Numbered from the stretch's first letter, positions 1 through 64,000 are shown. The stretch: 64,000 bases of DNA from Mobula hypostoma (GCF_963921235.1 NC_086097.1:109494001-109558000), one strand, 5' to 3'. The notes: generated by a model from the letters alone, not told the origin. Numbers and translations: made by a program.

Positions 1-63
1 TGTTCAGCACAACTTTGTGGGCTGAAGGGCCTGTATTGTGCTGGAGGTTTTCTATGTTTCTAT
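1..63 (+). mobile_element. CR1 extreme 3' end
   Basis: Matches 7950-8015 and has a tttctatgtttctat tail. Confidence 0.8.
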
Positions 64-412
64 TGAAAATATTCACTGCCAGAACAATAGTCCAGAAAAC
101 TCTGCCCGCCTAGTCCACTAGTATCCTAACCAGGCCAGATTCTCAGATTATAAATAATTCAGAAAAAAATACCTGAAACCAATTTCTTATGCTTCCCTCA
201 CAACAGTTCCTTTCCATTGAAAGGAGAGAGGCCACTGGATGTATGCCAGGATTAACTGATGAATGTGAACCCTGAAAGTACTCCAGGATTAACCCTCCGT
301 GAGCGAATCTCCCCATCATAACTGCAGAATGCAATGGAGAGCTCCCAGCTCACACTGAGGAGTCTACGTCTGGAGCATAGGCATTGGTGGGAGCAAGTTT
401 TAACTCCCATGC

Positions 413-630
413 TTTTTTATTTATTGAGATACAGCATGGAATAGGCCCTTCTGGCTCCTCGAGCCACACTACCCAGCAGCCCCTGATCTAACCCTAGCCC
501 AATCACAGCATTATTTACAATGACCACTTAACCTACCAACCGGTATGACTTTGAACTGTGGGAGGAAACTGGAGCACCCAAAGGAAACCTACAAGGTCAT
601 GGGGAGAACGTACAAACTCCTTACAGGCAG
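413..630 (-). mobile_element. V-SINE-like element (5'-truncated)
   Basis: ctgtgggaggaaactggagcacccaaaggaaacc is the reverse complement of the V-domain; (TTTA)n tail. Confidence 0.7.
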
Positions 631-2021
631 TCTTGACAACTGGACTTCTGGCTCAGAGCTGGAGCCATTGAGTACACATGGCCTAATGTCATATGGGTTG
701 TTACAGAACACTGTACACAGTAAACCTCTCATCTTACTCCCATTGGCAGTGCTCTCAACAACAAGAGGGAAGAGGTGTAAGGTGAGAGGAGGAAGTTTTA
801 AAGGTATCTGAGGTGAAGTTCCTTCTTACACTGGCTGCATCACAGCCTGCTACGGAATCACCAATGCCCTTGAATGGGAAATCCTACAAAAAGTAGTGGA
901 CTTGGCTCTTAACAACTATGAATACAGTATTAGCAAGTTCACATGGAGCTGCCATCATTTCCCAGACAAGCTCAGGCCATCATAATAGTGTAACGTCTCA
1001 TAACCTGAGAGTTACTTACAATTGTAAAGCTGAGCTTTCGAACACTTCAGCAGCTTTTGTGTTTATTATTATTGTGCACAATTTATGCTCCAAGAAACTC
1101 AATGGCTCCACCAAGTGGCAGATGTTCAACATTTAACAAGTGCCACTGGGCACTTCCTAAAAATGGATTCAGGAATCACAGCAAAACTTAACCTCATAAC
1201 TAACAGAAAACTTACATTCAATATGTTGGAGTGTGGGCGAGATTAATAGCTGCCTACCAAAGGGCTTTGAACAGTGTAAGTGTGGCTAAACCCCTTCAGC
1301 CACATATACATATGGCCAGCATTCAGCATCTGAAAACTGATGTTGGGATTTCCAGCAATCCATCATCTGAATGGTGCAAAGGAACTTCGCACTGGTTGAT
1401 GCCAGTGGTTTACAGTATTCCATAGCACTTTATTAATCCATCGGCAGCTTATTTACATATTTATACATAAATATATGTTACATTTGTCTGGTTGTGTTTT
1501 TACTAATATTCTATATGTGCTTGTATATGTGTGGACTGGGCCTCTAAGCCATGGTATTACCTAGTAGGTTTGGGGCAGGTCATCAGATGATATTGACGGG
1601 CTGGGCGGGAGGGACATATTCTGCACCGTATTTTACTGATATTCTATGTATGTGCAAAGACTGGGCATCAATTTGCAGGGAGGGGTGGTCAAGACTCTTT
1701 TATTCTGTGCATGTGTTCTTGCATGTGACTGTTGTTACTGTGTTTTAGCACATTGGCCCCATGGTAATGCTGTTTTGTTTGGTTGTATTCATGAGTATTC
1801 ATGTACAGTTGAGTGACAATTCAACTTGAATCAAACTGAATTTCAATAAAGTAGACTGGAAGCAATGACTTGAAGATAAAACAATTTTCTGGAGAAGGGG
1901 ATTCAAAAGGAACACTGTGTATATTCCCACAAAGGAAAAAAAAGTATGGCTGGCAGATCTAGAGTACCTACAGGATAGGACAGGGCAGAAAGCGGAATAC
2001 TGTTTAATGTTTACCTGTACT

Positions 2022-2455
2022 CCTCCAAGAGGACCACAACCTCCTTGTTGGGTTTGGAGGCTTGCGTGCCTCAATGACCTGGAGAGCTATGTTGGCTGGA
2101 GTCAGGGCTTTACGCTTTGGCTCTTGGTAGGGTCACCCATGCCTAAAAGGTCAAAGGCTAGAGGTCAGACTAAGAGTGGTCCACTGGTCCTCCAGGTTCA
2201 GGGGTTCAGCTCAGGGATAACAACTCTGACTGGTAAAACAAAACTGTTATGGAAAGAGCAATGAAGAATCCTTCTACATCTGAGTGCAACTCTATTCCAG
2301 AGTCTCCACCCGGGATTTGTGTGAATAACAGTAGTGAAAGCCAAAAGGAAGCTACTGACACAATGAAGGAAGCCCTGAATTCCACCAGAGATGGAGGACC
2401 TTCAACGCTGTTCTGACCATCAGTGGTGTAATGGACAGCAAACAAGTGAGTAAGC
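2022..2455 (+). mobile_element. Bipartite non-autonomous RTE-derived element (5'UTR joined to 3' end)
   Basis: TSD-like TTACCTGTACT (2011-2021) and TTACCTGTGCT (2456-2466). RTE-type leader motifs gagagctatg, ggtagggtcacccatgcc and ggtcctccaggtt; RTE-like 3' end agatggaggacc...gtgagtaag. Family assignment is from recall. Confidence 0.6.
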
Positions 2456-4601
2456 TTACCTGTGCTGCCCACGACATGAACTTTGAATTACATTTTATTA
2501 ATTTATTTGTGCTAATATTTTGCTTTATGTGCTGTGTGTGATATGTTTTGTGGGTGCATTGTGGTCTGGAGGAATGTAGTTTTGTTTGGTTGTATATACG
2601 TACAGTCAAATAACAATAAAATTGAACTTTGGAAGACAATGTCATACACCTAGGGTTCAATATAACAAAGTCTGGAGGAGTTTCAAACATTGAGCTAGAA
2701 TAGAAATTAGGAGATCAACGGCAAGATATGAAAATGTACAAATAGTAAAACTGAAGAAAATCCAAAGATATTTTCTGAGTACAAGCATGTGACTGATGTA
2801 GCTGCATTATTTACCTGATGCACCAATGTATACAGAAATATGTACAGAAAGGTATATAATCTGATGTACCAATATATGCAGCAAGGTGCTGGAAAAAAGC
2901 CAGTAATATCATGAAGCCTTCCTCCCACCCTGCTCATGGACTGTTTGTCCCATTTCCATCAGAGAAGAGGTTATGCAGCAACCATGCCAGGAGCACCAGG
3001 CTTAAAAGCAGTTACTTCCTGCAAGCCGAGGGTGATCCACACCTCCATCCATCAACCCACACACCACCCCCCACCATCATGACATATACAAATCACCTAG
3101 TGTCACTGTATATACATACAATCAGTCTATGTATATAACCGTTACTTGTACATTGTGCTTTATAGGATTGCTTTTATACTTACAGTACATTTATTGTACT
3201 GCAAACATGATGGCATGAATATCAATTTTTCCTTCTGGTAAACAAATCCAACCCCCCCCCCCCCATTCCCACACTGACCTTTCACCTTCCAGTTAGCCTC
3301 CTTCCCCTCCTTCAGCCTTTTTATTCTGGCATCTTCCCCTTTTCCTTCTCCGTCCTGAAGAAGGGTCTCAGTGCAAAGCATGCTGCCCAATCTGCTGAGT
3401 TCCTGCAGCATTTTGTGTGTATGTGTTGCTCTGGATTTCCAGCATCTGCAAACTTCTTCTTGTTTGTACATTTATTGTGTTTTTCTTTGATTTTTTTAGA
3501 GTGTTCTTTATACTTAATTTGTTTTTTTTATGCTGCGTCAGATTCCGGGTAGCAATCATTTTGCTCTCCTGTACTAAAGAATGGCAATAAACAAGCTTGA
3601 GACTTGAGTTAGGACCTGAACGTGGATGGCTAAAGCTGCTTTTGTAATTAACATTAATCAACGTGGAATATTGAAGAGAATAAATATAGAAGAGGAAGCT
3701 TTGAGGGATTTGCCATCATGGAAAATGGATAAATTAACAGGCCCATGTGAGGCACTTCTTAAATAAAAATAGAAAATGTTAAAAACACTCAGCAAATCAC
3801 CTGTGGATAGAAAAACAGAGTTAATATTTCCATGGAAGACCTGGGAGAGAGGGAAATCAAGCTGATTTTAAGTTTCTTAGAAGTTTGGAGAGAGAGGGAT
3901 AAATTAAAGAAAATGTCACTTATAAGGGTTTCTCAGGAGAAAGTTTTTTCACACAGAGGGAGGCTATAGGAGGCAGTGGAATTGGGTACAATTACTACAT
4001 TCAAGAAACATTTAAATAGTACTTAAATGTGCAGAGCATGGAAGGATACTGTGCTAATGTGAGTAAACAGGATTGGTATAGATTAGTAAAAAAGTTGGCA
4101 TCAACGTAACGGGCCAAATGGGCCTTTTTCTGTGCTGTCCTATGATTCTAAAGCTATGAAATGAGGTCATTTTGAGAGTAAGAATATTAACAAAGAGAAG
4201 TAAAAGTTGAAAAATGCAGGACTCACGGAAGTACCTGGCAGATCAGACCATGCAAATGTAGAGAGAAAAAGTGAGTCAATATCACAACTGAGATGTTCAG
4301 CTTTGTTGCAGACAGAGAAAGCAAGTTATTAGTTGTGGGTTCAGTGCCAAGTCCAAAGGTTGCAGAGTGTCCAGATAGAAAACCTTCCTGAAGTTTACGT
4401 GGGCACATTGAGTACACTACGCTGGTTCAGAAGGGCATAGAATGTAGAACATTTTACATACAACATGGCAACAGGCCCCTCAGTCCACAATGCTATGCCA
4501 AGCCAGCTAAAAAGTAAATTTTAAAAAACCCAAAATCTAATTCCTCCTATCTACACAATTTCTATATCCCTCAATCTTCCTCATATTCATGTGCTTATCT
4601 A

Positions 4602-7600
4602 AATGCAGGAAAGAAACACGGATGGTAGTTTGCCTCCCAGGTGCCAGGGTCCAGGAAGTTTCTGATCGAGTCCATGATATCTTGAAGTGGGAAGGAGAAC
4701 AGCCAGAGGTCGTGGTACATATTGGTACCAATGACATAGGTAGGAAAAGGGAGGAGGTCTTGAAAACAAACTACAGGGAGTTAGGAAGGAAGTTGAGAAG
4801 CAGGACTTCAAAGATAGTAATCTCGGGATTACTGCCACGTGACAGTGAGTATAGGAATACAGTGAGGTGCAGGATAAATGTGTAGCTGAGGGATTGGAGC
4901 AGGGGCCAGGGATTCAGATTCCTGGATCATTGGGACCTCTTCTAGGGCAGGTGTGACCTGTAGAAAAAGGACGGGTTGCACTTGAATCCGAGGGGGGCCA
5001 ATATCCTGGCGGAAAGGTTTGCTACTGGCGAGAGTTTAAACTAGAATTACAGGGCGGTGGGAACTGAACTAAAATGATGGAGGAAAGGGAAATTGGCTCA
5101 CAAATAGAGAAAGTTTGGAGACAGTGTGAAAGAGGGGATAGGCAGGTGATAGAGAAGGGACGTGCTCAGTCCGATGGTTTGAGATTTGTCTATTTTAATG
5201 CAAGGAGTATTGTGAATAAAGAGGATGCGCTTAGAGCATGGAGCTATGATGTTGTGGCTATTACAGAGTCTTAGATGGTGCAGGGGCAGGAATGGCTACT
5301 TCAAGTGCCAGGCTATAGATGTTTCAGAAAGGATAGGGAGGGAGGCAAAAGAGGTGGGGGTGTGGCACTGTTGATCAGAGATTTTGTCATGGCTGCAGAA
5401 AAGGAGGAAGTCATGGAGGGGTTGTCTACGGAGGCTCTGTGGGTGGAAATTAGGAACAGGAAGAGGTCAATAACTCTACTTGGGTGTTTTTTATAGACCA
5501 CCCAATAGTAACAGGGACATTGAGGAGCAGATAGGGAGACAGATTCTGGAAAGGAGTAATAATAACAGGGTTGTTGTGGTGGGAGATTTTAATTTCCTAA
5601 ATATTGATTGGCATCTCCCTAGAGTGAGGGGGTTCGATTCGATGGAGTTTATTAGGTGTGTTCAGGAAGGTTACTTGACACTATGTGTAGAAAAGCCTGC
5701 AAGAGGAGAGGCTGTATTTGATCTGGTATTGGGAAATGAACCTGGTCAGGTGTCAGGTCTCTCAGTGGGAGAGCATTTTGGAGATAGTGATCACAATTCT
5801 ATCTCCTTTACCATAGCATTGGAGAGGGATAGGAACAGACATGTTAGGGAAATGTTTAGGGAAAAGTAAGGGGAGCTATGATGCTATCAGGCAGGAACTT
5901 GGAAGCATAAATTGGAAACAGATGTTCTCAGGGAAACGTACGTAAGAAATGTGGCAAATGTTCAGGGAATATTTGCTTGGGGTTCTGAGTAGGTACGTTC
6001 CAATGAGACATGGGAAGGATGGTAGGATACAAGATCCATGGTGTGCAAAGGCTGTTGTAAATCTAGTCAAGAAGAAAAGAAGAGCTTATAAGAGGTTCAA
6101 AAAACAAGGTAATGATAGGAATCTAGAAGATTATAAGGCTAGCAGGAGGAGCTTAAGAATGAAGGAAGGGGCCATGAGAAGGCATTGGCGGACAGGATTA
6201 AGGAAAATCCCAAGGCATTCTACAAGTATGTGAAGAGCAAGAGGAGAAGAAGTAAGAGAATAGGACCAATCAAGTGTGACCGTGGAAAAGTGTGTATGGA
6301 ACCGGAGGAAATAGCGGAGGTACTTAATGAATACCTTGCTTCAGTCTTCACTATGGAAAAGGATCTTGGCTATTGTAGGGATGTCTTTCAGTGGACTGAA
6401 AAGCTTGAGAATGTAGATATTAAGGAAGAGGATGTGCTGGAGCTTTTGGAAAGCATCAAGTTGGATAAGTCACTGGGATCGGATGAGATGTACCTTAGGC
6501 TACTGTGGGAAGCGATGGAGGAGATTACTGAGCCTCTGACAATGATCTTTGCATCATCAATGAGGACGTGAGAGGTTCTGGAGGATTGGAGGGTTGCAGA
6601 TATTGTTCCCTTATTCAAGAAAGGGAGTAGGGATAGCCCAGGAAATTATAGGCCAGTGAGTCTTACTTCAGTGGTTGGTAAGTTGATGGAGAAGATCTGA
6701 GAGGCAGAATTTATGAAAACTTGGTGAGGCATAATATGATTAGGAATAGTCAGCATGGCTTTGTCAAAGGCAGGTCATGCCTTACGAGCCTGATTAAAAT
6801 TTTTGAGGATGTGACTAAACACATTGATGAAGGTAGAGCCATAGATGTAGTGTATATGAATTTTAGCAAGGTACCCCATGCAAGGCTTATTGAGAAAGTA
6901 AGGAGGCATGGGATCCAAGGGGACATTGCTTTATGGATCTAGAACTGACTTGCCCACAGAAGGCAAAGAGTGGTTGTAGACGGGTCATATTCTGCATGGA
7001 GGCCGGTGACCAGTGGTGTGCCTCAGGGATCTGTTCTGGGACCCCCACTCTTAGTGATTTTTATAAATGATCTAGATGAGGAAGTGGAGGGATGGGTTAG
7101 TAAATTTGCTGTTGACATAAAGGTTGGGTGTGTTGTGGATAGTGTGGGAGGCTATCAGAGGTTACAACGGGACATTGATAGGATGCAAAACTGGGCTGAG
7201 AAGTGGCAGATGGAGTTCAACCCAGATAAGTGTGAGGTGGTTATTTTTGGTAGGTCAAAAATGATGGCAGAATATAGTATTAATGGTCAGGCTCTTGGCA
7301 GTGTGGAGGATCAGAGGGATCTTGGGGTCCAAGTCCATAGGACACTTAAAGCTGCTATGCAGGTTGACTCTGTGGTTAAGGAGGCATACGGTGTATTGGC
7401 CTTCATCAATCATGGGATTGAGTTTAAGAGCCGAAAGGTAATGATGCAGCTATATAGGACCCTGGTCAGATCCCACTTGGAGTACTGTGTTCCATTCTGG
7501 TCCCCTCACTACAGGAAGGACGTGGAAACCATAGGAAGGGTTCAGAGGAGATTTACAAGGATGTTGCCTGGATTGGGGAGCATGCCTTATGAGAATAGGT

Positions 7601-8015
7601 TGAGTGAACTCAGCCTTTTCTCCTTGGAGAACGAAGGATGAGAGGTGACCTGAAAGAGATGTACAAGATGATGAGAGGCATTGATCGTGTGGATAGTTAG
7701 AGACTTTTTCCCAGGGCTGAAATGGCTAGCATGAAAGGGCACAGTTTTAAAGTGCTTGGAAATAGGTACACAGGAAATGTCAGGGGTAAGTTTTTTTACG
7801 CAAAGAGTGGTGAGTGCATGGAATAGGCTGCTGGCAACAGTGGTGGAGGCAGATACGATAGGGTCTTTTAAGAGACTCCTGGATAGGTAGATGGAGCTTA
7901 GAAAAATAGAGGGTTATGGGTAACCCTAGGTAATTTCCAAGGTAAGGACATGTTCGGCACAGCTTTGTGGGCCAAAGGGCCTGTATTGTGCTGTAGGTTT
8001 TCTATGTTTCTATGT
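4602..8015 (+). mobile_element. CR1 LINE, 5'-truncated within ORF1 (esterase), with disrupted ORF2
   Basis: ORF1 esterase-like VCLPGARV...VVVHIGTNDIG; APE motifs YRPPN, VGDFNF, SDH; RT motifs GVPQGSVLGP and LEYCVPFWSP; (TTTCTATG)n tail; many stops and frameshifts. Confidence 0.95.
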
Positions 8016-8654
8016 CATGGTTTAAGAGTGAAAGGTGAAATATTTAAGGGGAAAATGATGGGAACTTCTTCACTCTGAGAGTGATGAGAGCGTGGTACGA
8101 ACTGCTGGCAAAGATGGTGCATGTGAGCTTGATTTCAGTGTTGAAGAGAAGTTTAGTTAGTATGTGGATGGAGGGCATGTCGATGGGACTAGGCAGATCG
8201 GCATGGTCTTGATGGGCCGAAGGGCCTGTTTCTGTGTGGTAGTGTTCTATGACTCCGTGACTCTAATTTAGTCTTAAGAGTGAGCAGAAACATTTTGGGA
8301 AGGTATTTCAGATTAACAGCCTTGAGAGCTTGGTATTTGATGTCCAATATTTAAATAACACTTGAATAGGGAAAGTTTAAAGAGATATTGGCCATATGTG
8401 GCCAAATAGGATCAGTTTAGGTGGACAACTTGGTTGGCATGCAGAACTGGGCCGAAGAGTTACATTCCACGCTGTTTTGCCTATGACTCCAAATCCAAAA
8501 TTCCTGATGGTGGCAGCACAACAGACAAGATTGTGATAGTAGCATTCAGCAAATTGGCATTCATTTGGTGGGGCACACTGTATAAGAGCAGGGAGAGTAA
8601 TTGTGTGCTGGAAAGGGTCCATTGGGGATTCATCAGGATGTTGCCTGGAATGGA

Positions 8655-9432
8655 GTGCTTCAATAATGATAACCACCGCATAGAAGATTGTACTAGTGAC
8701 AACAGACTGGTAGAACATGTGAAGGAGAGGCCTGCACACTCCAAAGGACCGGGGGAACATCTGGAGAAACTTCTGAAATGCCTGCTTTGCTGCTGCTGCT
8801 ACTGTGTGATCGAGAATTTCTGGAGGGGAAGACCCCAAATCCTCGGCTTTGCCTACTGCCTGTTGCCAGGGCCGGGGTCGAAGCACTCGGCAGAGATGGT
8901 GCTCGGTGTCGGAGAGCTGGTCGGAGGCTCGGAGTTTTCGGACAGAATCAGAGTCGGACTGTGGTCGGATGCTTCCGGGATGCTGCATGGGCAAGTTGCG
9001 TTGCTGGAGGTTTACCATCTGCATGAGATGATGCGACTTTCGAGAGACTTTGAGACTTTTACCGTGCCCATGGTCTGTTCTTAAATTATGGTATTGCTTT
9101 GCACTGTTGTAACTATACGTTATAATAATGTGGTTTTTGTCAGATTTTCAGTCTTGGTTTGTCATGTGTTTCTGTGACATCATTCTGGAAAAACATTGTA
9201 TCATTTCTTAATGCATGCATTACTATATGACAATAAAAGAGGACTGTGTGTCCTCATAATCTAATTATCTAATCTCACCAGGAAGTAGAGGCGACTCTGG
9301 CCCTTCTTGTACATACCCTCTGTTGGTGCTACACTCAAGTCTGTCATCCAGGTGCACCCCCAGGTACTTGTAGATCCTCACCACATCCATGTTCTCACCA
9401 TTGATAGTAACAGGGAGTAGTGCAGGCTTAGT
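8655..9432 (-). mobile_element. Rex1/Babar-like LINE fragment with a nested plus-strand non-coding retroposon (about 8752-9275)
   Basis: YKYLGVHLDDRL (9265..9477) and RSFGVCRPLLHMFYQSVV (8377..9024) flank an insert ending in AATAAA...(TAATC)n. Confidence 0.65.
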
Positions 9433-9439
9433 CTTAATA

Positions 9440-10320
9440 TAAGAGCAAGGGTGTAATGCTGAGGCTTTATAAGGCATTGGTCAGATAGCACTGTGAGCAT
9501 TTTAGTGCCCTTATCTCAGAAAAGATGAGTTGTCATTGCAGCAGGTCCAGAGGAGGTTCTTGGGAATGATTCTGGAATGAATGGGTTAACATATGAGGAA
9601 CACTTTATACCTCTGGGTCTGTACTTATACTTTATACTTTATACTTTATTGTCGCCAAACAATTGATACTAGAACGTACAATCATCAGCGATATTTGATT
9701 CTGCGCTTCCCGCTCCCTGGATTAAAAATCAATAGTAAATAGTAAAAAGTTAAATTATAAATCATAAATAGAAAAATGGAAAGTAAGGTAGTGCAAAAAA
9801 ACCAAGAGGCAGGTCCAGATATTTAGAGGGTATGGCCCAGGTCCGGGTCAGGATCCATTCAGCAGTCTTATCACAGCTGGAAAGAAGCTGTTCCCAAATC
9901 TGGCCGTATGAGTCTTCTACTTGCTGGAGCTTAGAAGAATGGCAGAGGATCCATTAAAACCTGTCGAATATTGAGAGGCCTATATAGAGTAGATGTGGAG
10001 AGGATATTCCCTATAGTGGGGGAGACTAGAACCAGAAACAGCATTAAAATACAAGGATATCCCTTCAGAACAGAGATGAGGAAGAATTTCTTTGGCCAAA
10101 GGGTGATGATTCTGTGGAATTCTTTGCTACATATGGCTGTGGAGGCCAAATCATTGGGCATATTTAAAGCAGGGGTTGATAGGTTCCTGATTAGTAGTGG
10201 TGTCAAAGATTATGGGAAGAAGGCGGGAGAATGGAGTTCAGAAGCATAACAAATCAGCTATGATAGAATGGCAGAACAGACCCGCTGGAGGGAGTGGCTG
10301 AGTTCTCCTCGTCTGTATTA
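9440..10320 (+). mobile_element. Old CR1 3' fragment interrupted by a minus-strand LINE 3' end (about 9625-9917, (TATACTT)n tail)
   Basis: ORF 9971..10249 (FRTEMRKNFFGQRV). TACTT occurs on both sides of the inner element. Confidence 0.75.
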
Positions 10321-11914
10321 TGGTCTTACAGTTTGGTTTTCATGGCGTGGAGAAGGCTGAGGGGAGAAATGATAGAGATGTACCAAATTGATAGGGGTAT
10401 AGATAGGACAGATAGGAGGGAAATTTTCTACAGCAGAGGAACTTGGAATGAAAGGGCATAGGTTTAGGATAAGTGGGTAAGAAGTACAGTATAGAGGGGA
10501 TCTGTGAAAGCATTTTTTTGATTCATAAAGGGTGGTTTTAGTCTGGAACACCAGCTGGAGTGGGGATGGGGAAGGTACTCACAACATTTAAGAAATATCT
10601 AGAAACACTCTCACACCAACATGGCAAAGGAGGCTAAGGGCGAAGTGTTTGTAAATGGCAGTAATATTGACATGTATTCAATGTTTCTGTGCTGTATGAT
10701 CCCACTGGTCTCTACATGTGAACATTGTATTTGCTAAAGGAAATATTTTATTAAAATGAAAACTGAATTACTTCTAAGTGTCCCGTTTTAAATTATCCAG
10801 GTCCTTTAATTGTATTTTATATGATAAAGATATACATCCAAGCGTGGTTTACAGTGTTTAATTCTGAGTAACAGCAACAATAGCAGCAGAGTACAACTCC
10901 AACAAATGGGAGCAAACTGCAGTAAATTCCACGTGAAGCTTGCCATAATAAATGATTAAAGTTGGCATTTTTAAAATATTTCATCAGTTTACATGTTTTA
11001 ATAAAGCAATGCAGAATTGCGATTGGTGGAAGAGCTTGATTCAGAAATTGGGTTCAAAGTAGCTCACAAAACATGAGAAAATATGAGAAAAGTGCAGTCT
11101 CAGTAAAAAAGATTCTTTTTTCCTGTGCAATGTTCTCTTCAGATTCCTGTTGCATTGCTTTAATGAGTTGCTTCATTTAATAGAAATTTTCAAGATTTTG
11201 TGTTTGAATCTGCAATGAAGATATTAATAATTTAGAAATATTCTATTAGTAAATAAAACATAATTTACACCCACAAAGTCCATGTAGAAGATATTATTTC
11301 ATACAATCAGATGGTGCACAGAAAGAAGACGTTGATGACATGAGTCACTATGGTAGCACGATCAGGGAAAATAAGGAAATGGAGCTGTAAATAAAGAAAA
11401 AGATCTCCACTTGAATGTAGAGATACAGGAGGAAAGTGTAAGGTTCATTTCCTGCAGCCAAACTTCAGGTCCCAGACTGGATTTAAATGGTAACCAATAC
11501 AGCTGATCCAATATTCTCCCTTTCAAAGGACTCAGTAAGTCCAACTAGTTCCCATGAAAGTAAATTTGTTTAATAGATACTTCTCCAACAGGCTTGTATT
11601 ATTATACAACAAGTATCAATTTGCCTCCAGTATCAGTTGTGAATACAGGTGTACATTTATAGCATTACGTACTCCTAGGCAAATTAAATAATGTGCTGAG
11701 TCATGTTTTACCATGCTTGGGGTGACGTCTATCTTCCTCCATTACTATTTTCAAGCGAATGCCACTTGTTTTTTGTGCACGGGAAAACTGGGGCCAGAAA
11801 GTCACTGAGACTATAAGACCATAAGATATAGGAACAGAAAGTCATTTGGCCCATTGACTTTGCGGCGCCATTTCAAAGAAAATGTAACAAAGTAGGACAT
11901 ATACAAAGAGCTTG

Positions 11915-14620
11915 ACAGGTCAGAGGGATGGGTCTGTCAGGATCTGTGGTGATTTTAAACTCACCTTCAACCTAGTACTGAAAGTAGATCAATACCCTCT
12001 GCCCAGGATAGAGGATATCTTTGCAAACCTTTCAGAGGGGAAACACTTCAGCAAAATGGAATTAGCTGAGGCCTACCTACAGATAGAGATGGAAGAAGAG
12101 TCCAAAGTGTTTCTCACCATAAACGCTCGCAAAGGAGTTTAGCAATATAATAAGCTTTTGTTTGGAATGTCATCTGCACCTGCACGCTGGCAGGAAGCTA
12201 CGGACCAGTGCTGCGAGGCTGCCTAGGAACTCAGTGATACTTGGATGACACCATTGTTACCAGTGAGGATGACAAGGACCACCTCCAAACTCTCGGACAG
12301 AGTTCAAATGATTATGGGTTCAGAGCACGACACAAGTGTGAATTCTTCAAACCAAGCATCACTTACTGCAGAAGCATTTACACAAGTGTACTGAGAAAAT
12401 TCACGCAGTGGTGGATGCCCCAAGGCCAAGGACGTGTCACAGTTGTGGGTCTTTTAGAATTTGTCAATTACTATAACAGATTCTTGTCAAACCTGGCTGC
12501 TGTGCTCCACCCCTTGAATTCACTACTACAGTTCAGGAAAAATGGCAATGGATGAAGCAGTGTGAAGTGGCTTTCCAAAAGGCAAAGGAAATGGTGACAT
12601 CAGCCACTGTATTCATACATTATAATCCGCATTACCCACTGATGTTTGTCTGTGATGCCTTGCCTTAAGGCATAGGTGCAGTCATGTCACATGTTATGAG
12701 TGATGGATGTAAATGCCCCTTAGCCTTTCCATCACATTCCCTTATCACTGCAGAGAAAAATTACGCAGGCCTTGATTCTGGTTTGGGGTGTAAAACATTT
12801 CAAGTAGTACTTGTATGAGAGAGAGTTTACCCTCATTACTGATTATCAACCAGTAGTGTCCATTTTCAATCCACAGAAGGGTGTTCCATGAGCAGCTAGA
12901 GCACTAATGCAGATTTGGGCTCCTTTTCTTCAATGATACAATTGCAAGATTGAATTCAAGAGGAGAATTAATCATAGAAATTCTAATGTGTTTTCCTGTT
13001 TACACTTGGAAAAATAAATACTCGAAAATTTTACAAAAGAGGACACTCCACTTGACATATTCTCCCAAATGCAAATCAAAAGTCTCCCTATTGTAACAGA
13101 GATATTCCAAAGGGAGATAGGAAAAAATATCCCACACTGTCTCAGGTTGGAATATAAAGCAGAAATTCCAGTTCCCCCACTTTTATCAGCGCCGGAATTA
13201 ACTTGCCCTTGATGGGGGTTGCCTTATGTGGGGATTGAGAGTTGTTGTACCATCCAAGATGAGAGCTAAAGCGTTGGAGGAGCTACATGCTGGTCATCTG
13301 GAGTAATCAAAATGAAAGTGTTGGCTCAAAGCTTTGACTGGTGGCCTGGGATAGATCAGCAGATCAAGCAGCTTGCCATGCACTGTTTGGGATGCCAACA
13401 CATCCAGAATATGCTAAAAGCAGCACCTCTCCATCCCTGGGAATGGCCTGAATTGCCCTGGCAAAGGATTCATGCGGATTTTGTCATTTTGGGCACGATT
13501 TTTTTGATAGTAGTGCATGCAGCTACAAAGTGGCCAGAATTGCTCCTAATATCTTCCACTACAGCCTGACACACTGTTGATGTGTTGAGAAACCTCTTCT
13601 CAAGGACTGGTTTTCCAGGACACCTAGTTGGTAAAAATGGACCCCAATTTTTGTGGAACAGTTTCAGTCATTCCTGAAAATGAATGGAATAAGACATATT
13701 ACATATGTCCTATATCACCCAGCTATAAGTGGCTTGGTGGAAAGGTTTGTCCAGAGTCTAAAGAAAGCACTGTGAGCAATGTCAGCAGAACATACTACAC
13801 TGATACTGAATCACAAGCTTGCTAATTTACTTCCTGCATTTTGCAATGCAGCACACCCCACAACCAGCTATGCTGTTCCTGGGTTGTCCCTTGCCCTCAC
13901 ACTTTCGAATCTCCTCAAACCCAATCTCAGAAGGAGTGTGCAGGACAGGCAGTTGAGAGAAATTGAGGGCTCCTCAAACATGGAGGTTTGATGTTTCACT
14001 CTGGACCAGCAGTCCTGGCAAAGAGTGAGTACAGAGGTGATCAAAAGTGGGTACTTGGATAGATTAAGGACAGAACTGGACCTACCCAGTGGAGGTGACA
14101 CACTGAGCAGCTGAAGAGAGCGGAGTCAATCGTTACAGAAGAAAAATGTCCAGAGTCAACTCCTACAACCACCATGGAGGAAGCTCCAGAACGTGAGATT
14201 GTTTCACAGCCACAAGTCTCTCAGATTGAACCCCATTGTCAGGAAAGACATTTTCCCTCAAGATTAAGAAATCTTCCACGGTGATTATATATGCAGTATA
14301 GATGACTAGAGAGCAATATGTTACATACCTGTGTTGAAAAGCATTCTATAGTAAGTTAGCTAAGCAGGGAGGAGTGTTGTGTTTTTAATATTTCAGTAAT
14401 GTCTGAGTAATATAAATATATTGTTTGATTAAGTTTTTTTTGTTTGTTGACATAATTCATTATGGGTTAGACAGTATGTAATATGTGTGTGAATGGCATT
14501 CGTCATTATACCATCACATCATATTTGCATGCCTCACGAAAGTAAAAACGAAGCAGACATATTTTCCTGGGCTCCCGTATTTTTCCTTCAATTAGTTTTG
14601 GAGTTATAAACCTTGACAAC
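11915..14620 (+). mobile_element. Degenerate 5'-truncated Ty3/Gypsy LTR retrotransposon (RT-RNaseH-integrase, PPT, 3' LTR about 14375-14620)
   Basis: RICGDFK...QYPLPRIEDIFANL (RT); integrase-type WWPGIDQQI...CLGCQ and PWEWPELPWQRIHADF; purine tract aagcagggaggag directly followed by TGTTGT; multiple stops. Confidence 0.9.
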
Positions 14621-14654
14621 TTTCAGCCATAAAACCAAAAGCTGCATTAACCCA

Positions 14655-14890
14655 AAAATCTGAGAAATTTCATTAGCCAAAGGGTGGTGAATTTGTTGCC
14701 ACAGGCAGCTGTGGAGGCCAAGTTGGTGGGTGTATTTAAGGCAGAGATTGATAGGTTCTTGATTGGACATGGCATCAAAGGTTACGGGGAGAAGGCTGGG
14801 AACTGGGGTTGAGGGGGAGAGAAAAAAAGATCAGCCATGATTGAATGGCGCCAGATGGCCTAATTCTGCTCCTATGTCTTATGGTCTAAA
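14655..14890 (+). mobile_element. CR1 3' fragment
   Basis: gggtggtgaatttgttgccacaggcagctgtggaggcc...cctaattctgctcctatgtcttatggtct. Confidence 0.75.
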
Positions 14891-16938
14891 ATCAAAGGTT
14901 CCCCACTTTGCCGGTTGACCTTTGCTCTGACTTCTCCAAAGTAGCAGTAAACAATTACGTGTTACATATGGCAGCCTGCAAAAATCCTGTAGCAAAGTTT
15001 CTGGAATTGAGGGCGTTCCAATTTTGAGAGCAGTTGAGGTATGCTAGACAAACTTCAAGAAGCAAACTAACACACCAATAATTGAAACCAATAATGCTGG
15101 GAAAACTGGCAGGTCAGGCGGTACCTGAGCAGAGAAAGAAATGTCAATGCTTCAAGTTGAAGATCACGTGCAAGTTTGCCTTCAACCCACACATCACCCT
15201 AGCTTTGGAATATACGTTTGCATTTTTCTGGTGGCTGATATTTCGTGCAGCTGCAACTTTCCATGACTGCACAATGACAATATCTTTATGATAAGCACAG
15301 TCAGGGTCAAGAAGGCTGATCCCTACCACCATCCCAAGAGCATTTAACTTTAACTGTTGATCAGCCTGCAACACTGACATTCTGTGAGTGACTGAAAAAC
15401 TCTCAAACAACCATATTATATTCTCTCTGTGGCTGATTATCAGAGCTCATGCTTCATCAAGAATCGTGAAGGCAAGACTGAGTACTTTGTTATTCCAGGC
15501 TCTATTCAAATAACCATTCAACAGCAACACCTTACAATTGTGTACTAATTATATTTGTGCATACTATTAGTGTCTGTGTGCACGATCACTTACTCCTACA
15601 CAACAAATATGGCCAAATATCTACGTAAAATCGGCTTCAGGACTCTCTACACTACCATCAATTGTGGATTCTGTGGCTCCTGTTCTAATAATTGGCAGGA
15701 CTCTCTCTCCCCCAGGCTTTGTGCAAATAGACAAGATCTTGTTTGGCAACAGTCTGCTGCAGCTTATGCCAGTTATGCCCACTTTTTCTTTCTGTGAGGG
15801 AGAAATGTGCATTAGTGACTCTAAATGTACCTCAATCTCATGCATGCCAGGACTGAGCAGCTGTGAATACGTGTCAATTGTGAGATAGGGTGAAAAGGTT
15901 GGCGTAGGGTGCAAATCAATACAGTATAATTGTTAGGAGGCATTCAGGATAGTAGATGATATTGTTAGATGCCTATTGTTTTTGCATACTAAGGCTTGGC
16001 TTGTCAGGTTATTTTTATGAAAAATATATTTTGAATGAGAGCATTGCTAATCAGGCCGGTATTTATGACATAACTCCCATTGCCCTGAGCTGAATGGCTT
16101 ACTGGAGTATTTCCATGACCATTTTAAGAAACAGACAGACTGCTGTGATGCCAGACTCGCACACAAGTCAGACCAGTAAGTATGACAGACTTCCTCCCAC
16201 GAAACTCATCCATAAACCTGATATATCTTTCATGACAATCTGATAGTTTTGTGAACATCCCACTGAAATACTGACGATTGGAACCCAAATATTAATTGCA
16301 GAGTTGCAAACTGATTTCAGGTCCCAGGATTGTTAGAACTGAAGCCTTTGAGTTTTTGGTCCAATAACATAGTCACCCTGTGGGATTCACTAATGATTTT
16401 ACTGACTTACATCACTGTTAAGTAATTTTTATAGCATGTTATTTACATCCTGAATAGCTCACTGCTGGCATTGATGCAGAGCAAACTCCTCCTCCATTAA
16501 TCAACTCATCATTGTTGATTTGAGTGGCACCCCAGCCCCGGTAAACTGAAGCCCTCCTTCCACCTTCTCACATTGTTTACAAGGTGTTCAGAGCTACTTT
16601 CAAGCTAAACTGCACAAGCTTCAAGAAAGCTTCCTACCAATATTTGGAAACAACAAGCACTCCCCCTTTAAGAGATACAGCCATGACTTCAGCAAGTGTC
16701 ACCCGGTTTTTGAAATTGCATCTTCTATAGAAAAGCTACTTGATAAATTCCACAAGAATTTACTGTGAGAGCAAGAATTTTAAATGCATCATGAATGCAG
16801 GTTAGTCTGTGCTTTGCAAATCCACTGCACACTTTCAGTGCTCTTCAACTTTCTAGCCTGAATTAGGAAATTGAATGGGAAAGTAGTCTACAAACTTTGT
16901 AAATGAAGAAGTGATTCTTTGATTCCTTGATTCTCATT

Positions 16939-19900
16939 CATAGAAACATACAAAACCTACAGCACTATACAGGCCCTTCGGCCCACAGAGTTGTGCTGAT
17001 CATGTCCCTACCTTAGAAATTACTAGGCTTACCTATAGCCCTCTATTTAACTAAGCTCCCTGTACCTATCTAAAAGTCTCTTAAAAGACCCTATCGTATC
17101 CGCCTCCACCACCATTGCCGGCAGCCCATTCCATGCACCAAACTTACCCCTGACATCTCCTCTGTACCTACTCTCCAGCACCTTAAACCTGTGCCCTCTT
17201 GTGACAACCATTTCAGCCCTGGGAAAAAGCCTCTGACTATCCACACGATCAATGCCTCTCATTAAAAAACACCTCTGTCAGGTCACCTCTCATCCTCTGT
17301 CACTCCAAGGAGAAAAGGCTGAGTTCACTCAACCTATTCTGTGACGAAAGTACACATGGACTAAGATGTTGACTGTCCTGTGCTATCATCAGTGGGATCA
17401 ACAGTTGATCTGCCATCTGTCTTCAGGAGAGAGATAAGTAAGACAATGGAGCAGCATTTGGAAATGTTAATGAAGAGACGAGAGAGATTAACGGAAGGAG
17501 ACACCGGTCTGGGTATTGTCAAGACTGGTTTGCTTTGAACCTGAACTGTTTGAAGTGATGGACAGGCGATACCCCAACAGGAGGATAAAAAGGGACGGGT
17601 TCGCTAAGGCAAGAGACACCACCCGAGACATCACTCATGACACCACGAGGTATCGAGACCCTGGAAGCGGTGCGCCCCCACAAGTCAGTGGGAGTTTTGG
17701 AGGGCTGTTCACGAGACCAGCCATAGACGCACAGAGTGGAAAGATTCGGTCGGCAGGAACCTGGTGTGTGTGTCCACCCTTGCCTGGGTGCCGGGTTCAC
17801 CGCAGAAGAACGATCGTATCTGAAAACGGAGGGGTCACAGTCGGTGACCTCAGAAGACATTACAAAGGGCTCGCCTGAAATCTAACTGCGAGAAATATCA
17901 AAGGTCTGTTGAATTCGATTTTGAATATCAGCATTCGCTCTTTCTCTCTCTCTCTCTCTCTTCAACAGACATACAACGATTGCTGCGAACTAAACTAAAC
18001 TGAACTCTGTCACTTGTGATTGAACATTTTACCCCTAGACTGCGATAGAGCTTGATTGATCCTATTATCCTAGTTCTGTGTACATGTGTGTTCATTCAGT
18101 GCTAACCTGTTGCATTAATATCCTTACTATTAGAGCACTGTGTTGCTTATTTCTTTAATAAAACTTTCTTAGTTCCAGTAATCCAGACTCCAACTGAGTG
18201 ATCCATTTCTGCTGGTTTGGCAACCCAGTTACGGGGTACGTAACAATTCTCATAAGGCATGCTCCCCAATCCAGGCAACATCCTTGTAAATCTCCTCTGC
18301 ACCCTTTCTATGGCTTCCACATCCTTCCCGTAGTGAGGCGAGCAGAACTAGAAACAGTACTCCAACTGTGGTCTGAACAGGGTCCTATATAGCTGCAACA
18401 TTAACTCTCGGCTCCTAAATTCAATTTCACGATTGATGAAGGCCAATACACTGTACACTTTCTTAACCACAGAATCAACCTGCACAGCTGCTTTGAGTGT
18501 CCTATGCACTCGGACCCCAAGATCCCTCTGACCCTCCACACTGCCAAGAGTCTTACCATTAATAATATATTCTGCCATCATATTTGACCTACCAAAATGA
18601 ACCACTTCACACTTATCTGGGTTGAACTCCATCTGCCACTTCTCAGCCCAGTTTTGCAGCCTATCAATGTCCTGCTGTAACCTCTGACAGCCCTCCACAC
18701 TATCCACAACACCTCCAACCTTTGTTTCATCAGCAAATTTACTAACCCATCCTCCACTTCCTCATCCAGATCATTTATAAAAATCACTAAGAGTGGGGGT
18801 CCCAGACCAGATCCCTGAGGCACACCACTGGTCACCGGCCTCCATGCACAATTTGAGCCGTTTACAACCACTCTTTGCCTTCTGTGGGCAAGCCAGTTCT
18901 GGATCCACAAAGCAATGTCCCCTTGGATCCCATGCCTCCTTACTTTCTCAATAAGCCTTGCATCGTGTGCGTTATCAAATGCCTTGCTGAAATCCATATA
19001 CACTACATCTACTGCTCTTCCTTCATCAATGTGTTTAGTCACATCCTCAAAAAATTCAATCAGGCTCGTAAGGCATGACCTGCCCTTGACAAAGCCATGC
19101 TGACTATTCCTAATCATACTATGCCTCTCCAAATGGTCATAAATCCTGCCTCTCAGGATCTTCTCCATCAACTTACCAACCACTGAGGTAAGACTCACTG
19201 TTCTGTAATTTCCTGGGCTATCTCTACTCCCTTTCTTGAATAAAGGAACAACATCCACAACCCTCCAATCCTCCGGAACCTCTCCCACCCCCACTGATGA
19301 TGCAAGGATCATCGCCAGATGCTCAGCAATCTCCTACCTCACCTCCGACAGTAGCCTGGGGTACATCTCATCTGGTCCTGGCGATTTATCCAAGTTGATG
19401 CTTTCCAAAAGGTCCAGCACATCCTCTTTCTTAATATCTACATGCTCAAGCTTTTCAGTCTGCTGCAAGTCATCACTACAATCACCAAGATCCTTTTCCA
19501 CGGTGAATACTGAAGTATGGTATTCATTAAGTACCTCTGCTATTTCCTCTGGTTCCATACATACTTTCCCACTGTCACACTTGATAGGTCCTATTCTTTC
19601 ATGTCTTATCCTCTTGCTCTTCACATACTTGTAAAATGCCTTGGGGTTTTCCTTAATCCTGCCCGCCAAGGCCTTCTCATGGCCCCTTCTGACTCTCCTA
19701 ATTTCCTTCTTAAGCTCCTTCCTATTAGCCTTATAATCTTCTAGATCTCTAATATTACCTAGCTCTCTAAACCTTTTGTAAGCTTTTCTTTTCTTCTTGA
19801 CTAGATTTATTACAGCCTTTGTACACCACAGTTCCTGTACTCTATCATAACTTCCCTGTCTCATTGGAACATACCTATGCAGAACTCCACACAAATATCC

Positions 19901-22010
19901 CCTGAATATTTGCCACATTTCTTCCATACCTTTCCTGAGAACATCTGTTTCCAATTTAAGCCTCCAGTTTCCTGCCTGATAGCCTCATAATTCCCTTAAA
20001 CGCTTTTCTAACTTGTCTGTCCCTATCCCTCTCCAATGCTATTGTAAAGGAGATAGAATTATGATCACTGTCTCCAAAATGCTCTCCCGCTGAGAGATCT
20101 GACACCTCACCAGGTTCAATTCCCAATACCAAATCAAGTACAGCCTCTCCTCTTTGTAGGCTTATCTACATACTGTGTCAAGAAACCTTCCTGAACACAC
20201 CTAACAAACTCCACCCCATCTAAACCCCTTACTCTAGGGAGATGCCAATCGATATTTGGGAAATTAAAATCTCCCATCACGACAACTCTATTATTATTAC
20301 ACCTTTCCAGGATCTGTTTCCCTATCTGCTCCTCAATATCCCTGTTACTATTGGGCGGCCTATAAAAAACACCCAGTAAAGTTACTGATCCCTTCTTGTT
20401 CCTAACCTCCACCCACAGAGACTCTGCAGACAATCCCTCTATGGCATCCACCTTTTCTGCAGTCATCTCTGATCAACAGTGTCATGCCCTCACCTCTTTT
20501 GCCTCCCTCCCTGTCCTTTCTGAAACATCTAAAACCTTGAAGTAACTATTCCTGTCCCTGAGCCATCCAAGTCTCTGTAATGGCCCCACATCATAGCTCC
20601 AAGTGCTGATCCACGCTCTAAGCTCATCCACTTTGTTTACAACATTCCTTGTGTTAAAATAGACACATCTCAAACCTTCGGTCTGAGTGCGTCCCTTCTC
20701 TATCACCTGCCTATCCTCCCTCTCACACTGTCTACAAGCCTTCTCTATTTGTGAGTCAACCTCTTCTTCCCCAGTCTCTTCAGTTTGGTTCCCACTCCCC
20801 AACAGTTCTAGTTTAAACTCTCCCCAGTAGCCTTAGCAAACCTCCCCGCCAGGATATTGGTCCCCCTGGGATTCAAATGCAACCCGTCCTTTTGTACAGG
20901 TCACCCCTGATCCAAAAGAGGTCCCAATGATCCAGAAATCTGAATCCCTGCCCCCCTGTCCATCCCTCAGCCACACATTTATCCCCCACCTCATTCTATT
21001 CCTATTCTCACTGTCACGTGGCACAGGTAAGATTATTACCTTTGCAGTCCTGTTTCTCAACTTCCTTCCTAACTCCCTGTAGTTTTTTTTCAGGACATCT
21101 TCCCTTTTCCTACCTATGTCATTGGTACCAATATGTATCACAACCTCTGGCTATTCTCCCTCCCACTGCAGGATATCTTGGATGCGATCTGAAACATCCC
21201 GGACCCTGGCACCTGGGAGGCAAACTACCATCCGAGTTTCTTTCCTGCGTCTACAGAATCGCCTGTCTGACCCCCTAACTATAGAGTCCCCTATCACTGC
21301 TGCCATTCTCTTCCTTTCCCTACCCTTCTGAGCCACAGGGCCAGACTCTGTGCCAGAGGCATGGCCACTGTCGCTTCTCCCAGGTAGGCCACCACCCCCC
21401 CAACAGTACTCAAACAGAAGTACTTATTGTTAAGGGGTACAGCCATAGGGGTACTCTCTAGTATCTGACTCTTCCCCTTCCCCCTCCTGACTGTGACCCA
21501 CTTGTCTGTCCCCTGTGGCCCCGGTGTGACCACCTGGTTTTAACTCCTCTCTATCACCTCCTCGCTCTCCCTGACCAAGCGAAGGTCATCAAGCTGCATC
21601 TGCAGTTCCCTAACTCGTTCCCTCAGGAGCTGCAGCTCGACACACCTGGTTCAGATATGGCCATCAGGGTGGCTGGGAGACTTCAGGACCTCCCACATCT
21701 GACACTGAGCACAGAAAATTGGCCTCACTCTCATACTACTTTCTTTCCGCAATTAACACAGGTAAACCTACCTTGCTTCATCCTGTTACTGCCTAAGCCC
21801 ATTGAGCCAAAGCCCTTTCACTCTGCTGCCTCTCACGCCGCTGCCCGCTCTAAATGCAGCCCACTAAATATGGTGGTCTTTTTAAACCTTTCATGCTCTA
21901 CTGGCTTACGTCACGCGCCCGCGCAGTCTCGCCCTTCTTTTACCCCGAGTAGTAAAAAACTCCCTTCGCTCCAAAATATCAGCCATTCACTCGCAGCCTT
22001 CTCGCTCCGA
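16939..22010 (-). mobile_element. Near full-length degenerate CR1 LINE (5'UTR, ORF1, ORF2 APE-RT), interrupted by a solo LTR
   Basis: ORFs 21151..21336 (VIGDSIVRG esterase block), 20833..21141, 20134..20466, 19334..19954, 18578..19312, 18348..18707 and 17047..17262. Tail CATAGAAAC at 16939 and a CpG-containing 5' end near 21900-22010. Confidence 0.93.
17340..18245 (+). mobile_element. Solo LTR (906 bp) inserted in CR1
   Basis: Termini TGTGACG...CGTAACA, with 4-bp TSD ATTC at 17336-17339 and 18246-18249. Removing it restores CR1 aacctattctcataagg. AATAAA near 18157. Confidence 0.9.
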
Positions 22011-22319
22011 ATCATTTACAACTTAAATTTTACAAGAGAACAGGAATAAATTGCAACTTACCATCTGTGAAACATCTTTAGTTAGCATTTTCAGTCATGG
22101 TCACGCACCAATCTGAACTGTTGAAATGATTGTTTAATCTGAAATGGATATTTTGCTATTATTAAGCAGAAATATTTAACATTTCTGAGAAAATTTAACC
22201 AGAAAATTCATTTTAGCATGTGCATTTGTGAAATTGTTTTATAAACTGCATTGCTCATTTTGAACTTTGGCTTTGCAATGCATTGCTAGTCATTTCACTT
22301 TAAGCACCTGAGCTGTTTG

Positions 22320-22568
22320 TTATATCGCTCTGCATCGTGTCCATTGTATCATTTTAAATTGTTTCCGTGAAGAGGCTCTAAGTATAACTTCCTCCCTTTT
22401 ATATTCCATGTGGTATTTCATGCTATTTTTTCCACAGCTTTTGTTGCGTTTGTTATTGAGGGATGGTGCAGAGCACAACAGGTCGCCAGCATGCAGGGTG
22501 CTCAACTCAACTTTGTTGATTACACGGCTTGTACAGCATGTGAACTCCTCCCTTGTTGGAATGGCTAA
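22320..22568 (-). CDS. Candidate terminal exon (LAIPTREEFTCC...WTRCRAI*)
   Basis: ttattcctacgacactcag|TTAGCC... stays open in phase 0 for 82 codons to TAA at 22320, in non-repeat-like sequence. No homology recognised. Confidence 0.3.
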   Translation of the reverse strand, partial: LAIPTREEFTCCTSRVINKVELSTLHAGDLLCSAPSLNNKRNKSCGKNSMKYHMEYKREEVILRASSRKQFKMIQWTRCRAI

Positions 22569-22679
22569 CTGAGTGTCGTAGGAATAACACTATAACTACT
22601 ACAACAGCTTTTAGTGTGTGAGAAAACTTTTCAAGAAGATGCTAATGGAAAAAAGCCTATGCTGCATCAGAGCTACCAA

Positions 22680-23778
22680 TGTGACTTTGACCGTGGAATG
22701 ATTGTTGGTGCCAGATGGGGTGGTTTTGAGTATCTGATCTCCGGGAATTTTACATTCAACAAACTCTAGAGTTTACAGAGAATGGTGCAAGAAACAAAAA
22801 AAAACGTCCAGCTTTGTGGGGGAAATTGCTGTGTTAGTGAGGGAGAATGGCCAGATAGGCCAGACTGGTTCAAGCTGACAAGAAGGTGTTACCACACATA
22901 ACAACAGTGCTGTTCAGAAGAGCAACCCTGAACACACACTATGTTCAGCCTTGAAGTGGATGGGCTACAGCAGCAGAAGACCATGAACACACAGTCAGTG
23001 GACACTTTATTAGGTATAGGAGGTAACATAGAACATAGAATAGTACAGCACACTACAGGCCTTTTGGCCCACAATGTTATGCCACCTCTCAAACCCTGCC
23101 TCCCATATAAGCCCCCACCTTAAATTCCTCCATATACTTGTCTAGTAGTCTCTTAAATTTCACTAGCGTACCTGCCTCCACCACTGACTCAGGCAGTGCA
23201 TTCCACGCACCAACTACTCTCTGAGTAAAAAACCTTCCTCTAATATCCCCCTTGAACTTCCCACCCCTTACCTTAAAGCCATGTCCTCTTGTATTGAGCA
23301 GTGCTGCCCTGGGGAAGAGGCGCTGGCTATCCACTCTATCTATTCCTCTTATTATCTTGTACACCTCTATCATATCTCCTCTCATCCTCCTTCTCTCCAA
23401 AGAGTAAAGCCTTAGGCTTCCTTAATCTCTGATCAGAATGCATACTCTCTAAACCAGGCAGCATCCTGGTAAATCTCCTCTGTACCCTTTCCAATGCTTC
23501 CACATCCTTCCTATAGTGAGGTGACCAGAACTGGACACAGTACTCCAAGTGTGGCCTAACCAGAGTTTTATAGAGCTGCATCATTACATCGCGACTCTTA
23601 AACTCTATCCCTCGACTTAGGAAAGCTAACACCCCATAAGCTTTCTTAACTACCCTATCTACCTGTCAGGCAACTTTCAGGGATCTGTGGACATGTACCC
23701 CCAGATCGCTCTGCTCCTCCACACTACCAAGTATCCTGCCATTTACTTTGTAACTAACGAAGTAGCTACTGGGTGTAT
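22680..23778 (+). mobile_element. Tc1/mariner-like remnant split by a CR1
   Basis: gactttgaccgtggaatgattgttggtgccaga encodes a transposase N-terminal GMIVGAR-type motif. Terminal motifs cagtggacactttattaggt and taacgaagtagctactgggtgta. Confidence 0.6.
23028..23750 (-). mobile_element. 5'-truncated CR1 fragment inserted near the end of a Tc1-like element
   Basis: ORFs 23089..23400 and 23336..23632; (ATAGAAC)n tail; GTAAC on both sides; visibly near-identical to the 3' part of the CR1 at 38773. Confidence 0.9.
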
Positions 23779-24118
23779 GTTACAGAACAATGTAACATAT
23801 AATAACGCTTCTTTCTCTCCACCATCAGATTTGTGAATGCTCCATCACCATTTTGCTCTCTTCTTGTACTTCTTGCTTACTTTTTTTGCTATATTGCTTA
23901 TTGTCTCATAGCAGGATTTTATGTATTGAACTGCTGTCTCAAAACAACAAATTTCATGCCATATGGCAATGATAATAAACCTGGTTCTGATGTACAGCTT
24001 TTGAGAGGGCATTGGAGTGCTTGCAAATAGTGAAAAATTTGAAGGTAATTTATATTTAGTCATTACAAAGGACATATAGCAATCAAATAAATCATAGAAA
24101 GATCTAAAGAGTTTTTAC

Positions 24119-24460
24119 CTGTCGTAGAATGGTTCTGAATTCCAGAGTTTCTTTTTGATGGTGTTTATTTTTGATTAATTCTGTATCTTTGACAGCTTCT
24201 GAACGGGCTTCAGGATCAGTTTGATTTGAAGTTGAAGTAGCTGCTGAACTGACCAGACTATGTCGTAACATGGAATACATTGAGAGACTTGTGCCTGGAT
24301 TTGATTCCAGCTGATCGAAGTTGGTGACGGCTGCTGGCGCTGATGTCGTACAGACGGATGAAGGACAAAGCTGGCTATCTGATACCACATCCCCCGTTTG
24401 CTTCAGCACTTCCTGGTATGGGTTGACTGAAGACTGTTCATCCAATAAGCTTAGCAACCG
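24119..24460 (-). CDS. ITPRID1: Coding exon of ITPRID1-like gene (RLLSLLDEQSS...KETLEFRTILRQ)
   Basis: ggtccttctttcag|CGGTTGCTA...CTACGACAG|gtaaaa. The 342 nt are 114 codons, phase 0-0, and continue the preceding exon. Lies within ORF 24104..24577, is Ser/Thr-rich and is not repeat-like. Read-through of the donor gives VKTL* (stop at 24104). Confidence 0.72.
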
Positions 24461-24501
24461 CTGAAAGAAGGACCAGGTTTCACTGTTCCAGACCGTATCA
24501 T

Positions 24502-25282
24502 AGAAACATAGAAACATAGAAACATAGAAAATAGGTGCAGGAGTAGGCCATTCGGCCCTTCGAGCCTGCACCGCCATTTATTATGATCATGGCTGATCAT
24601 CCAACTCAGAACCCAGCCTTCCCTCCATACCCCGTGACCCCTGTAGCCACAAGGGCCATATCTAACTTCCTTTTAAACATAGCTAATGAACTGGCCTCAA
24701 CAGTTTGCTGTGGCAGAGAATTCCACAGATTCACCACTCTCTGTGTGAAGAAGTTTTTCCTAACGTCGGTCCTAAAAGGCTTCCCCTCTATCCTCAAACT
24801 GTGACCCCTCGTTCTAGACCTCCCCAACATCGGGAACAATCTTCCCGCATCTAGCCTGTCCAATCCCTTTAGGATCTTATACGTTTCAATCAGATCCCCC
24901 CTCAATCTTCTAAATTCCAACGAGTACAAGCCCAGTTCATCCAGTCTTTCTTCATATGAAAGACCTGCCATCCCAGGAATCAATCTGGTGAACCTTCTTT
25001 GTACTCCCTCTATGGCAAGGATGTCTTTCCTCAGATTAGGGGACCAAAACTGCACACAATACTCCAGGTGTGGTCTCACCAAGGCCTTGTACAACTGCAG
25101 TAGTACCTCCCTGCTCCTGTACTCGAATCCTCTCGCTATAAATGCCAGCATACCGTTCGCCTTTTTCACCGCCTGCTGTACCTGCATGCCCACTTTCAAT
25201 GACTGGTGTATAATGACACCCAGGTCTCGTTGCACCTCCCCTTTTCCTAATCGGCCACCATTCAGATAATAATCTGTTTTCC
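24502..25282 (-). mobile_element. Young 5'-truncated CR1 fragment
   Basis: Uninterrupted 209-aa ORF 24606..25235 (RPHLEYCVQFWSP), (ATAGAAAC)n tail, and TSD TATCAT at 24496-24501 and 25283-25288. Confidence 0.93.
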
Positions 25283-25647
25283 TATCATCACTGCTTTCCT
25301 CAAGTTATCAGAGTCAGAAATGACCACAAAGCAATTAAATACAAATACTTCAATGGTTATTGAAATTCAATAAAGATCTGATGAAAACAATATCTTACCA
25401 ACACAGAATAGGTACAAGTAATTGAACAATACTCATTGTTAGCAAAGTTTCAGATGATGACAAGAGGGTGTACAGGAGCAAGATATATCAGTTAGTTGAG
25501 TGGTGTCACAGCAACAACCTGGCACTCAGTGTCAGCAAGACGAAAGAGCAAACAACAGGAATTCTGCAGTTGCTGGAAATTCAAGCAACACACATCAAAG
25601 TTGCTGGTGAACGCAGCAGGCCAAGCAGCATCTGTAGGAAGAGGTGC

Positions 25648-25683
25648 AGTCGACGTTTCAGGCCGAGACCCTTCGTCAGGACT
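25648..25683 (-). ncRNA. Minimal type I hammerhead ribozyme motif in Penelope pLTR
   Basis: Minus strand reads AGTC-CTGACGA-AGGGTCTCGGCCT-GAAACGTC-GACT: intact core, AGG/CCT helix II, palindromic ACGT helix III, GUC cleavage triplet and a 4-bp helix I. Confidence 0.8.
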
Positions 25684-27155
25684 AACTGAAGGAAGAGTTG
25701 GTAAGAGATTTGAAAGTGGGAGGGGGAGGGGGAGATCCAGAATGATAGGAGAAGACAGGAGGGGGAGGGATAGAGCCGAGAGCTGGACAGGTGATTGGCA
25801 AAAGGGATATGAGAGGATCATGGGACAGGAGGCTCAGGGAGAAGGAAAAGCGGGGGGGGGGGTTGGAAAACCCAGAGGATGGGCAAGGGGTATAGTCAGA
25901 GGACAGAGGGAGAAAAAGGAGAATGAGAGAAAGAATGTGTGTATAAAAATAAATAACAGATGGGGTACGAGGGGGAGGTGGGGTATTAGTGGAAGTTAGA
26001 GAAGTCGATGTTCATGCCATGAGGTTGGAGGCTATCCAGACGGAATATAAGGTGTTGTTCCTCCAACCTGAGTGTGGCTTCATCTTTACAGTAGAGGAGG
26101 CCGTGGATAGACATGTCAGAATGGGAATGGGATGTGGAATTAAAATGTGTGGCCACTGGGAGATCCTGCTTTCTCTGGTGGACAGAGCGTAGGTGTTCAG
26201 CAAAGCGGTCTCCCAGTCTGCGTCGGGTCACGCCAATATATAGAAGGCCACATCGGGAGCACCGTACGCAGTATATCACCCCAGCGGACTCACAGGTGAA
26301 GTGTTGCCTCACCTGGAAGGACTGTTTGGGGCCCTGAATGGTGGTAAGGGAGGAAGTGTAAGGGCATGTGTAGCACTTGTTCCGCTTACAAGGATAAGTG
26401 CCAGGAGGGAGATCAGTGGGGGTGGGATGGGGGGGACGAATGGACAAGGGAGTCACGTAGGGAGTGATCCCTGCGGAAAGCAGAGAGGTGGGGGGGGAGG
26501 GAAAGATGTGCTTAGTAGTGGGATCCCGTTGGAGGTGGCGGAAGTTACAGAGAATAATATGTTGGACCCGGAGGCTGGTGGGGTGGTAGGTGAGGACCAG
26601 GGGAACCCTATTCCTAGTGGGGTGGCAGGAGGATGGAGTGAGAGCAGATGTACGTGAAATGGGGGAGATGCGTTTGAGAGCAGAGTTGATAGTGGAGGAA
26701 GGGAAGCCACTTTCTTTAAAAAAGGAGGACATCTCCCTCGTCCTGGAATGAAAAGCCTCATCCTGAGAGCAGATGCGGCGGAGACGGAGGAATTGAGGGA
26801 AGGGGATGGCATTTTTGCAAGAGACAGGGTGAGAAGAGGAATAGTCCAGATAGCTGTGAGAGTCAGTAGGCTTATAGTAGACATCAGTGGATAAGCTGTC
26901 TCCAGAAACAGAGACAGAAAGATCTAGAAAGGGGAGGGAGGTGTCGGAAATGGACCAGGTAAACTTGAGGGCAGGGTGAAAGTTGGAGGCAAGGTTAATA
27001 AAGTCAACGAGCTCAGCATGCGAGCAGGAAGCAGTGCCAATGCAGTCAACGAGCTCAATTCCCTTTGCTAATCACCCTCCTGTCTTCTCCCATCATTTTG
27101 GATCTCCCCCTCCCCCTCCCACTTTCAAATCTCTTACTAACTCTTCCTTCAGTTA

Positions 27156-27189
27156 GTCCTGATGAAGGGTCTCGGCTTGAAACGTCGAC
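27156..27189 (+). ncRNA. Minimal hammerhead ribozyme motif in the inverted pLTR
   Basis: GTC-CTGATGA-AGGGTCTCGGCTT-GAAACGTC-GAC. Confidence 0.75.
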
Positions 27190-28387
27190 GGTACCTCTTC
27201 CTAGAGATGCTGCCTGGCCTGCTGCGTTCACCAGCAACTTCGACGAAAGAGCTGATTGTTGACTTCAGGAGGGGTAAGATGAGAGAACACAAACCAATCC
27301 TCATAGAGGGATCAGAAGTAGAGAGAGTGAGCAGGTTCAAGTTTCTGGGTGTCAAGATCTCTGAGGATCTAACTTGGTCCCAACATATTGACACAGCTAT
27401 TAAGAAGGCAGGATGGTGGTTATATTTCATTAGGAGTTTGAAGAGATTTGTTTTGTCAGCTGAAACACTCGAAAACTTCTATAGATGTACCATGAAGAGC
27501 ATTCTGACAAGCTGCATTACTGTCTGGTATGAGGGGACTACAGCACAGGACTGAAAGAAGCTACAGAAAGTTATAAAATTAGCCAGCTCCAACTTGGGTA
27601 CTGGCCTCCGTAATATCCAAGACATCTTCAAGGAGCCGTGCCTCAGAAAGGCGATGCCCATTATTAACAACCCCCATCACCCTCTTCCCATTGTTACCAT
27701 CAGGAAGGAGGTACAGAAGCCTGAAGGCACACACTCAGTGATTCAGGAACAGCTTCTTCCCCTTTGCCATGAGATTTCTAAATGGACATTGAACCCACGA
27801 ACACTATCTCACATTTTTTTTAAATTATTTCTGCTTTTGTACTATTTTTAATTAACAATTTAATATATATATATACTTACTGTAATTGATTTTTTTCTTT
27901 CAATGTTATCATGTATTGCATTGAACTGCTGCTGCTAAGTTAACAAATTTCACGACACATGATGGCAATAATAAACCTGATTCTGATTCTGAATGAAAAT
28001 CAGTTGCATCTTGATTTAACATTTCTGAACTGCAACTCAAAATTAAAGCCTCGTCTCAAGTTACAATTATTTTCCGATATTTCAGAATGTGTGGTGCTGG
28101 GCTCTCCTTCCATTACACTGGAGAACAAAGATTTTGCTTCCTGGATACTTTTGGGTGTATCTTACAGGTTTTGGGCTGTTGATAATGAAAATCACCATGA
28201 AATTTCCCTATCACACAATATTTTTTAAAAAATCAATGATATTTGTTATTTTAATTCATAATTCAACTCAGAGTAACTGATGTCAAGATTAAGGAAGACA
28301 TTTTTGTTGGTTAACATATCAATCAGGTCACTAATGGCAGACAATTCAATGAACTTCCTTAATCTTGACATCAGTTACTCTGAGTTG

Positions 28388-28567
28388 AATTTTTTCGAAT
28401 GTGTTGCTTCCTCATACATCTTTGGTGGTTACAATACAATGCTTGAAGCTGAACACAAGTATAATTCCAGACTACAAGTATCACCTGGAATTATATTTGT
28501 GTTCAGCTTCAAGCATTGTATTGTAACCAGCAAAGATGTATGAGGAAGCAACACATTCGAAAAAATT
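28388..28567. repeat. Near-perfect inverted repeat: 83-bp arms, 14-nt spacer, 2 mismatches
   Basis: Arms 28388-28470 and 28485-28567 compared base by base. Confidence 0.95.
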
Positions 28568-28797
28568 TGCTGTCTCGTCTTATTATCTGGTGCTGAGGCA
28601 CCTGTAACAGGTAGTGTGGTGAGGGTAAAGTAAGTATTTTTGTGTTTGTATTTTCCTGGTGCAATGAAAAAAAGTGCTTCTGCTGTGAGACTTCATGAAG
28701 TCCATAGTTAATGTTCTGAATAAGACTGTCACTAACTTGCTGTTTTGCTGGTGGGACAAGGAATACTGTGATTGTAATGAAGGATGAAACATATCAG

Positions 28798-29040
28798 ATT
28801 TATTTATTTTGGGATAGTGCACGGTAACTGGCCCTTCCAGTCAATGAGTCCGCGCTGCCCAATTACACCTGTGTGTTTAATTATCCCACTTACCCGTACA
28901 TCTTTGGACTGTGGGAGGAAACTGGAGTACCCGGAGGAAACCCGGAGAACATACAAACTCTTTGCAGACAGCTGTGGAGCTGAAACCAGGTCGCTAGTTC
29001 TGAAACAGTGTTATGCTAACTGCTATGCCACTGTGCCATA
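28798..29040 (-). mobile_element. V-SINE-like element
   Basis: tttggactgtgggaggaaactggagtacccggaggaaaccc. Confidence 0.7.
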
Positions 29041-29216
29041 TAACATACCTTTGGGAATCTACACTACTTGCAACACAAATTGCTTTTAAGAAATTAGGCA
29101 GTTACGTTCAAATACACGGCCCAAAGGAGAGCAACAGAACTAGTAAGAACACGATTAGTAAGTCCTGTAATTTAAAGAAAGATAGTGCAAATAGTTTTAC
29201 CTAACATCCTACTTAC

Positions 29217-29328
29217 TGTTTTCATTGCTTCTCTAAATTGTCGAGCCCGATCCTCAAGAAGAACCTCTAATTCTTTGACCTCTTCACGCACTGCCTGGTG
29301 TAACTTCTGTAGCCATCTCACATCCTCT
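29217..29328 (-). CDS. ITPRID1: Internal coding exon of ITPRID1-like gene ((R)EDVRWLQKLHQAVREEVKELEVLLEDRARQFREAMKT)
   Basis: gtcttctgacag|AGAGGATG...ATGAAAACA|gtaagt. The 112 nt are 1 + 37 codons with no stop and complete the split AG+A Arg codon. Heptad coiled-coil pattern, similar to remembered ITPRID1 [33 protein letters not shown]. Too short to appear in the ORF track. Confidence 0.82.
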
Positions 29329-29719
29329 CTGTCAGAAGACAGTGATTAATTAAATAACCCTTGACTGATACTCAAGCACAACATTTATTGGAAAAGAATG
29401 TATCAAATGAACTATCAATATTCATCCTGACAATGAATAGATATCTGGATATCCTCAAAGGGCTGGTGAACTTCAGACAGCTTTGGGTCAATCATATAAT
29501 CAAGAACATCAAGTTCACTTGAAGATTATGAGTGAATTAATTGGGTTTCAGCCCTTGAAGTTTGTAAAGAGGATGGTAGCTAATAGCATTTAGTTTTACT
29601 GTAATTGGATTTGGTTTTGCTTCTCTGGGCTGCAAACTCAGTAAAACAAAACTTCACGAGTAAAAATATCTATCAGATGAACTTCTAGATGTGTATACCT
29701 CCAATACCGGAAACTTAGT

Positions 29720-30212
29720 ATGTTATCAAAGACTCAAGCAAACTTCTACAGGTGTACCGTGGAGAGCATTCAGACTGGCTGCACCTCTGCCTGGGATGGA
29801 GTACAGCTGCAGGATGGAAAGAGGCTGCAGAGTGTTATTGACTTCACCACGGGCACAATCCTCCCCACCATCGAGGACATCTTGATGTCTCAATAAGGTG
29901 CCATCCAACATTAAGGACCATCACCATTCAGGGCATGCCCTCTTCTCATTACTACCATCAGGAAGGAGGAACAGGATCCTGAAAGACCCACAGTCAGTAA
30001 TTTAATAACAGCTTCTTCCCCTCTGCCATCAGATTTCTGAATGGTCCATGAACCCATAAACACTTACTATTCCTCTTTTGCTTTATCTATTTGTAACTTA
30101 TTTACTTATTGCAACTTATAGCATATTTTTAATGTTTTGCACTGTACTGCTGCCACAAAACTACAAATTTCATGACATATGTCAGTGACAATAATTTTGA
30201 TTCTGAATTTGA
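29720..30212 (+). mobile_element. Rex1/Babar-like LINE 3' fragment
   Basis: Visibly similar to 27470-27990 (ttctacaggtgtaccgtggagagcatt...taccatcaggaaggagg...cagcttcttcccctctgccatcaga). Confidence 0.7.
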
Positions 30213-31718
30213 TTTAACAGCATAGTTGTGAAATGGAGAGTTCTTTAATTTTATCCAAGTGCTAAATGTGTGATGTGGTGGTTTATATATGTGATAGTCC
30301 ACTACTGTATTGAGATCTCCTTCCATTTCCTTCAGAAGAGATGTACAATGTACATGTCCTATTAAGTCTCATATAAGACATAAGCAACTGAGGACAAAAG
30401 CAACTATGGACATGTTTCTGCCTCAATCTGGGCCAGTTTTATATTCACACAAATTAATGAGCAGAATTATGTTTCCCAGGAGATCAATTAATCCTTTTGC
30501 ATCAGAACGCATAGATAAAGAGGTACTGTATACTGGGACACCAGAAATGTTGATTGTGGGCCATATTGGCTCCCAGCTGCCATTTTCTGACCCATGAACA
30601 ATTTATGAGATGCCATGTGATGTGTGAAGACATCTTTGAAGTATTACGTAACTGTGCTCTGAAACTTTTCATCACGTCAACTCCCGATCTGTCAATGGTT
30701 ATGATAACACTGTAAAAATTTCTACCATGCCAACCACAGGTAAACCAGCCCATAAATTTCATTAATTCAACAACAACACGGTAATGTTAGTTAAAGTCGT
30801 ACTATTTCTAGGCTTATTACAATATTTATCAGGTTATTAAAGTAATAATTAACACCGAACCCTAAACCATGTCACCACATCACACATGCTTTCACTGAAG
30901 ACAATTGAAGATTCTTTTGGGAAGTACGGCTCATTTCTCAGAGAGAAACTGCTTGATGAATGGAGTAATACGTTTTACAGCCGTCCACACGAGAGACAAT
31001 CTTTCAGGTCTGTGTTGCTCTCATGTATTCCCTTCCCCCCAGTTTCTGATCCTTTCTCCTGCCCTCCAGAATGTGTTGTTTTCTCTTGCTCTCTCTCTCC
31101 CTCCCCCTTCCTCTCTTCCTCTCCCTGTCTCTGTCTCTCCATGAATTTTTGCTCAGGATTCAGGACTTCCCAGACAAATTTTCTTGCTTCTTGTTGTGAT
31201 AGCTAGCAATGAAATGGCGTTTTTAATTCATGGAGATACACTCTAACAGTACAAATCCATTTCAAACCATGGCAGTAGGGTAGTTCATATCAATGACCAG
31301 ATTTCATGAAGTTGTCTGTCTCAGTAAATGGGAAACCTGTTGTTGTTCTAATAGACTCCCATTAAACATGGACTGGAGGCACTGTGTTGGAATCCAGGTT
31401 TGCATCTGAGTCCAGCATTCAGAGGGTGCTACAATATTTTTTAAATCCCAACTCTGAATGAGACAACGTTGATAACTTACAGGTGGAAATAAAATACCAC
31501 ACCACTACTTCAAATCTGAATCCTGTCAGTTGATTGTCCTCTGATTGATATTGCATAGCCTGGGGCTATTAAAATCATCTACAATATTCATGTGCTGTAA
31601 AAACACAAAACGCTGTAAATGCTCAGGAGGTCAGGTCGCTTCTGTGGAAAGAGAAACCGAGCTGACACTGCAGATTGTCAGACCTGGGAATGAGACAAAA
31701 GAAGCTTGTTAAACTCAG

Positions 31719-31912
31719 AGCAACACACACAAAATGCTAGAGGAGCTCAGCAAGTCAGGCAGCATCCATTGAATGGAATATACAGTTGACATTTCATGCT
31801 GAGATGCTTCATCAGGATTAATAAAGGGTCTTGTCCCTAAATGTCAACCATTTATTCCCCTCCACAGATGCTGCCTGACATGTTGAGTTCCTCCAGAATG
31901 TTGTGTGTTGCT
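31719..31912. mobile_element. Old palindromic element made of two inverted Penelope-type ends joined at degenerate hammerhead cores
   Basis: agcaacacacacaaaatgctagaggagctcagc...cttcatcagga is followed by ...aagggtc...aaatgtcaacc...gagttcctccagaatgttgtgtgttgct. Confidence 0.7.
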
Positions 31913-34475
31913 ATAAGCTTAACTTCCTTGTGCTTTTGTTAAACATATATGTGTGTTTATTATTCACTACCAATTATTTCCCCGACTTTTTTTCCTGTTT
32001 TCATTTTTCTAATATCTATTGCAAGGAACCTACAACAACAGCAATATGGCCTAAAATCTATTCCCTATGTATGTTACATCAACTAGGCAATGAAGTACAG
32101 ACAAGGCCAAACCCTTGAGTAATCAATTTTGCTGATAACACAGCAGTAACCATATAACAATTACAGCACGGACACAGGCCATCTTGGCCCTTCTAGTCCG
32201 TGCCGAACTCTTACTCTCACCTAGTCCCACTGACCTGCACTCAGCCCATAACCCTCCATTCCTTTCCTGTCCATATACCTATCCAATTTTTCTTTAAATG
32301 GTAATATCAAACATGCCTCAACCACTTCTACTGGAAGCTCATTCCACACAGCTACCACTCTCTGAGTAAAGAAGTTCCCCGTCATGTCACCTCTAAACTT
32401 TTGTCCTTTAACTCTCAACTCATGTCCTCTTGTTTGAATCTCCCTCATTCTCAATAGAAAAAACCTATCCACGTCAACTCTATCAATCCCCCTCATAATT
32501 TTAAACACCTCTAGCAAGTCTCCCCTCAAACTTCTACGCTCTAAAGAATAAAGTCCTAACTTGTTCAACCTTTCTCTGTAACTTACGAGATGAAACTCAG
32601 GCAACATTTTAGTAAACCTCCTCTGTACTCTCTCAACTTTATTGACATTTTTCCTATAATTCGGTGACCAGAACTGTACACAATACTCCAAATTTGGCCT
32701 TACCAATGCCTTATACAATTTCAACATTACATCCCAACTCCTATACTCAATGCTCAGATTAATAAAGGCCAGCATACCAAAAGCTTTCTTCACCACCCTA
32801 TCCACATGATATTCTACCTTCAGGGAACTATGCACCACTATTCCTAGATCCCTCTGTTCTACAGCATTCTTCAATGTCCTACCATTCACCATGTATGTCC
32901 TATTTTGATTAGTCCTACCAAAATGTAGCACTTCACATTTTTCAGCATTAAACTCCATCTGTCATCTTTCAGCCCACTCTTCTAACTGGCCTAAATCTCT
33001 CTGCAAGCTTTGAAAACCTATTTCATTATCCACAACGCCACCTATCTTAGTATCATCTGCATACTTACTAATCCAATTTACCACCCCATCATTAGATCTT
33101 TAATATATATGACAGACAACATTGGACACAGTACAGATCCCTGAGGCACGCCGCTACAAACCGTCCTCTAATCTGACACATACTACTCTCTGGCATCTCC
33201 CATCTAGTCACTGCTGAATCCATTTTACTACTTTGATATCAATGCCTAACGATTGAACCTTCCTAACTGACCTACCGTGTGGAACCTTGTCAAAGGCCTT
33301 ACTGAAGTCCATATAGACAACATCCACCGCTTTACCCCCATCAATTTTCTTAGTAACCTCATCAAAAAATTCAATAAGATTTGTCAAACATGACCTTCCA
33401 CACACAAATCCATGTTGACTGTTCCTAATCAGACCATGATAGACGATGGTATATAATCCAGATAATTATATATACCATCTCTAAGAATACTTTCCATCAA
33501 TTTACCCACCACTGACATCAAACTCACAGGTCGATAATTGCTAGGTTTACTCTTTTAAACAATGGAACCACATGAGCAACACGCCAATCCTGCGGCACCA
33601 TCCCCGTTTCTAATGACGTTTGAAATATTTCTGTCAGAGCCTCTGCTATTTCCACACTAACTTCCCTCCAGGTCCTAGGGAATATCTTGTTCAGACCCGG
33701 AGACTTATCCACTTTTATATTCCTTAAAAGTGCCAGTACTTCCTCTTCTTTAATCATCATACTTTCCATAACTACCCTTTTTGTTCCCTTTACCTTACAC
33801 AATTCAATATCCTTCTCCTTAGTGAATACTGAAGAAAAGAGATTGTTCAAAATCTCCCCTTCTGCACATAGCTGTCCACACTGATTCTCTAAGGGACCAA
33901 TTTTATCCCTCCCTATCCTTTTGCTATTAACATAACTGTAGAAACCCTTTGGATTTATTTTCACCTTGCTGGTCAAAGCAGCCTTGTATCTTCTTTCAGC
34001 TTTTCTAATTTCTTTTTTAAGATTCTTTTTACATTCTTTATATTCCTCAAGCACCTCATTACCTTCAAGCTGCCTATATTTATTGAAGATCCCTCTCTTT
34101 TTCTGAACCAAGTTTCCAATATCGCTTGAAAACCATGGCTCTCTCAAACTTTTAACCTATCTTTTCAACCTAACAGGTTTTTAACCTTCAAAATTTCACC
34201 TTTAAATGACCTCCATTTCTCTATTACATCCTTCCCATAAAACAGATTGTTCCAATCCACTCCTTCTAAATCCTTTTGCATCTCCTCAAAGTTAGCCTTT
34301 CTCCAATCAAAATTCTCAATCGTAGGTCCAGTCCTATCCTTCTCCATTATTATATTGAAACTAATGGTATTGTGATCACCGGACCCGAAGTGCTCCCCAA
34401 CACATACCTCCGTCAACACACATCAAAGTTGCTGGTGAACGCAGCAGGCCAGGCAGCATCTCTAGGGAGAGGTGC

Positions 34476-34511
34476 AGTCGACGTTTCAGGCTGAGACCCT
34501 TCATCAGGACT
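34476..34511 (-). ncRNA. Minimal hammerhead ribozyme motif
   Basis: Minus strand reads AGTC-CTGATGA-AGGGTCTCAGCCT-GAAACGTC-GACT. Confidence 0.77.
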
Positions 34512-34788
34512 AACTGAAGGAAGAGTTAGTAAGAGATTTGAAAGAGGTTGTGATTGTGGGAGATTTTAATTTTCCACACATAGACTGGGAAGCCCATTCT
34601 GTCAAAGGGCTGGATAGTTTGGAGTTTGTCAAATATGTGCAAGATAGTTTTTTGCAGCAATACATTGAGGTACCAACTTGAGAAGGGGCAGTGTTGGATC
34701 TCCTGTTACGGAATGAGATAGGGCAGGTGACGCAGGTATGTCAACAACAGGAATTCTTTCAAATCTCTTACTAACTCTTCCTTCAGTT

Positions 34789-34824
34789 AGTCCTGACGAA
34801 GGGTCTCAGCCTGAAACGTCAACC
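34789..34824 (+). ncRNA. Minimal hammerhead ribozyme motif with a mismatched helix I
   Basis: AGTC-CTGACGA-AGGGTCTCAGCCT-GAAACGTC-AACC. Confidence 0.6.
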
Positions 34825-36036
34825 GTACCTCTCCCTAGAGTTGCTGTCTGGCCTGCTGCGTTCACCAGCAACTTTGATGTGTGTTGCTTGAATTTCCAGC
34901 ACCTGCAGAATTCCTGTTGTTGACATACCTCCGTCACCTGCCCTATCTCCTCTCTCCTAGTCTCTTTAACTTGATTCCCTCCTCCAAACCATTCTAGTTT
35001 AAAATCACCTCAGTAGCCCTTGCAAATCTCCCCGCCAGGATATTGGTCCCCCTAGCATTCAAGTGTAATCCTTCCTTTTTGTACAGGCCACACCTGCGCC
35101 AAAAAAGGGTCCCAATGATCCGAAAACTTGAATCCCTGCCCCCTGCTCCAATCCCTCAGCCACGCATTTATCCTCCACCTCATTGCATTCCTACTCTCAC
35201 TGTTGCATGGCACAGGCAATAATCCCAAGATTACTACCTTTACAGTCCTTTTTTTCAACTCCCTTCCTAGCTCCCTATATTCTTCTTTCAGGACCTCTCC
35301 TCTTTTCCTACCTATGTCATTGGTACCTATATGTACCACGACCTCTGGCTCCTCTCCCTCCCACTTCAGGACCTCGTGGATGCGATCAGAAACATCCCAG
35401 ACCCTGGCACCAGGGAAGCAAACTACCATCTGGGTCTCCGGACTACATCCACAGAATTGTCTATCTGACCCCCTAACTATCAAGTCCCCTATTACTACTG
35501 CCCTCCTCTTCCTTTCCCTACCCTTCTTAGTTACAGGGCCGGACTCTGTGCTGGAGGCACGCCATTGTTGCTTCCCCCAGGTATGCTGTTCCCCCCAACA
35601 TTACTCAAACAGGAGTACTTATTGTCAAGGGGCACAGCCACAGGGGTACTCTCTATTACCTGATTCTTCCTATTCCCCCTCCTAACCTCGACCCACTTGT
35701 CTGCCTCCCATGGTTCCGGTGTGACCACCTGCCTGCAAATCCTCTCTATCAACTCCTCACTCTCCCTGACAAGACGAAGGTCATTGAGCTGTAGCTCCAG
35801 TTCCCTAATGCGGTCTCTTAGGCACTGCACCTCGACGCACCTGGTGCAGATGTGGACGTCCGGGAGGCTGAGAGACTCCAGGACCACCCACATCCAGCAC
35901 GGAGAACAACAAGCTGCCCTCACACTCAAACTTTCCCCTCTCCTCAAATAAGGGGTCTCATCATCTACAACGATGAGACAGCCTACAGAGACAGCTTGAG
36001 GACTAATACTAGGCAAATAATCTCTTTCTCAATGTC

Positions 36037-36600
36037 ATAGAACACTACCGCACAGAAATAGGCCCTTCAGTTCAACTAGACCATGCCAAATTATTAATAT
36101 GCCTAGTCCCATCAATCAACACCCAGATCATAGCCACCCATCCATGTATTTATCCAATTTATCTTAAATGTTGAAATCAAACCCATTTACACTACTACTG
36201 GCAGCTGGTTAAACACTGTCACCACACTCTGAGTGAAAAAAATTCACCCTCATGCTCCCCTTAAATATTTCACCTTTCACACTTAACCCATGACTCTTAG
36301 TTCTAGTCTCACTCAACCTCAGTGGAAAAAGTCTACTTGCATTTACTCTATCTAGACTCCTCATAATTTTGTACACCTCTATCAAATCTCCCCTCATTCT
36401 TCTGCACTCCGGGGAATAAAGTTCTAACCTTTTCAATTTTTCCATATAACTCACATCCCAAAGTTCTGGTAACATCCTTGTAAACTTTCTCTGCACTCTT
36501 TCAATTTGATTAACATCTTTTCTGTAGATAGAAGACCTAAACTGCACACAATACTTCAAATTAAGCTTCAACAATGTCTTATACAATTTCAACATAACAT
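36037..36600 (-). mobile_element. Old CR1 3' fragment
   Basis: ORF 36209..36595 (LKYCVQF...RRMRGDLIEVYKIM). Confidence 0.85.
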
Positions 36601-36639
36601 AATTCAGTACTGTAATTTATGATGGCCAATGTAGGTAAC

Positions 36640-36915
36640 TCTGACCGTGAAATGATTGTGGTGCCAGACAGGGTGGTTTGAATATTTTAGAAACCGCTGA
36701 TCTCCTGGGATTTTCATGCACAACAGTCTCTAGATTTTACAGAGAACAGTGCAAGAAACAAAAAAAAACAGTGAGCAGCAGTTCTGTGGAAGAAAGTGCC
36801 TTGTTAATGAGAGAGATCAGAGGAGAAAGGCCAGACTGGTTCAAGCTGCCAAGAAGGTGAGAGTAACTCAACAAAACATGCGTTACAACAGCGGCATGTA
36901 GAAGATCAGCTTTGA
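36640..36915 (+). mobile_element. Tc1-like transposase N-terminal remnant
   Basis: ORF 36678..36860 has ETADLLGFSCTTVSR (HTH-like) and is similar to 22680-22900. Confidence 0.65.
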
Positions 36916-36916
36916 A

Positions 36917-37177
36917 TGGGGCGGCACGGTAGCGTAGTGGCTACCACAGTATGGGTGCCCTGTATTCAATTCAGACTGCTGCCTGTAAGGAGTTTGTACA
37001 TTCTCCCCCGTGACTGGGTGGGTTTCCTTCAGGTGCTCTGGTTTCCTCCCACAGTCCAAAGGTGTACTGGTTGGGAGGTTAATTGGTCATTGTAAACTTT
37101 CCCACGATTAGGCTCGGATGAAATCAGGGATTGCTCGGCGGTGCGGCTCTATTCTGCGTTGTATCTCAATAAATAAA
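36917..37177 (+). mobile_element. tRNA-headed V-SINE-like element
   Basis: Head ggggcggcacggtagcgtagtgg, V-domain-like gggtttccttcaggtgctctggtttcctcccacagtccaaag, and (AATA)n tail. Confidence 0.75.
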
Positions 37178-37319
37178 CAAGCAAATAGATATGTAATTGC
37201 ATTACATCACTGTCAGATTTATACACAATACTATTGTTCTTACTTCACAATTAAATATTTTACCAAACAATTGCGATATCTTTAATAATCCAACTCTTCC
37301 TCTGTTAACCTGCTCATAC

Positions 37320-37444
37320 CTTTCTTCTTCAGTTAAAGCAATGTCGACTGAACCCTGGTCTTCAATGATGTCTTGTTCTATGTCCACCAATGTATTCTGA
37401 AAACTCTGCAGACATTGCTTCATGCTATCAATTTCCTGTATGGC
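37320..37444 (-). CDS. ITPRID1: Internal coding exon of an ITPRID1/CCDC129-like gene (AIQEIDSMKQCLQSFQNTLVDIEQDIIEDQGSVDIALTEEE+AG)
   Basis: Minus strand reads ...aattccccgcag|GCCATACAG...GAAGAAGAAAG|gtatga. The 125 nt are 41 codons + 2 and join in phase to the exon at 29328. The peptide resembles the remembered ITPRID1 segment (EMEAMKTICQSFREHLEEIEQ...MSEEER) and the ITPRID2 segment (ELQVMRRSLNLFR...MTEEER). Identity is from recall only. Confidence 0.8.
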
Positions 37445-37939
37445 CTGCGGGGAATTTCACAAGGCATTCAATTAGTTTTATGAACTGTGATTGAAAAGAA
37501 ATAAAACTGCAGATGTTGAGGACTAAAATAAAAACAAGAAAGTACTGCAAAAACTTGGCAGGATCTGTGCAGAGAAAAAGAGTTTCTATTTCACGTCCAA
37601 ACATTCTGTTGTACTTAGCCATGCCTCAGAATCAATGAATGGTGAATGTACAATTTGGATCCTTGATCCTTGGAACTGAAGTAACCTTCAGAAAGGTGAG
37701 GAATATCATCCCTCAGTGGCAGCACACCGGCTCACTCCTGTGGCAAGCACAATTTTACTTGGTTATGTTTTCTTTTCTTCTACTAGTCAGGACCCCACCA
37801 AATCTGATATAGTATAGCATCAGGTACAACACTTAAAAGCGAAATTACATTCAGTTCAGTGTGAGGTTGTCTTTACGGGGTTGAATTCAACACATCAGCA
37901 TTAGCCAGGCTGATCTTTATATGTTGGGAACTCACAGAT

Positions 37940-38285
37940 TAATGGAACACAGATAAGACCCTTTGGCCCAACAATTTCACCCATTTTGTCCCAATTTCCT
38001 GTGTTTAGCCTATAGCCCTCTAAGAACCAATTTTCCATGTACCTTTGCAAGTGCTTCTTAAGTTACGCTACCGTACTGGCCTCAATCACTTTTTCTGGTA
38101 GCTCATTCCATATACTTAACTATCACTGCATGAAAAAGTTACTTTTAATTCTTTCCCCTCTCACCCTAAATTTGTGCTTTCCAGTGTTGGACTTACCTAT
38201 CTTGAGGAAAAGATTGTTACCATCCACCTTATCTCTGCCCCTCATGATTTTATAAACCTCTAATAAGGTCACCCCTCATTATCCA
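37940..38285 (-). mobile_element. Old CR1 3' fragment abutting the left edge of the satellite
   Basis: ccctcatgattttataaacctctaataaggtcacccctcatt is the reverse complement of the RGDLIEVYKIMRG-type motif. Confidence 0.7.
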
Positions 38286-38294
38286 GCACTGGTG

Positions 38295-41200
38295 GAGACA
38301 GACCATGGGTTTCAACAACCAGTGACAGACCCAGACCATTGGTTCCAACAACCAGCGATGGACCCAGACCATCAGTTCCTACAACTATAGATGGGCCCAG
38401 GCCGGGGGTTCCTACAACTACAGATGGACCCAGGCCATGGGTTCCTACAACTACAAGTGGACCCAGGCTGTGGGTTCCTACAACTACAGGTGGACCCAGG
38501 CCGTGGGTTCCTACAACTACAGATGGACCCAGGCTATGGGTTCCTAGAACTACAGATGGACCCAGGCCATTGGTTCCTGCAACTACAGATGGACCCAGGC
38601 CATGAGTTCCTACAACTACAGATGGGCCCAGGCATGGGTTCCTACAACTACAGAAGGGCCCAGGCCATGGGTTCCAACAACTACAGATGGACTTAGGCCA
38701 TTAGTTCCTACAACTACAGATGGACCCAGGCCATGGGTTCCTACAACTACAGATGGGCCCAGGCCATGGGTTCATAGAACATAGAACATAGAACATAGAA
38801 TAGTACAGCACAGTACAGACCTTTCGGCCCACAATGTTGCGCCGCCTCGCAAACCCTGCCTCCCATATAAGCCCCTACCTTAAATTCCTCCATATACCTG
38901 TCTAGCAGTCTCTTAAACTTCACTAGTGTATCTGCCTCCACCACTGACTCAGGCAGTGCATTCCACGCACCAACCACTCTCTGAGTAAAAAACCTTCCTC
39001 TAATATCCCCCTTGAACTTCCCACCCCTTACCTTAAAGCCATGTCCTCTTGTATTGAGAAGTGGTGCCCTGGGGAAGAGGCGCTGGCTATCCACTCTATC
39101 TATTCCTCTTATTATCTTGTACACCTCTATCATGTCTCCTCTCAGACTCCTTCTCTCCAAAGAGTAAAGCCTTAGCTCCCTTAATCTCTGATCATAATGC
39201 ATACTGTCTAAACCGGGCAGCATCCTGGTAAATCTACTCTGTACCCTTTCCAATGCTTCCACACCCTTCCTATAGTGAGGCGACCAGAACTGGACACAGT
39301 ACTCCAAGTGTGGCCTGACCAGAGTTTTATAGAGCTGCATCATTACATTGCGACTCTTAAACTCTATCCCTCGACTTATGAAAGCTAACACCCCATAAGC
39401 TTTCTTAACTACCCTAACCACCTGTGAGGCAACTTTCAGGGATCTGTGGACATGTAACCCCAGATCCCTCTGCTCCTCCACACTACCAAGAATCCTGCCA
39501 TTTACTTTGTCCTCTGCCTTGGAGTTTGTCCTTCCAAAGTGTACCACCTCAGACTTCTCTGGGTTAAACTCCATCTGCCACTTCTCAGCCCATTTCTGCA
39601 TCCTATCAATGTCTCTCTGCAATCTTTGACAATCCTCTACACTACCTACAATACCAGCAACTTTGTGTCGTCTGCAAACTTGCCAACCCACCTTCTACCC
39701 CCACATCCATTTCGTTAATAAAAATCACGAAAAGTAGAGGTCCCAGAACAGTTCCTTGTGGGACACCACCAGTCACAATCCTCCAATTTGAATGTACTCC
39801 CTCCACCTTGACCCTCTGCCTTCTGCAGGCAAGACAATTCTGAATCCACCTGGCCAAATTTCCCTGGATCCCATGTCTTCTGACTTTCTGAATAAGCCTA
39901 CTGCGTGGAACCTTGTCAAATGCCTTACTAAAATCCATATAGATCACATCCACTGCACTACTCTCATCTATATGCCTGGTCACCTCCTCAAAGAACTCTA
40001 TCAGGCTTGTTCGACACGATCTGCCCTTCACAAAGCCATGCTGACTGTTCCTGATCAGACCATGATTCTCTAAATGCCCATAGATCCTATCTCTAAGAAT
40101 CTTTTCCAACAGCTTTCCCAGCACAGACGTAAGGTTCACTGGTCTATAATTACCCGGACTATCCCTACTACCTTTTTTGAACAAGGGGACAACATTCGCC
40201 TCCCTCCAATCCTCCGGTACCATTCCCATGGACGAGAACATAAAGATCCTAGCCAGAGGCTCAGCAATCTCTTCCCTCGCCTCGTGGAGCAGCCTGGGGA
40301 ATATTCCGTCAGGCCCCGGGGATTTATCCGTCCTAATGTATTTTAACAACTCCAACACCTCCTCTCGCTTAATATCAACATGTTCCAGAACATCAACCTC
40401 ACTCATATTGTCCTCACCATCATCAAGTTCCCTCTCATTGGTGAATACCGAAGAGAAGTATTCATTGAGGACCTCGCTCACTTGCACAGCCTCCAGGCAC
40501 ATCTTCCCACCTTTATCTCTAATCAGTCCTACCTTCACTCCCATCATCCTTTTTTTCTTCAGATAATTGAAGAATACCTTGAGGTTTTCCTTTACCCTAC
40601 TCGCCAAGGCCTTCTCATGCCCCCTTCTTGCTCTTCTCAGCCCCTTCTTAAGCTTCTTTCTTGCTTCCCTATATTCCTCAATAGACCCATCTGATCCCTA
40701 CTTCCTAAACCTCATGTATGCTGCCTTCTTCCACCTGACGAGATTTTCCACCTCACTTGTCACCCATGATTCCTTCACCCTACCATTCTTTATCTTCCTC
40801 ACTGGGACAAATTTATCCCTAACATCCTGCAAGAAATCTCTAAACATCGACCACATGTCCATAGTACATTTCCCTGCAAAAACATCATCCTAATTCACAC
40901 CCGCAAGTTCTAGCCTTATAGCCTCATAACTTGCACTTCCCCAATTAAAAATTTTCCTGCCCTCTCTGATTCTATCCTTTTCAATGATAATGCTAAAGGC
41001 CAGGGAGCGGTGGTCACTGTCCCCCAGATGCTCACCCACTGAGAGATCTGTGACCTGACCCAGTTCATTACCTAGCACTAGATCTAGTATGGCATTCCCC
41101 CTAGTTGGCCTGTCCACATAATGTGACAGGAATCCGTCCTGGACACACTTAACAAACTCTGCCCCATCCAAACCCTTGGAACTAATCAGGTGCCAATCAA

Positions 41201-44200
41201 TATTAAGGAATCAATATTAGGTCCCTACAACTACAGATGGGCCCAGGCCATGGGTTCCAACAACTACAGATGGACCTAACCATGGGATGCTAGAACTACT
41301 GATGGACCTAGGCCATGGGTTCCTAGAACTACAGATGGACCTAGGCCATGGGTTCCTAGAACTACAGATGGACCCAGGCCATGGGTTCCTACAACTACAG
41401 ATGGGCCCAGGCCATGGGTTCCTACAACTACAGATGGACCTAGGCCATGGGCTCCTGGAACTACAGATGGACCCAGGCAATGGGTTCCAACAAGTACAGA
41501 AGACCTAGGCCATGGGTTCCTAGAACGACAGGTGGGCCCAGGTAATGGGCTCCAACAAGTAAGGTGGACCCAAGCCATGGGTTCCTACAACTACAGATGG
41601 GCCCAGGCTATGGGTTCCTACAGCTACAGATGGGCCCAGGCCATGTGTTCCTACAACTACAGATGGGCTCAGGCCATGGGATCGTTCAATTACAGATGGA
41701 CCCACGCCATGGGTTCCTACAACTACAGATGGACGAATGCCGTAGGTTCCTACAACTATAGATGGGGAAAGGCCATGGGTTCCAACAACTACAGATGGAC
41801 CTAGGCCATGGTTCATACAATTACAGAAGGATCCAGGCCATAGGTTCCTACAATTACAGATGGACCACGGCCATGGGTTCCAACAACTACAGATGGATCC
41901 ATGCCATGGGTTCCTACAACTACAGATGGATGCAGGCCATGGATTCCAACAACTACAGATGGACCTAGGCCATGGGTTCCTACAACTACAGATGGGCCCA
42001 GGCTATGGGTTCCTACAACTACAGATGGGCTCAGGCCATGGGATCGTTCAATTACAGATGGACCCACGCCATGGGTTCCTACAACTACAGATGGATGCAT
42101 GCCGTAGGTTCCTACAACTATAGATGGGCCAAGGCCATGGGATCCAACAACTACAGGTGGACCTAGGCCATGGGTTCCTGGAACTACAGATGGGCCCAGG
42201 CCATGGGTTCCAACAACTACAGATGGATCCATGTCATTGGTTCCTACAACTACAGATGGACCTAGGTCATGGGTTCCTGGAACTACAGATGGACCCAGGC
42301 AATGGGTTCCAACAACTACAGATGGGCCCAGGCCATGTGTTCCTACAACTACAGATGGACGAATGCCGTAGGTTCCTACAACTATAGATGGAGCAAGGCC
42401 ATGGGTTCCAACAACTATAGGGGGACCTAGGCCAGGGGTTCCTGGAACTACAGATGGTCCCAGGCCATGGGTTCCAACAACTACAGATGGACCTAAGCCA
42501 TGGTTCATACAATTACAGATGGATCCAGGCCATAGGTTCCTACAATTACAGATGGACCACGGCCATGGGTTCCAACAACTACAGATGGATCCATGCCATG
42601 GGTTCCTACAACTACAGATGGATGCAGGCCATGGATTCCAACAACTACAGATGGACCTAGACCATGAGTTTCTACAACTACAGATGGACGCAGGCCGTGG
42701 GTTCATTGAACTACAGATGTACCAAGGCCATGTGTTCCTACAACTACAGATGGGCCCAGGCCATGGGTTCCTTCAATTACAGATGGACGCAGGCCGTGGG
42801 TTCCTACAACTACAGATGGATGCATGCCGTAGGTTCCTACAACTATAGATGGGCCAAGGCCATGGGTTCCAACAACTACAGGTGGACCTAGGCCATGGTT
42901 CGTACAATTACAGATGGATCCAGGCCATAGGTTCCTACAACTATAGATGGGCCAAGGCCATGGGTTCCAACAACTACAGATGGATCCATGCCATGGGTTC
43001 CTACAACTACAGATGGATGCAGGCCATGGATTCCAACAACTACAGATGGACCTAGGCCATGGGTTCCTACAACTACAGATGGGCCCAGGCTATGGGTTCC
43101 TACAACTACAGATGGGCCCAGGCCATGTGTTCCTACAACTACAGATGAGCTCAGGCCATGAGATCGTTCAATTACAGATGGACCCACGCCATGGGTTCCT
43201 ACAACTACAGATGGATGCATGCCGTAGGTTCCTACAACTATAGATGGGCCAAGGCCATGGGTTCCAACAACTACAGGTGGACCTAGGCCATGGGTTCCTG
43301 GAACTACAGATGGGCCCAGGCCAAGGGTTCCAACAACTACAGATGGATCCATGCCATGGGTTCCTACAACTACAGATGGACCTAGGTCATGGGTTCCTGG
43401 AACTACAGATGGACCCAGGCAATGGGCTCCAACAACTACAGGTGAACCCAGGCCATGGGTTCCTAGAACGACAGATGGGCCCAGGCAATGGGTTCCAACA
43501 ACTACGGGTGGATCCAGACATGGGTTCCTACAACTACAGATGGGCCCAGGCCATGTGTTCCAACAACTAGAGATGGATGCAGGCCGTGGGTTCATTGAAC
43601 TACAGATGTACCAAGGCCATGTGTTCCTACAAGTACAGATGGGCCCAGGCCATGGGTTCCTTCAATTACAGATGGACGCAGGCTGTGGGTTCATTGAACT
43701 ATAGATGTACCAAGGCCATGGGTTCCTACTACTACAGATGGGCCCAGGCCATAGGTTCCTACAACTACAGATGGACCTAGGCCATGGGTTCCTAGAATTA
43801 CAGACGGGCCCAGTCCATGGGTTCCCAGAACTACAGATGGACCCTGGCAATGGGCTCCAACAACTACAGGTGAACCCAGGCAATGGGTTCCAACAACTAC
43901 AGATGGACCTAGGCCATGGTTCGTACAATTACAGATGGATCCAGGCCATGGGTTCCTAGAACTACAGATGGACCAAGGTCATGGGTTCCAACAACTACAG
44001 ATATATCAAAGCCATGGGTTCCTACAAATACAGATGGACCTAGGTCATGGGTTCCTGGAACTACAGATGGACCCAGGCAATGGGTTCCAACAAGTACAGA
44101 AGACCTTGGCGATGGGTTCCTAGAACTACAGGTCGGCCCAGGCAATGGGCTCCAACAAGTACAGGTGGACCCAGGCCATGAGTTCCTACAATTACAGATG

Positions 44201-47200
44201 GACCTAGGCCATGGTTTCCTAGAACTACAGAGGAGCCCAGGCCATGGTTTCCTAGAACTACAGATGGATGCAGGCCGTGGGTTTCTAGAACTACAGATGG
44301 ATCCAGGTCATGGTTTCCTACAACTGCAGATGGGCCCAGGACATGGGTTCTTACAATTACAGATGGACCAAGGTCATGGGTTCCAACAACTACAGATGTA
44401 TCAAAGTCATGGGTTCCTACAAATACAGATGGACCTAGGCCTTGGGCTACTACAACTACAGATGGGCCCAGGCCATGGGTTCCAACAACTACAGATAGAT
44501 GCAGCCCATGGGTTCCTACAACTACAGATGGATACAGGCCATGGGTTCCTAGAATTACAGACGGGCCCAGTCCATGGGTTCCTACAACTACAGATGGATA
44601 CAGGCCATGGGTTCCTAGAATTACAGACGGGCCCAGTCCATGGGTTCCCAGAACTACAGATGGATCCAGGCAATGGGCTCCAACAACTACAGGTGAACCC
44701 AGGCCATGGGTTCCTAGAACGACAGATGGGCCCAGGCAATGGGTTCAAACAGCTACGGGTGGATCCAGACATGGGTTCCTACAACTACAGATGGGTTCAG
44801 GCCATGAGATCGTTCAATTACAGATGGACCCACGCCATGGGTTCCTACAACTACAGATGGACGTATGCCGTAGGTTCCTACAACTATAGATGGGCCAAGG
44901 CCATGGGTTCCAACAACTACAGGTGGACCTAGGCCATGGGTTCCTGGAACTACAGATGGGCCCAGGCCATGGGTTCCAACAACTACAGATGGATCCATGC
45001 CATGGGTTCCTACAACTACAGATGGATGCAGGCCATGGATTCCAACAACTACAGATGGACCTAGGCCATGGGTTCCTACAACTACAGATGGGCCCAGGCT
45101 ATGGGTTCCTACAACTACAGATGGGCTCAGGCCATGGGATCGTTCAATTACAGATGGACCCACGCCATGGGTTCCTACAACTACAGATGGATGCATGCCG
45201 TAGGTTCCTACAACTATAGATGGGCCAAGGCCATGGGATCCAACAACTACAGGTGGACCTAGGCCATGGGTTCCTGGAACTACAGATGGGCCCAGGCCAT
45301 GGGTTCCAACAACTACAGATGGATCCATGTCATTGGTTCCTACAACTACAGATGGACCTAGGTCATGGGTTCCTGGAACTACAGATGGACCCAGGCAATG
45401 GGTTCCAACAACTACAGATGGACCTAGGCCATGGTTCGTACAATTACAGATGGATCCAGGCCATGGGTTCCTAGAACTACAGATGGACCAAGGTCATGGG
45501 TTCCAACAACTACAGATATATCAAAGCCATGGGTTCCTACAAATACAGATGGACCTAGGTCATGGGTTCCTGGAACTACAGATGGACCCAGGCAATGGGT
45601 TCCAACAAGTACCGAAGACCTTGGCGATGGGTTCCTAGAACTACAGGTCGGCCCAGGCAATGGGCTCCAACAAGTACAGGTGGACCCAGGCCATGGGTTC
45701 CTACAATTACAGATGGACCTAGGCCATGGTTTCCTAGAACTACAGATGGATGCAGGCTGTGGGTTCCTAGAACTACAGATGGATCCAGGTCATGGGTTCC
45801 TACAAATACAGATGGATCAAGGTCATGGTTTCCTACAACTGCAGATGGGCCCAGGACATGGGTTCTTACAATTACAGATGGACCAAGGTCATGGGTTCCA
45901 ACAACTACAGATGTATCAAAGCCATGGGTTCCTACAAATACAGATGGACCTAGGTCATGGGTTCCTGGAACTACAGATGGACCCAGGCAATGGGTTCCAA
46001 CAAGTACAGAAGACCTAGGCGATGGGTTCCTAGAACTACAGGTCGGCCCAGGCAATGGGCTCCAACAAGTACAGGTGGACCCAGGCCATGAGTTCCTACA
46101 ATTACAGATGGACCTAGGCCATGGTTTCCTAGAACTACAGAGGAGCCCAGGCCATGGTTTCCTAGAACTACAGATGGATGCAGGCCGTGGGTTTCTAGAA
46201 CTACAGATGGATCCAGGTCATGGTTTCCTACAACTGCAGATGGGCCCAGGACATGGGTTCTTACAATTACAGATGGACCAAGGTCATGGGTTCCAACAAC
46301 TACAGATGTATCAAAGTCATGGGTTCCTACAAATACAGATGGACCTAGGCCTTGGGCTACTACAACTACAGATGGGCCCAGGCCATGGGTTCCAACAACT
46401 ACAGATAGATGCAGCCCATGGGTTCCTACAACTACAGATGGATACAGGCCATGGGTTCCTAGAATTACAGACGGGCCCAGTCCATGGGTTCCTACAACTA
46501 CAGATGGATACAGGCCATGGGTTCCTAGAATTACAGACGGGCCCAGTCCATGGGTTCCCAGAACTACAGATGGATCCAGGCAATGGGCTCCAACAACTAC
46601 AGGTGAACCCAGGCCATGGGTTCCTAGAACGACAGATGGGCCCAGGCAATGGGTTCAAACAGCTACGGGTGGATCCAGACATGGGTTCCTACAACTACAG
46701 ATGGGTTCAGGCCATGAGATCGTTCAATTACAGATGGACCCACGCCATGGGTTCCTACAACTACAGATGGACGTATGCCGTAGGTTCCTACAACTATAGA
46801 TGGGCCAAGGCCATGGGTTCCAACAACTACAGGTGGACCTAGGCCATGGGTTCCTGGAACTACAGATGGGCCCAGGCCATGGGTTCCAACAACTACAGAT
46901 GGATCCATGCCATGGGTTCCTACAACTACAGATGGATGCAGGCCATGGATTCCAACAACTACAGATGGACCTAGGCCATGGGTTCCTACAACTACAGATG
47001 GGCCCAGGCTATGGGTTCCTACAACTACAGATGGGCTCAGGCCATGGGATCGTTCAATTACAGATGGACCCACGCCATGGGTTCCTACAACTACAGATGG
47101 ATGCATGCCGTAGGTTCCTACAACTATAGATGGGCCAAGGCCATGGGATCCAACAACTACAGGTGGACCTAGGCCATGGGTTCCTGGAACTACAGATGGG

Positions 47201-50200
47201 CCCAGGCCATGGGTTCCAACAACTACAGATGGATCCATGTCATTGGTTCCTACAACTACAGATGGACCTAGGTCATGGGTTCCTGGAACTACAGATGGAC
47301 CCAGGCAATGGGTTCCAACAACTACAGATGGACCTAGGCCATGGTTCGTACAATTACAGATGGATCCAGGCCATAGGTTCCTACAATTACAGATGGTCCA
47401 AGGCCATGGGTTCCAACAACTACAGATGGATGCAGGCCATGGATTCCAACAACTACAGATGGACCTAGGCCATGGGTTCCTAGAACTACAGATGGACCCA
47501 GGCCATGGGTTTCTACAATTACAGATGGATTCAGGCCATGGGTTCCTACAACTACATATGGATGCAGGCCATGGGTTCCAACAACTACAGATGGACCTAG
47601 GTCATGGGTTCCTGGAACTACAGATGGACCCAGGCCATGGGTTCCAACAAGTACAGAAGACCTAGGCCATGGGTTCCTAGAACGACAGGTGGGCACAGGT
47701 AATGGGCTCCAACAAGTATAGGTGGACCCAGGCCATGGGTTCCTACAACTACAGATGGGCCCAGGCCATGTGTTCCTACAACTACAGATGGACGAATGCC
47801 GTAGGTTCCTACAACTATAGATGGGGCAAGGCCATGGGTTCCAACAACTATAGGGGGACCTAGGCCAGGGGTTCCTGGAACTACAGATGGTCCCAGGCCA
47901 TGGGTTCCAACAACTACAGATGGACCTAAGCCATGGTTCATACAATTACAGATGGATCCAGGCCATAGGTTCCTACAATTACAGATGGACCACGGCCATG
48001 GGTTCCAACAACTACAGATGGATCCATGCCATGGGTTCCTACAACTACAGATGGATGCAGGCCATGGATTCCAACAACTACAGATGGACCTAGACCATGA
48101 GTTTCTACAACTACAGATGGACGCAGGGGGTGGGTTCATTGAACTACAGATGTACCAAGGCCATGTGTTCCTACAACTACAGATGGGCCCAGGCCATGGG
48201 TTCCTTCAATTACAGATGGACGCAGGCCGTGGGTTCCTACAACTACAGATGGATGCATGCCGTAGGTTCCTACAACTATAGATGGGCCAAGGCCATGGGT
48301 TCCAACAACTACAGGTGGACCTAGGCCAGGGGTTCCTGGAACTACAGATGGACCCAGGCAATAGGTTCCAACAACTACAGATGGACCTAGGCCATGGTTC
48401 GTACAATTACAGATGGATCCAGGCCATAGGTTCCTACAACTATAGATGGGCCAAGGCCATGGGTTCCAACAACTACAGATGGATCCATGCTATGGGTTCC
48501 TACAACTACAGATGGATGCAGGCCATGGATTCCAACAACTACAGATGGACCTAGGCCATGGGTTCCTACAACTACAGATGGGCCCAGGCTATGGGTTCCT
48601 ACAACTACAGATGGGCCCAGGCCATGTGTTCCTACAACTACAGATGGGCTCAGGCCATGAGATCGTTCAATTACAGATGGACCCACGCCATGGGTTCCTA
48701 CAACTACAGATGGATGCATGCCGTAGGTTCCTACAACTATAGATGGTCCAAGGCCATGGGTTCCAACAACTACAGGTGGACCTAGGCCATGGGTTCCTGG
48801 AACTACAGATGGGCCCAGGCCATGGGTTCCAACAACTACAGATGGATCCATGCCATGGGTTCCTACAACTACAGATGGACCTAGGTCATGGGTTCCTGGA
48901 ACTACAGATGGACCCAGGCAATGGGCTCCAACAACTACAGGTGAACCCAGGCCATGGGTTCCTAGAACGACAGATGGGCCCAGGCAATGGGTTCCAACAA
49001 CTACGGGTGGATCCAGACATGGGTTCCTACAACTACAGATGGGCCCAGGCCATGTGTTCCAACAACTAGAGATGGATGCAGGCCGTGGGTTCATTGAACT
49101 ACAGATGTACCAAGGCCATGTGTTCCTACAAGTACAGATGGGCCCAGGCCATGGGTTCCTTCAATTACAGATGGACGCAGGCTGTGGGTTCATTGAACTA
49201 TAGATGTACCAAGGCCATGGGTTCCTACTACTACAGATGGGCCCAGGCCATAGGTTCCTACAACTACAGATGGACCTAGGCCATGGGTTCCTAGAATTAC
49301 AGACGGGCCCAGTCCATGGGTTCCTAGAACTACAGGTTGGCCCAGGCAATGGGCTCCAACAAGTACAGGTGGACCCAGGCCATGAGTTCCTACAATTACA
49401 GATGGACCTAGGCCATGGTTTCCTAGAACTACAGAGGAGCCCAGGCCATGGTTTCCTAGAACTACAGATGGATGCAGGCCGTGGGTTTCTAGAACTACAG
49501 ATGGATCCAGGTCATGGTTTCCTACAACTGCAGATGGGCCCAGGACATGGGTTCTTACAATTACAGATGGAACAAGGTCATGGGTTCCAACAACTACAGA
49601 TGTATCAAAGTCATGGGTTCCTACAAATACAGATGGACCTAGGCCTTGGGCTACTACAACTATAGATGGGCCCAGGCCATGGGTTCCAACAACTACAGAT
49701 AGATGCAGGCCATGGGTTCCTACAACTACAGATGGATACAGGCCATGGGTTCCTAGAATTACAGACGGGCCCAGTCCATGGGTTCCTACAACTACAGATG
49801 GATACAGGCCATGGGTTCCTAGAATTACAGATGGGCCCAGTCCATGGGTTCCCAGAACTACAGATGGATCCAGGCAATGGGCTCCAACAACTACAGGTGA
49901 ACCCAGGCCATGGGTTCCTAGAACGACAGATGGGCCCAGGCAATGGGTTCAAACAGCTACGGGTGGATCCAGACATGGGTTCCTACAACTACAGATGGGT
50001 TCAGGCCATGAGATCGTTCAATTACAGATGGACCCACGCCATGGGTTCCTACAACTACAGATGGACGTATGCCGTAGGTTCCTACAACTATAGATGGGCC
50101 AAGGCCATGGGTTCCAACAACTACAGGTGGACCTAGGCCATGGGTTCCTGGAACTACAGATGGGCCCAGGCCATGGGTTCCTACAACTACAGATGGACCT

Positions 50201-53200
50201 AGGTAATGGGATCCTGGAACTACAGATGGACCCAGGCAATGGGTTCCAACAACTACAGATGGACCTAGGCCATGGTTCGTACAATTACAGATGGATCCAA
50301 GCCATAGGTTCCTACAATTACAGATGGACCAAGGCCATGGGTTCCAACAACTACAGATGGGCCCAGGCCATGGGTTCCTTCAATTACAGATGGACGCAGG
50401 CCGTGGGTTCATTGAACTACAGATGTACCAAGGCCATGGGTTCCTACTACTACAGATGGGCCCAGGCCATAGGTTCCTACAACTACAGATGGACCTAGGC
50501 CATGGGTTCCTAGAATTACAGACGGGCCCAGTCCATGGGTTCCCAGAACTACAGCTGGACCCAGGCAATGGGCTCCAACAACTACAGGTGAACCCAGGCC
50601 ATGGGTTCCTAGAACGACAGATGGGCCCAGGCAATGGGTTCCAACAACTACAGATGGACCTAGGCCATGGTTCGTACAATTACAGATGGATCCAGGCCAT
50701 GGGTTCCTTGAACTACAGATGGACCAAGGTCATGGGTTCCAACAATTACAGATGGACCTAGGCAATGGTTTCCTAGAACTACAGAGGAGCCCAGGCCATG
50801 GTTTCCTAGAACTACAGATGGATGCAGGTCGTGGGTTCCTAGAACTACAGATGGATCCAGGTCATGGTTTCCTACAACTGCAGATGGGCCCAGGACATGG
50901 GTTCTTACAATTACAGATGGACCAAGGTCATGGGTTCCAACAACTACAGATGTATCAAAGCCATGGGTTCCTACAAATACAGATGGACCTAGGTCATGGG
51001 TTCCTGGAACTACAGATGGACCCAGGCAATGGGTTCCAACAAGTACAGAAGACCTAGGCGATGGGTTCCTAGAGCTACAGGTCGGCCCAGGCAATGGGCT
51101 CCAACAAGTACAGGTGGACCCAGGCCATGGGTTCCTACAATTACAGATGGACCTAGGCCAATGTTTCCTAGAACTACAGAGGAGCCCAGGCCATGGTTTC
51201 CTAGAACTACAGATGGATACAGGCCGTGGGTTCCTAGAACTACAGATGGATCCAGGTCATGGTTTCCTACAACTGCAGATGGGCCCAGGACATGGGTTCT
51301 TACAATTACAGATGGACCAAGGTCATGGGTTCCAACAACTACAGATGTATCAAAGCCATGGGTTCCTACAAATACAGATGGACCTAGGTCATGGGTTCCT
51401 GGAACTACAGATGGACCCAGGCAATGGGTTCCAACAAGTACAGAAGACCTAGGCGATGGGTTCCTAGAACTACAGGTCGGCCCAGGCAATGGGCTCCAAC
51501 AAGTACAGGTGGACCCAGGCCATGAGTTCCTACAATTACAGATGGACCTAGGCCATGGTTTCCTAGAACTACAGAGGAGCCCAGGCCATGGTTTCCTAGA
51601 ACTACAGATGGATGCAGGCCGTGGGTTTCTAGAACTACAGATGGATCCAGGTCATGGTTTCCTACAACTGCAGATGGGCCCAGGACATGGGTTCTTACAA
51701 TTACAGATGGACCAAGGTCATGGGTTCCAACAACTACAGATGTATCAAAGTCATGGGTTCCTACAAATACAGATGGACCTAGGCCTTGGGCTACTACAAC
51801 TACAGATGGGCCCAGGCCATGGGTTCCAACAACTACAGATAGATGCAGCCCATGGGTTCCTACAACTACAGATGGATACAGGCCATGGGTTCCTAGAATT
51901 ACAGATGGGCCCAGTCCATGGGTTCCCAGAACTACAGATGGATCCAGGCAATGGGCTCCAACAACTACAGGTGAACCCAGGCCATGGGTTCCTAGAACGA
52001 CAGATGGGCCCAGGCAATGGGTTCAAACAGCTACGGGTGGATCCAGACATGGGTTCCTACAACTACAGATGGGTTCAGGCCATGAGATCGTTCAATTACA
52101 GATGGACCCACGCCATGGGTTCCTACAACTACAGATGGACGTATGCCGTAGGTTCCTACAACTATAGATGGGCCAAGGCCATGGGTTCCAACAACTACAG
52201 GTGGACCTAGGCCATGGGTTCCTGGAACTACAGATGGGCCCAGGCCATGGGTTCCTACAACTACAGATGGACCTAGGTAATGGGATCCTGGAACTACAGA
52301 TGGACCCAGGCAATGGGTTCCAACAACTACAGATGGACCTAGGCCATGGTTCGTACAATTACAGATGGATCCAAGCCATAGGTTCCTACAATTACAGATG
52401 GACCAAGGCCATGGGTTCCAACAACTACAGATGGGCCCAGGCCATGGGTTCCTTCAATTACAGATGGACGCAGGCCGTGGGTTCATTGAACTACAGATGT
52501 ACCAAGGCCATGGGTTCCTACTACTACAGATGGGCCCAGGCCATAGGTTCCTACAACTACAGATGGACCTAGGCCATGGGTTCCTAGAATTACAGACGGG
52601 CCCAGTCCATGGGTTCCCAGAACTACAGCTGGACCCAGGCAATGGGCTCCAACAACTACAGGTGAACCCAGGCCATGGGTTCCTAGAACGACAGATGGGC
52701 CCAGGCAATGGGTTCCAACAACTACAGATGGACCTAGGCCATGGTTCGTACAATTACAGATGGATCCAGGCCATGGGTTCCTTGAACTACAGATGGACCA
52801 AGGTCATGGGTTCCAACAATTACAGATGGACCTAGGCAATGGTTTCCTAGAACTACAGAGGAGCCCAGGCCATGGTTTCCTAGAACTACAGATGGATGCA
52901 GGTCGTGGGTTCCTAGAACTACAGATGGATCCAGGTCATGGTTTCCTACAACTGCAGATGGGCCCAGGACATGGGTTCTTACAATTACAGATGGACCAAG
53001 GTCATGGGTTCCAACAACTACAGATGTATCAAAGCCATGGGTTCCTACAAATACAGATGGACCTAGGTCATGGGTTCCTGGAACTACAGATGGACCCAGG
53101 CAATGGGTTCCAACAAGTACAGAAGACCTAGGCGATGGGTTCCTAGAGCTACAGGTCGGCCCAGGCAATGGGCTCCAACAAGTACAGGTGGACCCAGGCC

Positions 53201-56200
53201 ATGGGTTCCTACAATTACAGATGGACCTAGGCCAATGTTTCCTAGAACTACAGAGGAGCCCAGGCCATGGTTTCCTAGAACTACAGATGGATACAGGCCG
53301 TGGGTTCCTAGAACTACAGATGGATCCAGGTCATGGTTTCCTACAACTGCAGATGGGCCCAGGACATGGGTTCTTACAATTACAGATGGACCAAGGTCAT
53401 GGGTTCTAACAACTACAGATGTATCAAAGCCATGGGTTCCTACAAATACAGATGGACCTAGGTCATGGGTTCCTGGAACTACAGATGGACCCAGGCAATG
53501 GGTTCCAACAAGTACAGAAGACCTAGGCGATGGGTTCCTAGAACTACAGGTCGGCCCAGGCAATGGGCTCCAACAAGTACAGGTGGACCCAGGTCATGGG
53601 TTCCTACAATTACAGATGGACCTAGGCCATGGTTTCCTAGAACTACAGAGGAGCCCAGGCCATGGTTTCCTAGAACTACAGATGGATGCAGGCCGTGGGT
53701 TTCTAGAACTACAGATGGATCCAGGTCATGGTTTCCTACAACTGCAGATGGGCCCAGGACATGGGTTCTTACAATTACAGATGGACCAAGGTCATGGGTT
53801 CCAACAACTACAGATGTATCAAAGCCATGGGTTCCTACAAATACAGATGGACCTAGGCCTTGGGCTACTACAACTACAGATGGGCCCAGGCCATGGGTTC
53901 CAACAACTACAGATGGATGCAGGCCTTGGGTTCCTACAACTACAGATGGATACAGGCCATGGGTTCTGACAACTATAGATGGGCCCAGGCCATGGGTTCC
54001 TAGAACTACAGATGACCTACGCCATGGGCTCCAACAACTACAGGTGGACCAAGGCCATGGGTTCCTACAAATACAGGTGGATCCAGACATGGGTTCCTAC
54101 AACTACAGATGGGCCCAGGCCATGGGTTCCAACAACTACAGATTTACCTAGCCATGGGTTCCTAGAACTACAAATGGGTCCAGGCCGTAGGTTCCTAGAA
54201 CTACAGATGGACCCAGGCAATTGGCTCCAACAACTACAGGTGGACCCAGGCCATGGATACCTATAACTACAGATGGGGCCATGCTATGGGTTCCTACAAT
54301 TACAGATGGACCCAGGCTATGGGTTTAGGGAACTACAGATGGACCTAGGCCATGGGTTCCTACAACTACTGATGGACGCAGGCTGTGGGTTCCTACAACT
54401 ACAGATTGACCTAGGCCATAGGTTCCTAGAGCTACAGATGGGCCCAGGCCATGGGTTCCTAGAACTACAGATGGACCCTGGCCATGGATTCCTACAACTA
54501 CAGATGGGCCCAGGCCATGGGTTCCTACAACTACAGATGGGCCCAGGCCATGGGTTCCTACAACTACAAATGGGTGCTGTCTATGTTTTCCTAGAACTAC
54601 AGATGGATCTAGGCCACGGATTCCTACAACTACAGGTGAACCCATGCCATGGGTTCCAACAACTACAGATGGACCTAGGCCATGGGTTCCTAGAATTACA
54701 GACGGGCCCAGTCCATGGGTTCCCAGAACTACAGATGGACCCAGGCAATGGGCTCCAACAACTACAGGTGAACCCAGGCCATGGGTTCCTAGAACGACAG
54801 ATGGGCCCAGGCAATGGGTTCAAACAGCTACGGGTGGATCCAGACATGGGTTCCCACAACTACAGATGGGCCCAGGCCATGTGTTCCAACAACTAGAGAA
54901 GGACGCAGGCCGTGGGTTCATTGAACTACAGATGTACCAAGGCCATGTGTTCCTACAACTATAGATGGGCCCAGGCCATGGGTTCCTTCAATTACAGATG
55001 GACGCAGGCCGTGGGTTCATTGAACTACAGATGTACCAAGGCCATGGGTTTCTGCAATTACAGATGGATTCAGGCCATGGGTTCCTACAACTACAGATGG
55101 ACCTAGGTCATGGGTTCCTGGAACTACAGATGGACCCAGGCAATGGGTTCCAACAAGTACAGAAGACCTAGGCGATGGGTTCCTAGAACTACAGGTCTGC
55201 CCAGGCAATGGGCTCCAACAAGTACAGGTGGACCCAGGCCATGGGTTCCTACAATTACAGATGGACCTAGGCCATGGTTTCCTAGAACTACAGAGGAGCC
55301 CAGGCCATGGTTTCCTAGAACTACAGATAGATGCAGGCCGTGGGTTCCTACAACTACAGATTGGTCCAGGCCATGGGTTCCAACAACTACAGATGGGTGC
55401 AGGCCATGGGTTCCTACAACTACAGATGGGCCCAGGCCATGAGTTCATACAATTACAGATGAACCCAGGCCATGGGTTCCAACAACTACAGATGGATACA
55501 GGCCATGGGTTCTGACAACTATAGATGGGCCCAGGCCATGGGTTCCTAGAACTACAGATGACCTACGTCATGGGCTCCAACAACTACAGGTGGACCAAGG
55601 CCATGGGTTCCTACAAATACAGGTGGATCCAGACATGGGTTCCTACAACTACAGATGGGCCCAGGCCATGGGTTCCTACAACTACAGATGGATCCAGGTC
55701 ATGGGATCCTACAACTACAGATGGGCCCAGGCCCTGGGTTCCTACAACTACAGATGGGCCCAGGCCATGGGTTCCTACAACTACAAATGGATGCAGTCTA
55801 TGTTTTCATAGAACTACAGATGGATCTAGGCCATGGATTCCTACAACTACAGATTGACCTAGGCCATAGGTTCCTAGAGTTACAATGGGCCCAGGCCATG
55901 TGTTCCTAGAACTACAGATGGACCCTGGCCATGGGATCCTACAACTACAGATGGGCCCAGGCCATGGGTTCCAACAACTACAGATTTACCTAGCCATGGG
56001 TTCCTAGAACTACAAATGGGTCCAGGCCGTGGGTTCCTAGAACTACAGATGGACCCAGGCAATGGGCTCCAACAGCTATAGGTGGACCCAGGCCATGGAT
56101 ACCTATAACTACAGATGGGCCCATGCTATGGGTTCCTACAATTACAGATGGACCCAGGCTGTGGGTTTAGGGAACTACAGATGGACCTAGGCCATGGGTT

Positions 56201-58450
56201 CCTACAGCTACTGATGGACGCAGGCCGTGGGTTCCTACAACTACAGATTGATCTAGGCCATAGGTTCCTAGAGCTACAGATGGGCCCAGGCCATGGGTTC
56301 CTAGAACTACAGATGGACCCTGGCCATGGATTCCTACAACTACAGATGGGCCCAGGCCATGGGTTCCTACAACTACAAATGGATGCAGTCTATGTTTTCC
56401 GAGAACTACAGATGGATCTAGGCCATGGATTCCTACAACTACAGATTGACCTAGGCCATAGGTTCCTAGAGCTACGGATGGGCCCAGGCCATGGGTTCCT
56501 AGAACTACAGATGGACCCTGGCCATGGATTCCTACAACTACAGATGGGCCCAGGCCATGGGTTCCTACAACTACAAATGGATGCAGTCTATGTTTTCGGA
56601 GAACTACAGATGGATCTAGGCCATAGATTCCTACAACTACAGGTGAACCCATGCCTTGGGTTCGAACAACTACAGATGGACCTAGGCCATGGGTTCCTAG
56701 AATTACAGATGGGCCCAGTCCATGGGTTCCCAGAACTACAGATGGACCCAGGCAATGGGCTCCAACAACTACAGGTGAACCCAGGCCATGGGTTCCTACA
56801 ACTACAGATGGGCCCAGGCTATGGGTTCCTACAACTACAGATCGGCCCAGGCCATGTGTTCCTACAACTACAGATGGGCTCAGGCCATGGGATCGTTCAA
56901 TTACAGATGGACCCACGCCATGGGTTCCTACAACTACAGATGGACGCATGCCGTAGGTTCCTACAACTATAGATGGGCCAAGACCATGGGTTCCAACAAC
57001 TACAGGTGGACCTAGGCCATGGGTTCCTGGAACTACAGATGGGCCCAGGCCATGGGTTCCAACAACTACAGATGGATCCATGCCATAGGTTCCTACAACT
57101 ACAGATGGACCTAGGTCATGGGTTCCTGGAACTACAGATGGACCCAGGCAATGGGTTCCAACAACTACAGATGGACCTAGGCCATGGTTGGTACAATTAC
57201 AGATGGATCCAAGCCATAGGTTCCTACAATTACAGATGGACCAAGGCCATGGGTTCCAACAACTACAGATGGACCTAGGCCATGGGTTCCTAGAACTACA
57301 AATGGACCCAGGCCATGGGTTTCTGCAATTACAGATGGATTCAGGCCATGGGTTCCTACAACTACATATGGATGCAGGCCATGGGTTCCAACAACTACAG
57401 ATGGACCTAGGTCATGGGTTCCTGGAACTACAGATGGACCCAGGCAATGGGTTCCAACAAGTACAGAAGACCTAGGCGATGGGTTCCTAGAACTACAGGT
57501 CGGCCCAGGCAATGGGCTCCAACAAGTACAGGTGGACCCAGGCCATGGGTTCCTACAATTACAGATGGACCTAGGCCATGGTTTCCTAGAACTACAGAGG
57601 AGGCCAGGCCATGGTTTCCTAGAACTACAGATGGATGCAGGCCGTGGGTTCCTAGAACTACAGATGGATCCAGGCCATGGTTTCCTACAAATACAGGTGG
57701 ATCCAGGCCATGGATTTCTCCAATTACAAATGGGCCCAGGCCATGGGTTCCTGGAACTACAGATGGACCCAGGCCATGGGTTCCTACAACTGCAGAAGGG
57801 TCCAGGCCATGGGTTACGACAACTACAGTTGGGCCCAGGCCATGTGTTCCAACAACTACAGATGGACCTAGGCCATGGGTTCCTAGAACAACAGATGGAC
57901 CCAGGCAATGGGCTCCAACAACTAAACAGGGGTACCCAGGCCATGAATACCTGTAACTACAGATGGGCCCATGCCATGGGTTCCTTCAATTACAGATGGA
58001 CCCACGCCATGGGTTCCTACAACTACAAATGGACGCAGGCCGTGTTTTCCTAGAACTACAGATGGATCCAGGCCATGGTTTCCTACAACTACAGATGTGC
58101 CCAGGCCATGGGTAACAACAAGTACAGAAGACCTAGGCCATGGGTTCCTAGAACTACATATGGATGCAGGCCGTGGTTTCCTAGAACTACAGATGTACCC
58201 AGGCCATGGGTTCCTAGAACTACAGATGGGCCTAGGCCATGGGTTCCTACAAATACAGGTGGACCCAGGCCATGGGTTCCTACAACTACAGATGGATCCA
58301 GGCCATGGGTTCCTACAACTACAGATTGGCCCAAGCCATGGGTTCCTACAATTGCAGATGGATCCAGGCCATCAGTTCCTACAACTACAGATGGCTCCAG
58401 GCCATGGGTTCATGCAACTACAGATGGACGCAGGCTGTGGGTTCCTACAA
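38295..58450. repeat. 33-bp tandem satellite array (consensus ~GGCCATGGGTTCCTACAACTACAGATGGACCCA): about 14 units left and about 520 units right of an inserted CR1
   Basis: Directly visible periodicity, with 11-aa periodic translations in the ORF track. The left edge (38295-38400) is degenerate. Unit counts are estimated as length/33. Confidence 0.97.
38773..41220 (-). mobile_element. 5'-truncated CR1 LINE (end of APE domain plus RT) inserted in the satellite
   Basis: ORFs 38747..39691 and 39642..40607 carry CR1 RT motifs ([49 protein letters not shown]). (ATAGAAC)n tail at about 38773-38800. Confidence 0.95.
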
Positions 58451-58639
58451 AGCTCCATGGCTACATAGAAAGCAAAAGAAGTTTAGTATTATATTGAATA
58501 CCAGCTTGTGAAGGTCTGTGGTCTGGCAAAAGTTGGCTAAAAGAAAATGAATAAAAAATAAGTATATAAAAACAAACTTGCATGTATTTTTATACATTAC
58601 TAAAAGGAAGATGCAAGCTGTATAAATGTGTGTTGCTCC

Positions 58640-59332
58640 TGTAACGCTCAGCTATATTGGCTGGTATACGTCTAGGGGAAATTCTGCCCGGCACCGGCCT
58701 GAACGCTTCCCACTGGGTCGGTTGCTGTACCACTGTCACGCAAATCAATCCCAAATTCAATCAACAGTACGTTTTACCAAGTACACTTTATAGGTATTAC
58801 TAAGTCTGTGAAATTAATATCAGTTCGACACAGAAAAGGAAGTAATGGAAAAAAAAAGGCGCCAGACTTATCAAAGTCCAAGTTCTTTGCGTGCAACTGT
58901 TGGAGCTCATTCGATTCCTGACGACCACCCGAATCCTGTCGACTCACAGCTTGGGACCACCCGAAGTGATCGACCAGAGCCTTTCCGCACGTCCGTCGTC
59001 TTCCTCGTCTCTCCTCCGACTCCCCGCCAAAACCCCATCCACCGTCCTCCCCATCTACCGTCCTCCCCATCTCTCCTCCGACTCCCCGCCAAAACCCCAT
59101 CCCCAGTCATATGATACAGCATTATCATCCGAAAGCAAAACGATACATGAACACCCACTGGCTAATAGCATCCTGCTATCTGTACTAACCCAAGCAACTG
59201 TCTAACTAGAGACTTTCTCAGCATTTAACATAACATAGAAGCCATTTTAATCCATATACGCAGCAGTTTAAAAGATTAAAATAGCAAAGAAGCCATTTTA
59301 AATTTAACACACAAAAAAAAGAGACACGTACG
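58640..59332. mobile_element. Probable solo LTR with a short internal tandem duplication
   Basis: Starts TGTAACG and ends CGTACG (CA expected), with flanks CTCC/CTCT. CpG-rich relative to its surroundings. ctcctccgactccccgccaaaacccca occurs twice at about 59010-59100. Confidence 0.5.
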
Positions 59333-60595
59333 CTCTGAGAATGTCACAGGGGAATTAATAAAGGAAAATAAGTGAACAGCAGGAACTTTGAAAAAATATT
59401 TTTATTTGATTTCTCAGTAGAAGATATAAAATGTATCCCAATAACAATGGAATATCAGGGGCAAAAAAAAAGGAATTTCAAACAATCATTACATTGCAAA
59501 TCCCCTCAGGCATGTATTTACCATCTGGTAGAGTTTTTTGACAGATCACCTCCAGGCAAAAATAAAACAATAAAACATCTCCTGCCATATCTTCTGAAGT
59601 ACATGTAAATACGTTATTGTATCACCCCCTGCCCTTACTGAATATAGATGGCCTTAAATGAATGATGTTTGGTTAACAGCTCTCTTCTTGTTACTTGCCT
59701 TAATGAACACAAGCATGTAAGAGCTTATGGACAGGTTGCAGGTGACAAGAATAGGACTTTGCTGCTTTAAGGAAAAGCAGATGAGTATAGAGTGTGAATA
59801 GAGAATGGGGTCTCCAGGTAAAGCATTAATGATGCAGGCAGGTAGACATATTAGTGAGCTCGATGAATACAAGAGTTCTCAGTCATTATATATGGACAAG
59901 AAATAAAAGGAGATCTTCCTGAGAATTAATAATATTGTCAAGTTATTGGGACAGGACAGAGAACAGAAAAAGATGGCTTTATACAGAAGAATGAAGGTGA
60001 TATATTGTTTCCAATGCACCCTGAAACATGAACACTGGTGTATTTACAAATGCCATGAACATGGAAGTTCTACAAAGTTCTGTAGCATTATTTTAATGTA
60101 GTACTTTCAGAGATTTTTGGGAGTTTTAAGATTAGCACATGCAGCCAAAGACCAGACAATATGGGATCAAAACATATGGGATCTAAGGATAAAGGTTAAA
60201 CAATAAAATCTCTGACTTTCCTTAGATTGAGGATCCTTTAATTGTGCAGGCTGGCAAATGAAAGAAGTGAATCAGAACTACTCGTCTCTTTGGACCAACT
60301 ATTTGAAGGATGAACTGTATCAAATTGGTTGCAAGAATATGGCAAATGTGTATGCGGACAATTGAAACCCTCAGCACTAGCTTGGCCACCTCTAGATTTC
60401 ACTATGCTCTTTGAGAATTTAAATAAGGACAGGACATAGACAGTGAATGTTGTGGAACAAGGAGACCTCCACAGTTCCCCGAAGGTGGCAACAGGTAGAC
60501 AGGGTGGTGAGAAAAAAGCATATACCATGCTTGCCTCTTTCGACTGAGTCACTGAAGAGCTGCACAGAACATTGGTTAGGCTGACTTGTGATATT

Positions 60596-60689
60596 GAATC
60601 CTGACGAAGGGTCCTGGCCCAAAACGTCAACTGTACCTCTTCCTATAGATGCTGCCTGCTCTGCTGCGTTCATCAGCATTTTTTGTGTG
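60596..60689 (+). mobile_element. 94-bp Penelope-end mini-insertion with a degenerate hammerhead, inside an old plus-strand CR1 fragment (about 60440-61120)
   Basis: TSD TTGTGATATT at 60586-60595 and 60690-60699; CTGACGA-AGGGTCCTGGCCC-AAAACGTC. Confidence 0.8.
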
Positions 60690-61315
60690 TTGTGATATTT
60701 TATGCAGTTTTGATCGCCACGCAACAAGAAAGATGTGATTCAGCTGGGAAGTGACATGAATATACAATTCTGAGAGGACTGAATAAGGTAAAACACACAA
60801 AGTTGTCTCCCAAGGTAGGGATGTCTAAAACTGGAATCCATATAGTTAAGGTGAAAATGAGGACATTTGAAGGGTTTCTGAGGGGCAAAGCTTTTACATA
60901 AAGCAAAGCTGGTCTCTGGACCTAGCAGCCAGAGGGAGTTGTAGAGGCAAGGACAGTAAGAACAACAAAGAGGAATCTGGATGGGTGCTTGAACAAGCAA
61001 GACGTGGAGAGATATCGAATTAATGTTGGCATGTAGGGTTAGTGTTTACAAGCATGATAGTCAGCATAGATGTGATGGACCAAAGGGCCTTTATCTGTTC
61101 ATACAACTCTATAACCCTATGCAGAAAAACAACTGGGGAATGATTGTTTTTATATGGAGAGCCATTATGATGTACAATGGTCTATATTATGCTCATAATG
61201 TTCATTATTGTAGAAGGCTCTGTTTCCTGAGAGTGGAAGGAAATTCCTTTTGTTCTTTCAAAAGTAATTAAAAAATAAAATAAAAAATAGAGAGCTTTTC
61301 TTCTTTTTCTGTGCA

Positions 61316-61562
61316 ATTTATTTTATTTATTGAGATATATAGCACGGTTACAGGCCATTCCAGCCCAATGAGCCCGTGTCACCCATAAGACCAATTAACC
61401 AACTAACCAACTAACGCAAACATCTTTAGAATGTGGGAGGGAACTGGAACACCCAGAGGAAACCCATGCGGTCAAGTGGAGAATGTACAAACAGCGGCGG
61501 ATTTGATCTGGGTCACTGGTGTCGCAATAACGTTAACTATCTGCTATGCTACCTGCTGCCCT
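61316..61562 (-). mobile_element. V-SINE-like element
   Basis: tgtgggagggaactggaacacccagaggaaaccc, with (TTTA)n tail. Confidence 0.65.
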
Positions 61563-62517
61563 CTTTTATTTCTTTGCTATCCTCCTTTCTACAAATTTGG
61601 TTCTTAAGGGCTGTATTAAACATCATCTGGCATATATTACTCAGATTCTGTGATCTCCCTTTATTGCCTCCTGCCGAACCTGAAAGAAGCTGTAGTCTAC
61701 TCTTTAGCTAGCCACACATTTCCCTCAGTCCAATGAAAGGTAACAAGCTCAACAAGGGTTGATAGCAGCTTCCATAACATTCAACAAATGGTGATGATAG
61801 AAACCGAAAGGGCTATCTGGTCCATGTATGTATGTTACTGCTGGACACCTGCAAAGAGCAGCATGCACTGTGCTGGTCAGGAGCGTCTCCATGTGGTGTG
61901 GCAGCTGCACTTGTCCAGCCATCACAAGCAGCCTCCCTGCACTGAGTCATGAGGTAAATACAGAGCGCCAGCAGAAGGCAAGGATTTGAGTTAGGTTGCC
62001 AGCACAGCAGTGGACAGAAATGTAGAGGGAAGGATTTCATACCAACTATACCAAATTCATGAAAGTCCTCTACTCCAGACTGTCGAAGAAGCCAGGAAGA
62101 AATGTATTCATTGCAATGAAATTCAAGTTCATTTTCAACAACGAAAGAACTTGTATTAAAGTATCATTATCCCCTTAGTAATTTTGGAAGTGTAACAGAA
62201 ATGAATTTAAAGGATAGATAAGACTTAGGGAACATCTGGCATCTGCTTGGAATGTAAGCACCTTGTCATCAAGCAACATCAGTTCAATACAAAATGACAA
62301 TCAATTTGCAAATGATTGACAATAAAGGACAGAATATGCAATTTAAAGTAAGAAAAGAAAGTTCCTGGAAATGGAGCAGGTAGTCTGAGAAAAATCCATT
62401 CATTTCTACTGCCATTTAATTTTAGAAGAACTGAATGAAAGATTGGGCACGGGAAGATGTAACTGGCACACACTTAAAGATTAGCCTTTGTATATCTTTC
62501 TCTGTCATTCCATTGAT

Positions 62518-62820
62518 CTATTTATTTATTCACATACAGCAAGGAAATGGGCCTCCCTGGCCTGTCGAGCCACACGGTCCAGCAATCCCCTAATTAACCC
62601 TTGCCTAATCACAGGACAATTTACAGTGACCAATTAACCTACTAATCGGTACGTCTTTGGACTGTGGGAGGAAATCAGAGCACCCAGAGGAAACCCACAT
62701 GATCGTGGGGAGAAGGCACAACCTCCTTACTGGCAGCAGTGGAAATTGAACCCAGGTCACCTGTACAGTAAAGCATTGTACCTGTACAGTAATGCCAGAC
62801 TACACTACCATGCCGCCCTG
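62518..62820 (-). mobile_element. V-SINE-like element
   Basis: tttggactgtgggaggaaatcagagcacccagaggaaaccc; head ends ...taccatgccgccc. Confidence 0.7.
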
Positions 62821-64000
62821 CATTAAATCGTACAGGCTTCATATCTGAGCGCCAACACACTCGGGGAAAATCTGTCCCTCCAGTGTGGGCATTACAAATC
62901 TGACAAACCTGGGAACAGACATACAATGAATTAGTATGAAGTCTCCATTCATTGGTTTGTGTCTTCACAGGTAGAACAGCCAGAGTGTTTGTTACCATGC
63001 AACGCCAGAGTCTGGAGTTAAGGAACTAGAGAATAAGTAATGTTGACTTTATGATCATCAGTTTTACCTGATTTACAGCATCACTTCATCTAGCCAGGTT
63101 ATACTTACTGAAAGCTAGACTTGGAAATGTTCAAATTGCTTTGCCCATTCCATCTGTCATGGGAAGATCTGCTCAGAAATTCATTCATAATTCTATTTTT
63201 CTCTCAGGGCTATGCAATTAAAAATACTTTTTTCATAGTAAACCATCAAAAGTGACCATGTTCACAGCATTTCAAAGATTCAAATATCAAAGAATGCATA
63301 AATTATATAACCTTGAGATTTGTTTGCTTAACACACAGTCACCAAGCAAAGAACCCAAAACAACCTAACTAAAAATAATAAAACCTCCAGTGCCCACAGA
63401 GAAAGAGAAAAGAAACAAAACAAATCATGCAAACAAAAGTACCGAACAACAACAGCACTCTGAACCAAATTGAGTCCCTAGATCCAAATCGCTGGAGCAG
63501 CCCAGAGTAGGCCCGAAGCCTCAGTATGCAGTTCATCATAGTAGCAGGGAAAGTTGCCGCAAAGTTCACCGACACGAAGCACAGCAGCCGGGAGCAATCT
63601 CATAGCCTTGGCGACGCGCGAGAGGAGCCCCCAAGTATCTGGGCTGGCTTTCAAGTTGTCCAAAACTTACACTAGAAACCGGTCCCCGCCATGATGAATA
63701 GTTCTCGGCCTAGAGGCCTGGATTTCAGTGCCGGTGAAGCTGTTTATGACTTCTCCTAATCAGCTCGGTGCTTAGAATGATTCACCCGGGTTAGTTGGAT
63801 GGGCATCAGAGTCCCTCCGTCCTGTCTTCTCCCCCCCAAATTGTCCACTCCAACCAGCACAGCCCCAACTTCAAGTGTGTTGATTTTGCAGTGCAGCAGC
63901 AGGGCACATGTTGAGATGCGCTTTGGCCTCACTTGCCTCTTCATTGTTTGTGGTGATAGTTTACCACAATTTACTTCAAAAAAGGTGTTGTTAATAATGT

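Follow-up and report, generated by a model that had tools for sequence, protein, structure and literature searches.

A Penelope-like element insertion with an inverted copy of its own target flank between head-to-head pLTR arms

How could the insertion of a Penelope-like element (PLE) come to enclose an inverted copy of the site in which it landed? The locus that raises this question was found in the window, which is the whole stretch of 64,000 nucleotides analysed here. The surrounding DNA is rich in repeats, and one CR1 family is very abundant. On the plus strand, the locus reads left flank, TSD, antisense tail-less pLTR, inverted CR1 sequence, inverted tail, sense pLTR, TSD, flank and CR1 ORF1 (Table 1). 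A single TSD encloses all of it, and the insertion includes no ORF. The order and the origin of the pieces are established by the comparisons given below, while the route by which they were assembled is argued for in graded terms.

Anatomy of the insertion and its element family

The feature is genuine in the assembly, and a sequence-only reading of the locus had described it correctly apart from corrections of 1-5 nt. The enclosing TSD of 14 bp was as first described. The antisense and sense arms, previously given as 34416-34545 and 34755-34922, remain inverted pLTR arms but now end at 34544 and begin at 34756, because the preceding base in each case belongs to a neighbouring piece: the base at 34545 matches the CR1 family and that at 34755 is inverted tail, judging from contig loose ends and copies in the window. 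Aligned in inverted orientation, 34414-34545 and 34755-34886 match at 126/132 positions, and the arms themselves differ at 6/129 (5 transitions, 2 at CpG). Both had been called truncated at the same base. They do start at the same base of the pLTR family (34756; mirror 34544), but the base in front of them differs from the family's majority base, at the point where family pLTRs enter a C-rich tract.

Table 1. Features of the insertion and of the CR1 sequence around it
Feature	Position	Strand	Basis or remark
Host CR1 LINE, 3' part: end of endonuclease domain and reverse transcriptase, decayed (stops, frameshifts)	32221..34415	-	tblastn, ORFs
Left TSD copy, 14 bp	34402..34415	+	14/14 identical to 34923-34936
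Inverted tail-less pLTR arm, 129 bp	34416..34544	-	3' end 36-38 nt shorter than that of the sense arm
Inverted CR1 endonuclease sequence, 170 bp, absent from the present right flank	34545..34714	+	
Flank sequence adjoining the right TSD (13 bp), copied in inverted orientation, with third, inverted TSD copy (13/14)	34715..34741	+	
Final 14 nt of the pLTR tail, inverted	34742..34755	-	
Sense pLTR arm with tail, 167 bp	34756..34922	+	5'-truncated just after the family's C-rich tract
Right TSD copy	34923..34936	+	identical to left copy
Residual original right flank, 13 bp	34937..34949	-	ends at deletion junction
CR1 5' part, ORF1 with SGNH/GDSL esterase domain	34950..35932	-	Pfam Lipase_GDSL_2, E 2e-10

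Between the arms, the whole inverted CR1 piece spans 34545-34741 and ends in the third TSD copy; it is CR1 in the opposite orientation, as had been said, with a length of 197 bp instead of about 196 bp. The inverted tail beside it, earlier put at 15 nt, is also present, as 14 nt plus an overlap of 2 nt (34756-34757) that fits both sides of its joint with the sense arm. Another 2-nt microhomology is shared by the inverted arm and the TSD. The earlier observation that 34715-34756 is the reverse complement of the element's own right junction with one mismatch was borne out and extends by one base: 34715-34757 matches the reverse complement of 34907-34949 at 42/43 positions (BLAST E 4e-15, within the window). 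The mismatch, at 34733, lies inside the inverted third copy of the TSD, whose presence had likewise been recognised.

The sense arm matches 25551-25716 at 93%, a pLTR lying 3' of a GIY-YIG ORF (25986-27071) of which only the 3' part is present. The Pfam GIY-YIG match in this ORF (E 6e-4, 20.5 bits) falls below the cut-off of 22.6. In its translation, cysteines could be read between GIY and YIG (CCHH motif as defined in PMC8557442), and a zinc-finger-like CX2-5CxxC linker could be seen by eye between the reverse transcriptase (RT) and the endonuclease; such a linker is common to Neptune and Nematis elements (PMC8557442). The element is a putative Neptune-like, endonuclease-bearing PLE, and the insertions of this family show the GIY-YIG ORF, the inverted 5'-truncated arm, the one-sided tail and the TSD of variable length that mark endonuclease-bearing PLEs. 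By its arm layout, tail and TSD, the insertion at 34416-34922 is a member of the PLE head-to-head class. That this combination is a standard PLE pattern had not been part of the sequence-only reading. Most of the anatomy is that of a standard insertion; the unusual part is the flank copy, which makes it a rare variant.

Head-to-head pairs make up 3/5 of the pLTR-like loci that BLAST finds in the window (25539-27252, 31708-31923 and 34416-34922), and a flank-derived spacer occurs in one of the three. At 25539-27252 the inverted arm again lacks a tail, the TSD measures 11 bp, and the turn holds a 14-nt insert templated 42 nt away. Contigs show many direct head-to-head pLTR turns elsewhere. We collected 20 such joints from the joints listed (13/15 and 7/12 rows, of 743 and 632), leaving out two opposite-strand CR1 joints, two duplicates and three rows of other kinds. 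The two arms start within 15 nt of each other in 13/20, within 5 nt in 5/20 and at exactly the same base in 1/20. Arm starts are tightly coupled in this pLTR family, since about 26% of joints would be expected within 15 nt under a uniform null; the nominal p of 3e-4 overstates this coupling, because the rows were selected, come partly from the same hot spot and are non-independent. Searches of viral and metagenome contigs with exact pLTR patterns gave 0 matches, which is uninformative for a fish genome.

Origin of the inverted piece and loss of the right flank

The host CR1 is 61-88% identical per piece to the family proteins P0002-P0005 (tblastn), and among the seven matches to its protein, the four that carry names include Hypanus sabinus and Narcine bancroftii as closest named relatives, which makes a batoid fish the probable source of the DNA. 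The inverted piece encodes CR1 endonuclease residues, which P0002-P0005 place directly before the residues encoded in the left flank. Its first 43 aa are 72-95% identical to seven family proteins, and it gives a Pfam Exo_endo_phos_2 match (E 2e-4) below the cut-off. In 4/4 sequencing runs, representing three samples at most, contigs of intact CR1 copies pass from 34410/34415 to 34732/34727 on the opposite strand. Intact relatives continue from the left flank into the inverted piece, and this piece is therefore the target's own continuation. In one contig, which derives from a different CR1 copy, 34399 and 34923 are separated by a single letter, so that copy holds the TSD word once. A 5'-truncated CR1 nested in another CR1 was also considered for the host and rejected, as no continuation was found in 28000-32300.

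The junction-proximal 41 bp of the inserted piece tie it to this particular site. They include the tail/TSD junction, which is unique to this insertion, and they share with the present flank a base unlike the CR1 family consensus of run X9 (seen at a loose end). On these two grounds, the best-supported proposal is that of the sequence-only reading, in which the integrating strand folded back, or switched template, onto target DNA and the newly made junction. The remaining part, 34545-34714, has no other close copy within the window, the best others being matches of 79% (43 nt) and 68% (98 nt).

The right flank is deleted from 34950, with a loss of about 0.65-0.74 kb. The paralog at 20761 gives a size of about 645 bp and the protein P0005, in which the homologous anchors are separated by 246 aa, gives about 738 bp; alignment to the same paralog suggests about 3 nt of microhomology at the deletion junction. 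The loss of host CR1 beyond about 34950 had been noted before and stands, but the part of the inverted piece missing from the present flank is 170 bp, not about 165 bp. The deletion may stem from the fold-back repair considered below, or may have come afterwards. Palindrome instability would favour the loss of most of a 211-bp inverted arm.

Two further CR1 copies in the window resemble the DNA to the right of 34950 at about 83% (34950..35932 being 81% to 20761-21737), whereas spacer, left flank and RT pieces are only about 60-66% like these copies. Given this difference in likeness, the two sides may belong to different CR1 families, which would make the host a chimera. The host could then already have been deleted or chimeric at 34949/50. 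Fold-back would have copied no more than the tail, the TSD and the adjoining 13 bp before switching, over a 27-bp homology, to another CR1, as DNA or RNA, for the last 170 bp. The abundance of the CR1 family and the lack of a source for these 170 bp in the present flank would suit such a course of events. It would, however, need one extra switch, and the spacer differs from the family as densely as the left flank does (7 over the 170 bp of spacer, 9 over about 200 bp of flank, among 40/138 listed). The N-terminus of P0005 resembles, by eye, the translation to the right of the junction, which suits a simple deletion, and there is no matching CR1 continuation past the host's 3' end. We consider a host deleted beforehand to be improbable.

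An artefact of the assembly or of the reads, for example mixed haplotypes or a long read made chimeric by fold-back, is more improbable still. No contig from four sequencing runs spans the locus, and its specific junctions are absent among the joints listed (15 of 743 and 12 of 632), which speaks only faintly for an artefact, as contigs were all that was compared; none among the 23 sequencing runs listed contained half of the sampled words. A chimera would make the arms identical, yet they differ at six positions, and it would not give an exact TSD, a tail-less end typical of the family or 170 bp absent from the flank.

A fold-back route of integration and its rivals

The locus was probably formed in one aberrant integration of a short pLTR RNA into CR1, by fold-back of the cDNA, copying through the junction and end-joining to the other arm. 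The two target strands would have been nicked 14 nt apart, and the right target end would have primed cDNA synthesis at the start of the tail, which would have stopped after 167 nt, just after the C-rich tract. A 2-nt match lying 14-16 nt from the start of the cDNA would then have let its freed 3' end fold back, and extension with DNA as template would have carried this end across the tail and the TSD and for 183 bp into the target flank. Finally, the extended end would have been joined to the tail-less arm, either blunt or with 1 nt overlapping. The 0.65-0.74 kb of lost flank would be due to gap filling or to a deletion at a later time, which would have left 41 bp of the 211-bp inverted arm. 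What we infer in this scheme are the timing, the enzyme that extended the fold-back, the use of one primer or two, and the moment of the deletion. The evidence from the flank copy comes from a single locus. Within it, attachment of the first cDNA to the right target end must have preceded the copying of the spacer, because the spacer contains this locus's tail/TSD junction.

We favour the view that the tail-less arm is another cDNA, for which the left target end served as primer and the same RNA or a sister RNA as template, and which ended at the same stop base. Relative to the target end to which each is attached, this arm and the first cDNA agree in polarity, and the arm starts 36-38 nt inside the tail. 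The protein of a Poseidon-clade PLE cuts and extends both target strands in vitro, and its RT starts at two sites that bound the tail (PMC11167929); the difference of 36-38 nt between the arms matches these two start sites, although the present element is of another clade. A second fold-back of the same strand would yield an identical sequence, and the sequence is alike under both routes. Two cDNAs are nevertheless favoured, as both would have run out at the same RNA end. A start base in common on either side of a 211-bp excursion would then be expected, whereas a single self-primed strand would have to come back exactly to the turn.

One base, 34833/34467, is common to both arms and makes up <1% of the family depth in X1 and X2 and <2% in X5. 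It reaches 55% of the depth in run X9, and is therefore rare only in organisms A and B. As a rare base shared by both arms it points to one source of the two, or it could instead reflect conversion between them. The microhomologies at the junctions are all 0-2 nt, which is the level of chance, and the fold-back seed is one of nine such dinucleotides in the cDNA, with a better 3-nt seed left unused.

The main rival to a single integration is a repair event in two steps, a point that had not been raised before: repair of a break at a palindrome centre would give the same sequence. An ordinary head-to-head pair would have been inserted first, and after a later break at its centre the right end would have folded back and copied tail, TSD and flank, with the deletion arising from the same repair. 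In this family, arms that meet directly head to head often start at nearly the same base (the 5/20 and 1/20 given above, among the joints listed), and the shared start base would be explained with no need to come back to the turn. Nominally, the arms are also more diverged than the junction copy, at 4.7% (6/129) against 2.4% (1/41), but the difference is not significant (Fisher p = 1.0) and divergence therefore gives no date for the pieces. Inverted insertions by fold-back at breaks are known in yeast, mostly of 5-34 bp, compared with 211 bp here (PMC11724301). Since two rare events and the trimming of both ends to the same base would be needed, we regard this history as unlikely, though less so than the other alternatives.

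The sequence-only reading had offered the local re-insertion of a read-through RNA as its second explanation, in which a host CR1 transcript running into the pLTR was inserted at an earlier insertion. The inverted piece does have the polarity of a sense transcript of the host CR1 and runs into antisense tail. This would, however, demand a second event exactly at the 5' junction of the first, there is no second TSD, and the tail-less arm and the shared start base would be left unexplained; of all the explanations considered we give this one the least credence. An inversion between two independent pLTR insertions was rejected by reasoning, as the 5' ends would point outward.

A role for the ribozyme in capturing adjacent DNA had also been proposed. 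A motif scan with a core pattern of our own, which we take to be the hammerhead core, found the minimal type-I pattern in four pLTR arms. The architecture used for the scan was that of PMC4209133. The motif of the sense arm (34789-34824) has a damaged helix I with 2/4 pairs, and that of the inverted arm an intact one with 4/4. Rfam gave 0 matches at the gathering score in the window and no hammerhead even at E up to 10; the four sub-threshold matches in 34380-34960 were taken as chance and none is a hammerhead. Monomer folds of the four hammerhead regions were no better than those of shuffled sequences (z -0.9 to +0.2). The turn sits about 64 nt upstream of the predicted cut (after 34820), so the idea that it marks a ribozyme cut was rejected, and hammerhead mutants insert unchanged in vitro (PMC11167929). 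Nothing here points to a role of the ribozyme in this event. The capture of adjacent DNA itself holds as a local inverted duplication, while its transport elsewhere is unsupported.

Going beyond this locus, we suggest tentatively that it is a frozen intermediate: PLE head-to-head insertions could arise from two cDNAs primed at both target ends, with the free 3' ends resolved by fold-back and end-joining, and PLE integration could recurrently write inverted duplications and deletions nearby in the genomes of cartilaginous fish, in which this pLTR family is extremely abundant. How the inverted pLTR and the one-sided tail of PLEs are formed is called unresolved in the accessible parts of the literature (PMC3846280; PMC8557442; PMC11167929), and ordinary head-to-head copies cannot tell self-priming from two-ended priming. 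Copies with flank-derived spacers could, in numbers, separate these models because the spacers record the order of synthesis, and they would show how often a very abundant element rearranges adjacent DNA. The value of the finding lies in a genome-wide set of such cases, able to test one-primer against two-primer models. For this one decayed locus within another repeat, no function of its own is evident.

Comparison with known systems

In a literature search that covered titles, the beginnings of abstracts and passages from selected papers, no report came up of a PLE that had inserted together with an inverted flank copy. The accessible part of a preprint on retrozymes (10.64898/2026.07.22.740005) contains nothing on flanks. 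The mechanism is likely one already known from R2 and L1, by analogy, and for PLEs we found no report of it.

The closest structures are the canonical insertions of PLEs themselves. Pen2a_Av of Adineta vaga has head-to-head pLTRs within one TSD, an inverted copy that is 37 bp shorter and an optional tail (PMC3846280), and PLE insertions carry inverted 5'-truncated copies with a tail of 30-40 bp (PMC8557442). Self-priming has been proposed for their inverted junction (PMC3846280; PMC8557442). The present insertion is alike in its head-to-head pLTRs, single TSD, shorter inverted copy and one-sided tail, but differs in having 211 bp from its own junction and flank, without an ORF, between the arms. 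PLEs of A. vaga have also been found with an NRPS gene or unrelated sequences between solo pLTRs with a TSD (PMC3846280), which is similar in that DNA foreign to the element lies between pLTRs inside a TSD. That cargo comes from another locus or is unrelated, in contrast to the inverted copy of the landing site and its new junction described here, and mobilisation of the A. vaga type was not assigned because the cargo, in its junction-proximal 41 bp, is local.

In the snap-back of R2, the 3' end of the cDNA primes on its own cDNA, and less often on nearby target, before the 5' join (PMC11371274). The likeness lies in 34715-34757, which copies 34907-34949 and continues into native CR1 sequence. 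R2 is another class of retroelement, and its snap-back was observed in human cells with engineered insertions. At the present locus the copied stretch begins in cDNA, passes through the junction into the flank and is then followed by a second arm.

L1 insertions include local inversions, inverted duplications and templated genomic pieces (PMC11702581, supplement Figs S9-S10). As proposed for our locus, an integration intermediate folds back and adjacent DNA is thereby copied in inverted orientation; a deletion and a twin-primed second arm sometimes accompany this. In those figures it is the reciprocal target end that folds back, on homology of up to 14 bp, whereas here it would have been the cDNA end, on 2 nt. 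Pieces made by twin priming in L1 abut with little overlap. Here 129/167 nt of the sense arm recur in the inverted one, and this full overlap of the arms sets the insertion apart from a twin-priming inversion of the L1 type.

Head-to-head turns in the pLTR family

At other loci of this Penelope-like element (PLE) family, several of the turns, at which two head-to-head pLTR arms meet, bunch at 34789-34791 (contig joints 34445-34538 to 34767-34894, projected onto the window, among the joints listed). Among these joints, the cluster falls at the upstream edge of the predicted hammerhead motif and not at its predicted cut site.

The 5'-truncated PLE insertion served as a control for the 34402-34950 locus, the head-to-head pLTR insertion in the host CR1, within the same window. 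Its turn holds a 14-nt insert (27044-27057), which is a repeat of 27002-27015. By the older pair there is a 6-bp direct repeat, with copies at 31702 and 31915, which may be a TSD or may have arisen by chance. For the two palindromes, a match to the pLTR family was not found.

Features in the window
Feature	Position	Strand	Details
Neptune-like PLE, 5'-truncated	25539-27252	minus	RT end and GIY-YIG; 11-bp TSD
Inverted pLTR arm, tail-less	27072-27243		part of the PLE insertion
Palindrome	28260-28391		76%; adjoins the next
Palindrome	28388-28567		92% over 180 bp
Older head-to-head pLTR pair	31708-31923		related pLTR family; arms match 72%
Separate array block	38284-38785
Degenerate tandem array, very long	41220-58450

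Tandem array and CR1 copies

The main array yields many long open frames with a periodicity of 11 residues, and its unit is estimated from the translations at about 33 bp. The block of about 500 bp at 38.3-38.8 kb is set off from it by an intervening CR1 copy.

Two CR1 3' ends, 38785-39510 and 23025-23751, share 95% identity across 727 bp, closer than the remaining CR1 pairs compared in the window.

The 5' part of the host CR1 (34950-35932) is about 83% like two further copies (20761-21737 and 4613-5047). In the endonuclease-RT part, the similarity of these two copies to the host falls to just about 60-66%. This contrast could reflect either exchange of the 5' module among CR1 families or a chimeric host CR1.
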